From an uncultured Chloroflexia bacterium (GTDB lineage Bacteria; Chloroflexota; Dehalococcoidia; DSTF01; JACRBR01), in the NCBI GenBank assembly GCA_963736015.1, contig CAVTNG010000011.1, forward strand, positions 68,442 through 132,441: 64,000 bases of DNA, in the 5' to 3' direction. The position numbers and the translations under genes were made by a program. The notes under the pieces were generated by a model. It searched no databases and had not been told where the DNA came from. It saw nothing but the letters and a program-made list of their open reading frames with translations. Of this stretch, positions 1-64,000 are shown one piece after another. Position 1 is the first letter of the stretch; each line of letters begins with the position of its first letter.

Positions 1-88
1 ACCAGTCCGGCTGGAAGAGACGGCGCAGCGATTGGCGGGGGATCCTGGACGTCGAGCGCGTGAAGCGGAGTTAGGGACCCTCAGGGGG

Positions 89-132
89 TTGACTTGAGAC
101 GCCGTCTCATCTAGATTGAGACTCAATCTCAA
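89..132 (+). promoter_or_regulatory. Candidate promoter TTGACT(89-94)-N17-TAGATT(112-117). It is overlapped by two palindromes that share a TGAGA half-site, probably a Fur/Zur-type operator.
   Basis: Read directly from the sequence: TGAGACgccGTCTCA at 95-109 and TTGAGActcaaTCTCAA at 116-132. The site lies immediately upstream of the Fur-family gene that heads a metal-uptake operon. Confidence 0.45.
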
Positions 133-139
133 CTGATAG

Positions 140-592
140 GTGACGCCTGTGTCGGACATCGACCTCATCATCGAGCGCCTGGAGATGCGCGGCCACCGGA
201 TCACGGCGAGCCGGCGGCGCGTGCTTGATGCGATACTCGCGCAGCCCGGTCACTTCACGGTCGATGAAGTGCTCAGGGACGTGCGCAAGGTCTCACGGGC
301 GACGGCGTTCCGAACCATCAAACTGCTCGTCGACCTCAATCTCCTCTGTCGCGTACTGCTGGAAGACGGAACCCTCCACTACAGGCTGAGCACGCGCGGC
401 CATCATCATCACCTGGTCTGCATCGACTGTGGGCGTGTCGAGGACTTCACCAACTGTGACGTGCAATCACTTGTGCGGGACCTGACGCGGGCCACGGACT
501 ACGAGATCGAGGCCCACTGGCTCGAAGTGTACGGCCGTTGCAGCACCTGTCGGCTGTTGCGACCCGCCTCACGGGAACCGGCTCAGGCATAA
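140..592 (+). CDS. Fur-family metalloregulator (Zur-like)
   Basis: Intact ORF with a GTG start. It has a winged-helix N-domain plus the RGHHHHLVCIDCG...CSTC metal-site motifs. It sits directly upstream of a ZnuABC-type operon. Zn versus Mn specificity cannot be determined by eye. Confidence 0.9.
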   Translation: MTPVSDIDLIIERLEMRGHRITASRRRVLDAILAQPGHFTVDEVLRDVRKVSRATAFRTIKLLVDLNLLCRVLLEDGTLHYRLSTRGHHHHLVCIDCGRVEDFTNCDVQSLVRDLTRATDYEIEAHWLEVYGRCSTCRLLRPASREPAQA

Positions 593-612
593 GCAACGCG
601 GAGCGAATTTAC

Positions 613-1569
613 ATGCCGCCACGACGTGAAGTGAGACTAGGTCTCGTTGTGATCGCGGCGATACTGTCGGCGGCGATGTTCGGGGCGTGCGGCGACGAAA
701 CGCGCGGCTCGCCGTCGAACCCGACTGGCGGCAGCACTGCAGCCAGCAGGGCACCCCTTAATGTCGTGGCGACCACCGTGCAGATCACCGCGCTCACGCG
801 CGAGGTAGGCGGCGAGCGCATCGCCCTGCGCGGGATCATTCCGGCGGGCGCGGACCCGCACGACTTCGAACCCGTGGCGAGCGACGTGGCGGCGATCGAG
901 GACGCGCAACTCATCCTGCGGCATGGCATCGGTCTTGATGACTGGCTCGATGACACGCTCAAGGCGGGCTCACACGCGACCGTCGTCACAGTTACTGACG
1001 GCATCAAAAGGCTGCAGGGAGAAGAGAGCGGCGAGCCGGCCGACGATCCCCACGTGTGGCACGACCCGGCCAACGACAAGCTGATGGTCGATGCTATCGC
1101 CCGTGCGCTTGCGGCAGCTGATCCTGCTGACGAGTCAATCTTCCAGGCCAACGCGACGGCATACGACCTGAAGCTGGATGACACGCGAGCACAAGTGCAA
1201 GCGATCATTGACGAGATCCCGGCGGAAGATCGAAAGCTCGTGACGAACCACGATGCGCTGGGCTATTTCGCCCGGGCGTTTGGGATGGAGATCGTTGGCG
1301 CCGTCATACCGAGCATTTCCACCGAGTCGGAGCCTTCCGCGTCCGATACGGCGGCGTTGCTCGACACCATCCAGCGCGAGCATGTAAAGGCAATCTTCGC
1401 CGAGAGCAGCGTCAATCCGAAGCTGGCCACGACGCTGGCGAACGACGCCGGCGTGCAGATAGTCGATGACCTCTATGGCGACTCGCTCGGGGAGCCCGGC
1501 AGCGGCGCCGACACGGTCGATGGCATGTTGCTGGCGAACGCGCACAAGATCGCCGCCGCGCTCAAGTAG
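613..1569 (+). CDS. Metal ABC transporter substrate-binding lipoprotein (TroA/ZnuA family)
   Basis: Lies within ORF 538-1569. The in-frame ATG at 613 gives a lipoprotein signal (...ILSAAMFGAC GDE). Cluster-9 substrate-binding strings are present (DPHVWHDP, NHDALGYF). Confidence 0.88.
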   Translation: MPPRREVRLGLVVIAAILSAAMFGACGDETRGSPSNPTGGSTAASRAPLNVVATTVQITALTREVGGERIALRGIIPAGADPHDFEPVASDVAAIEDAQLILRHGIGLDDWLDDTLKAGSHATVVTVTDGIKRLQGEESGEPADDPHVWHDPANDKLMVDAIARALAAADPADESIFQANATAYDLKLDDTRAQVQAIIDEIPAEDRKLVTNHDALGYFARAFGMEIVGAVIPSISTESEPSASDTAALLDTIQREHVKAIFAESSVNPKLATTLANDAGVQIVDDLYGDSLGEPGSGADTVDGMLLANAHKIAAALK

Positions 1570-1579
1570 CCATTACACG

Positions 1580-2440
1580 ATGGCGCGAAACGCGGCGAAC
1601 AGACCAGGTTCAAGTCAGCAGCACGAGGACTTCCTGACGCTGCGCGACGTCGCCGTGGCCTATCAACGCAACGTCGTGCTCTGGGGCGTCTCGGCCGACA
1701 TCCGGCGAGGCCAGGTGATCGGCATCATCGGCCCGAATGGCGGTGGGAAAAGCACACTCCTCAAGGCCGTGCTCGGGATCGTGCCCCTGGTGTCCGGAGC
1801 GATCACGCTGTTCGGGCGAAGGGCAACCGAGATGCGCTCGCGCATGGCATATGTGCCGCAGCGAGAATCGGTCGATTGGGAGTTCCCGGTGACCGTACGC
1901 GACGTCGCCATGATGGGCCGCTATCCACGGGCGAGGTGGGCGCGTCGAATTGGCCGCACGGACCGGGCGGTTGTGGACAGAGTGCTCGAGCGCGTCGGCA
2001 TGCTGGACCTGGCTCGAGTCCAGATCGGACAGCTCTCGGGCGGACAACAGCAACGTGTATTCGTCGCTCGCGCGCTCGCCCAAGATGCGGATGTGCTCCT
2101 GCTTGACGAGCCAATGAACGGGATTGATGCGGCAACACAAGATGTCATCCTCACCGTCATTGAGCAGCAGCGAGCGTCGGGCAAGATCGTGCTTCTCGCG
2201 ACGCACGACCTCGTCAGCGCCTCGTGTAGCTGCGATTGCCTCTGTTGCGTCAATGAACGCATGGTGTCGTACGGCCCAGTCGAGGACACGTATACGGCCG
2301 GGAACCTGGCCGAGACGTACGGCGGCCCGGTGATCGTGCTCGGGCGTCCGAGTGAGCCTGAGCGAGCGCACACGCATGACCATGGCGACCACGCGCATCA
2401 CGAGCACCCGCACGACAACCTCGGAGGAGAACACGGCTGA
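1580..2440 (+). CDS. Metal ABC transporter ATP-binding protein (ZnuC-like) with a His-rich C-terminal tail
   Basis: Lies within ORF 1466-2440 with a start at ATG 1580. Motifs: Walker A GPNGGGKST, signature LSGGQQQR, Walker B LLLDEP, and the tail HTHDHGDHAHHEHPHD. Confidence 0.9.
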   Translation: MARNAANRPGSSQQHEDFLTLRDVAVAYQRNVVLWGVSADIRRGQVIGIIGPNGGGKSTLLKAVLGIVPLVSGAITLFGRRATEMRSRMAYVPQRESVDWEFPVTVRDVAMMGRYPRARWARRIGRTDRAVVDRVLERVGMLDLARVQIGQLSGGQQQRVFVARALAQDADVLLLDEPMNGIDAATQDVILTVIEQQRASGKIVLLATHDLVSASCSCDCLCCVNERMVSYGPVEDTYTAGNLAETYGGPVIVLGRPSEPERAHTHDHGDHAHHEHPHDNLGGEHG

Positions 2441-3357
2441 TGGGCTTCATTCACTGGTTCAGCGATCCGCTGCAGTACGAGTTCATGCGGCGAGCGCTGG
2501 TTGAAGTCGTGATTATGGGCGCCGTCACCGGCGCGATCGGCACCTACATCGTCCTCCGTGGCCTGGCGTTCATCGGGGACGCGCTGTCCCACGCGATCTT
2601 CCCCGGAGTCGTGATCGCCTTCCTGCTGGGACGCAGCATTTTCTGGGGCGCGCTCCTCTTCGGCGCTCTCACGTCTCTCGGGATCGCTTCAGTCGCGACC
2701 AACCGCCGCGTCAAAGAGGACTCCGCGATCGGCGTGATGTTCGCCGGTGCGTTCGCGCTCGGTGTCGTGCTGATCAGTTCATCGAAGAACTTTACGAGGG
2801 ATCTCGCGTCGTTCCTGTTCGGCAGCCTGCTGGGGGTCACCACCGAAGACATCTGGCTGTCAGCGATTGTCGGCGCGATTGTCACGTTGCTCATCGTGGT
2901 GCTCTACAAGGAGTTGCTCATCGCCTCATTCGACCGCGTGGCCGCGCAAGCGATGGGGTTGCCGGTATTCTGGCTCGACCTCCTCTTGCTCATCATGATC
3001 GCACTTACCATCGTGGTCTCGCTGCGAGCCGTTGGCAACATCCTTGTGGTGGCGATGCTTGTCACGCCGGCTGCGACCGCGCGTCTCCTGTCAGACCGGG
3101 TGCCGACGATGATGCTGCTGAGCGCGGGGATCGGTGTCTTATCGGGAGTGCTCGGATTATTCATCTCATACCACAACGACGTGGCAGCGGGCGGAACGAT
3201 CGTCCTCGTCGCCACGACACTATTCGGCGCAGCATGGCTGTTCGCCCCGCAACATGGCCTTCTTCCAACGCGGATCCTGCGTCGGGCGTCGCGCGCGGGC
3301 GGTGGAGCGCGGGTGTTGTTTCAGTCTCCGGAGACGCGGACGACGGCGCGCCGCTGA
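2440..3357 (+). CDS. Metal ABC transporter permease (ZnuB/ABC-3 family)
   Basis: Intact 305-aa polytopic membrane ORF. Its start overlaps the upstream stop (ATGA-type coupling). Confidence 0.9.
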   Translation: MGFIHWFSDPLQYEFMRRALVEVVIMGAVTGAIGTYIVLRGLAFIGDALSHAIFPGVVIAFLLGRSIFWGALLFGALTSLGIASVATNRRVKEDSAIGVMFAGAFALGVVLISSSKNFTRDLASFLFGSLLGVTTEDIWLSAIVGAIVTLLIVVLYKELLIASFDRVAAQAMGLPVFWLDLLLLIMIALTIVVSLRAVGNILVVAMLVTPAATARLLSDRVPTMMLLSAGIGVLSGVLGLFISYHNDVAAGGTIVLVATTLFGAAWLFAPQHGLLPTRILRRASRAGGGARVLFQSPETRTTARR

Positions 3358-3446
3358 CCGCTCTCGTTACCGAACCGGCCGGCGTGTACGATTCCGGCGG
3401 GACTCCAACACACACGGCGTACCATCGAGGCGTTCAAGGAGGAAGC

Positions 3447-3668
3447 ATGCAGCGTACCCCGCAGCAGGAGTATGCACGGCGCGCCACGTACTCGTGGCGG
3501 GAGGTCGCGGGCGCGCTGTGGCCGTATCTTCTGGCCGGCGCCATGTATGTCGCCGTCGGCGTATGGCAGCCGCGGGTGCTGCTATCGTGGTCGGAGGGCA
3601 TCATCTTCCTGCTCTTCGTGGTCTGGGCCGTGCCGTACTGGTGGCGCCGCCGACGCCGGTCCTCGTGA
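3447..3668 (+). CDS. Small membrane protein (73 aa), function unknown
   Basis: AAGGAGG Shine-Dalgarno sequence just upstream of ATG 3447, inside ORF 3234-3668. Two hydrophobic helices and an RRRRR tail. The stop overlaps the next start (GTGA at 3665-3668). Confidence 0.6.
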   Translation: MQRTPQQEYARRATYSWREVAGALWPYLLAGAMYVAVGVWQPRVLLSWSEGIIFLLFVVWAVPYWWRRRRRSS

Positions 3669-4411
3669 GCTGGGCAACACACGATGTCGAACCCTACGTC
3701 ATCAAGTACCACGTCGACGCGCTGGAGCGCCGCTTAGGGTTCCGCATCAGCTTCGTCGCAATCCTGCTGGGCTCCTGGATGCCGGACCTATTCACGAAGT
3801 GGCTCGTGTACGGCGTGGGTGTCGGCGGCTTCAACATTCGCGCCCACGACCCGGCGCAGTTCCACCGCGGCTGGCCCGGGGTCGGGTTTACGCACTCGTT
3901 GATCTTCGGGGTCGCCGTCGGCGCGCTCGTCTGGCTGCTTACGAAGCAGAAGGGGTGGGGTGTCGGGCTGATGCTCGGCATCTGGGCGCACGTGATAAGC
4001 GACACGCTCGACACGAATGGCGTGATGCTCTTCTTTCCATTCTGGCTCGGACGCGTGCACTTCGGCGCCTGGAAGTACGCAGGTGAGACGACGCGCTTCT
4101 TCGACGGCGCTGCCTACTTCAGCAGCCTGGGCTTCGTGTGGGACGCCTTCTGGATAGTGATGGTGCTGATCAGCTGGCGCTCGCTGACGATGGCCTACTT
4201 CCGCAGCGATGTGGTCCCCGAGGACCCGTTCTGGAAGCAACTGGGCAACGTGTTGCCGCGGTCAGCGCACATCGTGCTGTACAGGGGTGCCTTCTTCTAT
4301 GGGACGACGAGATGGCTGGCGTGGCTCATCTACGTCCACGTTGTTCACCACGGGCAATATCCGTTCGACCTGCACTGGGGCGGGCCGTACTGGGTGCCGG
4401 ACCTACCTTAG
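3665..4411 (+). CDS. Membrane-bound metal-dependent hydrolase-like protein (YdjM/DUF457 family)
   Basis: This is the C-terminal 248 aa of ORF 3134-4411, starting at the in-frame GTG 3665. It is a His/Asp-decorated transmembrane protein (WMPDLFTKW, GFTHSL, WAHVISDTLD). The upstream part of that ORF overlaps other genes and is not credible. Confidence 0.7.
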   Translation: MSWATHDVEPYVIKYHVDALERRLGFRISFVAILLGSWMPDLFTKWLVYGVGVGGFNIRAHDPAQFHRGWPGVGFTHSLIFGVAVGALVWLLTKQKGWGVGLMLGIWAHVISDTLDTNGVMLFFPFWLGRVHFGAWKYAGETTRFFDGAAYFSSLGFVWDAFWIVMVLISWRSLTMAYFRSDVVPEDPFWKQLGNVLPRSAHIVLYRGAFFYGTTRWLAWLIYVHVVHHGQYPFDLHWGGPYWVPDLP

Positions 4412-4419
4412 GATCCGCA

Positions 4420-4698
4420 TCAGCAGCACTGATAGCCGACGGTCGCTCCGGTGAATGTGCGGAAGGCGCTGTGGATCAGCTCGCTATTCGGGACCAGCAC
4501 GAAGAGCGCGCCACCGCACATGCCTGAATACTGCAACAGCTTGTCCCGGCCACGACCGCACACGGCCTGCAAGGGCGCCGCGAGGGTCGATCCCCCCGCT
4601 CGCAGTTCTTCGTCGCTGTATCCGTCGTGCCCGAAGATGTTGTCCGCCGATGGCGTAACGGGTACCTCGGAGGACGCTGCTTCGATTCGCACTGTCAT
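4420..4698 (-). CDS. 92-aa peptide with a leader-like N-half and a Cys-containing C-half that ends in CC. Hypothetical; resembles a RiPP or bacteriocin precursor.
   Basis: ORF 4420-4725. The second ATG (4698) is preceded by GAGAGGAGA. Sequence: ...GYSDEELRAGG / STLAAPLQAVCGRGRDKLLQYSGMCGG...TVGYQCC. Confidence 0.55.
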   Translation of the reverse strand: MTVRIEAASSEVPVTPSADNIFGHDGYSDEELRAGGSTLAAPLQAVCGRGRDKLLQYSGMCGGALFVLVPNSELIHSAFRTFTGATVGYQCC

Positions 4699-4922
4699 GG
4701 GCGTCTCCTCTCGCGTGCTGAACATAGCGAGCGAGTGCCGCGGTTACAAATGGGCCTGAGTTCGATCCGTATCCGCATTAGCAAAGGTTAACTGGGGCCG
4801 AGGCAGACGTTCGCGCCGCCAGGACAGGCGTCGAAGGCGTGATGCCTCGCTCGGCCGCAATGACGGACGCACGCGAGGACAGACGTGCACGCGGAAATGA
4901 GGCACGCGCCGGGAGCGGTTGG

Positions 4923-5336
4923 TCAGGCGGCAGCGCGCGCGGCTGGAGTGTGGGTGGCGGTGATGCCGAGCGCGGCGGCTACGGTCTGCAGCTCCTCGAG
5001 CAGGTCGTCGAGGTCGACATCACCGGCGAGCGCGACGACGGCCGACAGGTCGCTCGTCTCCAGCTCGCCGGTGTCGAACATGCTGAGCAGCGCGTCGCTG
5101 CCCTCCGCGGGCGAAGCCACGAGGTCCGTTTCGCCGCCGGGAGCTGCGTCTGCGGTTAGAGCGCCATCCGCCGCGGCCTCGTCCGACTGGCCCGGCGCGT
5201 CGCCCTCGTCCCCTATCAGCAGCGGCGGGTCGTCGTCGTCCGGTTCCTCCGGCATCGCCGAGGTCGGCGGGATCTCCGCCGCGGCAGCTTCCACCGCGCG
5301 CGCCAGCTCTTTGTCTTTCTTCTTGCCAAAGGCCAC
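4923..5336 (-). CDS. Highly acidic 137-aa hypothetical protein
   Basis: Intact ORF with a Lys-rich N-terminus followed by low-complexity D/E/A-rich sequence (EEPDDDDPPLL...DVDLDDLLEEL). No family recognised. Confidence 0.6.
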   Translation of the reverse strand: MAFGKKKDKELARAVEAAAAEIPPTSAMPEEPDDDDPPLLIGDEGDAPGQSDEAAADGALTADAAPGGETDLVASPAEGSDALLSMFDTGELETSDLSAVVALAGDVDLDDLLEELQTVAAALGITATHTPAARAAA

Positions 5337-5560
5337 GGCCGATACCTCCGGTTTCCTGAGGACTTATCGGCCGCGTAAGGTGCCACCCTTAGGCGAACGC
5401 GCAATTCTTATGTCATGTCAGTGGCGGAGGCTCGCTCGGATCGAACCTCCCGTTTCAGATTTCCGCCGGCCGGCCGACGGTATGGGTGACGGTTGCGAAC
5501 GCGCCGGTTTGGGGTGCCGCGCGTCGCCGGGACCGTACTTCGGGTCGGGGGTTCTTCGAT

Positions 5561-6485
5561 ATGCGACTCACGCTACCGCGCGTCCTGATGGGCGCGGCCG
5601 CACTGGCTGTTGTCTCGACGCTTCTATTGACGAGCGGCCTGGTGCGCTCGGCCTCATCGACGCAGGCTGCGGGCGACTGTACGGCGGACCCACTATCGAC
5701 TCGGAGGAGGCCTCGTTCCTCCAGCTTATCAACGCTTACCGTGCACAGAACGGCCTGGGGCCACTGGCGCTGTCGTACACGCTCTCGAAGTCCGCGGCGT
5801 GGAAGTCGGTCGACATGGCCGTGAACAACTACACGGCGCATGACGACCTGACGCGCACCTGGACCGACCGCATCAAGGATTGCGGCTACACGTACAACGC
5901 GTGGCTCGGCGAGAACATCGCCGTCAGCGGAACACCGGTCAGTGGGCGTTTGACATCTGGCACGGGAGCCGCCGCACGACGCCAACATGCTGGGCGGCAA
6001 CTACACCGCGATCGGCATCGGCCGCTACTACGACCCGCGAGCGCCTGGGGCTGGTACTGGACGATCGACCTGGGCAGCTATAACGACGGCTGGCCGGGCA
6101 CGCCGCCGACTCCCACGAGCACCGCCCCGGCCGCGCCCACGAATACGCCGGCTCCCAGCCGACGTCAACGCCCGTGCCGCCGTCTCCGACCGCGACGCCT
6201 CAGCCGTCCGATACCGTGCCGCCGACGGTGCAGCTCACAAACCCGAACGCGGGCGGTGTGTACAGCGGCAAGGTGAACCTGGCGGCAAGCGCGAGCGACA
6301 ACCGAGGTGTGGCACGGGTGGAGTTCTATGTCGATGGGAAGCTGTTCAAGGGCGACACGAGGGCTCCCTACGCGACCAGCTGGAACTCGAAGGGCACCGC
6401 CAAGGGGACACACACGATCATGGCGAAGGCCATCGACACGAGCGGGATGACGTCGTCGAGTTCGGCGGTGATCACGACCAAGTAG
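5561..6485 (+). CDS. Secreted CAP/SCP (YkwD-like) domain protein with a PT linker and a C-terminal Ig-like domain; frameshifted
   Basis: Signal peptide MRLTLPRVLMGAAALAVV (ORF 5486-5824). CAP strings SFLQLINAYRAQNGL, AHDDL, NIA, and MLGGNYTAIGIG are split across ORFs 4885-6276 and 5987-6640. The Ig-like end lies in ORF 6174-6485. Confidence 0.7.
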
Positions 6486-6554
6486 CCACGCAGCTTCAAA
6501 GCCAAAGGCCCTCGCGATATGCGAGGGCGTTTGCGTGCTCTGGTGACTGTTCGG

Positions 6555-8477
6555 CTAGATACACGTCCCGGTTCTGTTCCACAACTCCAGCGCCGTCGCC
6601 AGCGTCAGGATCTGCTGGCGGATGGGATTCTTGGGTTTAGTGTTGTAGCCCGCCGTACTGAGCAAGAGGTCGGACAGCTGGATCGTGGTCGCAAGGCACG
6701 TTCCGTCGCCGGTTCCGGCCTTAATCCCCAGCTTCGCCGCCAGCAGCTGGCTCGCGAGCTTCTGCGTCGCATCGCTTGCCGATGTATTGTTCAAGATGAT
6801 CGATGCCTCAGCCACCGTATTCACGTCGATGTGCATCAGCGGGCTGCACGTGGTGGTGGCAGCGGTGATCGCGCAGTCCGCCCAGCGAGCCCAGCGTGAT
6901 CGGCAGCTGAGCTGACACGCACGCGTGCTTGGGATCGTTGGGCACGGCCCCAGGTGGTTCTTCCAGTAACCGACCGTCCCCGGCTCCGACGGCACCGGCG
7001 TTGACGTCGCAGGAATCGGCGTTACCGTCGGTGTATTCGTCGCCGTTGAAGTCCTCGTCGGCGTGTTCGTCGGCGTGTGCGTCGGGTGCGTCGCCGTGTC
7101 GGTCGGCGTCTCCGTCGGCGTCGCGTCGGTGTCGGTCGGCGTCTCCGTCGGGGTCGCCGTGTCGGTCGGTGTCTCCGTCGGGGTCGGCGTGTCAGTCGGC
7201 GTCTCCGTCGGGTCGCCGTGTCGGTCGGCGTCTCCGTCGGCGTGTCGTCGGCGTCGTCGGTCGGCGTCGGCGTGTCCGTCGGCGTCGCGTCGGCGTGTCG
7301 GTCGGCGTCTCCGTCGGGTGTCGGTCGGCGTGTCGGTCGGTGTCTCGGTCGGCGTCGGCGTGTCCGTCGGCGTCTCCGTCGGGGTCGCCGTGTCGGTCGG
7401 CGTCTCCGTCGGGGTCGGCGTGTCGGTCGGCGTCTCCGTCGGGGTCGCCGTGTCGGTCGGCGTCTCCGTCGGCGTGTTTGTCGGTCGGCGTGTTCGTCGG
7501 CGTGTCGGTCGGCGTGTGTCGGCGTCGGTCGGCGTGTTCGTCGGCGTGTCCGTCGGCGTGTTCGTCACGGTCGGGGTGTTCGTCGCCGTGTTGGTCGGCG
7601 TGTTCGTCGGCGGCGGAGTTGACGTTGCGGGGATGGGCGTGACGGTAGAAGTCGGCGTGTCCGGCAGCGAGCCGAACTGCTTGAAGGGAATCGTCTGTTC
7701 GCCGGTGCTGATCGTGTCTCCGGACCCGACGACCGACGCCTCGTCGAGCGTGGCCTGCAGGTTTCCCGTCGGCGATTGGCCGGGCCCGCACGCGAGCCGC
7801 GTGTCGATGCGGATGATCACGTTGTCGCCGGCCTCAAGGTTGGTGACGTCGTAGGTGACGCCGACATCCGTGGCCGTCGTGGGGATGGTCGGCAGCACGG
7901 TGCCGCCAGCCGGCACGACGAACTTGTTCACGTTCGTGACCGTGCTGTTCTTGGTGCCGACGAATCCGTCGTCAGTCGTCTTCGGAAGCGGATCGTCGCC
8001 CCCGGTAACGGATGCCGGATAATTCGATCGTCACACTGATCACCTCGGAGTGACCCGCGCCCGGCTGCCCCGTCGTGTTCGCGGTGAAACTGTTCGTGAC
8101 TCAAATCGTCTGCGAACCCGTCGCTCCAGAGTCGACTACGATCTGGATCAAATAGGTGACAACATCGCCGCAGGCGTAGTCACCGGCTTCCAGCGACTCC
8201 ACAACGTCGTCGGTCGTGCCAATCGTCCGGTCGTCGAAGACGCCGCCACCGGTCGCGTGGTTGTAGGTGAACGGCGCCGAGGCGACGAAGTCGAGGGAGA
8301 AGTCGCCGCCGTCGGCATGCGCAAGTCGAGCTGTCGCTGCCTCCGGATCTCACCGAGACGGCAATCATCGAGAGCAGGAACGCCGCGGCGGTCGCCAGGC
8401 CGAGGGCCAACGTGACGCGGACGCTGCTCCATTTCGCGGAATCTGCCGGGAATGCGGCTTGGGTGTGGTCGTGTCAT
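6555..8477 (-). CDS. Large secreted surface protein with a long Pro/Thr tandem-repeat linker and a Cys-containing GYWKNH C-terminal domain; several frameshifts
   Basis: ORF 6555-7931 plus upstream fragments in 7931-8477. These carry the signal-like [19 protein letters not shown] and [20 protein letters not shown]... The ([10 protein letters not shown])n core runs into RRRR stretches where the frame slips. Confidence 0.7.
7030..7640. repeat. Coding tandem repeat, about 30-nt period, encoding TETPTDT(A/P)TP
   Basis: Visible periodic sequence cgtctccgtcggggtcg(c/g)cgtgtcggtcgg on the plus strand. Confidence 0.85.
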
Positions 8478-8692
8478 GGCGATAGCCCCTAGCGTTAGAT
8501 AGGACGAACGGAAACCAGTCCGTACGCCATCTGGCTCGGACGAGCGCCACCCCACGTCGTCTTAACTTGGTGTGTGCTTGCGAGGCTAATGTCGCACGGA
8601 ATCCCGGGATATGTCAAGAACGATCTCGCCAAACTTGACGGTATGGATGGCTTCGTAATGTCCGGGCGTGTTCGCGGGAGCGGCAGGCGCCG

Positions 8693-10406
8693 CTAGAACA
8701 GCCCCTGCTTCTGCGCCTTCGAGAGGAGCTTGAATAGCTCGTAGAAGTTGCGACACGCCGGACTCGCTGAGCTTCTGGAGGAGGGCGCCGCGGCGGTCCA
8801 CTTCCTTGTAGATCTGGCGGCGGCGCTTCTCGTCGAGGCCGCGCGAGGGGGCGATGCGCTGCTCGAGCAGGTAGCTGTTGTTGAAGCCCGACGAACTCGA
8901 ACTCGTCCTTCACGGCGTCCCAGCGGAAGATCTCGACGAACGAGAAGGAGTCCGTTGAGCGGGTCGTAGCCAATGAGCTCGGCGATGCTGAGGATGCGGC
9001 GGCCGGGCTTGCCGTTGGGCAGACGCACCGCGCTGCCGATGACACAACGTTCAGGTTGTCGACATAGGTCTTCGGCACCTGATCGGCGTACCGGTGAGAC
9101 GCTGGATGAGCTTCTCGACCGACGAGGCGTGGAAGGTGGCGGCACAAGCGTGGCCGGTCTGCATGGCCTGGAAGGCGATGGCGCCCTCCTCACCACGAAT
9201 CTCACCGATGATGATTGCGTTCGGGCGTTGACGTAGGGCGGCCTTGAGCAGGGCGAACATACCGACGCTGGCGTTGACGTCCGACATCGAACCGCGCACC
9301 ACCTCGCGCGTCCAGTTAGGGTGCGGCACCTGGAGCTCCGGGGTGTCCTCGATGCTGACGATCTTCGCTGCCGGCCGTAGAAGCAGGTCAGCGCGTTGAG
9401 CAGCGTCGTCTTGCCGGACGCCGTTTCGCCGGAGACGAAGAAGTTCATGCCTTCCTGCGACCATCAGCGACAGGTATGCCGCCATCTCGAAGCTGATGCC
9501 GCCGCTGTCGATGATGTCGAGGATGCTCAGCGGCACCGCGGTGAACTTACGGATGGTGAAGTTGCTGCCGCGGGTCGAGACGTCGCCGCCGTAGACGATG
9601 TTGATACGGGAGCCGTCCGGCAGCGTCGCGTCAGAGATCGGGTTACGGAAGGTCACTGGCTTCTTGATGCTTCTCGGAGAGGCGCAGGACGAAGCTGTCG
9701 AGCTCTTCCATCTCGTGTGAAGATGATGTTGCGACTTCAGCGCGCCGTAGACCTTGTGCTCGATGAACACGGAGCCCAGGCCGCTGCAGCTGATGTCTTC
9801 GATGTAGGGGTCGCGGATCAGCGGCTTCGAGCACGCCCATGCCCGAGCTTGTCGCGGATCACGAGGAACTTGAGGCTTTCGAGCTCGGCGCGCGTGACTT
9901 TGAGCTTGCCGCCGCCCTTGCGTTCCCGACTTTCCGAAGGGCAGCTTGAGGAAGCGCTGCCTCGCTCGCGGCTACCATGTCGGCGGCTTCGACGGGCGTC
10001 GGGCCCGTCCCGTCACCGTCGGTCAGGTAGTCATCGATCGCCTTGCAGCAGGACCTCCGTCTTCTGCCTCCGGCGTGCTGCGCATCGGCCAGGATCTCGA
10101 CGAAGTCCAGCAGGCGGAACTCCATCTGCTCGATCAGATCCGCCAAGCGCGTCCGAACTCGGCTCGATGGCGATGTAGTAGTTTCGGGCCTCGGCGTGGT
10201 CCGGGAAGATGTGGATGTAGGTGCCGTTGCCGACGGGGTAGATCAGGTTCGGATCCTTGATGTCGCCCATCTTGCGGTTCGCTTCCGGGTAGTAGTCCGG
10301 CACGCCGAACTCGCGCGAGCGGCACCTTGTGCAGGTACGCCATGAGGTGCGGCGCGCGCTCGGCCTGCTCCCGCAGTTCGGCGCGAGGAGGTTGTGGATC
10401 GGACAC
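8693..10406 (-). CDS. arlI: Archaeal-type type IV filament/archaellum ATPase ArlI (FlaI)-like; multiple frameshifts
   Basis: Fragments 10134-10406, 10031-10456, 9859-10146, 9051-9770 and 8693-9448. Motifs: NLIYPVGNGTYIHIF...YYIAIEPS, FTIRKF, Walker A GETASGKTTLLNAL, IVSIEDTPEL, RQRPNAIIIGEIRGEE, FQAMQTGH. Confidence 0.8.
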
Positions 10407-10483
10407 GAAGGCGCCGCGCCACCCCTGTGGTCATCGATCCCGTGGCTCGGGGTCATCGAACGGCAGCCGCTGCGGCATCCCCT

Positions 10484-11206
10484 CTACGCCTTCGCGCTCG
10501 ACACCGGGATGATGCGCATCCCGAGCCCCGGCTCCACATCGAACGTGATGATGTTGCCCGTGGTCTTCTCGGCGCCGCGAACCTTCGCCACCTCGAGCAC
10601 CTTCATAAGCTGGTCGCGCACTTCCTCGGTCCGCAGCCGCAGGTGCGCGTCGCAGAGCGAGCGCATACGCATGAACATCGCCTCCTCGAACGCGTGCGAG
10701 TGGAGCGTGAAGAAGATCGTCATGCTCTCGGTCGACGAACTCCTTGACGCTGGTGAGGAACGTCAGCGTGTGGCTCTCCGGCACCTGTGACACGAACGAC
10801 GTCAGCGAGTCGATGAACATGCAGTCGAAGCTGCCCTTGAGCGTGCCGATGTGCGCGTAGCAGCTCGTCGAACAGCCGTCGGCTGCCTCGGGGCTCATCG
10901 CCGCCGGCGCGCGGGTACACATTGAGCGCGCCCAGCAGGAAGAAGTCGGTCACGTCGAGGTCAAGGCTGCCATCTGGCGGAAGAGGCTCGCGGCGTGTTC
11001 TCGGTCGTGTACAGGGCGGAGCGAAAGCCGCTGTTCAGCGCGCCGTTGATGAGCTGCTGCGTCACGACGCACTTGCCCGGCGTTCGACTGAGCCCTCGAT
11101 GAGGATCAGCGAGCCTTCCGGGATGCCGCCGCCCATCTTCTTGTCGATCTCGGCGCTCCCCGTGCGAGAGGACACGCCGGCTGGTCTCGATCGGTTCCGC
11201 TACCAC
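10484..11206 (-). CDS. arlH: KaiC/RecA-fold ATPase ArlH (FlaH)-like; frameshifted
   Basis: Fragments 10961-11206, 10720-10953, 10431-10922 and 10484-10723. Motifs: EIDKKMGGGIPEGSLILIEG, NAGKCVVTQQL, FIDSLTSF, KVRGAEKTTGNIITFDVEPGLGMRIIPV. Confidence 0.75.
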
Positions 11207-11300
11207 TGCTGGCCTCCATCCCGATAACCGGCCCGGTCCATGCTCGATGAGGCTGCCCCGGCCGGCTCTGCATCCCTGCGACGGCGCCCGCTAGCGGACG

Positions 11301-11314
11301 CGTACGCGCGTACG
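11301..11314. promoter_or_regulatory. Perfect 14-bp palindrome CGTACGCGCGTACG upstream of arlH; candidate operator
   Basis: Read directly from the sequence. It lies about 95 nt upstream of the arlH start, in a 300-bp non-coding gap. Confidence 0.3.
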
Positions 11315-11513
11315 GAGGCCGGCATCCGCTGGTCTCCCATATCTATGTCGGCACCGGTGCGAGCGGGTTTAGGTGCGGGCACCTGAGAGACGCGGTGATG
11401 TGCGGGAAAGCCCTACGCCGCGTCCAGAAGATCCCTCATACATCGGTGTCACGATCGAGGGTGCTCTCGCCACGCGGGTCGGATGCTGGATAAACGAAGG
11501 CGCGGACTGTGGG

Positions 11514-12330
11514 TTAATCGCCCCGGCGCAGGAAGCTCTCGACTGCCTCGAGCCATTCCGGATCCTCGCCGCCACCGGTCCGCGGCGCGAGGACGCGCAG
11601 GCGTGCGTTCGGGAGCATGGCCGCGAGCTCTTCGGACAACTCGGGCTGACGGAATCCGATGGCGGGGCGGCAGAGCACGAGCGTTGGCATCCGCAGCTGA
11701 AGGACCATCGCGCGAACATCGATATCAGCCGTCACCTGCCGAAAACACGGCAGCGCTTCGGGATCCATCGACGCGCGCAAGAGCGCGGCGCGCTGCTCGA
11801 TGTCGAAGTCCTCGCTGGAGAAACGGTGCTCCCACGTCGCCTGCGAGAGCGTATACGAACTCCCACTCTTCGTTCGTGCGTGGGTGGGCCTCCGCGCGCG
11901 CTCGCACAGCCGGAAGATCATAATAGTCGCGTCCACACACGTAGACGTGATCCAGGATCAGGTGGCTCACACGCTCAGGGTGGGCGGCCGCGTAGGCGAT
12001 CGCCGCCGGGCCGCCGGACCATCCACCCCAGAGGGCAAACCGGTCGCGCCGCAGAGCGTTGACGACGGCCTCGATATCAAGGACGCGAGCCTCCAGCGAG
12101 AAGTCTCGTGAGGAGCGCTCCGACAGTCCGGAGCCACGCCCGTCGTACTGGACGACGAGATAGCGTTCTTCGAGCGCTTGTACGGTCGGGCGAACCGCCG
12201 TGTAGCTTCGGCGCAAGAGCAGGTGGCTGCCCGAAATCGAACTGGCGCGCAGGAGCGCTGCGCCCTCGCCGGCGGCCTCAAAGGCGATGCGGCAACCATC
12301 GGCGCTGGTGGTGTACTGGATCTCCGGCAT
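11514..12330 (-). CDS. Alpha/beta-hydrolase domain, either a separate gene or the C-terminal half of a SARP fusion; one internal frameshift near 11930
   Basis: ORFs 11725-12330 and 11514-11936. Strings: VVQYDGRGSGLSE, FALWGGWSGGPAA (nucleophile elbow), LVLCRP. Confidence 0.7.
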
Positions 12331-13097
12331 CGGCGGAGCGACATCAGTAGCCTGTCGCTGCTCGATCTCCCCGGCGAGATCTGCGTCTCCTTCGCCGGCG
12401 CCACGCCGATCTGGATGGCCAGCTCGGCTCGCGTCGCTTCGTAGTGCCGCAGTGCTCCCACCGGATTTCCAAGCGCATTCAACGCCCGCATCACGCCCCG
12501 ATGCGATTCTTCTCGCTGCGGGTCGATTGCCGCAGCCGCCTGGAATCGGCGCAGCGCGATCTCCGGCGCGCCATCGCGTTCATGACGCTCGGCCGATGCT
12601 AGCAGTACACGGAGGTGCAGCGAGCGCAGGCCCTCGCGCAGCGTCTCGGCCCAGGGCTCGTGGCTGTCAGCTTCCAGCAGGTCTCCGGCGTAGAGCGCGA
12701 GCGCCGCGTCGAGCGCCGCTTTTGCACCATCCGCGAGAGCCGCCTCTGCCGCCTCACGGAAGGCCACGACGTCGATCCACACATCAGGGTGCAGCTCAAC
12801 GAGCGCGCCCGAGCGTCGAACGACATCGCTCATCGATCCGGGCAGGCGGGATCGGAGCCTGTGGACGTTCTTTCGCAGATTGCTCGCCGCCGCATCACCG
12901 TCAAGTTCGGGCCAGAGCGCGTCGGCAATGCGGTCCCGATGCATGGCGCGTCCCGGCTGGAGCGCGAGCAGCTTCAGGACGGCCGCAGCCTTCCGGCGCG
13001 GCCACCCGTCATCGATGAGCATCTCATCGCCGACCGAAACCGAGAAGCGGCCAAGCAGTTGCACCCGCACCTGCCGGCCGCACGTGTCACAGGTCAT
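12331..13097 (-). CDS. SARP-family transcriptional regulator (OmpR-type DNA-binding domain plus BTAD)
   Basis: N-terminal 255 aa of ORF 11967-13097. Strings: VQLLGRFSVSVGDE, LLALQPGRAMHRDRIADALWPE, LYAGDLLE, HRGVMRALNALGNPVGALRHYE. The frame of the downstream hydrolase stays open across the junction. Confidence 0.8.
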
Positions 13098-13374
13098 CGC
13101 TGCACCAACCTCCCCCTGTTGGTCGCTGTCGATGCCTCGCCCCCGCCGAGGTAGATTTGATTTTCCTCACGACTTGACACCCTGTCAATGCCGATCGCGA
13201 GCAATCTACATCGGTGGGGAACGCGCAGGGGACGGGCAGGGAACGCCCCGCACGTCAATATCGCCGCAACGAACGCCGCACGCGCGGGGCGTTGAAGCCG
13301 CGCGTCATTCCCCGCTAGCTATTCGGAACCGGCCGGGCAAGTCTTTTGTCTTCTTCAGCTGAGGAGGGAGCACC

Positions 13375-16300
13375 GTGCAACCGCATACGACACGAACGAA
13401 TTACGGCTCAGAACGGGGCTGGGCGCGCGGCGCGCTCCTAGCAGTCATCGGCGCTGTCGTGGCGATGACCGCGCTTCTCGGCGGGACGCGGCCCGCACAA
13501 GCGCTGCCTCCGTGGATCGTCAACGACGCGGGCGACACCATGGATGTTGCGCCCGGCGACGGCGCCTGCAAGACGGCGACGTCGTCGTGCACGTTGCGCG
13601 CCGCGATCATGGAAGCGAACGCCTGGGCGGGCAGTGAGAGTATCTTGTTCGCCATACCGGGCGGCGGCGTCCACACGATCTTGCCCGGCTTTACCACCGG
13701 CGTTCCCCTGCCCAGCATCACGCCCGGCGCGGTCATCATCGATGGCACGTCGCAGCCCGGCTACGCCGGGACCCCGCTCATTGAGATCCAGGGTAGCTTC
13801 GCCGGCGCGGGCGCCAACGGCATCGCCCTCGTGAGTGCCGGAAACACCGTGCGCGGGCTCGCCATCAATCGCTTTGGCTTTGCCGGCATCCACGTCGCAC
13901 TCGGGTCCACCGGCAACACCATCACCTCCAACTACGTTGGCACCGACCCTACCGGCAGCTTCGGCATCCCCAACGGCACCGGTATCGCGCTGTATGGCTC
14001 GACCAACACCGTCGGTGGGGTCCTCGCCGTCGGCAACCTGATCTCGGGCAATCTCAGCGGCGGCGTGCTCATCGATGCATCAGGGGGGAATGCCGTGAGC
14101 GGCAACCGCATCGGCACGAACGCGGCCGGCACCGCCGCTGTCGGGAACACCTTCGGAGTCCAGATCCGAAATGGCGCAACGTCCAACGTCATCGGCGACG
14201 GTCTCACACCCTACCGAAACATCATCTCCGGCAACACGGCGGAAGGCGTGCGGATTGACGGTGCAGCGACGACCATGAACTTCGTCGTCGGGAATGCGAT
14301 CGGCACGGATGCCACCGGCACGGCAGCCATACCGAACGCGGTCGGCGTCCTCGTTTCGGGTGCCTGGACGAACCACATCGGCTGCGGCTCAGCCGGCTGT
14401 TTCAGCCCCAACTATGGCAACCTCATCTCGGGCAACACCTTCGAAGGGCTCCACCTCACATCCGGCGCCAGTTCGAACACCGTCCAGGGAAACGGCATCG
14501 GCGTAAACGTCGCCGGCACCGGCACGATTCCCAACGGCGGCGTCGGACTGCTCATCGACGGTGGCGCCTACGGGAACAGCATCGGCGGATCCGGCGGCTA
14601 CGCCGGCGGCGACCGCAACTTCATCTCCGGTAACGGCGGCTCCGGCGTCGTGATCGACGGCGTGGGCGCGACGGACAACGAAGTCATCGGTGCCTACATA
14701 GGCACCGATGGACAGGCACTTCGCCCCTCGGCAACGCGGGCGATGGCATCCGCATCAGCAGCGGCGCCGCGTTCAATTCCATCGGTGATGGGAGCGCCGG
14801 CGGCCGCAACGTGATCTCCGGAAACACGCTCGCCGGCATCAACATCCAGTCTGCGGGAAGTGACAGCAACACCATCAGGGGCAACTACATCGGAACCGAT
14901 GCTACCGGCACGGCGGGCGTTCCCAATGCGTCGAGCGGCATCGTCATCGGCAACGGCGATGCCAACGTCGTCGGCGGTCCCGCCGTCGCCGACGGTAACG
15001 TGATCAGCTCAAACATCGGATGTAACGTCTGCGTGTTTGGTCCGGCAACGAACACGGACATCCGCAATAACCTCCTGGGCACGAACGCCGACGCGACGGC
15101 AACGCTCCTCGGAAGCTCGTGGGGCATCATGGTCTCCGGTGATCCCAGCGGCACGACCGCCATCAACAACAACACGGTCGGCGGTAACGGGATCGGGATC
15201 TACATCACCGCGAGCGTCGGTATCCTGGGCTACTTCCAGGCCGGGAACACGATCGGGACGGACCAGACCGGCGCGACGATCCTGTCGAACACCGGCGATG
15301 GGTTGTACTTCGATGGCGGAGCCAGCGTCTGGCAGTTTGGCCTGGGCAAGATCGCGTACAACGGCGGAAACGGCGTGGGTATCGTTGGGGCTGCAACGTC
15401 CAACATTTGGGTGAGCAACAACAATGAGATCCATGATAACGGCGGGCTCGGGATCGATTGAACGAAGATGGGCCGACCGCTAACGACGTGAAGGATGCGG
15501 ATAGCGGTCCAAACGGAGTGCAGAACGCGCCGACAATCATCGCCGCAACCGTGTCCAATGTCTCGCTTACCTTGAACAGTACCCCGCACAGGCAGTATTG
15601 GGTCGATCTCTTCTGGAGCACGACGTGCGATTCCTTCCGGGGGTGGAGAGGGCGAGCACCTCATGGGTGGAGCGATCGGTTTCTACACCGACGCGAACGG
15701 AACGCTGAATATCGGCGGTCTATTGGCGCCCGCTCCTCCGGGCTCCTTCATCACCGCGACCGCATCAGACATGGGCGACTTCGCCGGCCAGACGGCTCCG
15801 AGTTCATCCGAGTTCTCGAATTGCGTGCCACTCGTCCCTGCGTGCGTCGGAGATCTCGACTGCGACGGCATCACAGATTTGGCGGGCGATAATTGCAATC
15901 AATTCAGCAATCCTTCTCAGGCGAATGCCGACTCGGGCCCGCCACCGTGGTGGGCAGGAAGTGGGAGTATCGATAACGGCAGCGGGATAGCGGCCAACGA
16001 CACCACCATCCCCAACGGAGACGGTGAGGGTGACCCCTGCGACCTCGATCGAGACAACGATGGGTTATTTGACGTCTACGATAGCGAACCGCTGCTTGCG
16101 GTCTCGTGCGGTGGCCTGTTCGTAGGTGCGACCGACGCCAACCCCAACCCCGGCTACGGCGACAACACCGACGTTGACGGCAACGGCCCGTCCTGGGATA
16201 CAGACAAGGACGGGGTTCGCGATGGTGTCGAGTGCGACCTCGGCTTCAACCCGCGCAGCCCGGCCTCGAAACCATCGCAGGCCCAATGCGCCAACCTCCC

Positions 16301-16655
16301 GACGGGTGGCATTGGTCTGAAGACACCCACCACGGATCTCGACAACGACGGCTTGCCAGCCTACGACGAATACTGCAAATGGGGTACGGAGGACGACCCC
16401 GGTTCACCTCACACCTTGGCGACCGCGCTCGATACCGATCAAGACGGCAAGAAGGACTGCGTCGAGGCGAACGACACCAACGGCGACGGCGTCCAGAACT
16501 TCCCGGGCGACACCGTCAACTCCGCGAAAGCGGCGAACAGCATCATCCAGAAGACGCTGGACTTCGACCTGAACGGCGACAACGTCGTGAACTTCCCGGG
16601 TGACACCATCCTCTCCGCGAAGATGGTGAACCACGTCGGAGGCATCTGTTCGTAG
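13375..16655 (+). CDS. Giant secreted protein: CSLREA motif, about 30 parallel beta-helix (PbH1) repeats, TSP type-3-like Ca-binding repeats and dockerin-like repeats; at least 3 frameshifts
   Basis: ORFs 13375-14814, 14811-15461, 15458-15892 and 15663-16655. GGAGG Shine-Dalgarno before GTG 13375, and a signal peptide. Strings: TSSCTLRAAIMEAN, repeated GNxIGTxxxGxxxxPN, DLDRDNDG/DTDKDGVRDG, DTNGDGVQNFPGDT/DLNGDNVVNFPGDT. Confidence 0.8.
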
Positions 16656-16789
16656 CACGCCAGCCCCGCATCGGTACGGCAAGAGCCCTCGCTTCGGCGG
16701 GGGCTCCGGCTATCCGGCGCGGTACCGCGGTCGATCGAGCCCGGGCGCGCCGGTTTCCTTCACGCGGGCGCTGGCGTACGCTGCGCGGC

Positions 16790-18213
16790 ATGAGCGCGGT
16801 CCCCGAATCGCTGTTCCGGCCGAAGACGGTCGCCGTTGTCGGCGCGTCGTCGAATGTCGACTCGCCGGGGCACGACTACGTGCGGGCGCTCATCGAAGCG
16901 GGCTTCAAGGGGCCGATCTACCCGATCAACCCGCGGGCGCCGGAGATCCTCGGGCTGCCGGCGTATCCGTCGCTCTCCGACACGCCGTCGGGCGTCGATC
17001 TCGTGATCTCGTGCATTCCCGCGGACGGCGTGCTCGACCTCATCGGTGAGTGCGCCGCGAAGGGCGTCTCGACGCTGCACCTGTTCACGGGGCGCTTCAG
17101 CGAGACCGGCGACGAACGCGCGGCTCGTCTCGAGCGGGAGGTGCAGGCCGCGGCGGCCGCGGCGGGAATCCGGATCCTCGGGCCGAACTGCATGGGGGTG
17201 TTCGACTCCGCATCGGGGCTCTCGTTCCGGCCCGACCTCCCGACGCGGCCGGCGATGTCGCCTTCATCTCGCAGAGCGGCAACAACTCCGTCGAGCTGAT
17301 GCTGCATGGCGCCGCGCGCGGCCTTCGCTTCAGCAAGGTCGTGAGTTACGGCAACGCGCTCGATCTCACGGAGGCCGACCTGCTCGAGTACCTGGCTGAT
17401 GACGACGACACGCGCGTCGTCGGCGCATACATCGAGGGGACGCGCGACGGCCGCCGCCTGTTCGACGCCCTGCGGCGCTGCGCCGGGAAGAAAGTCCGTC
17501 GTCGTGCTCAAGGGCGGCCGCACGGGTGCGGGGTCCCGGACCGCCGCATCGCACACGGCGGCGCTCGCGGGCACGCGCCAGGTCTGGAGCGCGGCGCTGC
17601 GCCAGGCGGGAGCGGTGGAGGTCGCAACGTTCGACGAGCTGATCGACATGCTCGTCGCGTTCGCGTTTCTGCGCGAAGTCGCCGGTGCCGACGATGCGCG
17701 TCCGCGCGTGGGCGTCGTCGGTGGCGGTGGAGGCCGCGCGGTGCAGTCAGCAGACGTGTGCGAGGAGGCCGGACTCGCCGTCCCCGGGCTGCCCGACACG
17801 ATCCGCAGCTGGCTGCGGAGAAGGCGCCGCAGCTCGCCGAGTGGGTGGACAACCCGGTCGATCAGTCGATCCTCGCCGGCAGCGGCGTTTCCGGCGCGCG
17901 CATACTCGAGATGATGCTCGAGGACGACACATTCGACGCGCTCATCGCCAACGTCGGCGAGGACTGGGTGCTCGGCCGGCCCGACGCGATCGAGCGCATG
18001 GAGCACCTCGTGGGCCGCTTCGCCGACATCGGCGTGAAGGCGAAGAAGCCGCTCGCGTTCGTGCTCGGCCCCTCGGACTCGGCCGACGAGACGAAGTGGC
18101 GCGCGGTGGAGGCGGGGAAGCAGCGGCTGACGGACGCGCGGCTGGCGGTGTACCCGAGCGTCGACCGCGCGGCGCACGCGGTGTCGCGGGTGCTGGAACG
18201 CCGCCAGTTTTAG
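16790..18213 (+). CDS. CoA-binding / ADP-forming acyl-CoA synthetase (succinyl-CoA synthetase-like) family protein; frameshifted
   Basis: ORFs 16790-17299, 17050-18213 and 17399-17914. Strings: KTVAVVGAS, ILGPNCMG, FISQSGN, VVLKGGRTGAGSRTAASHTAALAG. Confidence 0.75.
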
Positions 18214-18240
18214 GACAAACCTGTTGTTTCGGCCGTCGCG

Positions 18241-19352
18241 CTACTCGACCGCCAGCGCCCGATCGATCTCTTCGGCGTGCGCCGGGTACTTCGCCGCGAA
18301 GGCGCGCAACATGCCGAAGCAGCCGCTGATCATCATGTCGCCGTGGGGCGTCGCGAAGTAGGGGCCGAGGCGGCTGCCGCGGAGGCGGCCGCGCTGCGGG
18401 CCGGTGACGGCGACGATGCCGACGCCGTCACTTCGCGACGGGGGGTCGGGCGCGTAGAAGACGCCGTGGCCCTTCGAGCCGAAGACCTCCTCGTGCTGGA
18501 GCGAGCCGGCGACGAGGCGCTCGCTGAAGTCCTCGATCTGCTCGCGGGTCATCTCGCCGGTGTGATGCTCGTAGAGGCTGATGATCTTCGTGCCGGCGAG
18601 GTGGAACGCCAGTGCGTGCATGTTGCCGAGGTTCAGCACGAGCTGCCGCTCCGACGCGGCCACGCGCGGGTCCTGCAGAGCGCCGAGCGCGGCGGCCGGG
18701 CCGGTGTCCAGGAAGACGATCGGGCGTCTCGGCGTCCTGCTTGCGCGCGGTGGCGACGACGGTCCGCGCGCGCGTCAGGTAGTCGGGAAGCTCGTCCGGC
18801 AGGTAGGCGAAGGCATCGAGGTCGTTGCGACGCTCGACGACGCGCCGCAGGTGGTCGAAACGGAAGAGGCGGTCGGAGTACCCAGGCGGCGCGGCGCCGT
18901 GGTCGAGGCAGCCGACGGCGATGCCATCGAACGAGGGCGACACATCGAACGCGGCGAGCGCGAGGCGGATCGCCGGCAGGTCGAGATCCTGAAGCTCGAC
19001 GCGCTCGGCGGCCGGCAGCGCCTCCGCCTCATCGTCGCTGACAACGCGGATGCCCATGCGGGCGACCTGCTCCGGGTCGTCGTCGAAGGTCTGCGCGGCC
19101 TCGGGCGTGGCGTAGGCGGCGTAACCGGCGCGGAGGTGGTCTTCGAGCGCCCAGTGGCAGGGGCCGCCGCCCTGGATCACGCCCGTCAGCAGGAGCGGGG
19201 CGCCCTCGGCCGTCGCCCGGCGGATACGGCCGGCCGCGATCTGGGTCGCGCTCGGCAGCACCATCTTGACGCTGTTCTCGACGGGCCCGCGTCGAGTCGA
19301 AGAGGAGGATGTCCTGCGTGCCGGTGCCGATGTCGATGGCCAGGATGCGCAC
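18241..19352 (-). CDS. DUF1786-like ASKHA-fold protein; frameshifted
   Basis: ORFs 19029-19352 (MRILAIDIGTGTQDILLFD), 18428-19264 and 18241-18663. Confidence 0.6.
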
Positions 19353-19467
19353 AGGTCAAGTTTACAGACGCATCAGGGCCGTGCGGCGAGGATCTGAAAT
19401 CCAGGCGACGGCGCCGCGTTTAGATTCGTAGAAGCAGACCCCGCCACGATGTTCATCGAGGCGCCGC

Positions 19468-19839
19468 ATGGAAACTCGAGCCGACCAGATCGCCCACGCC
19501 ACCGAGGAAGCCCGCTGCCCGATCTGCGGCGCGCGAAACGGCGAGCTGAAGTACTGCCGCCACGTCCGCTGGACGTTCGACCAGGGCGACCCCATCGACT
19601 TCACGCGCTTCGCCGTCGAAATGAGCCCTTACGTCAAGGCGCGCGGCCACAAGGTGGACGAGATCCCCGCCGCCTGGTGGCAGGAGCACGGCGACTGGAT
19701 CGTCGAGCGGGTGCTCACGCACTTCGACGCCATGGAGGGCTTCGTCTTCGGGGAGCTGGGGGACGTCGACGTGCTGGCGATGGAGGTGTGGAAGGAGTTC
19801 CACCCCGATCCGACCCGGCCTGAGATGGTGCGGTACTAG
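19468..19839 (+). CDS. Hypothetical protein (123 aa) with an N-terminal CPICG...C.H zinc-ribbon-like motif
   Basis: Intact ORF. No family recognised. Confidence 0.6.
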   Translation: METRADQIAHATEEARCPICGARNGELKYCRHVRWTFDQGDPIDFTRFAVEMSPYVKARGHKVDEIPAAWWQEHGDWIVERVLTHFDAMEGFVFGELGDVDVLAMEVWKEFHPDPTRPEMVRY

Positions 19840-19877
19840 AACGCAAAACGCGACAACGTCGGCGTGCGCGATGTCGC
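19836..19877 (-). terminator. Candidate intrinsic terminator for the minus-strand leader and small-ORF transcript
   Basis: Hairpin GCGACA(19877-19872)...UGUCGC(19855-19850), followed on the minus strand by GUUUUGCGUU. Confidence 0.4.
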
Positions 19878-19957
19878 CTCTGGCGCACCGAGCGCTCGCA
19901 CGAAGGTCCTTCCGTCTCTCCCTGGCCGCTCTGTCCCGAGTACAACGAGTTGACCGT

Positions 19958-20101
19958 TTACATCATGTGAAGGCCGCCCCCGGCCCCATGAAACAGGCGA
20001 GACCAGGAAGGACTCCGGGCGTCGGTGTAGATGGCGCCAGCGAGTTGATATGGATTGTTGACACTGCACCGATTGACGAGCGAAGTGCCGCAGCCTACCA
20101 T
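19958..20101 (-). CDS. Candidate small ORF (47 aa): MVGCGTSLVNRCSVNNPYQLAGAIYTDARSPSWSRLFHGAGGGLHMM
   Basis: AUG at 20101, preceded by AAAGGAGAGAGG (20106-20117). It is the 3' part of ORF 19958-20266. Third-position G+C is 32/48 by hand count. Confidence 0.35.
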   Translation of the reverse strand: MVGCGTSLVNRCSVNNPYQLAGAIYTDARSPSWSRLFHGAGGGLHMM

Positions 20102-20298
20102 TGGTCCTCTCTCCTTTGCGGGGAAGGGCTGAGAGCAACGACCGTGCGGCTCGCCCAGAGCATGGCGCACGGTCGTCTGCTGTTCTGGGCCGGGGTGCGT
20201 GATCAGGCAATCAGGTCGCCGAGCGCAACGACGACCGTGCGGAAGCTCCCCCGACGGGGGTCGCACGGCCGCCGTTCTCAGCCCGTCCGCTGCCGGGC
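20102..20298 (-). ncRNA. Structured leader or stand-alone RNA of unknown class: a three-way junction with a predicted pseudoknot
   Basis: Complementary segments read directly from the sequence. Outer helix: 20126-20134 with 20276-20284. Hairpin A: 20138-20148 with 20166-20176. Hairpin B: 20228-20241 with 20262-20275, with an inner CCCCC/GGGGG pair. Loop A (20153-20159) is complementary to 20184-20190. Confidence 0.45.
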
Positions 20299-20304
20299 GA
20301 GCAG

Positions 20305-20335
20305 ATTATAAGACCGGACGGCACGTCTCGGTCAA
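20305..20335 (-). promoter_or_regulatory. Candidate promoter TTGACC-N19-TATAAT on the minus strand
   Basis: The -35 element is at 20335-20330 and a perfect -10 at 20310-20305. The 19-nt spacer is longer than optimal. It sits directly upstream of the structured RNA. Confidence 0.45.
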
Positions 20336-20716
20336 TACCCCTTGGCGCGGTGAGGCACCCTCTTCGACGATGTGTCGGGCATCTGGCGCGAGGCATCGAT
20401 CACGTGCGTATGGTGCGGCGAAGGATTGGCTTGTCCCGGAATCCGACGGCCCGGCGAGGGTAGAGCCACCGTGCGGGCCTCGGCGCGGAATGACTGCCCG
20501 GCGTCAGCGGTTCTTTAACATTGTTTGGCCGCCCTGTTAACGAGAGTGGGAAGGAGTGGCCGATTGATCCGGCAGGGTCGGTCCCCCCGTCCTTTCATGC
20601 GGGCCGTCTCGATTGGCGGATTGAGGCGGCTCGTGCATTTGTCGGCCGTCCGGTTCGCTCGCGCCGTGGTCTCGGCGCCGAAAGGGCAACGTCCGAACGC
20701 GATTCCTCAGCCTCGG

Positions 20717-22683
20717 TCAGGACCCCGCGGGCCCGTACAGCAGCGTCCGGATGTCCTCGCGCACCGGCGTCCCGTCGAGGCGGAGGTGCCGGGGGTTGAA
20801 GTCGTCGTGGTGCACCGTCACCACCAGGTCGCCCGGATCGACACCCGAGCGGAAGCGCGAGGCCGCAGGTCCCGCCGGCGTCCGTCTTCGCCCGCGCGAT
20901 CGACTTCCCGCCGTGACCGATCAGGGTCACTTCCGCACCCTCGACCGGCGGGCGCTCGCCTGACGCATCGGCGTCGTTCGCCAGCACCTCTACCATCGCC
21001 GTGCGGCCGTCCTCGTGCGGCGTCACGGTCACGGCCATGTCGATGAGGTAGACGAGCGGGTCGGGGGTTACGGCCTTCATGCCGGCGTCGGTCACGGCCC
21101 TGTACCTGCGTCGCCGCCAGCGACGCATCCGTCGGCGCCATGCCGTGGTCAGTCGTGATGATGAACAGCGTGCTATCCAGCAGCCCGCGCGTCTCCAGCG
21201 TCTCGAGCACGCGGCCGATGCGCACGTCGCTCTCGTCGAGCGCGGCGCGCTGGCCGTCGGAGTGCGGTCCGTAGTCGTGGCCGACGCCGTCGGTGAGGGG
21301 CATCTCGTGGAACATGAACTTCGGCGGCGGGTGCGTCTCGTCGGTGTACAGCACGATGGCCTGCGCGAGGCCGCGGTTCTCGACGATCGACTCCCCGTGC
21401 GCGCCCTTCTGGCCATCGGCGTCCCACTTCGGGTTGGTATCGCCGGCGTAGCGCTGCCGTGATCTCCCGCAGGCGGTCGCGGTCGCCGATGACGCGGCGC
21501 TCGAGCGTGGCGTGATCGGCGCCGCGCGTGCACGGCTCGTGGATCGATGCCGTGAACGCGCCGTTCATGCCCCTGCCACGGCCCGAACACGCGGTGGAAC
21601 GCCTCGTACAGCGTCTCGACGCCGTCGCCGAGGAACTTCGCGGTGTCGAACTGCTGGCCCTGCGGGGTCACGGTCTCGCGCGTCTCGCGCAGGTAGTAGG
21701 TCGGGTTGACGATGTCGTGGTGGCCGCCCCACGCGCCGGTGCCGATGGCGTTGTGGCTCGGCCAGGTGATGCTCGGGAAGTTGGTGAAGGAGCCGTAGTC
21801 GAACATCGTGCCGTTGCGGATCAGCCGCCGGAGGTTCGGGATGCGCGTCGGCGTCGTTCTGCAGGCGATGCTTCAGCTCCGTGTTGCTCTGCCCGTCGAG
21901 GAGGAAGATGTACACCCGCTCCGGCCGCGCGCCATCGTCGATGATCTCGTCGAGCACGCGGCCGTCCTGGCGCTTGAGGTAGACGTCGGGCGCGACGCCG
22001 CGCTCGGACGACGTGCGGCCCGGTGACGTCGGCGCCATCGATCAGCGGGAAGCCGCAGAGCTTCGCGATCGTCGGCGCGATGTCGATCTGCCGCGATGGC
22101 GCGTCGGTGAGGACGCCGGACTGCACGCCCGGGCCGGAGAAGATGAGCGGCGAGCGCGCCTGGATCGCATCGAGCGCGCCGTGCTGGCCGGGCTGGCGGC
22201 CGAACGCGTACGCCTTCGGGTTGACGACGAGGTCGGGGGCGTTCGGGCTGTCGAAGAGCTGCGCGATGCGCTCGTACGCGAACGGGTAGGTGTTGTGCTC
22301 CGGCTCGACGTACGCGGTGTTCGCGTCGATGCCCGGAAAGCCCGACGCCTTCGACGCCGCCAGTTCCTCGTCGATCGTCGCCAGCGCCTTGCGGTCCTGG
22401 TTCGCGACCGGGTTCTCGCCGATCTGCTCGATGACCCGGTAATCGTACCCGCCGCCGGCCGCGAAGTGAAGCGCTGGAAGCGGATCATGCCGCGCGCCGC
22501 CCACACCTCGTACGCGCCGTCGCGGTACGTGATCACCAGGTCGGTCTGCGGCCCGGCCGTCGCATCGGTGAGGATGGCGTGGATCGCGCGGTCGCCGGAC
22601 TCGTACTGGTGCTCATCGAGCCCCTGGCCCCGCAGCCGTTCCGGCAGGACGGGCGTGTCGATGCGGTCGTGCGTCGCAGTCAT
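20717..22683 (-). CDS. Alkaline-phosphatase-superfamily protein (nucleotide pyrophosphatase/phosphodiesterase-like); several frameshifts
   Basis: Fragments 22042-22881 (start MTATHDRID at 22683), 21821-22504, 21565-22038, 20595-21806 and 20818-21354. Strings: SITWPSHNAIGTGAWGGHH, FIITTDHGM. Confidence 0.7.
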
Positions 22684-22813
22684 GATGGGTGCTCCCGGGG
22701 ATCCTGGTGTGCAAGCCATGTTCCGCCATCGCCAGCCTGAGATCAAAGATGGACCGCATGGAAGCACGCGCGACCGCCGGGTAGAATCGCGCATCGAAAC
22801 GGAAGGAGCCGAC

Positions 22814-23361
22814 ATGCCAAAGACAGCGCCCCGCACCAAGACCAAGCGCGCAGCGGCGCCGCGCGCCGACCGCCCGAACATTCCCTACGGCATCCAGGGT
22901 CCGAAAGAGGGACTCGGGCTGCTCCCGTGGAGCCGCGCCGTTGACCGCCTGCGCGCCTCGTACGTCTACTGGATCGGGACCGCCGACGACCGCGGGCCCC
23001 ACGCCGTGCCCGTATGGGGCGTCTGGCTCGATGGCACGCTCTACTTCAGCAACGGCGAGAACACGCGCACGGGCCGCGCGCTGGCCTCGAACGGGCGCGT
23101 GGCGGTGCACCTGGAGAGCGGCGAAGACGCCGTCATGCTCGAGGGCGGAGGTGGAGCGCATCAGCGCGAAGCCCCTCGTGCCGGAAGATCAACGCCGCCT
23201 ATGCCGAGAAGTACCAGTTCCGGCAGGGCATGGACTGGTGGTACGCCGTTCGCCCGCGCGTGGCGTTCGCGTTCCTGGCGCCGAGCATCGGGCTGGGGTC
23301 GGAGAGCATCTACACCGGGAGCGCTACGCGCTGGACGTTTGGAGGACGAGCGCGGCGTTGA
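22814..23361 (+). CDS. Pyridoxamine 5'-phosphate oxidase family protein; one or two frameshifts near 23150
   Basis: GGAAGGAG Shine-Dalgarno before ATG 22814. Strings VYWIGTADDRGPHAVPVWGVWLDGTLYF (ORF 22013-23416) and the C-terminus in ORF 23014-23361. Confidence 0.7.
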
Positions 23362-23366
23362 TTACC

Positions 23367-23387
23367 GGACAGGCGGGGCGCCTGTCC
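23367..23387 (+). terminator. GC hairpin GGACAGGCGgggCGCCTGTCC, a member of a dispersed hairpin family; possible terminator
   Basis: 9-bp stem, 6 nt after the stop of the PNPOx gene. A related hairpin is at 63691-63710. Confidence 0.4.
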
Positions 23388-23468
23388 TGCGCGTTTCATA
23401 CGGGTGTTTGCGCTAGCCGAGTGCCCGGGGCGGCGACTCGAGCCACATTCGGCTCGGCATCTCGCCGG

Positions 23469-24553
<1,085 letters not shown>

Positions 24554-25007
24554 GTACGCGCTCCTTCTGCGTCTCACGCCGCCTTCGGGTTTCCGTGCTC
24601 GCGGTGGCGATCGCCAGTCTAGGGGCCGCGGGCCGCGGTGTCGACTGCTCCCGGTCCTTGACACGCCGGCGCCTGACGTTCCAGAAGTTGACAGGCTGAT
24701 CTAGTCGCGCGGCGACCACCGCTGTAACGTGGAAGTGCCCCGCCCGCACCGCCAGCTCGCTGGAAGGAACGCCGGCGCATGAGTCCTGCTGACCTGCTGT
24801 ATTACGACCTTCTCGGCGTCGTCGTCGTGTTCGCCGCCGACATGCTCCACCTCTGGGAGCCGTGGGCTGCCGCGCTCACGCGCGTCTGGGAGCGCGTCCG
24901 CGGGCGGCGCGTCCGCTAGGACCGAACCGGCCAGCATTTCGGCGAGCCGCCTCGACCCAACGTCAGTGCCACTAGCTTTTTGCTATCGACTGGCGTATGC
25001 TGGCCGC

Positions 25008-25523
25008 ATGCTTCCACAGGACGTGCGCGATCGGGTCCGGTCCTATCTCCAGCACCAGGGCAAGAAGAGCAACGAGGCCATCGCCGAACTCGTGGCGGCG
25101 AGCCAGCAGAAGTTCCTCGACACGATCGCCGGCGTCGATGAGGACGCCGCTGCCCGCAAGCCCGCGCCCGACGAATGGTCACTCCGCGAGCTCATTGGGC
25201 ACGTCGTCTCAGCCGAGAACGGGGTCGCCCGTCTGGTCGAGACGCTCCCTCAGGGAAAGACGGTGGAGGGGACCGAACGCTCCGCCGGCATGCAGCTTCC
25301 GGACGATGGACGCGCGTTCGCCGACTACGTGACGGACGTCCGCCAGGCGAACACGCTCCTGCTGGAGCGCATCGCGGCACTCAGCCCGGACGACGACACC
25401 GCAACGACGGCACCGCATCCGTTCTTCGGTGAACTCAATTGCCGCGAGTGGGCTGTCTTCCAGCGCGTGCACGACGAAGACCACGCGCAGCACGCCGCGA
25501 AGATCATCGCCGCTGTGGGGTGA
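25008..25523 (+). CDS. DinB-family protein
   Basis: ORF 24966-25523, with ATG 25008 the likely start. Strings: WSLRELIGHV...HDEDHAQH. Confidence 0.8.
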   Translation: MLPQDVRDRVRSYLQHQGKKSNEAIAELVAASQQKFLDTIAGVDEDAAARKPAPDEWSLRELIGHVVSAENGVARLVETLPQGKTVEGTERSAGMQLPDDGRAFADYVTDVRQANTLLLERIAALSPDDDTATTAPHPFFGELNCREWAVFQRVHDEDHAQHAAKIIAAVG

Positions 25524-25659
25524 TCTCCGCGGCGCGCCGTCGCATCGCTCTCACATACAAATCCCGCCGACGTGCTGCGACATCTTCGCCGAGACAATGG
25601 TGTCGCCGGTGAAGTTGACGACGCCGTCGCCGTTGAGATCGAAGTCCTCGTGCGCGTGA

Positions 25660-26508
25660 TCAGCCCTGTCGCTTGAGGCGCCCTGTCTTCTTCGCCCAAC
25701 GCTCGGCGATGCCGAAGCAGATCATCCCACCGGGGATGAGCACGACGCCGAACCCGACGAGCGCCACAAGCTGCGGCATGACGTCCTGCAGGCTGTCGCC
25801 ATCGATAATCGCGCCGCGGATCCCGTTCAGAATGTAGGTCGCCGGAGAGATCACCGAGAACACCTGCAGCCACGCCGGAAGCACGCTCACGCTGTAGTAC
25901 ACGCCCGAGACGAGCAGCACGAACGCCTGGATCATCATCGACATCTGCTGCCCGCGCTCGGGGTAGAGCATCGGCAGGATGCCCGCGAGGATCGCGAGAC
26001 CGGCGACGCTGAAGCTGCCGACGAGCAGCACGACGACGGCTGCCGCCCAGTTCGCGTTGTCCAGGTTCACCGTGAAGAACGGCACCGCGATCAGGAAGAT
26101 CAGCGGCGTGCGGATGCAGGCGTGGATGATCCCGAACAGCACCATCCCGGTCAGGTGCAGCCAGCGCTCGACCGGCGCCATCAGCGTGTGCTCGATCGTG
26201 CCCTCCCAGCGCTCCCACGAGATCGACGAGGCTGATGTCGTCGAGCACCGCGGACAGGTACGCCCAGACGAGCGTGCCGATAAGCAGGAACAGCACGAGG
26301 TCCGATACCTGCTCCTGGCTGCACGGCGCCGCGTCGCACCCACCTGCTTCGCGATGAACGTCACGGCGAGCGTGTTGACGGCGCCGTACACGAGCCATAC
26401 GAGCTCCCACGCCCAGTAGCGCTTCCACAAGTTCGTCTGCCGTTCGATGAACGCCCACGCGAGGGCACGGACGTCCGCGGAGCGTCGCGGGTAATGCGAG
26501 AAAGCCAT
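25660..26508 (-). CDS. ABC-2 type exporter permease; an internal compensated frameshift garbles about 60 aa
   Basis: 282-aa ORF with multiple transmembrane segments. The central RRRAARSRYRTS... stretch is out of frame relative to its flanks. Confidence 0.75.
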   Translation of the reverse strand: MAFSHYPRRSADVRALAWAFIERQTNLWKRYWAWELVWLVYGAVNTLAVTFIAKQVGATRRRAARSRYRTSCCSCLSARSSGRTCPRCSTTSASSISWERWEGTIEHTLMAPVERWLHLTGMVLFGIIHACIRTPLIFLIAVPFFTVNLDNANWAAAVVVLLVGSFSVAGLAILAGILPMLYPERGQQMSMMIQAFVLLVSGVYYSVSVLPAWLQVFSVISPATYILNGIRGAIIDGDSLQDVMPQLVALVGFGVVLIPGGMICFGIAERWAKKTGRLKRQG

Positions 26509-26510
26509 GT

Positions 26511-27463
26511 CTACCTCCGCGACGATTGCTCAGCCCGGATGCTGCCGCGGACCGCCACTTCCATCTCCTCGGCTCCTCGTCCTCCGCGAGGTCGCGGCCG
26601 GTCAGCTCCATGAACACGTCTCCATGTTGATGCGTCTCGAGCGGGCGGCTCCCCGCGACCGGCTGCCGCAGCTCCAGCGGCGTGCCCTCCGCGACGATCT
26701 TGCCGCCCGAGATGAAGGAGATGCGGTCGCAGAGCAGCTCTGCCTCCTCCATGTCGTGCGTCGTCAGCAGGATCGTCGCGTCGTGGTCCGCCTGCACCTC
26801 GCCGGATGAACGCCTGCACGTCGCGCTTGCTGCGCGGGTCCAGACCCGTCGTCGGCTCGTCGAGCAGCATCAGCACCGGCGACGTCAGGAACGCCCGCGC
26901 CACGGCGACCTTCTGCTGCTGCCCGCGCGAGAGGTGACTCATCGGCTCGAGCGCACGCTCCCACTCAAGCCCGAGCCGGCGCAGGATGGCCGGCGTCTTC
27001 TCCTTCACCTGCCGCGGCGAGAGCCCGTACACGCGCCCGAAGAACATCAGGTTCTCCATGCGCCGTCATGTTCCGGAAGAACGATGGATCCGCCGATACG
27101 CGATTGATCAGCGACCGCACCTCCATCGACTCGCGTACCGCGTCAAAACCGAAGATGCTCACGCTCGCCGCCATCCGGCAACAGCAGCGTGCTGATCATC
27201 CGGATGAGCGTCGACTTCCCGGAGCCGTTCGCGCCGATGACGCCAAAGATCTCGCCGCGGCGGATCTGGAACGAGACGCCATCGACCACGCGGCGCGGGC
27301 CCTCGCGCTTGCCGTTGCGATTCCACGGAAGCGCCTGCACCAGGTCGAACCCACCGCCGAACGACTTCACCACGCTGTCGACGCGCAGCGGCAGCTCGCC
27401 GGCAAGGGGCCGGCCCGGCTGCCCTTCCGTTTCGATGTCTTTGTGGCCGTTGTTGCGATTCAC
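26511..27463 (-). CDS. ABC transporter ATP-binding protein, paired with the ABC-2 permease; frameshifted
   Basis: Fragments 27143-27463 (GANGSGKST), 26511-27059 ([19 protein letters not shown]) and part of 25325-26797 ([11 protein letters not shown]). Confidence 0.8.
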
Positions 27464-27506
27464 GTCACTCGCTCCATCCAGCCGCCGCGCACTAGCCGCA
27501 CGGCGA

Positions 27507-27544
27507 CAAAAAACCCACTACGCCGCCTCGCGTGTGGGTGGATG
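27507..27544 (-). terminator. Intrinsic-terminator-like hairpin with a U6 tract inside the 5' leader of the ABC-2 operon; candidate attenuator
   Basis: Minus-strand RNA ...CAUCCACCCAC acgcgaggcggcgua GUGGGU UUUUUG. The upstream segment 27605-27619 is complementary to the 5' arm. Confidence 0.5.
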
Positions 27545-27730
27545 CCTGCTCCGGTTGCGGTGCGAGTCAGCTACTCAATGCTGCAATCTCCCGCTGGGCA
27601 CACTCATCCCACCCACGCGCGCCTCACCACCCGGCGCGGTCAGGCGCACCTTGCGGCCGGCGAACAATCCGGAGTCGATGCTCTGCATTTCGAGTGTGCT
27701 TTCCTCGTGCAGGCTACGGGCCTGACGCGC

Positions 27731-27761
27731 ATCATACGTGGCGGCCACAAGCGCCTGTCAA
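27731..27761 (-). promoter_or_regulatory. Candidate promoter TTGACA-N19-TATGAT on the minus strand, for the ABC-2 operon leader
   Basis: The -35 element is at 27761-27756 and the -10 at 27736-27731. It lies about 260 nt upstream of the ATPase start codon. Confidence 0.4.
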
Positions 27762-27892
27762 TGCCAACGCACCGACGCGGCGCGCAGCCGGTCAATTTGA
27801 CACTGACGCGCCGCGCCGATCATAGTAGCCAGCCGCGCCAGTCCACGGCGCGCCCGTACGATCTCTCGGCGACACATCGGAGGCACACGGCT

Positions 27893-28363
27893 ATGGCAAC
27901 AAAGGCTGAAGAACTGGCGGCGCAATTCGAGCAGGCGAGCAAGGACTTCGAAGCGCGTATCCAGGCGTTGAGCGATGAGCAATGGCGTGCAAAGACGCCT
28001 GAAGAAGGGTGGACCGTCGCGGCCACCGCGCACCACGCGGCCGGCGGCGCCGAGCCGATATCGATGATGGTGCGCGCCGCCGCCGGTATGGGCGAAATGC
28101 CGCCGATCACGCCCGACATGCTCAACGAGCTGAACGCGGCCCACGCGAAGGAGTTCGCGAACGTCTCACGGGAGGACACGCTCGAAGTGCTCCGGAACAC
28201 GACCGGCCCTGCGGCCGATGTCGTGCGAGGCCTGACTGATGAGCAGCTCACCCGCCGCGCGACGCTGCCGCTCGGTATGGAGCTGTCAGCGCGGGAGATC
28301 GTCGAAATGGTGCTGATCGGGCATCTGCAGGGCCACGCCGCGAGTATCGGCTCGGCAACTTAG
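27893..28363 (+). CDS. DinB-like / mycothiol-maleylpyruvate-isomerase N-terminal domain family protein
   Basis: C-terminal 156 aa of ORF 27068-28363, starting at ATG 27893. Strings: WTVAATAHHAAG...IGHLQGH. Confidence 0.7.
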   Translation: MATKAEELAAQFEQASKDFEARIQALSDEQWRAKTPEEGWTVAATAHHAAGGAEPISMMVRAAAGMGEMPPITPDMLNELNAAHAKEFANVSREDTLEVLRNTTGPAADVVRGLTDEQLTRRATLPLGMELSAREIVEMVLIGHLQGHAASIGSAT

Positions 28364-28407
28364 GGCCGCGCAGCCAGGCCCGGCAAGCGTCCGTAACGAA
28401 CGAAGCA

Positions 28408-29298
28408 ATGAGCAACCGTATCGAGGCGCGTGCGTTCACGCGAACCGACATTCCAGGCGTCCACGCCCTCATCTCGGCGGTCTGGCGCGAACGGCGCGAT
28501 CGAGCGTACCTCCACATCGGCGACTTCTACTGGGCGATGCGGCCGGGCCTCGAATTCGTCGCCGAACGCGACATCCGCCTCTGGTCCGACGGTCACAAGG
28601 TCGCCGCCTTCGCGTGGTTCGACGGCTTCGATTCAGGCGACTACGTCGTTAGCGGCGATGCGCCGGACGCTATCGAGCTCGACGCGATCGCCTGGCTCGA
28701 GGACGGGCACCGTCGCTACGCGCCCTCGGAGCCGTTCGGGATCGGCGTGATGGACGACGACGGCGAGCGGCGATCCGTCCTCGAGGAGCGCGGCTATCGC
28801 CGGGCCGACGCCGGCGACGTACGCTTCTGGCAACGCATCGACCCATCCTTCGACGCGCCGATGCCCGACGGCTTTCGCGTGAACGCTGTCAGGGGTGCCG
28901 ATGACATCGAGCGCCGCGTATACGTCCAGCACAACTCGTTCGAGAGCTCGACGGCGACGCCCGACGTCTGGCGCGCGCTCGCCGAGCTACCGGGCTATCG
29001 CCGTGACCTCGACCTCGTCGTCATCGCACCGGACGGCACCGGTGCCGCCGGCTGCACGATCTGGTACGACGAGGCGAACCGCGCGGGCGAGTTCGAGCCG
29101 GTAGGGACGTCGCGCGCGTTCCAGCGCCGCGGCATCGGCAAAGCGCTCCTCGCGGAGGGCCTCCGCCGGCTCTATGCCTTCGGCGCGGAAGAGGCCATCG
29201 TCCGGACCAACATCACCAACGCGCCCGCGATCGCCCTCTACCGCTCCGCCGGGTTCCACCTCACCGCCACCCAGCACCGCTGGGAGAAGGGGCTGTAG
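28408..29298 (+). CDS. GNAT-family N-acetyltransferase (two-domain)
   Basis: Intact 296-aa ORF with the C-terminal acetyl-CoA motif FQRRGIGKALL. Confidence 0.8.
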   Translation: MSNRIEARAFTRTDIPGVHALISAVWRERRDRAYLHIGDFYWAMRPGLEFVAERDIRLWSDGHKVAAFAWFDGFDSGDYVVSGDAPDAIELDAIAWLEDGHRRYAPSEPFGIGVMDDDGERRSVLEERGYRRADAGDVRFWQRIDPSFDAPMPDGFRVNAVRGADDIERRVYVQHNSFESSTATPDVWRALAELPGYRRDLDLVVIAPDGTGAAGCTIWYDEANRAGEFEPVGTSRAFQRRGIGKALLAEGLRRLYAFGAEEAIVRTNITNAPAIALYRSAGFHLTATQHRWEKGL

Positions 29299-29300
29299 CC

Positions 29301-30119
29301 GTGGCGGACGTGTACGACCCGCGGCGCTACGATCCGACGCTGTTCCAGGGCACGGCGCGCTACTACGCTCGCTATCGAGAGCGCTACGATCCCGTGTTCA
29401 TCACGATGCTCCAGGGAGAGCTTGCGCTCGAGGCGGCGGCCGGCTGCTGGACATCGGGTGCGGGACGGGAAACGTGCTCGTGCCGTTGGCTCCGCTGTTC
29501 GCGCTCGCCGTCGGCGTCGATCCGGACGCCGGGATGCTCACGAAGCCCAGCGCGAGGCCGGCGACGCGGGCGCGGAAACGTGCGCCTCGTACGCGCCCGC
29601 GGCGAGGGCCTGCCTTCCCACCCGGGACGTTCGACCTGATTACGATGGCGGCGTCGTTGCACTGGATGGACCACGCGATCGTCGCGAGGCGTGTCACGCA
29701 TGCTGAAGCCAGGCGGCGCGCTCGCGCAATCACAACGCCCCGCTCGGGGGACCATCCATTCGGCGATCCCGCCGAGTGGCCGGAAGTGAGCCGTCATCAA
29801 GCGTTATCTCGGGCCTCATCGCCGCGCCGGACGCACTCTGGCACAACCCCGGCCGGCACGAGCCGTGGTTCGAGGCATCGCCGTTTGGTCCCGGAAAGAA
29901 CCTGCGCGCAAGACCGGCCATCGCGCGCGTTCGCACGGTCGATGACGTCGTCGGGCACGCTGTTCGCGTATCGGCCACGGCGCCGCACCTCTTCGGCGAC
30001 CCGCGTCGGCGAGTTCGAGCGCGACGTGCGCGCGGCGCTGCTGGCGCGGGAGCCCTCCGGCCGCTTCGATACACACGCCGAACATCGAGATCTACCTGCT
30101 GCGAAAGACCGCCGCGTGA
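29301..30119 (+). CDS. Class I SAM-dependent methyltransferase; frameshifted
   Basis: ORF 29301-29639 plus frames of 29174-30445 and 29776-30327. Strings: LLDIGCGTGN, LITMAASLHW, MLKPGGAL. Confidence 0.7.
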
Positions 30120-30445
30120 CGGCGGCCGAGGCGCGCGCGGAGATCGATGCCATCCTGAAGCAGCTCTCGCCGCTGCCCGTCCGGACGCGGCGCATGTTCG
30201 GGGGCTGGGGCCTATACATGGAAGATCGCTTCTTCGGCGTCCTCAACGACGGACGGCTGTATTTCCGGACGGACGATCAAAGCCGCGGGGAGTACACCTC
30301 TCGCGGGATGCAGGCGCTTCAGCCTAGGTTCCGTCCGCGCGGCCCGAAGACCGTCGACCGCAACTTCGAGGTGCCGCAAGAGGTGCGGGCGGACGATGAC
30401 ATGCTCCGCGCGTGGGCGGTACAGGCGGCGGAGTGCACCCGGTAG
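30116..30445 (+). CDS. TfoX N-terminal domain protein
   Basis: GTG 30116 overlaps the methyltransferase stop (GTGA). String: MFGGWGLYMEDRFFGVLNDGRLYFRTD. Confidence 0.75.
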   Translation: MTAAEARAEIDAILKQLSPLPVRTRRMFGGWGLYMEDRFFGVLNDGRLYFRTDDQSRGEYTSRGMQALQPRFRPRGPKTVDRNFEVPQEVRADDDMLRAWAVQAAECTR

Positions 30446-30476
30446 CCGCGGACCTTCAGCTCCGCCGGCACACGCG

Positions 30477-30686
30477 TCAGAGCTTGAGCGCGAGGAGCTC
30501 GCGGTGGACGTCGCCGTTGCCCTTCACGTGGACGCGCACGTCAATAATGCGCACCTTGAGGCGGGAGGGCTCGTCGTCAAAATAGACCTCATCGCCCTTC
30601 TCGAAGCGGTGCTCTGTGGACAGCGTCGCGATGAGGCGACCCTTCTTGGGGCTGAACGGGTCGGACTCGTAGATCTCGGTCTTCAT
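30477..30686 (-). CDS. Hypothetical 69-aa protein
   Basis: Intact ORF. No family recognised. Confidence 0.5.
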   Translation of the reverse strand: MKTEIYESDPFSPKKGRLIATLSTEHRFEKGDEVYFDDEPSRLKVRIIDVRVHVKGNGDVHRELLALKL

Positions 30687-30723
30687 GGCGCTCCCTCGCG
30701 TAGCGGCTCACGATACCGGAACG

Positions 30724-33700
30724 TTATTCGTATCGCAGGGCCTCGGCTATCGGGATGCTCGACGCCTGGCGTGACGGGATGATCGTCATCAGCAGCGATG
30801 CGATGAACGCGAAGGTCGCGATGCCCGCGATCTGAAGCCACGGGATGTAGAAGCTCTCGATCTGGTTCGCCCCAACGCTGTCGCTGGTCAATAGCTGGTT
30901 GGCCAGCAGGATCGCGAGCGCAATGCCGCTGAGGATGCCGAGCAGCGCGATAAAGGACGACTCCATGATGAAGCTGATGGCGACTGCACGCCGCGTGTAG
31001 CCGATCGCGCGAAGCATCCCGATCTGCTGCCTGCGCTCCACCACAGTGCGAAACGCGATGACGCCGACGGCCGCGATACCGACAAAGAGTCCGATGCCCA
31101 TGAAGCCCTGGATCAGGTACAGGAATCCGCGCTGTTGCGCCTGTGCGTCATCGATGATCTTCCGGAGCGAATCGGCCTGCACGCCCTGCGCGAGCAGCGT
31201 CTTCTCGATCATGCGCGCCTGTTCGGTCGCGTCGACGCCCTGGTTGAGCTTCACGAGGTGGACGGTAGATTCCGGACGCGGGAAGAGAGCACCGAACGTC
31301 TGGGGGGACAGCCATAGCCCCTGGTAGATGGCACTCGCCTTCGTACTGATCACACCGATCACCTGGACGTCGCGCACGCTGCCGGGGCTGGTGCCGTCGC
31401 GGACCTGTACCGGGATCGGCTTGAACGTCGTGTCCTTATCCTCGACGCCTTCGATCACGAAGTCGCCGCCGCCGAATCCGCCGCCGCCGATCGAGAACTC
31501 ATCGATCACGGCCAGGTTCGGATTCTTGCCGAGCGCCTCCCACACGGAGCGATCATCGGTGTAGCCCTCTGCGCGCGACTGGAGTTTGATGCCGTTTCCC
31601 GAGAGGAAGCCCTGTGACGGACCGAGCATCGGGTACGAGGAGTAGTCCGGATCCTCGCCTGCGGGGGGCTTGTTCCGGATCTGAGCGACGCGGCGGTTCG
31701 CCTGATCGACGTCATCGACGCGCGGCGATGCCCGACGTGTCGGCGCCCTGCGCATCCAGCGCGCCCTTGAGGTCTTCGATGTGGTTGCTGGGGTTCTCCT
31801 GCACCACGACCTGGTAGCCGCCCTCCGCGTCCTTGCTCAGGAAGATGCGGGTGAAGTTCTCGTTCATCGTGGACATCATCACGAGGGCGAACATGACAAG
31901 CGAGATCATGGCGATCGTCATCCCGGTGCGGAACTTGTTCGCGAGCGGATACGCAACGGCCGTGCGGATCGAGGGCACGAGGCGCGAGAACAGGGCGCTG
32001 CCGATCCGCGTGAGCAGCGCCAGCACGAGGTCGGCGTTGTAGACGATGACGAAGGTGGACGGCGAGGACCATGATCACGCCACTGAGGAAGAACATCTCG
32101 ATGCCGCCTTCGAGGTGAGGCGGGAGGCGGTCGCCCGCGCCCAGGAGCCAGAACACGAGAAGCACGAGGCCGGCGGTGGTGAACACCGGCCGGGGCGGCA
32201 GGCCAATCAGGTTCAGCGTCGCCGCGATGCCGAGGATCGCGAAGGAGACCCCCGTCGCGTACGGCGCGGTCTGTCCGAAGGCGAGGCCCACGACGATGAG
32301 TATCAGTCCGATCGCGATGCCCATCGCACCAAGCTGGAAGATGCGGTTAAACGCCGCGAGCAGCGTGCCCAGCGCCAGAACGGCGGCGAATCCGCCCGCG
32401 ATGCCCAGCAGCACTGCGAGCACGCTCGCCACTGACGAACTGCCGTATATCGCTCCTGCGGCGGTGAACAGGGCGATGACAAGCACGATCTCCAGCGGCA
32501 CGAGGACGATCATTCCCACGCTCGCCAGCCACTGCCTCCAGCCACGCGGCTTGATCGTGAGCCAGCGGAGAAAGGCCAGGAAGCTCCGGAAGCCACGCAC
32601 CGACTGAGGCTTCATGCGCGGCGGCTCGGGATCAGGCGTATCGCGGATGGCGCTGACGATGTTCAGGTTCCCTACCCGCCAGGAGGAGAACGTCACGGTG
32701 ATGAAGGTCAGCACGACTCCGAGGGAGTACGAGACGACCAGGCTGCGCGGGGACACATAGAAGACGATGTTGAGGTCGAGCCCGCTCGAACAGGGCGGCC
32801 ATCACCCGCATCATCAGCATCGACACGAGCACACCGAGCGCGCATCCGACCGCGGCAGCGCCCATGTTGTACGCCATGCCCTCCGACATGAACATCTCGA
32901 CGAGATGGCGGCGCTTGGTTCCGACGGCGCGGATCATCCCCATCTCGGCCTTCCGCTCGGCGGCGAGCATGACGAAGATGAGGAAGATCAACAGCATTCC
33001 GGCCGCGATAGAGAACAGCCCGAGCACGACGAAGAAGCGTCGTGAGAAAACTCGCCGCCTCGCTGGCCGCATCGACCAGCTTCTGTCTTCGACGGCGAGG
33101 CGCGCCAGCTGCGTACCCTGCAGCTTCGTCGTTCATCTCCTTCGTGATGCGATCGGTGTCCTGCAAGCTGTCGCGCACGCCGCCGTCGTTGGAGACGGCG
33201 ATAAGTCGACGTTCGAACGGCCGAACGATGCTCCTGCACCGCCGCCGGTCGCACGACCATGCCGAGCGTGACGCCAAGGCAGCGCCCGTCAGCACGCGCG
33301 TCTTCACGATGTCCGTACCGTGAGGGTCGTGCGGCTGCACCGGCGACGAAGATCTGGAGCGCGTCGCCCTTCTGATGTCGAGCTTGTCAGCCGCGGCCTC
33401 GTTCAGCGTACACCTCGCCGGGCCAGCAGATCGGACAGCGAGAGAATCTCGCCCGTCAGGCGATTCGATGTCGGTCTCGAAGCCGCGCATTGGTCGGGTC
33501 CAGCGCCAGCGAGGAGGACGAGCGGCTCAGTCTGGCCGGCGCGCTCGTCGCTCACCGGCACCGGCCGCGACGATAACGGTGACCGCGCCGTCGACGCCAT
33601 CGGATCTCGCGTGAACCGCGTCGGCCAGGTCGTCGCTTGCCCATCCGGTATCGGGCGCGCGGAAACGACCGATGAAGTCTCGAAGGGATCGTCGCTGTTC

Positions 33701-34005
33701 CTTCCGCCTGTGCGGATACGGCCTCGTCGATGCTGTGCAGGCGGTCGTAAGGCCTGGCTCGTGATGCTGTAGTCGACCGTGTCGCCGATGCTGAAGGCCG
33801 TGCTGATGATCAGCGTGCTGAGCATCAGGCCGATGATGATCAGCACCGTCTGCGCGCGCCGCCGCGGGATGTTGCGCAGGCCGATGAAGAACATCACCCG
33901 GTTGCGGAACGACGACCCAGCCGATACTGCAGCCAGCGCGATCGCCAGGACCACCAGCAGGGCGATCATGATGTAGGTCATCGAGAGGCCGAAGAGCTCG
34001 TTCAT
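30724..34005 (-). CDS. Large FtsX/MacB-type ABC transporter permease (about 1090 aa, two FtsX domains); several frameshifts
   Basis: Fragments 33403-34005 (N-terminal [14 protein letters not shown]), 32708-33490, 32632-33072, 31506-32756, 31712-32026 and 30724-31755 (C-terminal FtsX domain ...EALRYE). Confidence 0.75.
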
Positions 34006-34756
34006 GGTTGCGCCCGGCAGGGATTCCTCCGCGCACGATCTGGCCGTCCTTCATGTGGATGATGCGGTGGCATCGCGCGGCGACTTCGGGCGCGTGCGTG
34101 ACGATGACGAAGGTCTGGCTGTTCTGCGCGGTTCAGGTCCGTGATGAGGTCCATGATCTCGTCGGCGTTCTGCGGTATCGAGGTCGCCGGTCGGCTCATC
34201 GCCCCAGACGATGGCCGGCTCGTTGACGAGCGCCCGGGCGATCGTGACGCGCTGGCGCTGTCCGCCGGAGAGCTGCGGCGGGCCGGTGCTTCGCCCAGTC
34301 GCGCAGGTGCACCAGATCGAGCGCGGTGAGTGCCCGCTCGCGCGCCTCCTTCGACTTCGTGCCGGAGACCAGCAGCGGCAACTCGACGTTCTCGATCGGC
34401 GCTGAGGACAGGCAGCAGGTTGTAGAACTGGAAGACGAAGCCCATCTGGCGCGCGCGGAACTCCGTGCGGCGGTTGTCGGACAGCCTGTTGATGTCCTCG
34501 CCGTTGATGAGGATGAGGCCTTCGTCGATGGTGTCGAGGCCGCTGAGGCAGTTGAGCAGGGTCGTCTTGCCGCAGCCGGACGGCCCCATGATGGCGACCA
34601 TCTCGCCGCGCGTCCACCTGGAACGAGACGCCGCGCGAGCGCCTGCACCGTGACGTGGTCGGTCCGGTACGTCTTCACGACATCGCTCGCGGCGATGATC
34701 AGGTCGGAGGGCTGGCGGGTCGGCGCGGCGACGTCGCTCACCGGCTGGGTCGTCAT
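34002..34756 (-). CDS. ABC transporter ATP-binding protein (MacB/LolD-like); frameshifted
   Basis: Fragments 34196-34756, 34051-34617 and 34002-34601. Strings: [36 protein letters not shown]. The stop overlaps the permease start (ATGA). Confidence 0.8.
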
Positions 34757-34891
34757 CGTTCGCCTCCTCAGCCTGGCACGCGGCCTCGGCGCGCAGATGG
34801 CCTCTTTGAGGCTAGCAGATTGCTCGGACGTAGCAGTATCGACCCGCCTGCGGATTTCGCAGCGGGGTCGCGAGAACGAATCGCCGCCTTA

Positions 34892-35239
34892 CTACTTTCG
34901 GCGGGAGGAAGCTCGCGCAGTCGCGGGCTTGTAGGTTGAGCCGGCGGCCTTCTTCATTGCGGCGACGCCATCTCTTGTAGAGAGGAGGGGCGTGGTGTGC
35001 ACCTTGCTGCACGCGCCACCGGCTGCGACGGAGATCGCGAACGCGGCCGCATCGACGTTGGTTGGCATCTCCATGATGGCGACGAGATCGTAATCGCCGA
35101 AGCAGAGGTAGCCGCTCGTGATCTTGCCGCCCATCTTCTCGATCGAGGGGCGTACCGCGGCGATGCGGTCCTGCGGATTCTTTGCCATGGCGGCCCAGGC
35201 CTCTGGCGTGTACGCGATCTGCAGCAGGTACGTTGCCAT
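34892..35239 (-). CDS. GYD domain-containing protein
   Basis: Intact 115-aa ORF with FGDYDLVAIMEMP. Confidence 0.8.
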   Translation of the reverse strand: MATYLLQIAYTPEAWAAMAKNPQDRIAAVRPSIEKMGGKITSGYLCFGDYDLVAIMEMPTNVDAAAFAISVAAGGACSKVHTTPLLSTRDGVAAMKKAAGSTYKPATARASSRRK

Positions 35240-35316
35240 TTATGTCTTTGACCTCCCTGTCTCCCGCCGGTAGGCGTTTAGCATACTGGCGGCGGTGGTA
35301 GCGTCAATTCGTGCGG

Positions 35317-36411
35317 TCAGGGGAAGACTGCGTCGCAGTCCAGGTCGGCGAGGGCGGCGGCGGTACGAGCGGTCCACTCATCGAAGAGGCGGAGGCCGCG
35401 TTCGTTACCGAAATCAATCGAGCCGATGCCGATGACGTTGTAGACGAGGCAGAAGAGCGCCGAGAGCCGGTAATCGAACAGGCACTGCTCGAAGTCGTAG
35501 TCGGTGACGCCGCCCTTGACCAGCGTGCCGTGGTAGTCGAGCAACCACTCCTTCTCGTGGGCACGGCGCTGATCCACCGGGACGTTTCCGGTGACGAAGT
35601 AGGCGATGTCGAAGGTCCCGATGCCACGGTTGGCGATCTGCCAGTCGACGACGGAGAGTGCATCCGCGTCGTTCCCACCGAAGAACAGGTTGTCGAGCCG
35701 ATAGTCGCCGTGGACGATCGTGCGCGGGCGCGCGGCGAGCGCGTCGAGGATGACGATGATCTTCGTGGCGAGACGCTCGCCGGTGCGGCGCAATGCAGGG
35801 CTCACCTTTTCGCCCACGTGGTCGAGGAACGGCTGCCAGGTGTCCTGGTACGCCTGCTCCGCGGACTGGTTGATCGGGTCGTTGATGCAGGGCATCCAGG
35901 CCATGGACTCGAGATCCGGGTGCGCCCACCACTCAGCGTGGAAGACCGCGATGTCGTGAATGGCCCGCGCGGACTGTGCGGGCGAGCAGGAGTCGAGCTG
36001 ATTGCCGACGCGAGCGGGGGCCATATCCTCCATGAGCAGTACGAAGTCTCCGGAAGTAGTGTCGATATCGGCGTGGAACACGCGCGGGATGCGGAGGGAG
36101 ACGCGCGGGGCGATCTGCTGGTAGAAGCGGATCTCTCGCTCGTAGAAGTGGAAGAGCATCGCGACCTCGCGAGAAGCGGGATCGAGCACCGGAAACTTGG
36201 CGATTACGGTGGCGGGCGCCCCGGATACCTCGGGGTCGTATCGGAGCGAGAGACGGGCGAGCTTGCCGAGGAAGCCCGTACCGACGCCGATCGTCTCGGA
36301 GTCGAACGCGCTCACATTCGCGCCGTTCAGAGCCCCGCTGCCGGTGAGTGCCGTTGTCAGCCACTCCGGGGTCAACGTCTCCGGGCTCGGCGGGATGTCC
36401 AGTTTCACCAT
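35317..36411 (-). CDS. Phosphotransferase-family protein (aminoglycoside/ecdysteroid-kinase-like, CHK/EcKL type)
   Basis: Intact 364-aa ORF with IVHGDYRLDNLFF and VVDWQ. Confidence 0.7.
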   Translation of the reverse strand: MVKLDIPPSPETLTPEWLTTALTGSGALNGANVSAFDSETIGVGTGFLGKLARLSLRYDPEVSGAPATVIAKFPVLDPASREVAMLFHFYEREIRFYQQIAPRVSLRIPRVFHADIDTTSGDFVLLMEDMAPARVGNQLDSCSPAQSARAIHDIAVFHAEWWAHPDLESMAWMPCINDPINQSAEQAYQDTWQPFLDHVGEKVSPALRRTGERLATKIIVILDALAARPRTIVHGDYRLDNLFFGGNDADALSVVDWQIANRGIGTFDIAYFVTGNVPVDQRRAHEKEWLLDYHGTLVKGGVTDYDFEQCLFDYRLSALFCLVYNVIGIGSIDFGNERGLRLFDEWTARTAAALADLDCDAVFP

Positions 36412-36490
36412 GCCCTCTCTCGCTACTGGATGCGACGATGCCGGGCGGGGACGCCGATGTCAAGGGACAGGGCGCGCAAGTGAGCGGGCG

Positions 36491-37525
36491 CTAATACGAG
36501 GCGACGAGCGTCTCTTCCTCGGTCGGAAGGCTCCGCTTGATGACGTCCAGGTACTCGAGCGCGACGCCGGCGCCGATCGCGACGCAGTCGAGCGGGTTCT
36601 CGGCGACCTGGCACGGGGACGCCCGTCTCCTGCGTGAGCAGGATGTCGAGATGGCGCAGCAGCGCGCCGCCGCCGGTGAGCACGATGCCGCGGTCGATGA
36701 CGTCGGAGGCGAGCTCCGGCGGCGTGCGCTCGAGCACGCTGCGTGCCACCGACACGATCGTCGCGAGCGAGTCCTGGATGGCGGCTGTCACATCGCTCGA
36801 CGTGACGGTGAGGGTCTTCGGCAGGCCGCTGATCTGGTCGCGGCCACGGACCTCCATCTTGAGGTCTTCGTCGAGCGGGACGCGCCGCGCCGATGGTGAT
36901 CTTCATCTCTTCGCGCCGTGCGCTCGCCGATCATGAGGTTGTAGCGGCGCTTGATGTAAGCGACGATCGCGTCATCAAGGCGGTCGCCCGCGACGCGCAC
37001 GCTCTCGCTGACGACGATGCCGTACATCGAGATCACGGCGGCTTCGGTGCGCCCACCGCCGATATCGACGACCATGTTGCCGCTGGGCGAGTTCACCGGT
37101 ATGCGCGCGCCGATCGCCGCCGCGAGCGGCTCCGGCACGAGGTGCACCGGGCGGCGGCCGCCCGCCTGCTCCGCGGCGTCGCGGACGGCGCGCTGCTCGA
37201 CGCTCGTCACGCCGGCGGGAATGCAGACCATCACTTCGGGCTTGACAAGGTTGAAGCGGCCGACGACGCTCGAGATGAAGTAGCGGAGCATCGCTTCGGT
37301 GATCAGGTAGTCGGCGATGACGCCGTCGCGCATCGGCCGGATGACCGAGATGCTGCCCGGGACGCGGCCCATCATCTCGTGCGCCTCGCGGCCGACGGCC
37401 ACGACGGTGTTGTCGCGGTTCGCGAGCGCCACGACCGACGGCTCGTTGACGACGATGCCGCGGCCCTTGACGTAGACGAGCACGTTCGCCGTGCCCAGGT
37501 CGACACCGATGCGCTTGGGAAGCAT
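36491..37525 (-). CDS. mreB: Rod-shape-determining protein MreB; frameshifted in the C-terminal half
   Basis: ORF 36788-37525 ([14 protein letters not shown]..., [10 protein letters not shown]) plus fragments 36460-36906 and 36423-36857. The reconstructed end is ...LVASY, with the stop at 36491-36493. Confidence 0.85.
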
Positions 37526-37594
37526 GTTCCCGTCCGACGGGGGGTTCAGTCTGCGGAACGCCTGTCGATGGTGGCCGATTGCGGGGGTTGGCCG

Positions 37595-38859
37595 CTACGC
37601 GCGCTCGATATCGGCGCCGAGCGCGCGCAGTTTACCATGCAGGTCCTCGTGCGCGCGGTCGATGTGGTAGACATCGCTGATTTCCGTCGTACCCTCGGCG
37701 ACGAGCGCGGCGAGCACGCAGGCGCTCCCGGCGCGCACATCGAGCGCCTGCACCGGCGCCGCCGGCAGCTTCGTGGGCCCGCTGATGATCGCGGTCTGTC
37801 CGGTCGCGACGACGTTCGCGCCCATCTTCCGGAGCTCGGTGATGTAGAGCAGCCGGTTGTCGTATACGCGCTCGTGGATGGTGCTCGCGCCGCTCGCCTG
37901 GGTGAGGAACGCCGCGAGCTGGGGCTGCAGGTCGGTCGCGAGGCCGGGATAAGGCAGCGCCTGCGCGTTGACGGCCGGGTAGAACCACCGACCTCGACCC
38001 GCATCCCGGCGTCGGTCGGCTCGATGGTGACGCCCGCCTCGCGCAGCTTCCAGATCAACGCGTCGAGATGCTCCGGCACGGCCTCCTCGATTTCGATGTC
38101 GCCGCCGTGATCGCGGCGGCCAGCGCGAACGTCCCCGCTTCGAGCCGGTCCGGATGACGCGATGCTCGGTGCCGCCGCAGCACGCGGCACGCCTTCGATG
38201 CGCATGAACTGTGTGCCTGCGCCTGTGATCTTCGCGCCCATCGCGTTCAGCATCGTTCGCCAGGCTCGCGATCTCCGGCTCGCAGGCGGCGTTGACGATC
38301 GTCGTCTCGCCTTCGCGAGCGTCGCCGCGAGCATGACGTTGAGCGTGCCCATGACGCTCGGGTAGTCGAGCACGACGCGGCCGCCACGCAGCGTGCCGTC
38401 CTCCGAGACGTCGAACATGTCGCCGTCCTGGCGCACCGTCGCGCCGAGCATGCGGAAGCCGGCCAGGTGCACATCGAGCGGGCGAATGCCGATCGCGTCG
38501 CCGCCGGGCGGCGGGCAAGACGCGCGCCGAACCGGGCGAGCAGCGGGCCCATGACGAGAAAGCTCGCGCGCAGCCGGGCAGCCAAGGCGCGGCGGCACCT
38601 CGTGCGCTGGAGATTCGCGCGCAGTTGATGCGCAGCAACGCCCGGTGCAGGGTGCTCGACCGTCGCGCCGAGGTGTGCGAGGATCTCCTCCATCTGCCGC
38701 ACGTCGCCGATGTCGGGGACGTTGTGGAGCACGACATCGTCGGCGGTAGAGCAGCGCCGCGGCGATCGCGTAGTCGGCGCCGTTCTTCGAACCGGCTACG
38801 CGGACGCGCCCCTAGAGCGGGCGGCCGCCGGTGATCCGATAGTTCGAGCCGTGAGCCAT
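37595..38859 (-). CDS. murA: UDP-N-acetylglucosamine 1-carboxyvinyltransferase MurA; several frameshifts and an in-frame TAG at codon 16
   Basis: Fragments within 37595-39124, 37546-38598 and 38247-38732. Strings: VAGSKNGADYAIAAALL, LHNVPDIGDVRQMEEIL, ...LRALGADIERA. Confidence 0.85.
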
Positions 38860-39044
38860 CACGGGCAGGATACCTGCCGACCGAAGGGTTCGGCGGGGGT
38901 GCCTGCACCCAGATTCGGCGAGCAGGCCCGAGTCCAGCCGGCAGGTTGCCGCGAGGACCGCCGAGGGAGGCCGTGTAGCAGTGCGCGCGGCATACCGTTA
39001 ATGCTATAGGCGCCTGCCGTGTTTCGGCGGCGCTGGAGGCACAC

Positions 39045-39503
39045 TTGGGCGACACCGCCAACTGGGAATTCGCGGCCGTGGTCGCGGCCGTGACGATCGG
39101 CCTCGGGGGCCTGCTGGTGTTCACGATCGCGGCGATTGTCGCGTCGTGGCAGCTGTTCGGCCGCGCGGGGCGTGCGGCAAGCGAAGGGGCGAAGGCGGCG
39201 CTGGCGGTGCAGGACCTGGCACGGTACCTGGCGGCGCGCGAGGCGAGTCACGCCTCGGAGCCGGTCACCAAGATTCGCGAGGCGGCGGCGGCGCTGGAAG
39301 GCCTGCGGCAGGATGCCCGCGATTTGTTGGGCCAGCAGCAACAGCTCATCGAGGCGGTACGAAACCTGGTGGAAGCGGGCGTACTGCGGACCGAAGCCGT
39401 CCGCGAGGCGCCCGTCGATCTCGAGGCCTCAGTACGGCGCCTGAAAGAGACGCTCGACCGCGTGGCTTCTGCGGTCGCGGCGCTCGGCGAACGGCCGGTA
39501 TAG
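39045..39503 (+). CDS. Membrane-anchored coiled-coil hypothetical protein (152 aa)
   Basis: Intact ORF with a TTG start, one N-terminal transmembrane helix, then Ala/Glu/Arg-rich helices. Confidence 0.5.
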   Translation: MGDTANWEFAAVVAAVTIGLGGLLVFTIAAIVASWQLFGRAGRAASEGAKAALAVQDLARYLAAREASHASEPVTKIREAAAALEGLRQDARDLLGQQQQLIEAVRNLVEAGVLRTEAVREAPVDLEASVRRLKETLDRVASAVAALGERPV

Positions 39504-39512
39504 GAGGACGAC

Positions 39513-40557
39513 GTGGTGCATCACCCCGACCCTATCGCAAGCCTGTCGCCGGATGCCGATCCGGTTTCCGTGATCATGGCATCACTGCTGCCGCTGCACA
39601 CCGCGTCGTCGATCGACTGGCTGGCGGACGCGGTATGCACCGCCGCCGAACACGCGATCCACGCGAGCTATGCGCTCCTCTACCTCGAGGGGCAGGATGG
39701 CAAGCTCGAACGAGCTGCCGGCGTCCGACGTGCGGCGCAGGGCGCTTCAACGCGCGGTCGACGAGTTTGGCGAAGATGTCCTCGGCGCGCGACTCGCTCC
39801 GGCGTCAGCGCCAACGATTGCCGGCGTGCTGCGTGAGGGGACGCCCATCGTCGCACCGGCGGCCGACGTTCTCCGCGGTCTCATGGCAATCGACGCCGCA
39901 CGCGAGGCGCAGGAGCGGCTGGGAGCCCGGGCGCTGGCAGTCGTGCCGCTCGAGTCATCCGGAGAGCGGGTGGGCGCGCTTATCGGCGTCTGCGGAGAGC
40001 GGCCGACAACGGATCAGCTCAGAATGTTCGGAGCGCACGTGGCGACGGCGCTCGTGAAACTACGGCAGGAGACAGCAGCCCGTGAGCGCACGGTGCTGGA
40101 CATCGTGCGCTCCGTATTCGACGCCCGGAAAATCGAGTCCGAGCTCCAGAAGGAGATCGCGCGGGCGCAGCGGTACAAGCATGAGGTCTCGATCGTGGTG
40201 ATCGAAGCGACGAACGTGCGTCTGTTGCGCGAACGGTTCGGTGAATTCCTGACGGATCAACTGGTCCAGCGGCTCGGGGGGGCGCTGGCCGAAAGCGCGC
40301 GGGACATCGACGTCATCGGGGCCTTCAAGGAGTCCGGCTACACGATGATTCTGACGCAGGCCACCTCGCAGAACATCCTGCCCGTCGCCGAGCGGCTACT
40401 GCGCACCGCGCAAGAGACGCGGCTAGAGGATGACGTGCCAGGGCTCGAGCTGCACCTGGTGTGCGGATGGGCGACGTGCCCGAACGATGGCACCACCACG
40501 GAGGCGATGTTCTCAGCCGCCGAGGGGCGGATGTACGGGACGGCGCGCGTCGCGTAG
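39513..40557 (+). CDS. GAF domain plus degenerate GGDEF-domain protein; one frameshift near 39700
   Basis: ORFs 39513-39836 and 39670-40557. ESGYT occupies the position of GGDEF. Confidence 0.65.
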
Positions 40558-40600
40558 GCGGCGGTAGATCGCTCCCCGCGGAGCCAGTTACGCCACGTCT

Positions 40601-41183
40601 TCAAGCGCGACAATCGGAGATCTCGTCCTTCGGCGTGAACAGTTGCGGGGCACGCTGCTGGAGGTCGGACTGCACTTCGGCCGGCGTGGTGTCGGGCGTG
40701 ATCCAGACCTTCAGGGCAGCACGGCGGCCGTCGTAGTCGAGCAGTGCCACGTCTCGGACGGCGGGGTGAGCGCTGATGGCGTCGTCCACCGTGCGGAGGT
40801 CGAGCGGGCTCGCGGCGCTCTCGAACTCGATGCGGAAGCAGGTCGTACCGCCGGCCTCGTACGGGTCAAGCGGGGCGATGGGCGAGAGTGCGGCGTCGGA
40901 CGAGTCATTGAGCGTCGGGGCCCCTGGCCGGACCGGCTGAGGCTCGGCCGTGTGAACGGTCGTGGGTGCCAGCGGCGCGATGGCGGCGACGGTGGACGAT
41001 CGTGCACCGCCGCCGACGAGGGTCGCGATCTGGTCGAGCACGGACCCGGCGCTCATAATTCTCAGGAAGCAGCGACTTGAGGCGGGCGGTCGCATCCGAA
41101 GCGCGGGCAAGCGCGGCCTTGAGGTCGGCGAGGGCCTCCTCGAGCTGCTGCGCGGGGGCGGGTTCGTGGGTAGTTGCGGACAT
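40601..41183 (-). CDS. Hypothetical protein (about 193 aa); one frameshift near 41060
   Basis: Start MSATTHEPAPAQQLEEAL (frame of 40905-42062) joins the tail of ORF 40601-41419. Confidence 0.5.
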
Positions 41184-41318
41184 AGCGGCTCCTCCTCTTC
41201 CTCTAATGGTGTTATCGGCCTGGTGGCCGGCCTGAGCCACCCTCTTGAACCGGGGTTGGCGCCCCCAGCCGTGTCCGGGAGAGGCGGCAGGTGTAGGATC
41301 GCCGTGGAGGAGTCTCGG

Positions 41319-42500
41319 ATGGCGAGCGGCGTGGACATCGAGCAGGCGAAGGAGCGGGCGCGGCAGGCGGTGGATGCCATCGCCGGTGAGCTCACGCGCA
41401 TCTCGCGGGAGATCCACACTTACCCCGAGCTGGCATTCGAGGAGCGCCGCGCCGCGGCACAGCTCGTGCCGTTTCTCGAGACACAGGGGTTCGCCGTGGA
41501 GCGGGGCGCCTACGGGATGGAGACGGCGTTCCGCGGCGAGTGGGGGCACGGGCCGGTGACCATCGCGCTGTGCGCTGAGTACGACGCCCTGCCGGAGATC
41601 GGGCATGCGTGCGGGCATAACCTCATCGCGACGGCCGGCGTGGGGGGCGCGGCAGCGCTGATCAAGGCGATCAGGCCGGAGGACGCACGCATCGTCATCC
41701 TGGGGACGCCGGCGGAGGAAGGGACGGGCGGTAAGTGCGTCATGGTGGAGAAGGGGGCGTTCGACGACATCGATGTGGCGATGATGGCGCACCCGATGGC
41801 GGTGGACATCGTCGACCCGCCGATGCTGGGGGTGATCCATGTGGACGTGGAGTATCGGGGCAAGGCGGTGCACGCGTCGGTCGGGCCGGAGCAGGGAAAG
41901 AACGCGCTCGACGCCCTCGTGACGGCGTACCAGGCGATCGCGCAGCTGCGGCAGCACATCAGGCGGGACGCGCGGATCCACGGGATCATCACGCACGGCG
42001 GCGCGGCGCCGAACATCGTGCCGGACTACACGGCGGGGAAGTTCTACATCCGTGCGCTCCATCCGAAGTACCTGGAGGAGTTGCGGCAGCGGGTCGGGCG
42101 TGCTTCGAGGCAGGGGCGCTCGCGACGGGCTGTGAGCTGGTCATCGACTGGGAGAAGTACCCGGTGTACCAGCCGATGCGGACGAACCGGGCGATGGCGG
42201 ATGCGTACCGGCGGAACGCGGGAGGCGATCGGGCCGTCAGTTCGTCGACCTTCAGAATATCTCGACGGGGAGCACGGACATGGGGAACGTGAGCCAGGCG
42301 GTGCCATCGATCCACCCGACGTTCGGCGTGGGGAGATGATCTTCAACGACATGCCGGAGTTCACAGCGGCGGCGATCACGGATGCGGCGCACGCCTCGAT
42401 GCTGGAGACGGCGCAGGCGCTGGCGATGACGGGCGTCGACCTGGCGCTCGATCCGGAGCTGGTGCGGGCGGCGAAGGATGAGTTCGCCGGACGGCGGTAG
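41319..42500 (+). CDS. M20-family amidohydrolase/peptidase (M20D, AbgB-like); frameshifted near 42090-42340
   Basis: Within ORF 40962-42500. Strings: HTYPELAFEE, GHACGHNL, GTPAEEGTGGK. Confidence 0.8.
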   Translation: MASGVDIEQAKERARQAVDAIAGELTRISREIHTYPELAFEERRAAAQLVPFLETQGFAVERGAYGMETAFRGEWGHGPVTIALCAEYDALPEIGHACGHNLIATAGVGGAAALIKAIRPEDARIVILGTPAEEGTGGKCVMVEKGAFDDIDVAMMAHPMAVDIVDPPMLGVIHVDVEYRGKAVHASVGPEQGKNALDALVTAYQAIAQLRQHIRRDARIHGIITHGGAAPNIVPDYTAGKFYIRALHPKYLEELRQRVGRASRQGRSRRAVSWSSTGRSTRCTSRCGRTGRWRMRTGGTREAIGPSVRRPSEYLDGEHGHGEREPGGAIDPPDVRRGEMIFNDMPEFTAAAITDAAHASMLETAQALAMTGVDLALDPELVRAAKDEFAGRR

Positions 42501-42501
42501 G

Positions 42502-42766
42502 CTAGCGGCCTTCCACGTACGATGCCGAGATCTCGGTTGACCAAGCGTTCAGCTTTCGATAGAAGTTCCAGACTAGGCCGACGTTGTACATCGCGCCCAC
42601 GTTCTCCGGGCTGGCCTTCCATCGGGAACCTCAGTACGAAGTCCGGCTCGGGCGGCTCACGAACGGCGTCCAGCGCCTCGTGGATCCATACCCGTTCGAC
42701 CTCGGATGCGACCTCTTCGAGAAAGTAGCGGGCGTCTGACCCGAGGAGCGCATCAACGTCAGGCAC
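42502..42766 (-). CDS. Hypothetical protein (about 87 aa); one frameshift
   Basis: GTG 42766 (ORF 42044-42766). After a 1-nt shift near 42600 it reads ...GENVGAMYNVGLVWNFYRKLNAWSTEISASYVEGR, with the stop at 42502-42504. Confidence 0.45.
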
Positions 42767-42968
42767 GCTTGCGGTTTGCGCGCCTCTTTCTCTGCCATTT
42801 CGCGTTGACCTGTTCCCATGGGACTCCGCGACCGTCCTTTAACTCGTCTGCGGCGGCGCGCATCTGCGCCATGAACTCGGGGTCGGATTGCTTCTTGGCG
42901 ACCCAGGCGCGGCGGCGCTCGATCTCCTCCGGAGAGGCGGTGTGCTCGGGGCGGGATTCGTCTTTCAT
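42759..42968 (-). CDS. Hypothetical 69-aa charged protein; overlaps the downstream gene by 8 nt
   Basis: Tail of ORF 42759-44102 from ATG 42968: MKDESRPEHTASPEEIERRRAWVAKKQSDPEF... Confidence 0.45.
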   Translation of the reverse strand: MKDESRPEHTASPEEIERRRAWVAKKQSDPEFMAQMRAAADELKDGRGVPWEQVNAKWQRKRRANRKRA

Positions 42969-44173
42969 GGCGGCCTCTGATTGCGTTGAGTGATCGCGAT
43001 CTGGGGCGAGGGCGCGGATGCGGGCGACGGCGTCGGGGAGGATCTCGAGGACGCGGTCGATGTGCTGCGTGGTGTTTTCTGTGCCGAGGGTGAGGCGGAG
43101 GCTGCCGCGGGCGAGGTAGCGTCGGCAGGCCCATGGCGACGAGGACGTGCGAGGGCTCGAGGGAGCCGGTGGTGCAGGCGGAGCCGCTGCTGGCGGCGAT
43201 GCCCTGAGGTCGAGCTGGATGAGGACGGCCTCGCCTTCGACGCCTTCGAAGGCAGAAGCTGGAGCTGTTCGGGAGGCGCTGCGCGGGTCGGCGGCGCCGG
43301 TGACGATGTGCCGGGGATGCGCGCGGGCAGCTCCTGCGAGAGGTGGTCGCGCAGGGCGGCGAGGCTGCGCGTTGCGGGCGTCGAGCTCGTCGTAGGCGAG
43401 GCTGGAGGGCGGTGGCGAGGCCGACGGCGCCGGCGACGTTCTCGGTGCCGGCGCGGCGGTTGCGCTCCTGGGAGCCGCCGACGGCCTGGGCGCGAAGGGG
43501 GTGCGCGCTGCGGACGTAGAGGGCGCCGACGCCCTTCGGGCCGTAGATCTTGTGGGCGGCGATGGAGAGCAGGTCGACGCCGAGGCGTCGACGTTGATGT
43601 CGAGGGCGCCGGCGGCCTGGACGGCGTCGGTGTGGAACGGCGATGCGGCGGTCGCGGTCCTTGACGATGCCGGCGAGCTCGGCGATGGGCTCGATGGTGC
43701 CGACCTCGTTGTTGGCGTACATGATGCTGACGAGGACGGTGTCGGGCGTCGAGGGCGCTGGCGAGGGCGTCGGGGTCGACGAAGCCTTCGCTGTCGACGG
43801 GCAGGTAGGTGACGTCGAAGCCGTCGCTTCTCGAGCTGCTCGACGGCGTGGAGGACGGCGTGGTGCTCGATGGCGCTGGTGATGATGTGGCGGCCGCGGC
43901 CGCGCTGGGCGGCGGAGGCGACGCCGCGGAGGGCGAGGTTGTCGGACTCGGTGCCGCCGCTGGTGAAGACGATCTCGTTGGGCTTGCGCCGAGGATCGCG
44001 GCGACGGTGCGGCGGGCGGCATCGAGGGCTTTGCGGGCTTCGCGGCCCTCGGCGTAGATGCTGGAGGGGTTGCCCCAGGCGTTCGGCGAGGTAGGGGAGC
44101 ATCGCCTCGACGACGCGGGGGTCGAGCGGGGTGGTGGCGGCGTGGTCGAGGTAGATGCGGTCGGTGGGGTCAT
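42965..44173 (-). CDS. Cysteine desulfurase (NifS/IscS-type class V aminotransferase); many frameshifts
   Basis: Homologous strings are scattered over three overlapping minus-strand ORFs: IYLDHAATTPLDPRV, NPSSIYAEGREA, IVFTSGGTESDNLALRG, ITSAIEHHAVL, SIAAHKIYGPKGVGALYV. Confidence 0.8.
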   Translation of the reverse strand: MTPPTASTSTTPPPPRSTPASSRRCSPTSPNAWGNPSSIYAEGREARKALDAARRTVAAILGASPTRSSSPAAAPSPTTSPSAASPPPPSAAAAATSSPAPSSTTPSSTPSSSSRSDGFDVTYLPVDSEGFVDPDALASALDARHRPRQHHVRQQRGRHHRAHRRARRHRQGPRPPHRRSTPTPSRPPAPSTSTSTPRRRPALHRRPQDLRPEGRRRPLRPQRAPPSRPGRRRLPGAQPPRRHRERRRRRRPRHRPPASPTTSSTPATRSLAALRDHLSQELPARIPGTSSPAPPTRAAPPEQLQLLPSKASKARPSSSSSTSGHRRQQRLRLHHRLPRALARPRRHGPADATSPAAASASPSAQKTPRSTSTASSRSSPTPSPASAPSPQIAITQRNQRPP

Positions 44174-44190
44174 CGCTGCCTCATTCTAGA

Positions 44191-44550
44191 GGGAAGTGGG
44201 GAGCGGGGTGTGGGACTTGCGGCGATAGGCGGGGCTTTGAATGATGTGCTGAATTTGGCGAAATGTGACGTTTTCTGATTGGAATAGGACGCAAAGCAAT
44301 CTTTCGTGGGTGATTGAATTGCGGGCGGGTCGCGGGGGAGGTGAGAGGCGGGACGTGCGACGTGGGAGGACGGGCGATGGGTGGTGGGCATGCGGGGATT
44401 CTAGGGCGGGGTAGGGTGAATTCTAAGGGGGTGCTGGCGTGTTGGGGAGCCCTCGCCCTGCCCTGCGGCTACCCTCTCCCAAGGAGGGAGAGGGCGACGG
44501 CGCGACACGGGAGGCGAGCGGTGGGAGAGGGGAGGCCGGACGGGCGCCGT
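44191..44550 (+). repeat. Intergenic repeat cluster: G-rich GGGAAGTGGG-type blocks, an AT-richer core and the hairpin CCCTCTCCCaaggaGGGAGAGGG (44472-44494)
   Basis: Read directly from the sequence. It shares GGGACGTGCGACGTG (44350-44364) and flanking similarity with 49676-49812. Confidence 0.7.
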
Positions 44551-44554
44551 GGCG

Positions 44555-44944
44555 TCAGAAGCCGATGAGGAGTTCGACGGGCTCGCCTTGTTCGAGGTGG
44601 GTGATGAGTTCGGTGACGGCGTCTTGTTCTTCTGGCCAAGCGGCAGCGTGCGTACGGAGGGTGCGGATGGCTTCGGGCGTGGGTTCGATGAAGCAGTATC
44701 GAAGCTCGAAGTCTTCGAGATGGCGCTCGAGGGCGTTCATCAGTTGGAAGCTGACGCTGCGGGCTGGGGAGGTGGGGTTGATCTGCATCGTGTAGCCCAT
44801 TGGTTCGTCCCTTCGTTCCGTGCGAATCCTCGCTCTTCTGAGAGCCGCGTCGTCGATCTCGTTGTAGTCTTCGTGTTTTCCGAGGTGCGCGTCAGCGCGA
44901 GAACACATCGTCGCAGAGCGCGCGCCCGCATACGGCGCAGTCAT
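44555..44944 (-). CDS. Hypothetical protein encoded downstream of mcrC (129 aa, or 81 aa from ATG 44800)
   Basis: Intact ORF. The internal start MGYTMQ is preceded by GAAGGGA. No family recognised. Confidence 0.5.
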   Translation of the reverse strand: MTAPYAGARSATMCSRADAHLGKHEDYNEIDDAALRRARIRTERRDEPMGYTMQINPTSPARSVSFQLMNALERHLEDFELRYCFIEPTPEAIRTLRTHAAAWPEEQDAVTELITHLEQGEPVELLIGF

Positions 44945-45022
44945 CGCGTGAACTGTAGGCTTGACTTACAGGCAGTAGTTCGCCGCAACCGCCCGCGCAG
45001 AACTGCATCGCGTCCTGAGTTT

Positions 45023-46474
45023 TCACATGCGCACTTCCTTTGCGAATTCTAGTGCAACCTCATGCACCGGTCGGCCCATCGGCATGGCAGTAAGGAGCAG
45101 ATCGATGCGCCGCGTGCCTGCCGCCACGGAGGCCGTGTGGAAAAGGCGACCGCGCGCGCGCAGCGATAGCCACGTGGCTTGCCGGCACGGATATACGAGG
45201 CAGACGACGATGCGCGGCGTCGCGGCGACATTCGCGTAGGCGAGTACCTGCAACAGGTCGGCTCGATGGCGATCTCGAAGCTCCCCTTCCAGATCGCTCC
45301 AGCGTTGCACCTGCATCTCTTCCCAATGCTCTTTGTACTTAGCGTCGACGATGATGGTCGTATCGCCGCGCTCCAGCATTAGATCAGGAATTAGCGACTT
45401 CTGCGATCCTAGATACGACGGCTCCCAGTGGATGGGAGTCACGGTTTGCCGTTGACGGCCGGTTGGGGACGACGCCACCAATATGGCGGCGACTGCGATA
45501 AGCACGGTTTCGACCCAGGCTTCAAAGAACTCCTCCATTGACATTGACCAGGGCAGTCCGCTCAGGTCGCTGAGGCCCGCCAAGCCGCGCTCGTTGGCCG
45601 TCCACTCGATCGCCTGGAGCCCATCACGGAACGCGGGCGTCTTGAGCGGGCCGCGGAGCCACGCGTCGTAATCCCGTGGTATTGGCGGTCGTGATGGAAC
45701 GTCACCGACGCGCTCGAGAAGCGACACGCACTCTCCGATAAGTTTGAGCACGAATGCGCCCATGGTGCGTTGCGTTGAGAGTGATTGGAGTTGCTTGTTG
45801 AGCGTGAAGCGGATCGCTGCGCGCGCAGATCGCGATCAGAGCGCAACTCCGGGAAACGGCACGGGACGTCGAGGAAACGGGCGCGGGTCGCGTAGCGGGT
45901 CGCGTACTGCGGCCAGTCGACCGACCCACGGGGAGCCGCGCGTACGTCGGAGACAATCTCGAAGCGACGCTGAAGCTGGTCGAGTAACGCACGAATCCTG
46001 AAGAGCACGATCGTCGAGAGGAGCCACGGCGGGATCTTGCGATCGGTCTGCGGGAGGAGTGGCAACGAGAGCGGCTCGGGGACAATCCGCCAACCCATGT
46101 CCGCGAGCATCGGGCCGATGCCGGGCCACTCGAAGCGGGGTTTGATGATGAATCCGTAGTCAGGCTTGCCGGTGGTCGGCGACACGAGCGGTACCGCGCC
46201 GACTTTCGTGTTGGTGCGGAACACGGATCAACGGAGTGACCTCTGTACTGCTGCTCCACGGAAGCGCCGAGATGGCGGAGGACGGCGCGGTTGCGTTCAA
46301 TGAACTGGTCACCGAGGCGCGCTGATTGCCCCGCGATGTCACGCGGAGGCGTCCCGCGAAGCAGATTGGATGCCGGAACAACGAGCATAGATGAGTCGGT
46401 GGCTTCGAAGGAGTTCGACGCCTCTCGGCGTGGCACGCGGATATTCGGCGGCGGGGCGGTCGTGCAACCGCCAC
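45023..46474 (-). CDS. mcrC: McrC-like PD-(D/E)xK nuclease subunit of a McrBC restriction system; frameshifted
   Basis: ORFs 45023-45763 (TIIVDAKYKEH, DLLQVLAY), 45562-46224, and part of 45702-46976. Confidence 0.75.
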
Positions 46475-46483
46475 TAGAGGCTA

Positions 46484-47960
46484 TCGATCCATTGCATGTA
46501 GGCGCGCAGGGCGCGCCAGCGAAACCGCTGACAAATCCCTGCGAGACGTACTCCTGAAGCAACGGCAGCAATGAGACGCGAAGGCGTCGCTTCGCGTCGT
46601 CGTCATTCTCCGCGAGGAAGTAGGAGTGGCCCGGGACGAGATCGAGCGCCTCGTCGGTGGCATGCTCGACGAAGATGTCGAGGAGCGGCTCGCATGCATC
46701 GAGCATCAGCGGGCTGCCGTGGGACTCGACCACGCTGAGTTGTGGCCAGAGCTTCGCAAATGCGAATCGACGTCTGACGGCGATGTCGATGACAGCCAGA
46801 CTGCGGTCGGTGCTGTTCATCGTGCCTAGAACATGCAGATTCGAAGGAAGGCGCAGCTTGCTGCCGAACGGTGCGCCGAAGTCGTATGGGAGATCGATCT
46901 CCCGATCAGGCGAGTCAGGCTCGAAGAGATAAATGGCCTCGCCAAGCACTTTTCCATATCCCGCGGTTAAGCTCATCGATCACAAGCAGGTGTTCGCGCT
47001 CGGGATCGGCTGCCGCTGCGGCGGCGGCGAGCATCAATGCTCCCTGGCTTGGGGCAAACCGGAAACCAGATCAGCGTCCGATGCCGAAGGTGCGAGGCCT
47101 CCGACGAAGTTCTCGTACGTCGTGTTGGGGTGAAACTGGATCACGGATCCTCGGCGCGCGTAGTGGGATTGCAGGAGTTCTAGCGCCATGTGTGTCTTAC
47201 CCGTGCCCGGTGGGCCCTGAAGGACGACATATCGACGAGCCTTGAGGAGCGACGCGACATCGCCACGCTCGATGCTCGGCAAAAGGTGGTGGAACCATGC
47301 ATCACGTATTGCTTTCGCTCCCGCCTGCGCGCTCGCGAGGGGTAGGAAGCCGCGCTCCTCGAACATGAGATCAAGGAACGCGAGTAGCGCTTCACGCGTC
47401 TTCGTGGACTCCGCCCTAGGGACGTAAATGCCGTACAGCTCACGCCCATACCGCTCGAGCGCGGGTCGATGGTCGGGGAACTCGGTCAGGAGTTCAGAGG
47501 GGAGCGCAACATCCGTCCGGACAGGATCGTGCTTTGCCCAAGCAACGCGGGAGCCGTTTCCGTGAGTAGTGTTCAGCCAGGCACATAGGCCTGGATCTTA
47601 TGCGCATGCCCCGGGCGGCCCAGTATCGATTCGTCGGGATCGAGCCCCGCTGTGCCTACAACGAACGTCAGCAGGCATGGTTTTCCCGGCTCGGCCGCCG
47701 GAAAGATGGCAATCGACATGCCGCCGTACGGCCCACTGTCTTGCGTCTGGGGATGGATATAGGCGGCAAAATCGAACGCTGTCTTCCGCCATCTGAGGCG
47801 CGCGCAGCTTGACTGACCTCTTGGCGTCATCCGGGTAGCGGCCCTTACCCGAACGAAACAACGAGTCGAGGAAGGTGTCGGTCGCAAGCTCTTTGTCGGT
47901 CGGCCAAGGCGACTCGCCTGCGACGACCTTGGCGAGCGCAGCGAGATCGCTCACGGGCAT
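46484..47960 (-). CDS. mcrB: McrB-like AAA+ (GTPase-type) restriction subunit with an unassigned N-terminal domain; frameshifted
   Basis: Fragments 47598-47960, 47573-47887, 47034-47366 (VVLQGPPGTGKTH, FHPNTTYENFVGG) and 45702-46976 (LHVLGTMNSTDRSLAVIDIAVRRRFAF). Confidence 0.8.
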
Positions 47961-47963
47961 CGT

Positions 47964-49373
47964 CTAGACGCCAGGGTCGTGGCGGGCGGTTGTTGTCGCC
48001 GTGGTGCGGGTGGCGGTTAGGTCGGCGGCGGTTTCGGGGCGGGTGGTTTGTTCGAGGGTGATGCGCTGGATGGCGGCGAGGACGGTGCTGTGGTCGCGGT
48101 TGCCGAATTCGCGGCCGATGTCGGCGATGGTGCGGCGGCCGTCTTCCTTCATGAGGTACATGGCGAGGTGGCGGGCGTAGGAGACGTCGCGGGCGCGGCT
48201 GCGGCCACGGAGGTCCGTGGGGCGTGACGCCGGTGCGGCGGCAGACGGCATCGATGATGGCGTCGGGCGCGGCGGGTGACGTCCTCGGGCGCGGGCTGCG
48301 GCGGGCTGAGCGGCGTCAGCGCCTTCTCGATGATCTCGGGCGTGACCTGGCCACCGACGAGCGGGACGTAGGCGAGGACGCGGTTGAGGTAGCCCTCGAG
48401 CTCGCGCACGGTGGGGCAGCATCGCTCGGCGATGACCTCGAGCGCGTGGTCGGGCAGGCGCAGGGCGTGGATGCGGGCCTTGGAGCGGAGGATGGCGAGG
48501 CGCGTCTCGAAGGACGGCTTCTGGAGATCGACCATGCAGTCCCCACTGGAGGCGCGAGCGGAGCGCATCGCCGAGGCCGGTGATCTGCGCGGGCATGCGG
48601 TCGCCGGAGACGATGATCTGCTTGCCGGCGGCGTGGAGCTCGTTGAAGGTGTGGAGGAACTCGTCCTGGAACTTCGGCTTGGCCTCGAAGAACTGGACGT
48701 CATCGAGCAGGAGGACATCGGCGTGGCGGTAGCGTCGGCGGAAGGACTCGATAGAGGAGCTGGTGAGCGCGCGGACGAAGTCGTTGCCGAAGCGCTCGGC
48801 GGGGGCGTAGACGACGTTGAGGCGCTGGGCCCAGGCCTCGTGGCCGATGGCGTTGAGGAGGTGGGTCTTACCGAGGCCGGAGGCGCCGAAGATGGTGAGC
48901 GGGTTCATCGCGGCCGGGCTCGGCGAGGACGCGGCGGGCGGACTCGAAGGCGAGGCGGTTCTCATCGCCAACGACGAAGGAGTCGAAGGTGAGCGCGGGG
49001 TTGAGCGCCGGAGGCGCGACGGAGCGATTGGCGGAGCGCTCCGCCGCGCCCTCAGGCTCGAGACAGGAGAACAGGCAGGTCGAGGTACCTCGGGGCGGAC
49101 GACCTCGAAGGCGACATCGATCGGATGACCGAGGACGCGGGCGAGCGTCTTGGTGATGAGCGGGCGGAGGCGCGTCGAGAGCCACTCCGTGGCGAAGTCG
49201 GTCTGGGCGCCGATGATGAAGCGGCCGTCCTCGAGGCGGAGGCCGATGGTGTCGCGCAGCCACGTATCGAAGTTGGCGCGGGTGACGAGCATCTCGAGCT
49301 GGCCGAGGGTGGAGGACCAGACGTTGGCGGGGGTGTGGTGCGGCGCGGGCGCTGCGATCGCGGTCGTGGTCAT
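47964..49373 (-). CDS. dnaA: Chromosomal replication initiator DnaA; frameshifted
   Basis: ORF 47964-49670, with the real start MTTTAIAAP at 49373. Strings: FDTWL, IFGASGLGKTHLLNAIG, LLLDDVQF, HSTVLAAIQRI. The central part lies in the frames of 48149-48718 and 48316-48546. Confidence 0.88.
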   Translation of the reverse strand: MTTTAIAAPAPHHTPANVWSSTLGQLEMLVTRANFDTWLRDTIGLRLEDGRFIIGAQTDFATEWLSTRLRPLITKTLARVLGHPIDVAFEVVRPEVPRPACSPVSSLRARRSAPPIAPSRLRRSTPRSPSTPSSLAMRTASPSSPPAASSPSPAAMNPLTIFGASGLGKTHLLNAIGHEAWAQRLNVVYAPAERFGNDFVRALTSSSIESFRRRYRHADVLLLDDVQFFEAKPKFQDEFLHTFNELHAAGKQIIVSGDRMPAQITGLGDALRSRLQWGLHGRSPEAVLRDAPRHPPLQGPHPRPAPARPRARGHRRAMLPHRARARGLPQPRPRLRPARRWPGHARDHREGADAAQPAAARARGRHPPRPTPSSMPSAAAPASRPTDLRGRSRARDVSYARHLAMYLMKEDGRRTIADIGREFGNRDHSTVLAAIQRITLEQTTRPETAADLTATRTTATTTARHDPGV

Positions 49374-49675
49374 CGCGCGCGGGCCGGGCTGTGGGATAGG
49401 TGGCGGGTGGCGAGGCGTGGCGGCGGCGTCCTGCAACAGGCAACGTGGCTCCCTCCCGGCGGTTGGGTCAGATGATGAAGATGAGCGAACCAGGGTCAGA
49501 CAACTGTGTGTGAGTGTCTTGAGCGCGCGAATCCCGAAACCTGCGTGCGCGACCTCGCCCCTGTGTTGTTCCCTCTGCCCTCTGGAGGGAACACCCGCCG
49601 TTGAGCGGGCGGGTGAGGTCGTCGGAATACCCTCAGGACAGGGTGGAGAATACATTCGGGGTGATGGCAATCAAG

Positions 49676-49812
49676 CCTTTTATGACGACTCTCGCGCCAA
49701 ATTTGCACCCCTTTTCAAAGCGTTGCAGAAGGCGGTGATAATGTTGCGATTACGTGTACTGCGCGGTTGGGAAGTGGGACGTGCGACGTGAGAAGTGGGT
49801 CGATTGGTGGAG
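49676..49812 (+). repeat. AT-richer element with a GGGACGTGCGACGTG core (49776-49790), related to 44236-44395
   Basis: Aligned by eye. Shared landmarks in the same order and orientation: CAAAGC...GGTGAT...TTGCG...GGGACGTGCGACGTG.GA.G..GGG..GAT.GGTGG. Confidence 0.55.
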
Positions 49813-49884
49813 CGACTGACGGTTGAGTGACGTAGCGATCGTGGAGACGAGGCACGCGTACCGCGATGCGTGTGATCGCGCGCG

Positions 49885-50642
49885 TTGCGGCGACGCTGTC
49901 GCGGCACCGGCGTGTATCGCGATGCATTCGAGCTGGCGCTCGTGGCGATCGCGTTTCTGCTGTATTTCGTGGTGCGCGGGTCGGTGGTCGATCGTTACGA
50001 CGAGGCGCTGCGTCATGCGAACGACGTGATCGACATTGAGCGGCGGCTGGGGATCTTCTGGGAGCCGCGGCTGCAGGAGATGGTGCTGGACGAAAGCTCC
50101 TCATCGACCTGTTCAACTTCATCTATTTCTGGCTGGACTTTCCGCTGATCGTGGCCGTGGGATTATGGATGTATTTCGCGCACCGGCACGAGTACACGAT
50201 CACGCGCGATGCGGTGTTGCTGTCGGGGCGATCGCGCTGGTGATGTACAACCTGTACCCGGTGATGCCGCCGCGGCTGATGCCATCGGGCGAGTTCGTCG
50301 GGACGATCGAGAAGTACAACCAACTGAGCTACCAGGCGTCGACGTTGCGGGCATTCGTGAACCCGTACGCGGCGATGCCGAGCCTGCACTTCGGGTGGGC
50401 GATGATCGTGGGCGGGGCGACTGTTCGTGGTGTCGAAGAACCCGCTGGTGCGGGGGTTCGGGCTGCTGCTGCCGTGGGCGCAGCTGGCGGCGATCGTATT
50501 CACGGCGAACCATTTCATCCTGGATGCGTTCGTTGGGCTGGTGGTGTGCCTGGTGGGGCTGGGGCTGGCGGGGGCGATGCAGAGGTGGGTGTATCCGTGG
50601 GTGCGGGAGCGGACGCTGGGGGATGTGGGAAGCGAGAACTGA
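49885..50642 (+). CDS. PAP2-superfamily membrane protein (PAP2_C / inositol-phosphorylceramide-synthase-like); frameshifted
   Basis: ORFs 49885-50148, 50036-50677 and 50427-50642. Strings: PPRLMP, AAMPSLHFGWA, TANHFILDA. Confidence 0.6.
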
Positions 50643-50785
50643 GACGTGGGAGGCGGGAAGCGGGAAGCGGGGGGTGACATGGCCGGCGTAGACCCCTCGC
50701 TACGCTCGGGATGACAGCGTGGGCGCTCGGGGTGACAGCATGGGCGCTCGGGGTGACAGCGTGGGTGCTACGGATGACGGATCGG
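50617..50785 (+). repeat. Composite intergenic element: a G-rich block followed by 4 tandem ~21-nt CGCTCGGGATGACAG-type units
   Basis: Read directly from the sequence. The element supplies the TGA stop of the PAP2 gene. Confidence 0.8.
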
Positions 50786-50787
50786 CG

Positions 50788-51814
50788 ATGAAGGTGCTGG
50801 TGATCGGCGGGACGCGGTTTATCGGGCCGGCGGTGGTGCGGCGGCTTGGGGCGCGCGGGTGCAAAGTCACGCTGTTTCATCGAGGGGAGCACGAGCGGGG
50901 TCCGTCGGGAGTGGAGCACATCCACGGCGAGCGGGAGCGCATCGGCGAGTACCGTCCGGACTTCGAACGGGCGGCACCGGACGTGGTGCTGGACATGGCG
51001 CCGATGAGCGGCGCGGACGCGGAGGCGGTGCTGGGGGCGGTCGAGGGGATTGCAGCGCGGGTGGTGGCGGTGAGCAGCGTCGATGTGTACCGGGCGTACG
51101 GTCGCGTACACGGATCGGAGCCGGGCGACATCGAACCGATGCCGTTGCGGGAGGACTCGCCGCTGCGCGAGAAACTGTATCCGTATCGGGGTGAGCGCGA
51201 CGACGCGAGCCTTCGACGTGTACGACAAGATCCCGGTGGAGCGCGCGGTGATGTCGGCGAAGGACATCGCGGGGACGGTGGTTCGCTTGCCGGCGGTGTA
51301 TGGCGAGGGCGACTACCAGCGACGGATGTTCATGGTGGCGATGCGGTTCGAGGCGCGGCGACCGTTCGTGTTGTGGCAGGAGGCGGCGCTGAACTGGCGA
51401 TGGCCGCGCGCTTACGTCGAGAACGTGGCGGAAGCGATCGCGCTGGCCGTGAGCGACGCGCGAGCGGCGGGGCGCGTGTACAACGCGCCGACGGATGCGC
51501 CACTGACGCAGGGTGAGTGGACGGCGGAGTACGGGCGCGTGGCAGGGTGGGAGGGGGAGGTGCTGGGGCTGCCGGACGAGCTGCTGCCGCCGCACCTGAA
51601 AGGGCCGGAGAACTACGAGCAGGACCTGGTCGTCGACGGGTCGCGGATGCGGGCGGAGCTGGGGTACGGGGACGTGGTGCCGTGGGAGGAGGCGGTGCGG
51701 CGGGCACTGGCGTGGGAGGTGGCGCATCCGCCGAAGCGGATGAACCCGCGGGTGCTGGATTACGCGCTGGAGGACGCGGCGGTCGCGGAGTGGCGGACGC
51801 GCGGCGGGGAGTGA
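50788..51814 (+). CDS. NAD-dependent epimerase/dehydratase family protein; frameshift near 51200
   Basis: MKVLVIGGTRFIGPAV (ORF 50719-51516) plus ORF 51083-51814. Confidence 0.8.
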
Positions 51815-52023
51815 TGGGGGCCGGGCGGAGCGCAGGTACGCGGCGCCGGCGCCAACAGCCGGCATCTCGGCGACGGCGACGAAGGGCGGGTTGCCGATGC
51901 GTGGCGATGATACGGTTCTGCAACATCGACATATACGCCTGTTTCTGCGGATTGAGTGGTTCTCGGCGATAGTCATTCCGCGCTCGATTGACATCTGGGA
52001 GCGGGGAGTAAGGAGTACTTCGC

Positions 52024-52787
52024 ATGGCCGTGGAACCGCTGGTGCTGGCAATCGATGACGAACCGGGCATCCTTCGGCTGATCAAGCTGGAGCTTTCGAC
52101 GCAGGGCTTCCGCGTGCTGACTTCGGACAACGCGGCGGAGGGCATCAAGATGGAGGAGGAGCACCGGCCGGACATCGTGCTGCTGGACGTCGTGATGCCG
52201 GACCGGACGGGGTTCGAGGTGATGCGCGAGCTGCGGCAGCGGACGAACGTGCCGGTGATCCTGCTGACGGCCAAGGGGACGGACAGCGACAAGGTGACGG
52301 GCCTGGAGCTGGGAGCGGATGACTACCTGGCGAAGCCGTTCAGCCCGGAGGAGCTGAGCGCGCGGGTGCGGGCGGTGCTGCGCCGGGCGGTCGGAAAGGT
52401 GGGGCCGGAGCAGGAGGTGGTTGCGGGGAGCGTCAAGATCGACCTGCACCGGCGCATCGTCACGCGCGATGGAGAGCCGGTGACGCTGACGCGCACGGAG
52501 TGGATGCTGCTGCAGCACCTGGCGGCGAACCCGGGCGCGTGATGCTGAACGCGGAGCTGCTGTCGAAGGTGTGGGGGCCGGAGTACCGGGGGGACCTGCA
52601 GTACCTGCGGGTGTGGGTGTCGCGGCTGCGGAAGAAGCTGGAGGACGAGCCTTCGAACCCGCGGCTGCTGAAGACGTTCCAGGGCATCGGCTACATGCTG
52701 GTGATCCCGGGGTCGGACGACGGGGACATCCCTGAGGCCGAGGCGGCCGAGGTGGAGGACCAGGAGGCGGTGCCGGCGGCGTCGTAG
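52024..52787 (+). CDS. OmpR/KdpE-type response regulator; frameshift near 52535. No adjacent histidine kinase.
   Basis: ORF 52024-52542 (receiver domain: LLDVVMPD, LTAKG) plus ORF 52500-52787 (winged helix: LRVWVSRLRKKLE). Confidence 0.85.
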
Positions 52788-52840
52788 GGGCGCTGCGCCG
52801 AACCACCGGGCGGAGAGGCACCGACAACAGGGTTGGCTGA

Positions 52841-52875
52841 GAGAGCGGGCCTACGGCCCGCTCTCTTTCGTTTTG
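52841..52875 (+). terminator. Rho-independent terminator
   Basis: GAGAGCGGGCCtacGGCCCGCTCTC (11-bp stem) followed by TTTCGTTTTG, 54 nt after the response-regulator stop. Confidence 0.8.
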
Positions 52876-52903
52876 CTTCGCGTCCGGAGCGCGTGTGGAC
52901 GCG

Positions 52904-53869
52904 CTATCCCTGGCTAGTCCCGGCCGCGAGCCGCGTCGGATGCGCCTCCGGGTGCGCGGTGACGAGGAGCCACAGGCCAGCGACCAGCAGCCACGCGAGT
53001 CCCAACAGCAGCCCTGACATCGTGAGGATCCACACGGTCGTGTCGCCGGCGCCGGCCGTCGCGGCGACGATCCCCACCGCGACACAGAGAGCGCTGAGCA
53101 GCGGTAGGCCGATGAGCCACCGGGGTACGAGGCTCTCCCGAACCGTGGCCAGCGCCATCGTGTAGACGCTCATCAGGAGGGCGCCCAAGGCGATCGTCGT
53201 CGTTGCCTGCACGGCCAGCGCGACTGCCCTCGCGGTCCACAATGCCGTCGCCTGTTCGGCCGGCGCGGCTCCGACATAGTCGTCCGCCAGCTCGACGAGC
53301 ACGATCTGGAGTCCCGTGGCGACGAGCTCGAGCGCGGCCCCACAGAGCAGCCCGAAGCCCACGAGCGCCGAGAAGACGGGCGCTCGCTCGCGAAGCGCGA
53401 CGAACAGCGTAGCCGCGACGGCGATCCAGAAAAGGCCCGTGGCGATTCTGAACGCGGCGTTGGCTGCGTTTTCGAGGCCGCTGAGATCCGCCAGCCGTAT
53501 CAGCTCTGCGCCGAAGCCCTCCTTCGCCGTGTCGATGCCGCTGATCGAGCCGGTGACCAGCACCATCGCGACCATCGCGACGAGCATGGCGCCGACTATG
53601 CGTTCGATCGGGATACGGATGTCCATCTGCGGTCCTTCCACGTTGATCCGCCAGAGCAGGTCCGCGGGCATGCCCCGCAGCGTCCGGCTGATCATCTGCA
53701 GCGCGACGCCGGCGCTGAAGCCTGTGTCCTCGGCGTCGTGCTGGTGCTCCCAAATGTCAGAGGCGATTTCGCGCCGGCGTGACTGGCGGACGTCGCGAGC
53801 GAGTCCAACTGTATAGGCGGCGGCCCAGCCGCGCGTCAGACGCGCTGCCGTCTGTGTCCATGTGCTCAT
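52904..53869 (-). CDS. Polytopic membrane protein co-transcribed with a PadR regulator
   Basis: Intact 321-aa ORF. It has an N-terminal cytoplasmic helix region followed by about 7 transmembrane helices. Its start overlaps the padR stop. Confidence 0.65.
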   Translation of the reverse strand: MSTWTQTAARLTRGWAAAYTVGLARDVRQSRRREIASDIWEHQHDAEDTGFSAGVALQMISRTLRGMPADLLWRINVEGPQMDIRIPIERIVGAMLVAMVAMVLVTGSISGIDTAKEGFGAELIRLADLSGLENAANAAFRIATGLFWIAVAATLFVALRERAPVFSALVGFGLLCGAALELVATGLQIVLVELADDYVGAAPAEQATALWTARAVALAVQATTTIALGALLMSVYTMALATVRESLVPRWLIGLPLLSALCVAVGIVAATAGAGDTTVWILTMSGLLLGLAWLLVAGLWLLVTAHPEAHPTRLAAGTSQG

Positions 53870-54252
53870 GACGGCGCCAGGCCCTTCTTCATAGGGCGCT
53901 TCGCGGTCGGCGCCGGCTCGGCCTGCGCGGCGACCTGCCAGGCCTGCCGGCCGCCCGCGGTGATGTGATACAGACGGCGCAGCGGGCGCTGCTCCTGTGC
54001 GGCGACGGCGGGGTCCTCCCAGCGACTGGCGAGGAAGCCGAGATTCTCGAGGCGCTCAAGGGCTCGATAGAGCGTCCCGTGTGCGGTGAGGCGGCGGGCG
54101 CCGTCGTCGTCGCGCAGCGCCTTCGCCATCGCGTAGCCATGGAACTCCTGGTCGGAGCCCCGGCCGAACTCGATCGAGGCGGCGAGGATGGCGATCTCAA
54201 GCGGTACGAGCGAGTTGGGCTTCCGTCTCATGCGGCGATTATGCGCCAGCAC
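53866..54252 (-). CDS. PadR-family transcriptional regulator
   Basis: Intact 128-aa ORF with HGYAMAKAL...GTLYRALERLENLGFL...RRLYHIT. Confidence 0.88.
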   Translation of the reverse strand: MLAHNRRMRRKPNSLVPLEIAILAASIEFGRGSDQEFHGYAMAKALRDDDGARRLTAHGTLYRALERLENLGFLASRWEDPAVAAQEQRPLRRLYHITAGGRQAWQVAAQAEPAPTAKRPMKKGLAPS

Positions 54253-54262
54253 GGGCGTTCCG

Positions 54263-54793
54263 TCAATAGGCAGATATCTGCGTATTCTTCGGCGTCAAGC
54301 CATGTCTGAGTGCGATGTTGCCGCTGAGCCACCAGGAGCGGATGCCGCGGCGGGCGAGAAGGGCATCGACGCTGAGGGCCTGGCGATGGGGCCAGAGGAT
54401 GAGGGCGACCTCGAGGGCGACGAACACGGCATCGATGATGGCGCCGACGGTGTAGGCGCCGTTCATGATGAAGAAGTTGGCGTTCATGACGAGGGCGGTG
54501 ATGGCGGTCAGGCGCGTCGCGACGCCGAGGATGAGGGCGACGCCGACGGCGAGCTCGCCGGCGATGACGACCGGGGTCCAGAGATCGGTGTGCGGCAGGA
54601 CGACGTTCTCGAGGAACGCGCGGTAGGGGGCGGGAATGGCGTTGTCATCGAGGGCGGACCGGAGCATGTGCTCGAGGCCATCGCCGCCGAGCCAGCCCTT
54701 CGCGATCTGGCCGGTGGCCTCGTAGAGGAAGAAGAGGCCCATGGTGACGCGGGCGACGAGGAGGGCGATGCCCGGGAATGCGGCGAACTTCAT
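54263..54793 (-). CDS. DoxX-family membrane protein
   Basis: Intact 176-aa ORF with 4 transmembrane helices and ARVTMGLFFLYE. Confidence 0.75.
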   Translation of the reverse strand: MKFAAFPGIALLVARVTMGLFFLYEATGQIAKGWLGGDGLEHMLRSALDDNAIPAPYRAFLENVVLPHTDLWTPVVIAGELAVGVALILGVATRLTAITALVMNANFFIMNGAYTVGAIIDAVFVALEVALILWPHRQALSVDALLARRGIRSWWLSGNIALRHGLTPKNTQISAY

Positions 54794-54934
54794 GTATGCG
54801 CTTTCCTGCTACCAGCGCTGAGGATCATACGGCGGCGGCCGGACTTCGGCCTTCTGCGGGTGGGCGCCAGGTTGTGTGGTACGGGCGTACAATTGCAGCG
54901 GCGGCCCTCTCTACGAGGGACCTGAGGCGCGCGT

Positions 54935-55654
54935 ATGCCAGTGGTGACGGTTTCGGGGAACCTGGGGAGCGGGGCGCGTGAGATCGCGCAGGCGGTGGCC
55001 GTCCGGCTGGGGCTGGACTACGTCGACCAGGAGATCATGGTCGAGGCGGCGCGGCGGCTGGGCGTGAGCGTGTCGGCGGTGGAGAGCCACGACGAGCGGC
55101 CGAGCCGGCTGGGCGAGCGCCTGGCGTCGGTGATGCGGACGCTGATGGAGCGCTCGGCGCTCGCGGGAACGGCGGACCCGATGACGGGGGCTGGAGCGGG
55201 CGGGCTGGACCTGATCCTGGCGCAGACATACGGGGAGGCGGCGGGGCTCCCAACGGATGCGCCGCGGGGGCAGCTCGATGACGAGAGTTACCTGGGGACA
55301 CTGACATCCGTGGTCCGGGGCATCGCGGCACGGGGTAACGTCGTGATCCTGGGGCGGGGGAGCCAGGCGATCCTGCGCGAGGCGCCGGAGACGGTGCACG
55401 TATACGTGTGGGCGCCTAAGGAGCAGCGCATCGCGGGGCTTGTTGAACGGGACGGTGAGGCGCCGGAAGAGGCGGCGCGCCGGGTGAAGGCGAGCGACGA
55501 GAACCGGCGGCAGTTCCATCGGCGGTTCTTCAAGGTGGAGGCGGAGGACGCGCGGCTGTACGACCTGTCGATCAACGCGGCACGGATGTCGCAGGAGCTT
55601 GCAGTGCGGCTGATCGCGGACGTGGTGTCGGAGCGGACGCCTCGGCCGGGGTGA
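54935..55654 (+). CDS. Cytidylate-kinase-like family protein
   Basis: Intact 239-aa ORF with VVTVSGNLGSGAREIAQAVA. Confidence 0.7.
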   Translation: MPVVTVSGNLGSGAREIAQAVAVRLGLDYVDQEIMVEAARRLGVSVSAVESHDERPSRLGERLASVMRTLMERSALAGTADPMTGAGAGGLDLILAQTYGEAAGLPTDAPRGQLDDESYLGTLTSVVRGIAARGNVVILGRGSQAILREAPETVHVYVWAPKEQRIAGLVERDGEAPEEAARRVKASDENRRQFHRRFFKVEAEDARLYDLSINAARMSQELAVRLIADVVSERTPRPG

Positions 55655-56012
55655 GGGGGGCGTGGGAAGTGGGCCGGAAGTGGGAAGTGGGAGGGGCGCG
55701 TCCGGGGTTGGTGGATGGGGATGGGGCGATCGAGGTGGGCGGGGTAGATCCTTCGCTACGCTCAGGATGACAGAACTACGGCTCAGGATGACAGAACCAG
55801 CGCGCGGGATGACAGGACCGGCGCGCGGGATGACGGAACTAGCGCTCAGGATGGCGAATCGGCACGCCGGGGGTTGGTGGTTGGGGGATGGGGCGATCGA
55901 GGTGGGCGGGAGTAGATCCTTCGCTACGCTCAGGATGACAGAACTACGGCTTAGGATGACAAAGCTAGCGGTCAGGATGACGGAACTAGCGCGCAGGATG
56001 ACGGATGTTCCG
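55655..56012 (+). repeat. Composite intergenic element with a ~164-nt segmental tandem duplication (55705-55868 and 55869-56012). Each copy ends in 21-nt ...CTCAGGATGACAG... units.
   Basis: Read directly from the sequence. ORF 55662-56051 (RSFATLRMTELRLRMTE...) is simply its translation. Confidence 0.85.
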
Positions 56013-56041
56013 GTTCACAAAGCGGATTCTCGAGGCGGCGG

Positions 56042-56380
56042 ATGTATTTGAGTCCTGAGGCGCAGCGGCTGTTGGAGGACGTGCGGGCGGCGCATGAGCG
56101 GTTGATCACGCATGCGGGGGCAGGGGATGCGGAGCGGCGGGGGTTCCGGGCGGTGTACGAGGCGCTGGAGTCGGCGCTCGGGGATGTGGACGACGCGGGG
56201 TTGACGTCGGCGGCGGCTGACGGCGGGTGGTCTCGAGCGCAGGTGCTGGTGCACATCGCGGAGCACGACCAGAAGTTCGAGGAGGCGTCGGAGCGCGGGC
56301 TCGGGCACATGATCGAGCACGGGCTGGAGCATGCGCGGGCGCTGTGGATCGGACGGACGTCCAGCGGTGGCGCCGTTTGA
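56042..56380 (+). CDS. Hypothetical 112-aa protein
   Basis: Intact ORF. Its stop overlaps the TTG start of plsY (TTGA). Confidence 0.5.
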   Translation: MYLSPEAQRLLEDVRAAHERLITHAGAGDAERRGFRAVYEALESALGDVDDAGLTSAAADGGWSRAQVLVHIAEHDQKFEEASERGLGHMIEHGLEHARALWIGRTSSGGAV

Positions 56381-57056
56381 GCCACGGTCGGGCCGTCGCC
56401 GCGATCGCGGCGTCGTACGCGATCGGGAGCGTGCCGGTCGCGTATCTGGCCGGGACGGTGGCGCGGGGTGGATATTCGCGATGTGGGGAGCGGGAACGTC
56501 GGGGCTTCGAACATCGGGGAGAGCGTATCGAAGGGACTGATGGTGCCGGTGGGCCTGGCGCAGATCGCGCAGGGGCTGGCGGGGCCGCTGCTGGCGCGGG
56601 CGGCGGGGCAGACGTCGGGGGTGCAGGTGGCGGCGGGGGTCGCGGCGATCGCGGCGCACGACTGGAATCCGTGGCTGCGGTTCCAGGGCGGGCGCGGCGT
56701 CGGCCCCGCGATCGGGTTCCTGCTGGCGATGGCGCCTCGCAACGGGCTGCCGGCGTTCGTAGCGGTGGCGGTAGCAGGCGTGCCATTCAAGGCCTCGGCG
56801 CAGAGCATCGGGGCGGGGCTGGTGGCGGCGCCGGTGGCGGCGTACGCGGGCGCGGGCGCGGCGCACAGTGGTGCTGGGCTGCGCCGCGGTGGCATCGATG
56901 GTGCTGTTGAAGCGCGTGCTGGCGAACGGGGCGCCGGCGGCGGAACTAGCGCGGCCGGAGGTGTGGTGGACGCGGCTGGTGTACGACCGGGACATCCGGG
57001 ACCGGGAGGCGTGGGTGCGTCGGGGGCTGGGCGAAGATGCGGCGGAATCGGCGTAG
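56377..57056 (+). CDS. plsY: Glycerol-3-phosphate acyltransferase PlsY; frameshifted
   Basis: Frames of 56227-56910, 56468-57163 and 56868-57056. Strings: SYAIGSVPVAYL, GSGNVGASN, IAAHDWNPWLRFQGGRG. Confidence 0.75.
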
Positions 57057-57261
57057 CGGCTAGAGCGGCGGCCTTCGGTTCAACACAGAGACACAGAGGA
57101 CGCAGAGGGTTGTGTGGTGGCTGCGATTGTGGGCGTCGACGTCAGTACCCAAAATGCCGATGAGCCGTCGTGCAAAAGCGGCAACGACCGCGATCGGAGA
57201 CTGGCGGTAAACTCTTCCCGCGCCCTCGTATCTGGCACGAAGGAGATGAGATCAGTCGCCA

Positions 57262-57552
57262 GTGAACCTGCTCGTTCTGGCGGTTATCGCGGGGCTTTGC
57301 GTCGGATTACCTGCCGCGCTTCTTCGATTCATCTCTGAGCGTCGGCGTGTGCCGCGATCGATTGTTTTCGGCGTCGGCGCGATTTCAGCCTTCTCGGCGG
57401 GACTGGTAGCATCGTCGGCGTTCGCACCACCGTGGGTGCCCTATGTGCTTTTCAGCGCGCTCCTAGGGGTAGCGGGCGCGGTCGCGTTCGCTTCCATCAT
57501 CGGATCGAGCTCGGGCCAACCCGCTTCGATCGCAGACAAGCCAAGTCCATGA
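57262..57552 (+). CDS. Small membrane protein (96 aa)
   Basis: Intact ORF with 3 hydrophobic helices. Confidence 0.5.
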   Translation: MNLLVLAVIAGLCVGLPAALLRFISERRRVPRSIVFGVGAISAFSAGLVASSAFAPPWVPYVLFSALLGVAGAVAFASIIGSSSGQPASIADKPSP

Positions 57553-57692
57553 TTAGTTCGCCTATGGGCCCTGGAGCCGACACGCAGGCCTGCCTACACG
57601 AGGGGCGCGCGCTTCTCGCGCGAACGGCGAACCACGCTGCGGCGCGGGCGTGGGTTAGACTGGAACGTCACATCTTCGCGCGCTAATTCCTC

Positions 57693-59111
57693 ATGATTTT
57701 TCCCTTTGTCCCTGGTTTGAAGCGACGTATTGCCGCGGGCGCGATCGTGGTTGCGCTGGCGCTTGTGGCGCTGGCTTGCAGCGACGACAAAACGACGCCG
57801 CGGACGCCTTCTTCGATGGGGGTACCGACGGAGACGGCGACGGCGGAGGTCGCCGCGGCTTCGCCGACGGCGCCGGTTGGGACGGCGACGCCGGACCCGG
57901 CGCTTCTGCGGGACGGCGGGGTGGCGATGATCCAGACCGCGTTCGTGCGGCTGATGGACCAGTACATCAACCCGCTGAACTCGTCGGACCTGCTGTCGCA
58001 GGCGTGGGCGGGGGTGCGGCAGGAGGCGGCGGCGGAGGGGCTGCGCATCGGTGCGGCGCCTGCGTTCACGGGGGACCGCGCAGCGGACATCGCGGCGTTC
58101 GAGGCGGCGTACGTGCCGCTGGCGGCGCAGGCATCGGACGCGACGAAGCTGCGGTACGCGGCGATCTCGCAGATGGCCGCGAGCCTGAACGACTGCCACA
58201 CGTTCTTCCTGACGCCCGTGGGGAGCGACACGCTGATCGACACGCGGTCCGGCGCAGGGGCGGTGGGCATCGGCGTGGAACTGGCGGGGGCGCCGCCGGT
58301 GATCACGGAGGTGATCACGGGAGGGCCGGCGGACCGGGCGGGGCTGCGCATCGGCGACCGGATCCTGGCGGTGGACGGCACGGACACGACGTCGCTGCCG
58401 CCGCGGGGGACGTTCGACCTGATCAACGGGCGCGAGGGGACGGTAGCGGCGCTCTCGATCCGGCGTGCGGGGGAGGCGGCGCCGCTGGCGATCGGGGTGA
58501 CGCGCGAGCGGGTGACGCCGCCGAACATCGAGTCGCGGCTGCTGGGGAACGGCATCGGTTATGTACGGGTGCGGAACTTCGTCGACGGCGGGATTGCGAC
58601 GCCACTGCGGGACGTGCTGACGGGGTTTGAGCTGCAGGGTGTGACGAAGTGGATCATCGACCTGCGGGACGACCCGGGCGGGCGCGAGGACACGAACGCG
58701 ATGAGCCTGTTCGTGCCGGACGGGGTGCTGGTGAAGAGCAGGTTCCGGGACCGGACAGAGGAGGAGCGGGCGACGGGCGCGACGCTGCCGGTGGTGCGGC
58801 CGACGGTGCTGCTGGCGGACAACCGGACGGGGTCGGTGGCGGAGCTGTTCGCGGCGGGGCTGCAGGAGTACGGCGTGGCGCACGTCATCGGGCAGACGAC
58901 GAACGGGTGCGTGGGGTTCACGGACGTACAGCCGCTCGGGGACGGGTCGTCGCTGGCGGTAACGGTGGCGGTCAACATCGGGCCGGTGACGGGGAAGGAA
59001 CTGGCGGGCGTCGGGGTGGTGCCGGACGAGGCGGTGGGGCGGACGCAGGCGGACGTGCTGAACGGGGTGGACCCGCAGCTGGATGCGGCGGTGCGGTACT
59101 TCGGCGGGTGA
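57693..59111 (+). CDS. S41-family C-terminal processing peptidase (lipoprotein)
   Basis: Intact 472-aa ORF. It has a lipobox LVALAC, a PDZ segment GDRILAVDG, and DLRDDPGG...GSVAELFA. Confidence 0.88.
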   Translation: MIFPFVPGLKRRIAAGAIVVALALVALACSDDKTTPRTPSSMGVPTETATAEVAAASPTAPVGTATPDPALLRDGGVAMIQTAFVRLMDQYINPLNSSDLLSQAWAGVRQEAAAEGLRIGAAPAFTGDRAADIAAFEAAYVPLAAQASDATKLRYAAISQMAASLNDCHTFFLTPVGSDTLIDTRSGAGAVGIGVELAGAPPVITEVITGGPADRAGLRIGDRILAVDGTDTTSLPPRGTFDLINGREGTVAALSIRRAGEAAPLAIGVTRERVTPPNIESRLLGNGIGYVRVRNFVDGGIATPLRDVLTGFELQGVTKWIIDLRDDPGGREDTNAMSLFVPDGVLVKSRFRDRTEEERATGATLPVVRPTVLLADNRTGSVAELFAAGLQEYGVAHVIGQTTNGCVGFTDVQPLGDGSSLAVTVAVNIGPVTGKELAGVGVVPDEAVGRTQADVLNGVDPQLDAAVRYFGG

Positions 59112-59340
59112 GGGGGGTGACCACAGATTCCACAGATGGCACAGATTGGGAGACGTGGGGGCGCGGGAAGTGGGAAGCGAGACGCGGGAGTTTTGGGAGC
59201 ACCGCGGCCCCGGGCGGGGTTGCTGGCTGTTGCCCGGGCGGTGGGTGGCCGCAGGGGATGGATTCCTCGGCTGCGCTTCGCTCCGCTCGGAATGACAGGC
59301 ATCGGCGCTTCGCTTCGCTCGGACTCACGCGGGCGGCAGC
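59112..59340 (+). repeat. Composite intergenic element: CACAGAT heptads, a G-rich GGGAAGTGGGAAGCGAGACGCGGGA block, and a ...GCTCGGAATGACAG variant
   Basis: Read directly from the sequence. It starts at the stop codon of the S41 peptidase gene. Confidence 0.75.
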
Positions 59341-59485
59341 GCGCGGCGCCGGGCGGTCAAGGCTGGTCGGGTTGCGTCTCTCGGGGTGATTGAGCGGTGG
59401 CGTTGGGTGTGAGGGCGGGCGTTCGTATACTCCAGCGTGGGCGCCGGTCGGCGCCTGTTGTGTCTTCTGAACCTGCGGTGATGAG

Positions 59486-60823
59486 ATGGTGTTTGATCCG
59501 GCGTATGCAGCGATCTTTCCGCGCACTACGGAGGTGCGGGGCGGGCGGCTGAGCATCGGCGGGCTGGATGCACAGGAGCTGACGCGGGAGTTCGGGTCGC
59601 CGCTCTACGTCTTCGACGACGAGGAGCTGCGGTCGGCGTGCCGGGAGTACATCGCGGCGTTCCGGTCGCGGTACGAGCGCACGGACATCGCGTACGCATC
59701 GAAGGCGTACCTGAGCCGGTACATGGCTTCGATCGCGCGGGACGAGGGGATCTCTCTGGACATCGTCTCGGGCGGGGAGCTGGCGGTGGCGCTGGCGGCG
59801 GGGTTTCCGGCGGCGCGGAGCCACTTTCACGGCAACAACAAGGGCGAGGACGAGCTGCGCGAGGCGATCGAGGCCGGCGTGGGGCGGATCATCGTCGACA
59901 ACTTTTACGAGCTGGAGCTGCTGGACCGTGTCGCGGCGACGCTCGGGGTGCGGCAGGCGATCATCCTGCGGCTATCGCCGGGGGTGGACCCGCACACGCA
60001 CGCGAAGACGACGACGGGGACGCTGGACAACAAGTTCGGACTGCCGATCTCGACCGGGGCGGCGGAGCAGGCGGTGGCGGATGCGCAGCGGCTGGCGCAC
60101 GTCGAGCTGATCGGGCTGCACTGCCACCTGGGGTCGCCGCTGTTCTCGCTGGAGCCGTACGACGAGGCGAACGCGGTGATGCTGGCGTTCGCATCGGACA
60201 TGCGGCGGAAGCACGGGCTGGAGCTGCGGGAGTACAGTCCGGGCGGGGGATTCGCATCGCAGTACGTGCGGGAGAAGCCGGCGCCGCCTGTGGAGGCATA
60301 CGCGGAGGCGATCGTGTCGTCGTTCCTGCGGCGGTGCAAGGAGCACGACATCGAGCCGCCGCGGCTGTTCGTCGAGCCGGGACGGTCGCTCGTCGCGCGG
60401 GCGGGGGTGGCGCTGTACACGGTCGGGGCGCGCAAGGAGGTCGAGGGGCTGCGGACGTGGGTGTCGGTGGACGGGGGGATGGCGGACAACATCCGGCCGG
60501 CGATTTACGACGCGAAGTACGAGGCGGTGGTGGTGAACCGCGCGGACGATGAGCCGGCGGAGACGGTGACGATCGCGGGGAAGTACTGCGAGTCGGGCGA
60601 CATCCTGGTGAAGGACGCGCGGCTGCCGCGGACGGCGCCGGGCGACGTGGTGGCGCTGCCGGCATCGGGGGCGTACTGCATCGCGATGTCGAGCAACTAC
60701 AACATGGCGCTGCGGCCGGCGGTGGTCTCGGTGCGGGAGGGGAAGGCGCGGCTGGTGCGGCGCCGGGAGACGTACGCGGATTTGATGGCTACGGATGTTT
60801 GGGAGGAGCCGGGTGGGAAGTGA
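59486..60823 (+). CDS. lysA: Diaminopimelate decarboxylase
   Basis: Intact 445-aa ORF with YASKAY, HFHGNNK, HCHLGS, SPGGGF, CESGD. Confidence 0.9.
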   Translation: MVFDPAYAAIFPRTTEVRGGRLSIGGLDAQELTREFGSPLYVFDDEELRSACREYIAAFRSRYERTDIAYASKAYLSRYMASIARDEGISLDIVSGGELAVALAAGFPAARSHFHGNNKGEDELREAIEAGVGRIIVDNFYELELLDRVAATLGVRQAIILRLSPGVDPHTHAKTTTGTLDNKFGLPISTGAAEQAVADAQRLAHVELIGLHCHLGSPLFSLEPYDEANAVMLAFASDMRRKHGLELREYSPGGGFASQYVREKPAPPVEAYAEAIVSSFLRRCKEHDIEPPRLFVEPGRSLVARAGVALYTVGARKEVEGLRTWVSVDGGMADNIRPAIYDAKYEAVVVNRADDEPAETVTIAGKYCESGDILVKDARLPRTAPGDVVALPASGAYCIAMSSNYNMALRPAVVSVREGKARLVRRRETYADLMATDVWEEPGGK

Positions 60824-60990
60824 GATGCGGGACGCGGGAAGCGAGAAGGCTTCGAGACGGCGCGCGGGTGGCCCCGTGGTGGTGCGGGTGAGGTGGACGG
60901 AGTAGATCCTTCGCTGGCGCTCAGGATGACAGGTTGCGTCAGGATGACGGAGTGCGCAGGATGACAGGCAGGATCTCGGGATGAGACCTG
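60812..60990 (+). repeat. Composite intergenic element: a G-rich block followed by GTAGATCCTTCGCTGGCGCTCAGGATGACAG units
   Basis: Read directly from the sequence. The lysA stop lies inside GGGAAGTGAGATG. Confidence 0.8.
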
Positions 60991-60994
60991 TCGG

Positions 60995-62075
60995 TCAGTA
61001 GCCGCGGGCGGGGTCTACTACGTTGCGGAGGGGTTCGCCGGCGAGGTAGCGGCGGAGGTTCTCGGCGAAGATGGCGACGGCGCGCTGGTTGTAGATCTCG
61101 GTGCCGCCGCTGATGTGCGGCGTCAGGACGACGTTCTCCATGTCCCAGAGCGGACTCTCGGCGGGCAGCGGCTCCTGCTCGAAGACGTCGAGGGCGGCGC
61201 CCGCGATCCATCCCTCTTGCAGGGCGCGGACGAGGTCTGACTCGACGATCACAGGGCCGCGGGCGATGTTCACGATGACGGCCGTGGGCTTCATCGACCG
61301 CAGCTCGCGCTCGCCGATCATGCCGCGCGTTTCGGGCGTGAGCGGGACGCTCAGTACGACGTAGTCGCTCTCGGCCAGCAGCCACGGCAGCTCCGACGAT
61401 GGCACGATGACATCGGCGTGCGGGGCGCTGCTGCGTTCGGTCGCGGAGCGCGTCGTGGCGAGTACGCGGCATCCGAAGGCCTTCGCGAGGCGGCCCGCTT
61501 CGGCGCCGATGTTGCCGGCGCCGACGATGCCGACGGTCTTGCCGTACAGCTCGCTCGGGGCGAATCGCGTCCACTCGTGCTTCACCTGCGCGCGCATGGT
61601 CTTCGGGGCGCCCTTCGCGAACATGAGGATGGACGGGATGATGAACTCGCCGATGGGCGTCGCGTGGAGTCCGCTGACGGTCGTGACGGTGACGCCTTCC
61701 TCGATGAAGCCGCTGTTGAGGAGTCGGTCGGCGCCGGCGCTGGTGAGCTGCACCCACTTCAGGTGCGGGCGCGACGTCTTTGAGTGAGAGTTTGTCGGAC
61801 GCAGCGGTGCCGCTGTCGCGGTGTCGCGCAGTGCGGCGGCCAGCTCGCCGCCCCAGAAGCCGAACACCACCTCAGCACGCTCGAAGGCACCGTGGAGGCC
61901 CTCGGCGACGGCCTCGCGCTCGCGCTCGCTGGGGTAGCGGAAGCCGCGGAGCAGGCGGCGCTGGTCCTGGCCGAGGCACATCGATCTGGATACGGTCGGG
62001 GTCGACGGCCTGGATCCGGTCGATGAGGTCGGGCTCGAGGGCGAAGGTGATGAGGACGGGCAGTTTGTCGGTCAT
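60995..62075 (-). CDS. D-2-hydroxyacid dehydrogenase (NAD-binding, PGDH-like); one frameshift near 61985
   Basis: ORF 60995-61981 (GIVGAGNIGAE, ARGPVI, TPHISG) plus the N-terminus MTDKLPVLITFA in ORF 61872-62141. Confidence 0.85.
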
Positions 62076-62255
62076 GCGTCTATCTCCCGCAGAAGCGTAA
62101 GGGCATCTCGCGTGATGTCCCAGTGGTTTCGATGTCGACATGGCGATCTTTGCGCGGGTGGTGGGTTTACGGTGAACTCACGCCATGCAGTTGGTGATTG
62201 ATGCAGCGGATGAACCAGAGACGTCCCCGCGCAGCGAGTCAGGTTCCGTGCGCCA

Positions 62256-62788
62256 ATGAGATGGATCGTCGTGGGGGTGCTCGGGCTCGCCGTTGGTCTG
62301 GCCTTCGCCGCGTGCCGCGGAGAGGAGCGAGTTCCACCTGATCTGCTCCAGACGTTGAACGCGTGTCCGCGTGGCGTATCGGAGTCCGACAGTACGACCG
62401 CAGTTGTGTCGACGAGCTCTATCACCATGCCGTTGTGATTCCGGACCCCGGCAGCGATTATCTGCAGCCGAGCTTTGAGATCGTCACACCGGTCGATCCC
62501 GCTCAGCTCGGCGTCAAGTGGATAGCAAAGAGCGGGGACGGGCGGGACAACATCACCGTGCGGGCCGACCCCATTGGCGTCAACCGGTTCCCACCGCTCC
62601 TCGGAACGTTCGATGTCGATGGAGTTCGAGTGACGGAAGGTAAACCCGAATCGAATGGGCGCGCGCGATACTACTTCGAGTTGCCAGGTTGGTGGTACAC
62701 GCTCGAAGGGCCTAACTACGACGATGAACACGCGGCGTTCACGATGTCCGTGCTGAGAAAAATGATCGGCCCAAGGAACAGTTCGTGA
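62256..62788 (+). CDS. Hypothetical lipoprotein; one frameshift near 62400
   Basis: ORF 62256-62438 (lipobox LAFAAC) joins ORF 62363-62788. Confidence 0.55.
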
Positions 62789-62808
62789 CGGCGGCGATGA
62801 ACGGCGGC

Positions 62809-63496
62809 ATGATGCAACTTGTGATTGATGCGGCGGATGATGTGCCGGGGGTGGGGCTGGCGGTTGCCGGGGTGGTGGGGCTCTCGGCGACGTGGGAGAG
62901 CGAGCGGAATCACTCGGTGGAGTTGCTGCCGAATATCGAGCGGCTGCTAGGGGAGGCGGGGCGGACGAAGGAGCGACATCGAGGCGGTGTTCGTTGACGT
63001 GGGGCCGGGGGGTTATGCGGCGCTGCGGGTGGGGGTGAGCATCGCGAAGGGGATCGCGCACGGGCTGGGGGTGCCGATCGTGGGCATCGGGCGACTGGAG
63101 CTGGATGCGTACGGGGCGGCATCTGAGAGCGGGGCGCGGGGGAGGATCGTCGCCGTGCACCGGGCGGGACGTGGGGAGGTGGCGTGGGCGGCGTATGCGG
63201 GCGGCGTCGGTGCGGGGTGGCGGGAGGTGGAGGCGCCGCGCATCGAGAAGGCGGCGGCGATGCGGGAGCGGCTCGCGCGCGGGGACTGTGTTGCGGGCGA
63301 AGTTGACGATGAGCTGGCGGCCGCGGCGCAGGCTGTTGGGGCGACGGTGATCCGGAGCGAGCGGCATCGGGTGGTGGCGCTGGCGGCGCTGGGGGAGGTG
63401 CGGCTGCGGGCGGGGCGCATCGATGATGCGACGACGCTCGTGCCGCTGTACCTGCGGGCGCCGGCGATCGGGCCGCAGGGGGGTGGTGGGGGGTGA
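62809..63496 (+). CDS. tsaB: tRNA threonylcarbamoyladenosine biosynthesis protein TsaB; one frameshift near 62975
   Basis: ORF 62785-62997 (MQLVIDAA...NHSVELLP) plus ORF 62987-63496 (VGPGGYAALRVGVSIAKGIA). Confidence 0.75.
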
Positions 63497-63690
63497 GGTG
63501 TGGGCTGGGTGGGAGCGATGTTCGATGTTGGAGGGCATGTGCCGGCGCAGGGTGGCGCGGTGTGCGATGTGTGGGTGCGACCTATACTTGCGGTCGGTGC
63601 GCGCGTGGCGCGACGGGGCGCGCGCCTGTCCTCCGTGTGGTGGGCGATTAGTCGCGAGTCATCGCGATGTCGATCGGCGGAATCGCGCCG

Positions 63691-63710
63691 CACAGGCGGG
63701 GGCGCCTGTG
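63691..63710 (+). repeat. GC hairpin CACAGGCGggggCGCCTGTG, the same family as 23367-23387
   Basis: Read directly from the sequence. A partial copy is at about 63615-63632. Confidence 0.5.
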
Positions 63711-63775
63711 CCCATCTCTTCGTCCGACACTTTCGGACGAGTCGCGGCCAATGGCGTAGTTGAAGGAGCAACGGG

Positions 63776-64000
63776 TTGGAACGGACGCTGGTGTTGGTGA
63801 AGCCGGACGCGATGCAGCGCGGGCTGGCGGGGGAGGTGATCTCGCGCCTGGAGCGGCGGGGGCTGAAGATCGCGGCGATCTCGGCTGCTCAAGGTGAGCC
63901 CGAAGCTGGCGAAGCAGCACTACGCGGAGCACGTGGGGAAGCCGTTCTTCAACGGGCTGGTGGAGTACATCTCGGCGTCGCCGATCGTGGCGGCGGTGTT
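63776..64000 (+). CDS. ndk: Nucleoside diphosphate kinase, 5' part; runs off the window, with a frameshift near 63880
   Basis: GAAGGAG Shine-Dalgarno 7 nt before TTG 63776. Reads [31 protein letters not shown], then [32 protein letters not shown] in another frame. Confidence 0.8.

Follow-up and report, generated by a model that had tools for sequence, protein, structure and literature searches.

The window analysed here, a stretch of 64 kb, contains on its minus strand two adjacent genes, separated by only a few bases, which sequence comparison has confirmed to encode a genuine archaellum-type motor ATPase pair, ArlH and ArlI (FlaH and FlaI), in a Chloroflexota bacterium. The features of interest are the following.

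10478..8696, minus strand, with the stop codon at 8693-8695: arlI (flaI), approximately 590 residues after correction, the archaellum motor/assembly ATPase.
11206..10487, minus strand (gene, 10484-11206): arlH (flaH), 239 residues after correction, the KaiC/RecA-fold regulator of ArlI.
4923..5336, minus strand: intact open reading frame for a small acidic protein of 137 residues, homologous to the product of the first gene after arlI in relatives.
11207..11526, no strand assigned: non-coding region 5' of arlH with a 14-nt palindrome, the presumed promoter region.
16776-18193, plus strand: CoA-binding/succinyl-CoA-ligase-like gene, used as a synteny anchor.
18242-19350, minus strand: DUF1786 gene, also a synteny anchor.

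Neither ATPase gene is intact as sequenced. Frameshift-aware alignment to intact orthologues, with that of the related locus L002 as the reference, located 19 single-base frameshifts in arlI and 7 in arlH, and the corrected proteins are 78% (ArlI) and 85% (ArlH) identical to their L002 counterparts. Corrected ArlI scores 610.4 bits against the NCBIfam FlaI equivalog model NF058587 (cutoff, 550 bits), a value of 553 bits being obtained with the crudely stitched protein and values of 638-657 bits with intact relatives. ArlI belongs to the secretion ATPase superfamily (Pfam T2SSE), and it falls below the cutoffs of the TadA-family model (157 bits; cutoff, 373) and of the BasE model (189 bits; cutoff, 1000). 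Among solved structures the best match is Sulfolobus acidocaldarius FlaI (4ii7; 405 bits, E=6e-120), followed by a GspE-like protein (2oap, 269 bits), CpaF (143 bits) and VirB11 (64 bits), so that the Tad ATPases CpaF/TadA, although of the same superfamily, are far weaker matches. The domain organisation is that of S. acidocaldarius FlaI: the C-terminal ATPase domain aligns over residues 200-585, and the N-terminal region of the window protein exceeds in length the portion alignable to 4ii7; the host of the window protein, unlike that of the Sulfolobus FlaI and FlaH, is a bacterium.

ArlH exceeds the cutoff of the FlaH subfamily model PRK06067 (245.5 bits; cutoff, 194), and FlaH structures are its matches (4yds, the best, and 4wia), with an end-to-end alignment. 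It is below the cutoff of the ArlH equivalog NF052589 (165.9 bits; cutoff, 215), as are the intact L002 protein (174 bits) and, with a range of 166-174 bits, the clade of relatives described below, whereas ArlH from the canonical locus L004 is above it (217.7 bits). The Walker A motif reads GSSNAGKC where the orthologues have GKS, and the site lies immediately 3' of a frameshift position; the cysteine could be either a base error or a true substitution.

The first-pass annotation, made from the sequence alone, had assigned the pair to the archaellum rather than to the CpaF/TadA type, in a Chloroflexota-like bacterium, and both assignments stand. The strings that it quoted (GETASGKTTLLNAL, FTIRKF, IVSIEDTPEL, RQRPNAIIIGEIRGEE, NLIYPVGNGTYIHIF and YYIAIEPS) were all found, the profile searches that it recommended place ArlI above the FlaI equivalog cutoff and ArlH above that of the FlaH subfamily model but below that of the ArlH equivalog, and phylogeny, also recommended and carried out as a neighbour-joining (NJ) tree, does not put the window ATPase in the Tad/CpaF group.

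The remaining archaellum genes are absent from the window. tblastn searches with queries taken from three bacterial archaellum loci detected no ArlB, ArlCDE-like protein, ArlG, ArlF, ArlJ or post-ArlJ protein in the 64 kb, and no A24-peptidase motif or archaellin-type signal peptide was found in any of its six frames, in agreement with the earlier observation that arlJ, archaellins, arlF/G and a prepilin peptidase are missing; these absences cover less than 2% of a genome of approximately 3.6 Mb. Nor does a contiguous canonical archaellum operon, the outcome that would have made the locus an ordinary one, appear. In the published census an archaellum is defined by arlB, arlF/G (with arlCDE or arlX), arlH, arlI and arlJ co-localised in one cluster (PMC12488501); of such a cluster the window has only arlH and arlI, plus the gene of the small acidic protein. 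Among the reconstructed window proteins, as read by eye and not by profile scan, there was no sign of TadB/C, TadZ or Flp. A link of arlHI to Tad pili was considered, Tad genes being found 6-9 kb from arlI at L001 and L002, and rejected because they are missing from the window and from L006, L087 and L088.

The gene order in relatives provides the context for these absences. In the NJ tree, window ArlI falls together with 90 protein clusters, formed at 90% identity, and 2 metagenome loci into a clade that has 93 members in all (bootstrap, 100/100). The sister clade is supported at 100/100 and the grouping of the two at 86/100, and the members of the larger ArlI grouping around the window that were examined are bacterial archaellum loci. 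The sole sister-clade locus examined, L089, is canonical (arlB x4, x, arlG, arlF, arlH, arlI, arlJ). Throughout the large Dehalococcoidia clade of the window arlH and arlI are intact and conserved, usually with the small acidic gene next to them, but they form a unit separate from the other archaellum genes, hence the designation split clade used hereafter. At L001, L002/L003, L006 and L087 no other arl gene occurs within ±10 kb of the pair. In two genomes (L088/L090 and L091) the series arlB-arlB-x-arlG-arlF-arlJ-x lies on one strand, with arlH, arlI and the small gene divergent beside it. In 13 further species-representative genomes arlJ directly follows arlF with no arlHI in the sequence covered, and in the 5 of these 13 that have full 10-kb flanks the pair must be more than 10 kb away. 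Thus, all 15 split-clade arlJ loci have arlF followed directly by arlJ and, judging from gene order, arlHI is gone from its canonical place between the two. Both halves are found on the chromosome of one relative, the record OY969567.1 (3,617,538 bp), which contains arlB, arlG, arlF and arlJ: its arlJ locus (L104) lies at 1.62-1.64 Mb and the arlHI pair of L001 at 47-69 kb, i.e. approximately 1.57 Mb apart if they are parts of one 3.6-Mb chromosome, an assignment made from equal record size and a common data source and not from sequence overlap. A matching clade of ArlJ proteins, comparable in size with that of ArlI, consists of 76 full-length clusters with 73-92% identity, beyond which the values drop to ≤55%. 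A metagenome scan with window ArlI served as a control for adjacency to arlJ: among the matches listed, mostly distant loci, arlJ is adjacent to arlI in nearly all other bacterial and archaeal loci, and in archaea the H-I-J operon order, broken in the window, is nearly universal among them.

With this information, the locus probably encodes the cytoplasmic motor of a bacterial archaellum that is split into two halves, the remaining genes being located elsewhere on the chromosome. ArlI would be the hexameric ATPase powering both assembly and rotation of the filament, ArlH its KaiC-like regulatory partner, and the small acidic protein a further member of the arlHI unit. The arlH-arlI pair, once between arlF and arlJ, would have become a transcription unit of its own in the split clade. 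The archaellins (arlB), an arlCDE-like gene, arlG and arlF for the stator, the platform gene arlJ and a post-arlJ gene would have remained together at a second locus, the distance of which may be anything from immediate vicinity to over 1 Mb. This genome would, by inference from its relatives, also carry such an arlJ locus outside the 64 kb and, by analogy with archaea, ArlHI would dock on ArlJ.

Among the alternatives, that of a dead remnant, in which the rest of the archaellum has been lost and arlH and arlI are real pseudogenes gathering frameshifts, fares best, and is nevertheless unlikely. It would account for the absence of any other arl gene within 64 kb, for the cysteine replacing the Walker A serine in ArlH and, above all, for the number of frameshifts, 26 in 2.5 kb. 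By alignment their density is approximately 10 per kb in arlI/arlH and 2.1-2.7 per kb in the two syntenic neighbours (3 frameshifts each in the CoA-binding and DUF1786 genes), an approximately fourfold difference, and by the frame-path method arlI, with 7.4 per kb, is the densest gene of the window (mean, 2.3). This high density leaves room for local real decay. However, other genes reach 6-7 per kb, and indels of the same kind occur in 31 of the 35 gene groups of the window, including murA, mreB and dnaA; being window-wide and present in essential genes, they are therefore no mark of a dead pair. Every one of the 26 is of ±1 nt, and they are mostly insertions (19, with 7 deletions). In naturally decaying genes, deletions usually predominate and their lengths vary. 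Corrected ArlI has no in-frame stop, and the alignment of the pair is likewise free of nonsense codons. Since synonymous sites are probably saturated at approximately 78% amino acid identity, conservation was assessed at invariant positions instead of by dN/dS: 199 other ArlI sequences have 86 positions without variation, including the residues of the ATPase motifs GETASGKTT, SIEDTPE, IGEIRGEE and TGH..TFHA, and the window protein keeps them all; at 74 near-invariant positions it has only 4 changes, all conservative. The branch is no longer than those of intact relatives (root-to-tip distance in the NJ tree, 0.142, and 0.141 for the intact protein P0001). The coding information of the pair has thus been kept, and the 26 frameshifts are probably, as we infer, sequencing or assembly errors and not mutations. 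The proposal of a decaying remnant, made in the first-pass annotation, is therefore disfavoured, given also that the pair is intact and conserved in relatives.

A second possibility, to which we attach little probability, is that ArlH, ArlI and the small acidic protein form an autonomous ATPase module that functions without ArlJ and archaellins or is shared with another envelope machine; if so, the physical uncoupling from arlJ would mirror a functional uncoupling. The idea of a stand-alone module had been put forward before; it finds no support, and the split clade has the missing genes in a separate arlB..arlG-arlF-arlJ locus.

The neighbourhood of the pair bears on a more specific form of this idea. 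In relatives the CoA-binding and DUF1786 genes are directly upstream of arlH, and both window anchors are 70-81% identical (tblastn) to the arlH-adjacent genes of L006, L007, L008 and L087. The conserved neighbourhood is DUF1786, CoA-binding protein, arlH, arlI and the small acidic gene. The last is recognizable in the window from a tblastn match of the L088 post-arlI protein to positions 5213-4962, inserted genes having shifted it by approximately 3.3 kb from arlI, and its product shares with those of L001, L002, L006, L087 and L088 the C-terminal motif LL.MF...E..D.S....LAG(D/E)V...DL(L/I).EL.T.A.A(L/M)G; a Pfam scan of this protein, of the arlCDE-like protein and of ArlJ returned no significant family. 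In the window the conserved order is broken by a PT-repeat protein and a beta-helix protein, which are missing from most of the relatives' loci. The region 5' of arlH does contain the palindrome CGTACGCGCGTACG reported earlier (11301-11314, 95 nt upstream of arlH). Since the window has seven perfect 14-nt palindromes, its presence near arlH is unremarkable, and it was discarded as a regulatory site, with no promoter-like site nearby and no sigma-70-like site found in the region upstream of arlH.

It had been suggested that the two ATPases, without ArlJ and archaellins, were repurposed, for example for export or assembly of the large secreted proteins that flank them. This is very improbable. 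The C-terminal TSP3/dockerin-like domain of the beta-helix protein (approx. 290 residues) does have counterparts, with 55-60% identity, in two big proteins near arlH at L002/L003, as such a reading might predict. However, no such proteins lie beside arlHI at L001, L006, L007, L008, L087 and L088, and those of the window are insertions specific to the lineage, in a neighbourhood that is otherwise conserved. The window has a C-terminal motif of similar type again at approximately 25.56 kb, and the secreted-protein family is therefore probably widespread in this organism. Furthermore, relatives with a lone arlHI pair do have arlJ loci, and ArlI shows neither accelerated evolution nor loss of conserved positions. 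We know of no secretion ATPase of the ArlI superfamily that functions without a platform protein.

That the window pair is instead a duplicated accessory ATPase module, added to a complete canonical arlHIJ locus elsewhere, is equally hard to sustain: the PMC12488501 census does list ten Chloroflexota genomes with two archaellum loci, of which the second is incomplete in nine, but arlHI is missing between arlF and arlJ in 15 of 15 split-clade arlJ loci, so that the lone pair looks like the only copy, and the ArlI and ArlJ clades are similar in size, each with a clear identity gap to the canonical clades.

The split archaellum, which we favour, can be compared with what has been described in the same phylum and class. 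The Chloroflexota archaellum itself is already known from Litorilinea aerophila and the SAR202 member 'Ca. Lucifugimonas marina' (PMC12488501, PMC10444878), and the ATPase pair is no surprise there. The ArlH and ArlI families are the same, the phylum and the class (Dehalococcoidia) are shared, and relatives of the window also have ArlB, ArlCDE-like proteins, ArlG, ArlF and ArlJ with the arl2-type G-F order. The difference is in the arrangement: in the window clade (approx. 90 protein clusters) arlHI is a separate unit, either divergent beside the arlB..arlJ locus or at a distance of over 1 Mb from it. This layout appears to be new, the split not being described in the literature covered on bacterial archaella.

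For genome scanning, the window teaches that ±1-nt indels recurring across essential genes should first be taken as a sign of assembly error, with pseudogene calls coming second. Censuses that look for a single archaellum cluster would miss split genomes or call them incomplete and, therefore, archaellated bacteria may be under-counted. For the biology of these organisms, the split implies that transcription of the motor ATPases is controlled separately. Attention is also drawn to the small acidic protein, which is conserved, as an uncharacterised motor partner.

On the minus strand, 8693-11206 is without a long open frame, and a three-frame translation yields a single protein sequence that switches frames. 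Alignment of the window DNA with the intact orthologues of L002, a locus of a relative, by means of a frameshift-aware dynamic programme gave two genes, neither of which contains an in-frame stop codon in this alignment:

10478..8696, minus strand, stop at 8693-8695: arlI, approximately 590 aa, 78% identity to the L002 orthologue, 19 frameshifts
11206..10487, minus strand: arlH, 239 aa, 85% identity to the L002 orthologue, 7 frameshifts

Against a cutoff of 550 for the FlaI archaellum equivalog of NCBIfam, the corrected ArlI scored 610 bits, and it fell below the cutoff of each of the bindosome BasE, TadA and VirB11 models; its top match among solved structures was S. acidocaldarius FlaI (4ii7, 405 bits; CpaF, only 143). 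For ArlH, 245 bits were obtained with the FlaH subfamily model (cutoff, 194), and FlaH (4yds) was the top structural match. With the stricter ArlH equivalog its 166 bits were below the cutoff of 215, as was also found for the intact L002 orthologue. The profile and structure matches therefore confirm the archaellum-type ArlH/ArlI pair that the first-pass annotation had recognized in this bacterium, and all the protein strings quoted there were found in the reconstructed sequence. The ArlH Walker A motif (11078-11060, minus strand) reads GSSNAGKC, directly preceded by a frameshift site, versus GKS in all compared orthologues. The Ser residue is normally required for nucleotide binding, and GKC results either from a miscalled base or from a genuine Ser-to-Cys substitution.

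A tblastn search with ArlB, arlCDE-like, ArlG, ArlF, ArlJ and post-ArlJ queries from three bacterial loci gave no further match in the 64 kb, and six-frame motif scans of the window revealed neither an A24-type peptidase motif nor an archaellin-type signal peptide, which bears out the earlier statement that arlJ, archaellin, ArlF/G and prepilin peptidase are missing from this stretch. The palindrome reported near arlH is real (11301-11314), but the window contains seven perfect palindromes of 14 nt in total.

The pair had been regarded as a possible decaying remnant. Mapping of frame switches across the whole window, as a codon-usage Viterbi frame path, detected them in 31 of the 35 gene groups of at least 500 nt, with a mean of 2.3 per kb, including murA (37638-38785; 4.4 per kb), mreB (36492-37559; 2.8 per kb) and dnaA (47995-49383, minus strand; 2.7 per kb). 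As essential genes such as these will not all have become pseudogenes, the assembly contains many single-base indel errors. Real decay would be consistent with the indel density of arlI, the highest in the window (7.4 per kb from the Viterbi path, about 10 per kb from the alignment) and approximately four times that of two syntenic neighbour genes with 3 frameshifts each; values not far below were obtained for a fragment of a cysteine desulfurase (6.8 per kb) and for an ABC ATPase (5.9 per kb). However, all 26 indels in arlI and arlH are of ±1 nt (19 insertions, 7 deletions), the corrected ArlI retains all 86 columns invariant among 199 other ArlI sequences from bacteria and archaea, differs at only 4 of 74 near-invariant columns, always conservatively, and has a root-to-tip distance (0.142) equal to that of the intact ArlI cluster P0001 (0.141). 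By taking into account these values and the lack of nonsense codons, artefact is much more likely than true decay, despite the local indel excess.

The errors are distributed very unevenly over the window: a few genes (35321-36415, 57727-59106 and 59481-60818) are free of frame switches over 1.1-1.4 kb. Next to dnaA, 44173-47994 has a weak coding signal, a lower G+C content (62-63%) and fragments resembling AAA GTPase motifs of the McrB-like type; it is possibly an island carrying a restriction system. The GC skew is close to zero before about 40 kb and strongly positive (0.15-0.26) over 40000-64000; the change in skew is thus not located at dnaA (48-49.4 kb).

Of the 120 ArlI homologues obtained by protein search, some are named as Dehalococcoidia MAG proteins. 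In a neighbour-joining tree that also included 80 further metagenome loci, the window falls in a clade of 93 members (the window itself, two metagenome loci and 90 protein clusters, clustered at 90% identity; bootstrap 100/100), in which it is basal, the remaining 92 grouping at 88/100. A sister clade of 12 members (100/100) joins it at 86/100. The canonical order, namely arlB(s), arlCDE-like, arlG, arlF, arlH, arlI, arlJ and a small gene, was found in L089, the sole sister-clade locus examined, and in the more distant bacterial loci L004, L005 and L009-L016; arlJ adjoins arlHI in nearly all archaeal-like loci. Within the window's clade, L001, L002/L003, L006 and L087 have a lone arlH-arlI, the surrounding ±10 kb being free of further arl genes, and L088 and L091 carry arlB-arlB-x-arlG-arlF-arlJ-x on one strand with a divergent arlH-arlI-small gene unit directly beside it.

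A scan with the L088 ArlJ, with one genome per species, identified 15 loci in Dehalococcoidia/Chloroflexota MAGs, all with arlF directly followed by arlJ; arlHI was absent from the available sequence of 13 of them, five of which have full 10-kb flanks. One such arlJ locus (L104) lies at 1.62-1.64 Mb of the 3,617,538-bp chromosome OY969567.1, and the L001 locus with its lone arlHI occupies 47-69 kb of a replicon also of 3,617,538 bp, so that the two halves would be about 1.57 Mb apart, the replicons being matched by identical size rather than sequence overlap. A protein search with a split-clade ArlJ gave 76 full-length clusters at 73-92% identity, beyond which identity falls abruptly to at most 55%; this clade is about as large and discrete as that of ArlI. 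According to these gene contexts, the archaellum gene set is split in this clade, and the window arlHI is likely to be the half that encodes the motor ATPases. That it functions independently of ArlJ is very unlikely.

Upstream of the archaellin genes of the split-clade loci L088, L091, L095 and L101-L104, a membrane protein of approximately 600 aa is conserved (L088 7141-8955, minus strand), which matches Cache-like domains weakly and resembles histidine kinases at its C-terminus. As a candidate sensor, it may control the filament locus. Tad-pilus genes (a small Flp-like ORF, TadE, a TadG-like gene and CpaB/RcpC) are found 6-9 kb downstream of arlI in L001 (17384-21131) and L002 (20191-21767), and are absent from the window, L006, L087 and L088.

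In the relatives, a CoA-binding/succinyl-CoA-ligase-like gene lies directly upstream of arlH (L006, L007, L008 and L087), with a DUF1786 gene also upstream in L006, and the gene immediately after arlI encodes a small acidic protein (L001, L006, L087 and L088). The window has all three, pushed apart by extra genes (the first four entries below; the fifth is the small acidic gene itself):

11527-13134, minus strand: SARP-hydrolase regulator, immediately upstream of arlH, between arlH and the CoA-binding gene
13415-16644: beta-helix secreted protein, 1073 aa, between arlH and the CoA-binding gene
6555-8314: PT-repeat secreted protein, separating arlI from the small acidic gene
5642-6480: 276-aa protein with no family assignment, likewise separating arlI from the small acidic gene
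4923-5336, minus strand: small acidic protein; counterparts at L001 12000-12362, L006 11915-12328, L087 11874-12239, L088 11850-12191 and L002 13094-13408

The regulator, read by eye from the translation, apparently combines a transcriptional regulator of the SARP/BTAD type with an alpha/beta-hydrolase domain in one fused protein, and no gene is apparent at its position in the relatives' arlHI loci. The small acidic protein (104-137 aa) is conserved; an N-terminus resembling MAFGKKK is joined by a linker rich in Ala, Pro, Asp and Glu to a C-terminal amphipathic segment, itself conserved, and no Pfam family matches. In canonical loci the post-arlJ gene is similarly built and is a possible paralogue.

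Since the window keeps its relatives' neighbours, only pushed apart, the large secreted proteins are lineage-specific insertions and not conserved partners of ArlHI, which counts against the earlier proposal that ArlHI exports them; this role, taken jointly with a repurposed stand-alone two-ATPase module, is very unlikely, even though two big proteins near arlH in L002/L003 share a homologous C-terminal domain with the beta-helix protein. This domain of approximately 290 aa (15770-16644; L002 1514-2269 and 5056-5928; 55-60% identity) contains TSP3-like calcium-binding repeats and the end motif DLNGD.VVNF.GDTI.SAKM..HVGG, and may act in surface anchoring or in sorting. A similar end motif occurs alone at approximately 25560-25650, so that the secreted-protein family is probably abundant.

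Thus, of the first interpretation, the archaellum-type pair stands, while the integrity evidence speaks against a remnant and the inserted neighbours against export. For the split archaellum, the likely history would start from an ancestor with a canonical arl2-type operon, from which arlHI would have been excised or inverted to yield a divergent unit; this intermediate would persist in L088 and L091, later rearrangements having dispersed the two halves. An arlJ locus would also be present in the window's organism, outside the 64 kb. By analogy with the archaeal machine (PMC12488501), hexameric ArlI, under ArlH regulation, would dock on the ArlJ platform and drive ArlB filament assembly and rotation against the ArlF/G stator.

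Archaellum clusters in Chloroflexota have been reported for SAR202 isolates (PMC10444878), and that of Litorilinea aerophila was shown to be functional (PMC12488501). The census in the latter study comprises 243-244 complete clusters, identified by co-localization within a single cluster, whereas in the window's clade arlHI forms a unit apart from the arlB..arlJ locus, a layout not mentioned in 2026 preprints on archaellum and TFF distribution. So the system is already known in Chloroflexota, and its split layout seems undescribed in the literature examined. Viewed through a low-quality assembly, the window is a new organizational variant of a known archaellum system.

Follow-up and report, generated by a model that had tools for sequence, protein, structure and literature searches.

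The window, i.e. the stretch of 64,000 nucleotides from an uncultured Chloroflexota bacterium analyzed here, carries on its minus strand the order dnaA, a 3-nt gap, mcrB, mcrC and a small ORF. The features in window coordinates are:

44310..44385, plus strand: repeat element 3' of small81; a partner copy lies at 49745-49810 upstream of dnaA.
44555..44800, minus strand: small81, coding for an acidic protein of 81 aa; the internal ATG at 44800 is the true start.
45026..46436, minus strand: mcrC, probable start GTG at 46436; match to PF10117 (McrBC), E 6.2e-10.
46474..47345, minus strand: AAA+ GTPase domain of McrB, stop TAG 46476-46474; Pfam match to AAA_5, E 1.5e-13.
47346..47960, minus strand: N-terminal domain of McrB, about 205 aa, presumed target reader; no family match.
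47964..49373, minus strand: dnaA, replication initiator, start ATG of MTTTAIAAP, stop TAG 47966-47964; spread over three frames.
49374..49884, no strand assigned: intergenic region that separates the divergent genes PAP2 and dnaA, about 510 nt, G+C about 60%.

The junction of dnaA and mcrB was read as ...GGCGTC TAG ACG ATG CCC GTG..., with the dnaA stop at 47966-47964 and the mcrB ATG at 47960-47958. The gap of 3 nt noted in a first-pass annotation of this DNA was reproduced; it is read from an error-prone assembly, and cleanly assembled relatives have equally tight junctions. No terminator-like site was found between dnaA and mcrB. Because the junction is so tight, mcrBC is likely to be co-transcribed with dnaA. 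The intergenic region 49374..49884 presumably holds the promoter of the dnaA operon and possibly origin sequences. Its sole promoter-like match is on the plus strand and faces PAP2, and E. coli-type DnaA boxes (at most one mismatch to the E. coli consensus) were not found near dnaA. The divergence PAP2(-)/dnaA was kept in all relatives examined. About 60 nt, including GGGACGTGCGACGTG, form the common core of the two repeat copies, and an exact 15-mer of the pair occurs at these two sites only within the 64 kb. Island boundary and bipartite origin were considered for the pair and rejected. The repeat was not found at equivalent places in relatives, and for this reason a genome-specific intergenic repeat is more likely than an island border. 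A Cys-rich ORF at 45059-44895, which overlaps the mcrC stop, was discounted as well: it contains an assembly indel, and the Cys-rich ORFs of relatives did not resemble it significantly.

A profile of the McrB family matched E. coli McrB (6UT6/7VSR) at E 2e-49, the match covering only profile positions 145-468. The NCBIfam model PRK11331 was hit at E 5.9e-28 with 97.8 bits, below its equivalog cut-off of 637; the McrC equivalog cut-off of NCBIfam was likewise not reached. In McrB the Walker A (GPPGTGKT, 47216-47193) and Walker B motifs (LLVIDELNRG, 46989-46960) were located together with the signature MNSTDRS (46820-46800), of which N, D, R and S were invariant in 50 homologues. This is an NxxD motif, the signature of canonical McrB (PMC11090510). 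The PD-(D/E)xK motifs of McrC are LIPDLML (45394-45374) and VDAKYK (45349-45332), and the PD...DAK pattern is kept in relatives. McrC is 48-70% identical to its counterparts at syntenic loci; relatives show an N-terminal extension of McrC upstream of ATG 46388. The order mcrB then mcrC was found in all loci. Catalytic motifs and family matches predict that the locus encodes a McrBC type IV restriction system of the canonical (NxxD) type. The McrBC operon proposed in the first-pass annotation is borne out by AAA_5, E. coli McrB and PF10117 matches and by intact catalytic motifs. PADLOC returned only generic ATPase or REase matches for McrB and nothing for McrC. A search of metagenome contigs with McrB yielded 11 loci, mostly distant, with patterns that were too specific.

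All genes of the locus contain frameshifts, about one per 250-300 nt. Frameshift-aware alignment counted five shifts for mcrB and four for mcrC, numbers which at face value would be expected of decaying pseudogenes. We consider this hardly credible. The essential dnaA has six to seven shifts over the same length, i.e. an equal density, and a nearby cysteine desulfurase gene is also spread over three frames. Short reads (low-coverage, single-read fragments) matched the window perfectly and then broke at 46225, precisely where a shift had been predicted; they also carried an extra base at 44899, and so contradict the window exactly at shift sites. After the shifts had been bridged neither an in-frame stop nor a loss of motifs was seen. 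Because shift density in dnaA is the same as in mcrBC and short reads break at the shift sites, we attribute the frameshifts to assembly indel noise and not to gene decay.

The N-terminal domain of McrB (about 205 aa), which the first-pass annotation was unable to assign, indeed matched nothing in PHROGs, NCBIfam or Pfam (E up to 10, in a copy that lacks PF28529, a domain that precomputed annotations list for a single homologue, P0032). In particular, PF12102 (DUF3578/ADAM) did not match up to E 10. An AF2 model of the N-domain of an intact orthologue (pLDDT 92.9, pTM 0.91) was submitted to Foldseek; the best E values were 0.28 in PDB and 0.21 in BFVD at TM of at most 0.24, which is no match. 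The PDB library presumably holds the E. coli McrB N-domain, which we take to be 3SSC. The family is large: of 8,000 candidates that were scored, at least 3,872 were full-length homologues. Across 28 sequences 36 columns are invariant, and the domain is marked by the motifs YIHP.N/Q..SG.YGG.S, GT.GL.PD..LGRPGHA(R/H)K and AWAK.DP.R.D. The domain is presumed to be the reader of target DNA. Its conservation equals that of the GTPase domain, an uncommon feature among reader modules.

A synteny survey, as proposed in the first-pass annotation, showed that the linkage to dnaA is conserved among relatives and that the small ORF is often kept with McrBC. The arrangement PAP2(-)/dnaA/mcrB/mcrC was present in 10 distinct Chloroflexota genomes or contigs (window, L001, L007, L008, L011, L096, L097/98, L099/101, L106, L107). 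DnaA identities to related Chloroflexota loci were 62-78%. The distance from the dnaA stop to the mcrB start was -1 nt in L107 (a TGATG overlap), 3 nt in the window, 12 nt in L099, 13 nt in L011, 17 nt in L008 and 38-94 nt in three further linked loci; in L001 and L096 a small Cys-rich ORF spans the gap. In an IQ-TREE analysis the 10 linked McrBs formed one clade (support 91/93; 92% of bootstrap trees), which left out the three unlinked homologues L004, L108 and L109. These belong to other phyla, have the same N-domain and reside in ordinary defence or mobile contexts, in the case of L108 beside a transposase and an HNH gene. The window and L001 were sisters in the DnaA tree (98/97) and in the McrB tree (97/90). 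Pairwise identities of DnaA correlated with those of McrB at r = 0.61 and with those of McrC at r = 0.13, a value to which frameshifted assemblies such as L096 may add noise. McrBC was absent from L010, L012 and L013, and L013 has a DnaA very close to that of the McrBC-bearing L008. In L006 the slot is occupied by a fusion of Vsr and a C5-methylase and by a GIY-YIG nuclease, adjoining a C-terminal remnant of McrC and an intact small81. None of the linked loci has an integrase, a transposase or att-like repeats within or next to the block. The block thus lacks the hallmarks of a mobile or defence island; where its presence varies, it was lost or replaced inside a single monophyletic lineage. 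On its downstream side, the block adjoins different DNA in almost every genome. The first-pass annotation had named three findings that would speak against its reading, i.e. mcrBC genes dispersed in relatives with no link to dnaA, a small ORF not conserved with them and an N-domain of a known reader family; none of these was encountered outright.

An ORF of 129 aa is present downstream of mcrC at 44555-44944. Only the 81-aa form was conserved, with orthologues of 81-84 aa that start at the same Met. For this reason, and because an indel error lies within the extension, the 129-aa form was rejected. Of the extra ORF described in the first-pass annotation a conserved small gene 3' of mcrC thus remains, without the extension. 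The pI of small81 is 4.6, within a family range of 4.1-4.7. Its AF2 model (pLDDT 87.7) has the fold order beta-beta-alpha-beta-alpha-alpha-beta. Pfam, PHROG and PDB gave no match, and a sub-threshold PADLOC hit to PDC-S02 (E 0.0019) was not trusted. The family had 21 members by word-indexed search and 31 cluster representatives among 1.84 billion by exhaustive HMMER search. Six of the 10 dnaA-linked loci carry small81 (window, L001, L011, L096, L097 and L099). It is missing from L007, L106 and L107, all with intact linked McrBC, and the L008 contig ends before that point. A further copy comes after a contig-truncated McrC in L102, and L103 has tandem paralogues that are not near McrBC. Across the loci the ORF after mcrC may be small81, an unrelated ORF of 84 aa, an unrelated ORF of 77 aa, or none. 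As small81 is absent from three intact loci and survives in one in which McrBC was replaced (L006), it is not a fixed third component of the system. Judged by this distribution, small81 is a real, clade-restricted and facultative passenger of the slot which the McrBC pair does not need. It may be a regulator or an inhibitor-type accessory.

The base composition of the block was also examined. The segment 44555-47960 has 62.1% G+C, below all 538 non-overlapping 3.4-kb windows of the 64 kb (minimum 63.6%, mean 67.3%, sd 1.8); its flanks have 68-74%. The line counts made by hand in the first-pass annotation (31/60, 31/60, 34/60) were exact on recount. The same dip was seen in every dnaA-linked mcrBC locus, at 61-65% compared to 70-72% for dnaA. 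Thus, of the low-G+C island that had been proposed the dip stands. A recent acquisition is not supported by it, because linkage to dnaA, monophyly of McrB and the same kind of dip are common to all 10 loci. From these comparisons the lower G+C would be a lasting trait that this gene family has throughout the clade, and not a mark of recent arrival. That a G+C deficit lasts over such divergence is not accounted for by simple vertical descent.

How did a restriction system come to be located behind dnaA? The initial proposal was a recent horizontal island in the window genome which displaced dnaN from its place behind dnaA. Defence genes are commonly mobile and no other 3.4-kb stretch of the window is as poor in G+C as the block, as would be expected of an island. 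Yet relatives with a DnaA of only 62-78% identity have the same arrangement and the same dip, and the closest McrB among 5.8 billion proteins is that of a relative's syntenic locus, at an identity of only 61%. There was no dnaN to displace: it was not beside dnaA in any of 14 Chloroflexota loci, relatives without McrBC included, whereas the same query found it in 67 of 70 actinobacterial dnaA loci that served as control. Thus, we hold a recent island to be highly improbable. Alternatively, the 3' flank of dnaA might be an insertion hotspot which lower-G+C McrBC cassettes entered or replaced repeatedly, so that position would reflect site preference and not descent. Several observations can be read in this way: the different defence module beside an McrC remnant in L006, the exchange of the ORF 3' of mcrC, the divergent DNA beyond the block, a G+C deficit still unameliorated and McrC identities which do not correlate with those of DnaA. 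However, repeated capture from an outside pool should cause linked and unlinked McrBs to interleave in the tree; instead, 10 of 10 linked McrBs were in one clade and three of three tested unlinked ones outside, and the window and L001 were sisters for both proteins. Moreover, no linked locus has an integrase, a transposase or an att-like repeat, and the repeat that flanks the block in the window is not kept in relatives. A hotspot is unlikely on this evidence, although it has more in its favor than an island of recent date.

It is also conceivable that McrBC was co-opted for a chromosomal role tied to replication initiation, e.g. surveillance of modifications on newly replicated or origin DNA. 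Such a role would explain the stable place in the dnaA operon as well as the unusually conserved N-domain. In line with it are the long vertical retention in an essential operon, up to the start/stop overlap in L107, and an N-domain which is conserved like the motor, with its 36 invariant columns, and unrelated to known modified-DNA readers. On the other hand, the block was cleanly lost at least three times, even between the very close relatives L013 and L008; such clean losses indicate that mcrBC is dispensable. The same family with the same N-domain is located elsewhere in ordinary defence or mobile contexts (L108, L004, L109), and the system has the nuclease and GTPase motifs expected of a functional restriction enzyme. 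This makes co-option very unlikely.

The reading we consider probable is that of an McrBC variant with an unclassified N-domain which has been kept by vertical inheritance inside the dnaA operon of one Chloroflexota clade. The dnaA-mcrBC arrangement would have a single origin, in the ancestor of this clade of uncultured Chloroflexota from soil and wetland. Since then it would have been inherited vertically; several lineages would have lost it, and in one a restriction-modification module with a 5mC-methyltransferase would have taken its place. From the spacing, mcrBC is most likely transcribed within the dnaA operon. By analogy with E. coli McrBC, the N-domain would recognize some property of DNA that is foreign and probably modified, hexamers of McrB would hydrolyze GTP and translocate, and McrC would cut. 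In a more far-reaching form, McrBC would be coupled to dnaA such that its expression, and perhaps its function, is tied to replication initiation; the N-domain may then read something else than the classical modified bases and small81 may modulate the system as an inhibitor or DNA mimic. The locus would in that case be a core replication locus with a nuclease of defence origin wired into it, and no mobile island. This extension we regard as decidedly unlikely.

Defence genes are usually short-lived and patchy. A defence system that is held at dnaA although the DnaA proteins are only 62-78% identical would be a natural case for studying what stabilizes such genes. It raises the question whether dose is set by membership in an operon with an essential, cell-cycle-regulated gene. 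In addition, the N-domain family, which bears on the target specificity of thousands of soil-bacterial McrBC systems, has neither a Pfam model in the library used nor a structural neighbor. Here the swap of McrBC for a C5-methyltransferase module in L006 hints at an incompatibility with 5mC, a testable prediction of the target.

Finally, the locus was compared with known systems. With McrBC of E. coli K-12 (EcoKMcrBC; 6UT6, 7VSR, 6HZ4; N-domain 3SSC) it has in common the two-gene operon mcrB-mcrC, a GTPase with Walker A, Walker B and NxxD motifs and a PD-(D/E)xK nuclease in McrC. It differs in that the N-domain is not the ADAM/DUF3578 reader of 5mC and in its place in the dnaA operon, whereas the E. 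coli genes are in a variable defence region. Further, the window McrB does not belong to the E. coli-type subfamily as delimited by the PRK11331 equivalog. A variable N-module with a conserved GTPase and a partner McrC is also found in the McrBs of Thermococcus gammatolerans (YTH-like) and Staphylothermus marinus (PUA/EVE-like), and EVE-McrB fusions have been surveyed (PMC11090510). To these YTH-like, PUA/EVE-like and EVE readers the window N-domain had no detectable similarity in sequence or structure. In contrast to those McrBs, conservation of the window-type N-domain equals that of the motor in thousands of homologues.

With respect to a third gene, LlaI and BsuMI are reported to be three-gene relatives of McrBC in which the third gene, R1, is a separate DNA-binding module (bioRxiv 10.64898/2026.08.31.748284). 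The combination of an McrBC-like pair with an additional gene is similar. The difference is that the window McrB retains its own N-domain and that the extra gene codes for a facultative acidic protein of 81 aa 3' of mcrC. In its small size and strong negative charge small81 resembles Neisseria DMP12 (3W1O), an acidic DNA mimic. DMP12 was the only solved structure with a TM above 0.5 to the small81 model, a match which is not significant (E 2.1, probability 0.20); sequence similarity is absent. With the dnaA-dnaN operon that most bacteria have, e.g. Bacillus subtilis or the Actinomycetota, the window locus shares a same-strand gene which follows dnaA after a minimal spacer and is presumably co-transcribed with it; here, however, mcrB takes the position behind dnaA that dnaN has there.

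An McrBC block lies directly behind dnaA in the window, and the 3-nt gap reported by the first-pass annotation was confirmed:

49373-47964, minus strand, dnaA
dnaA-mcrB spacer, minus strand, 3 nt (TAG ACG ATG)
47960-46474, minus strand, mcrB
~46436-45026, minus strand, mcrC
44800 (ATG) to 44557-44555 (stop), minus strand, small ORF coding for the acidic 81-aa protein small81

None of these genes is a clean ORF; all are frameshifted. Frameshift-aware alignment to intact orthologues required 5 shifts in mcrB, 4 in mcrC and 6-7 in dnaA, and a cysteine desulfurase gene further downstream is likewise split across three frames. The density was about 1 per 250-300 nt in all genes inspected (dnaA, mcrB, mcrC and cysteine desulfurase; 40900-49700 and beyond). 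Since dnaA, an essential gene, is no less 'broken' than mcrBC, we attribute the shifts to assembly indel noise. Low-coverage short-read fragments from wetland metagenomes matched the window perfectly across 140-200 nt; their alignments ended exactly at the predicted shift 46225 and revealed one surplus base in the window at 44899. The assembly is unpolished; therefore, pseudogene calls anywhere in the window are unsafe. The 1-nt insertion at 44899 alters the frame of a Cys-rich ORF (44895-45059, minus strand, VKTQDAMQFCAGGCGELL...CAVCGRALC...), whose GTG start overlaps the mcrC stop (ATGTGA) and which shows no significant resemblance to the Cys-rich ORFs found in relatives. An element of ~60 nt flanks the dnaA-mcrBC-small81 block in direct orientation (44310-44385 and 49745-49810). 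Its exact 15-mer GGGACGTGCGACGTG has no third occurrence within the 64 kb; in the copy upstream of dnaA it belongs to a tandem array of four heptamers that read CAC(G/T)TCN in the dnaA sense. The element was not found at equivalent places in relatives.

McrB was searched with its frameshifts bridged. As the first-pass annotation had it, the N-terminal domain (residues 1 to ~205) could not be assigned: there was no match in Pfam (E up to 10), PHROGs, NCBIfam or PDB sequences. The domain is not an orphan. Among 8,000 candidates scored from 5.8 billion proteins at least 3,872 were significant homologues of full McrB, and the best 120 were all ~490 aa long, with 53-61% identity and 89-100% query coverage including this domain. 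It is as conserved as the motor, with 36 invariant columns in 28 sequences and motifs such as LGRPGHARK and AWAKQDP.R.D. An AlphaFold2 model of this domain from an intact orthologue was confident (pLDDT 92.9, pTM 0.91) and displayed a mixed alpha/beta fold. Foldseek returned nothing significant against 350,542 PDB chains (best E 0.28, TM at most 0.24) or BFVD (best E 0.21), and the 50 PDB matches listed contained neither an McrB chain nor a known modified-base reader. Provisionally, the domain belongs to no known family; one McrB homologue carries a precomputed PF28529 label.

The closest McrB among the matches listed (61% identity) is on a metagenomic contig, L001, in the order PAP2 (opposite strand), DinB, dnaA, small Cys-rich ORF, mcrB, mcrC, 81-aa ORF. 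Its intact DnaA was used to scan species-representative genomes; the close relatives were Chloroflexota MAGs labelled Dehalococcoidia, Chloroflexia or Chloroflexi. Together with the contexts of further matches this yielded dnaA-mcrB-mcrC in ten distinct genomes or contigs, with PAP2 divergent from dnaA wherever the contig extends upstream of dnaA.

Distance from dnaA stop to mcrB start in the ten linked loci
L107: -1 nt (TGATG overlap)
Window: 3 nt
L099/101: 12 nt
L011: 13 nt
L008: 17 nt
L106: 38 nt
L007: 70 nt
L097 (locus L097/98): 94 nt
L001: 308 nt, occupied by the Cys-rich ORF
L096: ~380 nt, occupied by a Cys-rich ORF

Because the gaps are mostly short and no terminator-like site was found between the genes in the window, co-transcription of mcrBC with dnaA is the most economical reading, and the proposed read-through from dnaA appears likely. 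Three relatives have a Cys-rich, zinc-ribbon-like ORF behind dnaA that codes for 100-130 aa (L001 7703-8008, L006 11430-11822, L096 ~4960-5140); in L006 it sits between dnaA and the module that took the place of McrBC. The dnaA-mcrB space of the window holds no ORF of this type.

The first-pass annotation had taken the low G+C as support for horizontal acquisition of at least the AAA+/McrC part, and regarded the junction with dnaA as the usual place of dnaN. Its hand-counted G+C lines were exact, and at 62.1% the 3.4-kb block is below all other stretches of its length across the 64 kb, which average 67.3% (sd 1.8) and nowhere fall under 63.6%. Yet the dip is common to every linked locus: mcrB and mcrC have 61-67% G+C and a GC3 of 70-81%, compared with 69-73% and 87-98% in dnaA and 65-72% G+C in the flanks. 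The differences from dnaA were 5-10 G+C points and 12-22 GC3 points (window, L001, L007, L008, L011, L097, L099, L106, L107). In three homologues from other family branches, not near dnaA and in hosts of lower G+C, McrBC was within 2 points of the host in L108 and L109 and ~5-6 points under it in L004. The dip is no sign of recency, and a deficit that survives such divergence is contrary to the amelioration prediction. Possible causes are weak expression or codon selection, or occasional allele replacement via recombination. As to dnaN, the statement holds for bacteria in general but not for this lineage. By tblastn with a DnaN from one of the actinobacterial loci, a query whose cross-phylum sensitivity calls for caution, dnaN was beside dnaA in 67/70 Actinomycetota loci and in 0/14 Chloroflexota loci, among them the whole 64-kb window, relatives without McrBC and a less closely related Dehalococcoidia genome. 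A displacement of dnaN by McrBC was thus not borne out, since none was detected there in the relatives without McrBC either.

In a maximum-likelihood tree of 38 McrBs all ten linked proteins fell into one clade (support 91/93; a single group in 92% of bootstrap trees), which also takes in 8 McrBs without known gene context. The unlinked proteins were outside (3/3). Their genes are in a housekeeping context (L004), beside transposase, HTH and HNH genes (L108), and next to an outer-membrane-protein gene (L109), because of which we take the L109 host to be diderm. Window and L001 are sisters in the DnaA (98/97) and McrB (97/90) trees, and pairwise identities of DnaA and McrB correlated with r = 0.61. 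The pattern fits a single ancestral insertion followed by vertical descent, with losses and one replacement. McrBC is absent behind PAP2-dnaA in L010, L012 and L013; the loss in L013 is recent because its DnaA hardly differs from the one in McrBC-bearing L008. In the complete chromosome L006, the slot (12113-14375) holds a fusion of Vsr (PF03852, E 8.5e-24) and C5-cytosine methylase (PF00145, E 3e-40) and a GIY-YIG nuclease, followed by an McrC C-terminus remnant of ~100 residues and an intact small81. With linkage conserved in ten loci, linked McrBs monophyletic and the G+C dip shared, recent acquisition was not upheld.

The main rival regards the dnaA flank as a hotspot with cassette turnover. 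The 3' side of dnaA is a synteny breakpoint within the clade, and the DNA past the block differs in almost every linked locus. Only L099 shares a downstream neighbourhood with the window (4696-12209 resembling 39500-44200: cysteine desulfurase, small ORFs, M20 peptidase, GGDEF gene). Given the single clade of linked McrBs, we consider such turnover unlikely. A co-opted role coupled to replication is possible but unsupported, and we hold it to be quite improbable. The best explanation, in our view a probable one, is an McrBC variant whose N-terminal domain would be a reader of a new type and which one clade of Chloroflexota has retained by vertical inheritance within its dnaA operon.

An extra gene after mcrC had been proposed with 129 or 81 aa; the 81-aa form is conserved in relatives, the 129-aa form is not. 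A word-indexed profile search recovered 21 family members, an exhaustive HMMER scan 31 cluster representatives among 1.84 billion (~26 being ~80-aa proteins). All are acidic (pI 4.1-4.7), and all contexts examined are within the same Chloroflexota clade. small81 is directly behind mcrC in the window, L001, L011, L096, L097, L099 and L102, in the latter as a tandem paralogue pair (1530-2044). In L103-105 a tandem pair (L103 395-967) adjoins a DUF433 gene that precedes a small ORF; these two resemble a toxin-antitoxin pair, and the 1.7-kb contig carries no McrBC. An opposite-strand ORF fragment (L103 1-264) had no Pfam match. small81 is absent from L007, and unrelated small ORFs take its position in L106 and L107. 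It is a genuine neighbour of mcrC, restricted to this clade and common there, yet dispensable; the association may reflect functional linkage or shared ancestry.

The AF2 model of small81 (pLDDT 87.7; beta-beta-alpha-beta-alpha-alpha-beta) had no significant PDB neighbour; its likeness to the DNA mimic DMP12 (best TM 0.52, probability 0.2) was not significant. The identification as McrBC was substantiated. McrB matched AAA_5 (E 1.5e-13), and a profile from 50 homologues matched E. coli McrB (6UT6, 7VSR; E 2e-49, profile positions 145-468). Walker A (GPPGTGKT), Walker B (LLVIDELNRG) and the signature MNSTDRS are kept, the latter corresponding to NxxD, the canonical McrB hallmark (PMC11090510). 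McrC matched PF10117 (E 6e-10) and retains the nuclease motif PD...(D)AK (LIPDLML ... VDAKYK). Judged by these motifs, the pair looks catalytically competent. In L006 a methylating system appears to stand in place of a methyl-dependent one. McrBC is known to be incompatible with incoming methyltransferases; therefore, its replacement by a 5mC methyltransferase would be expected if the McrBC of this clade attacks 5mC DNA.
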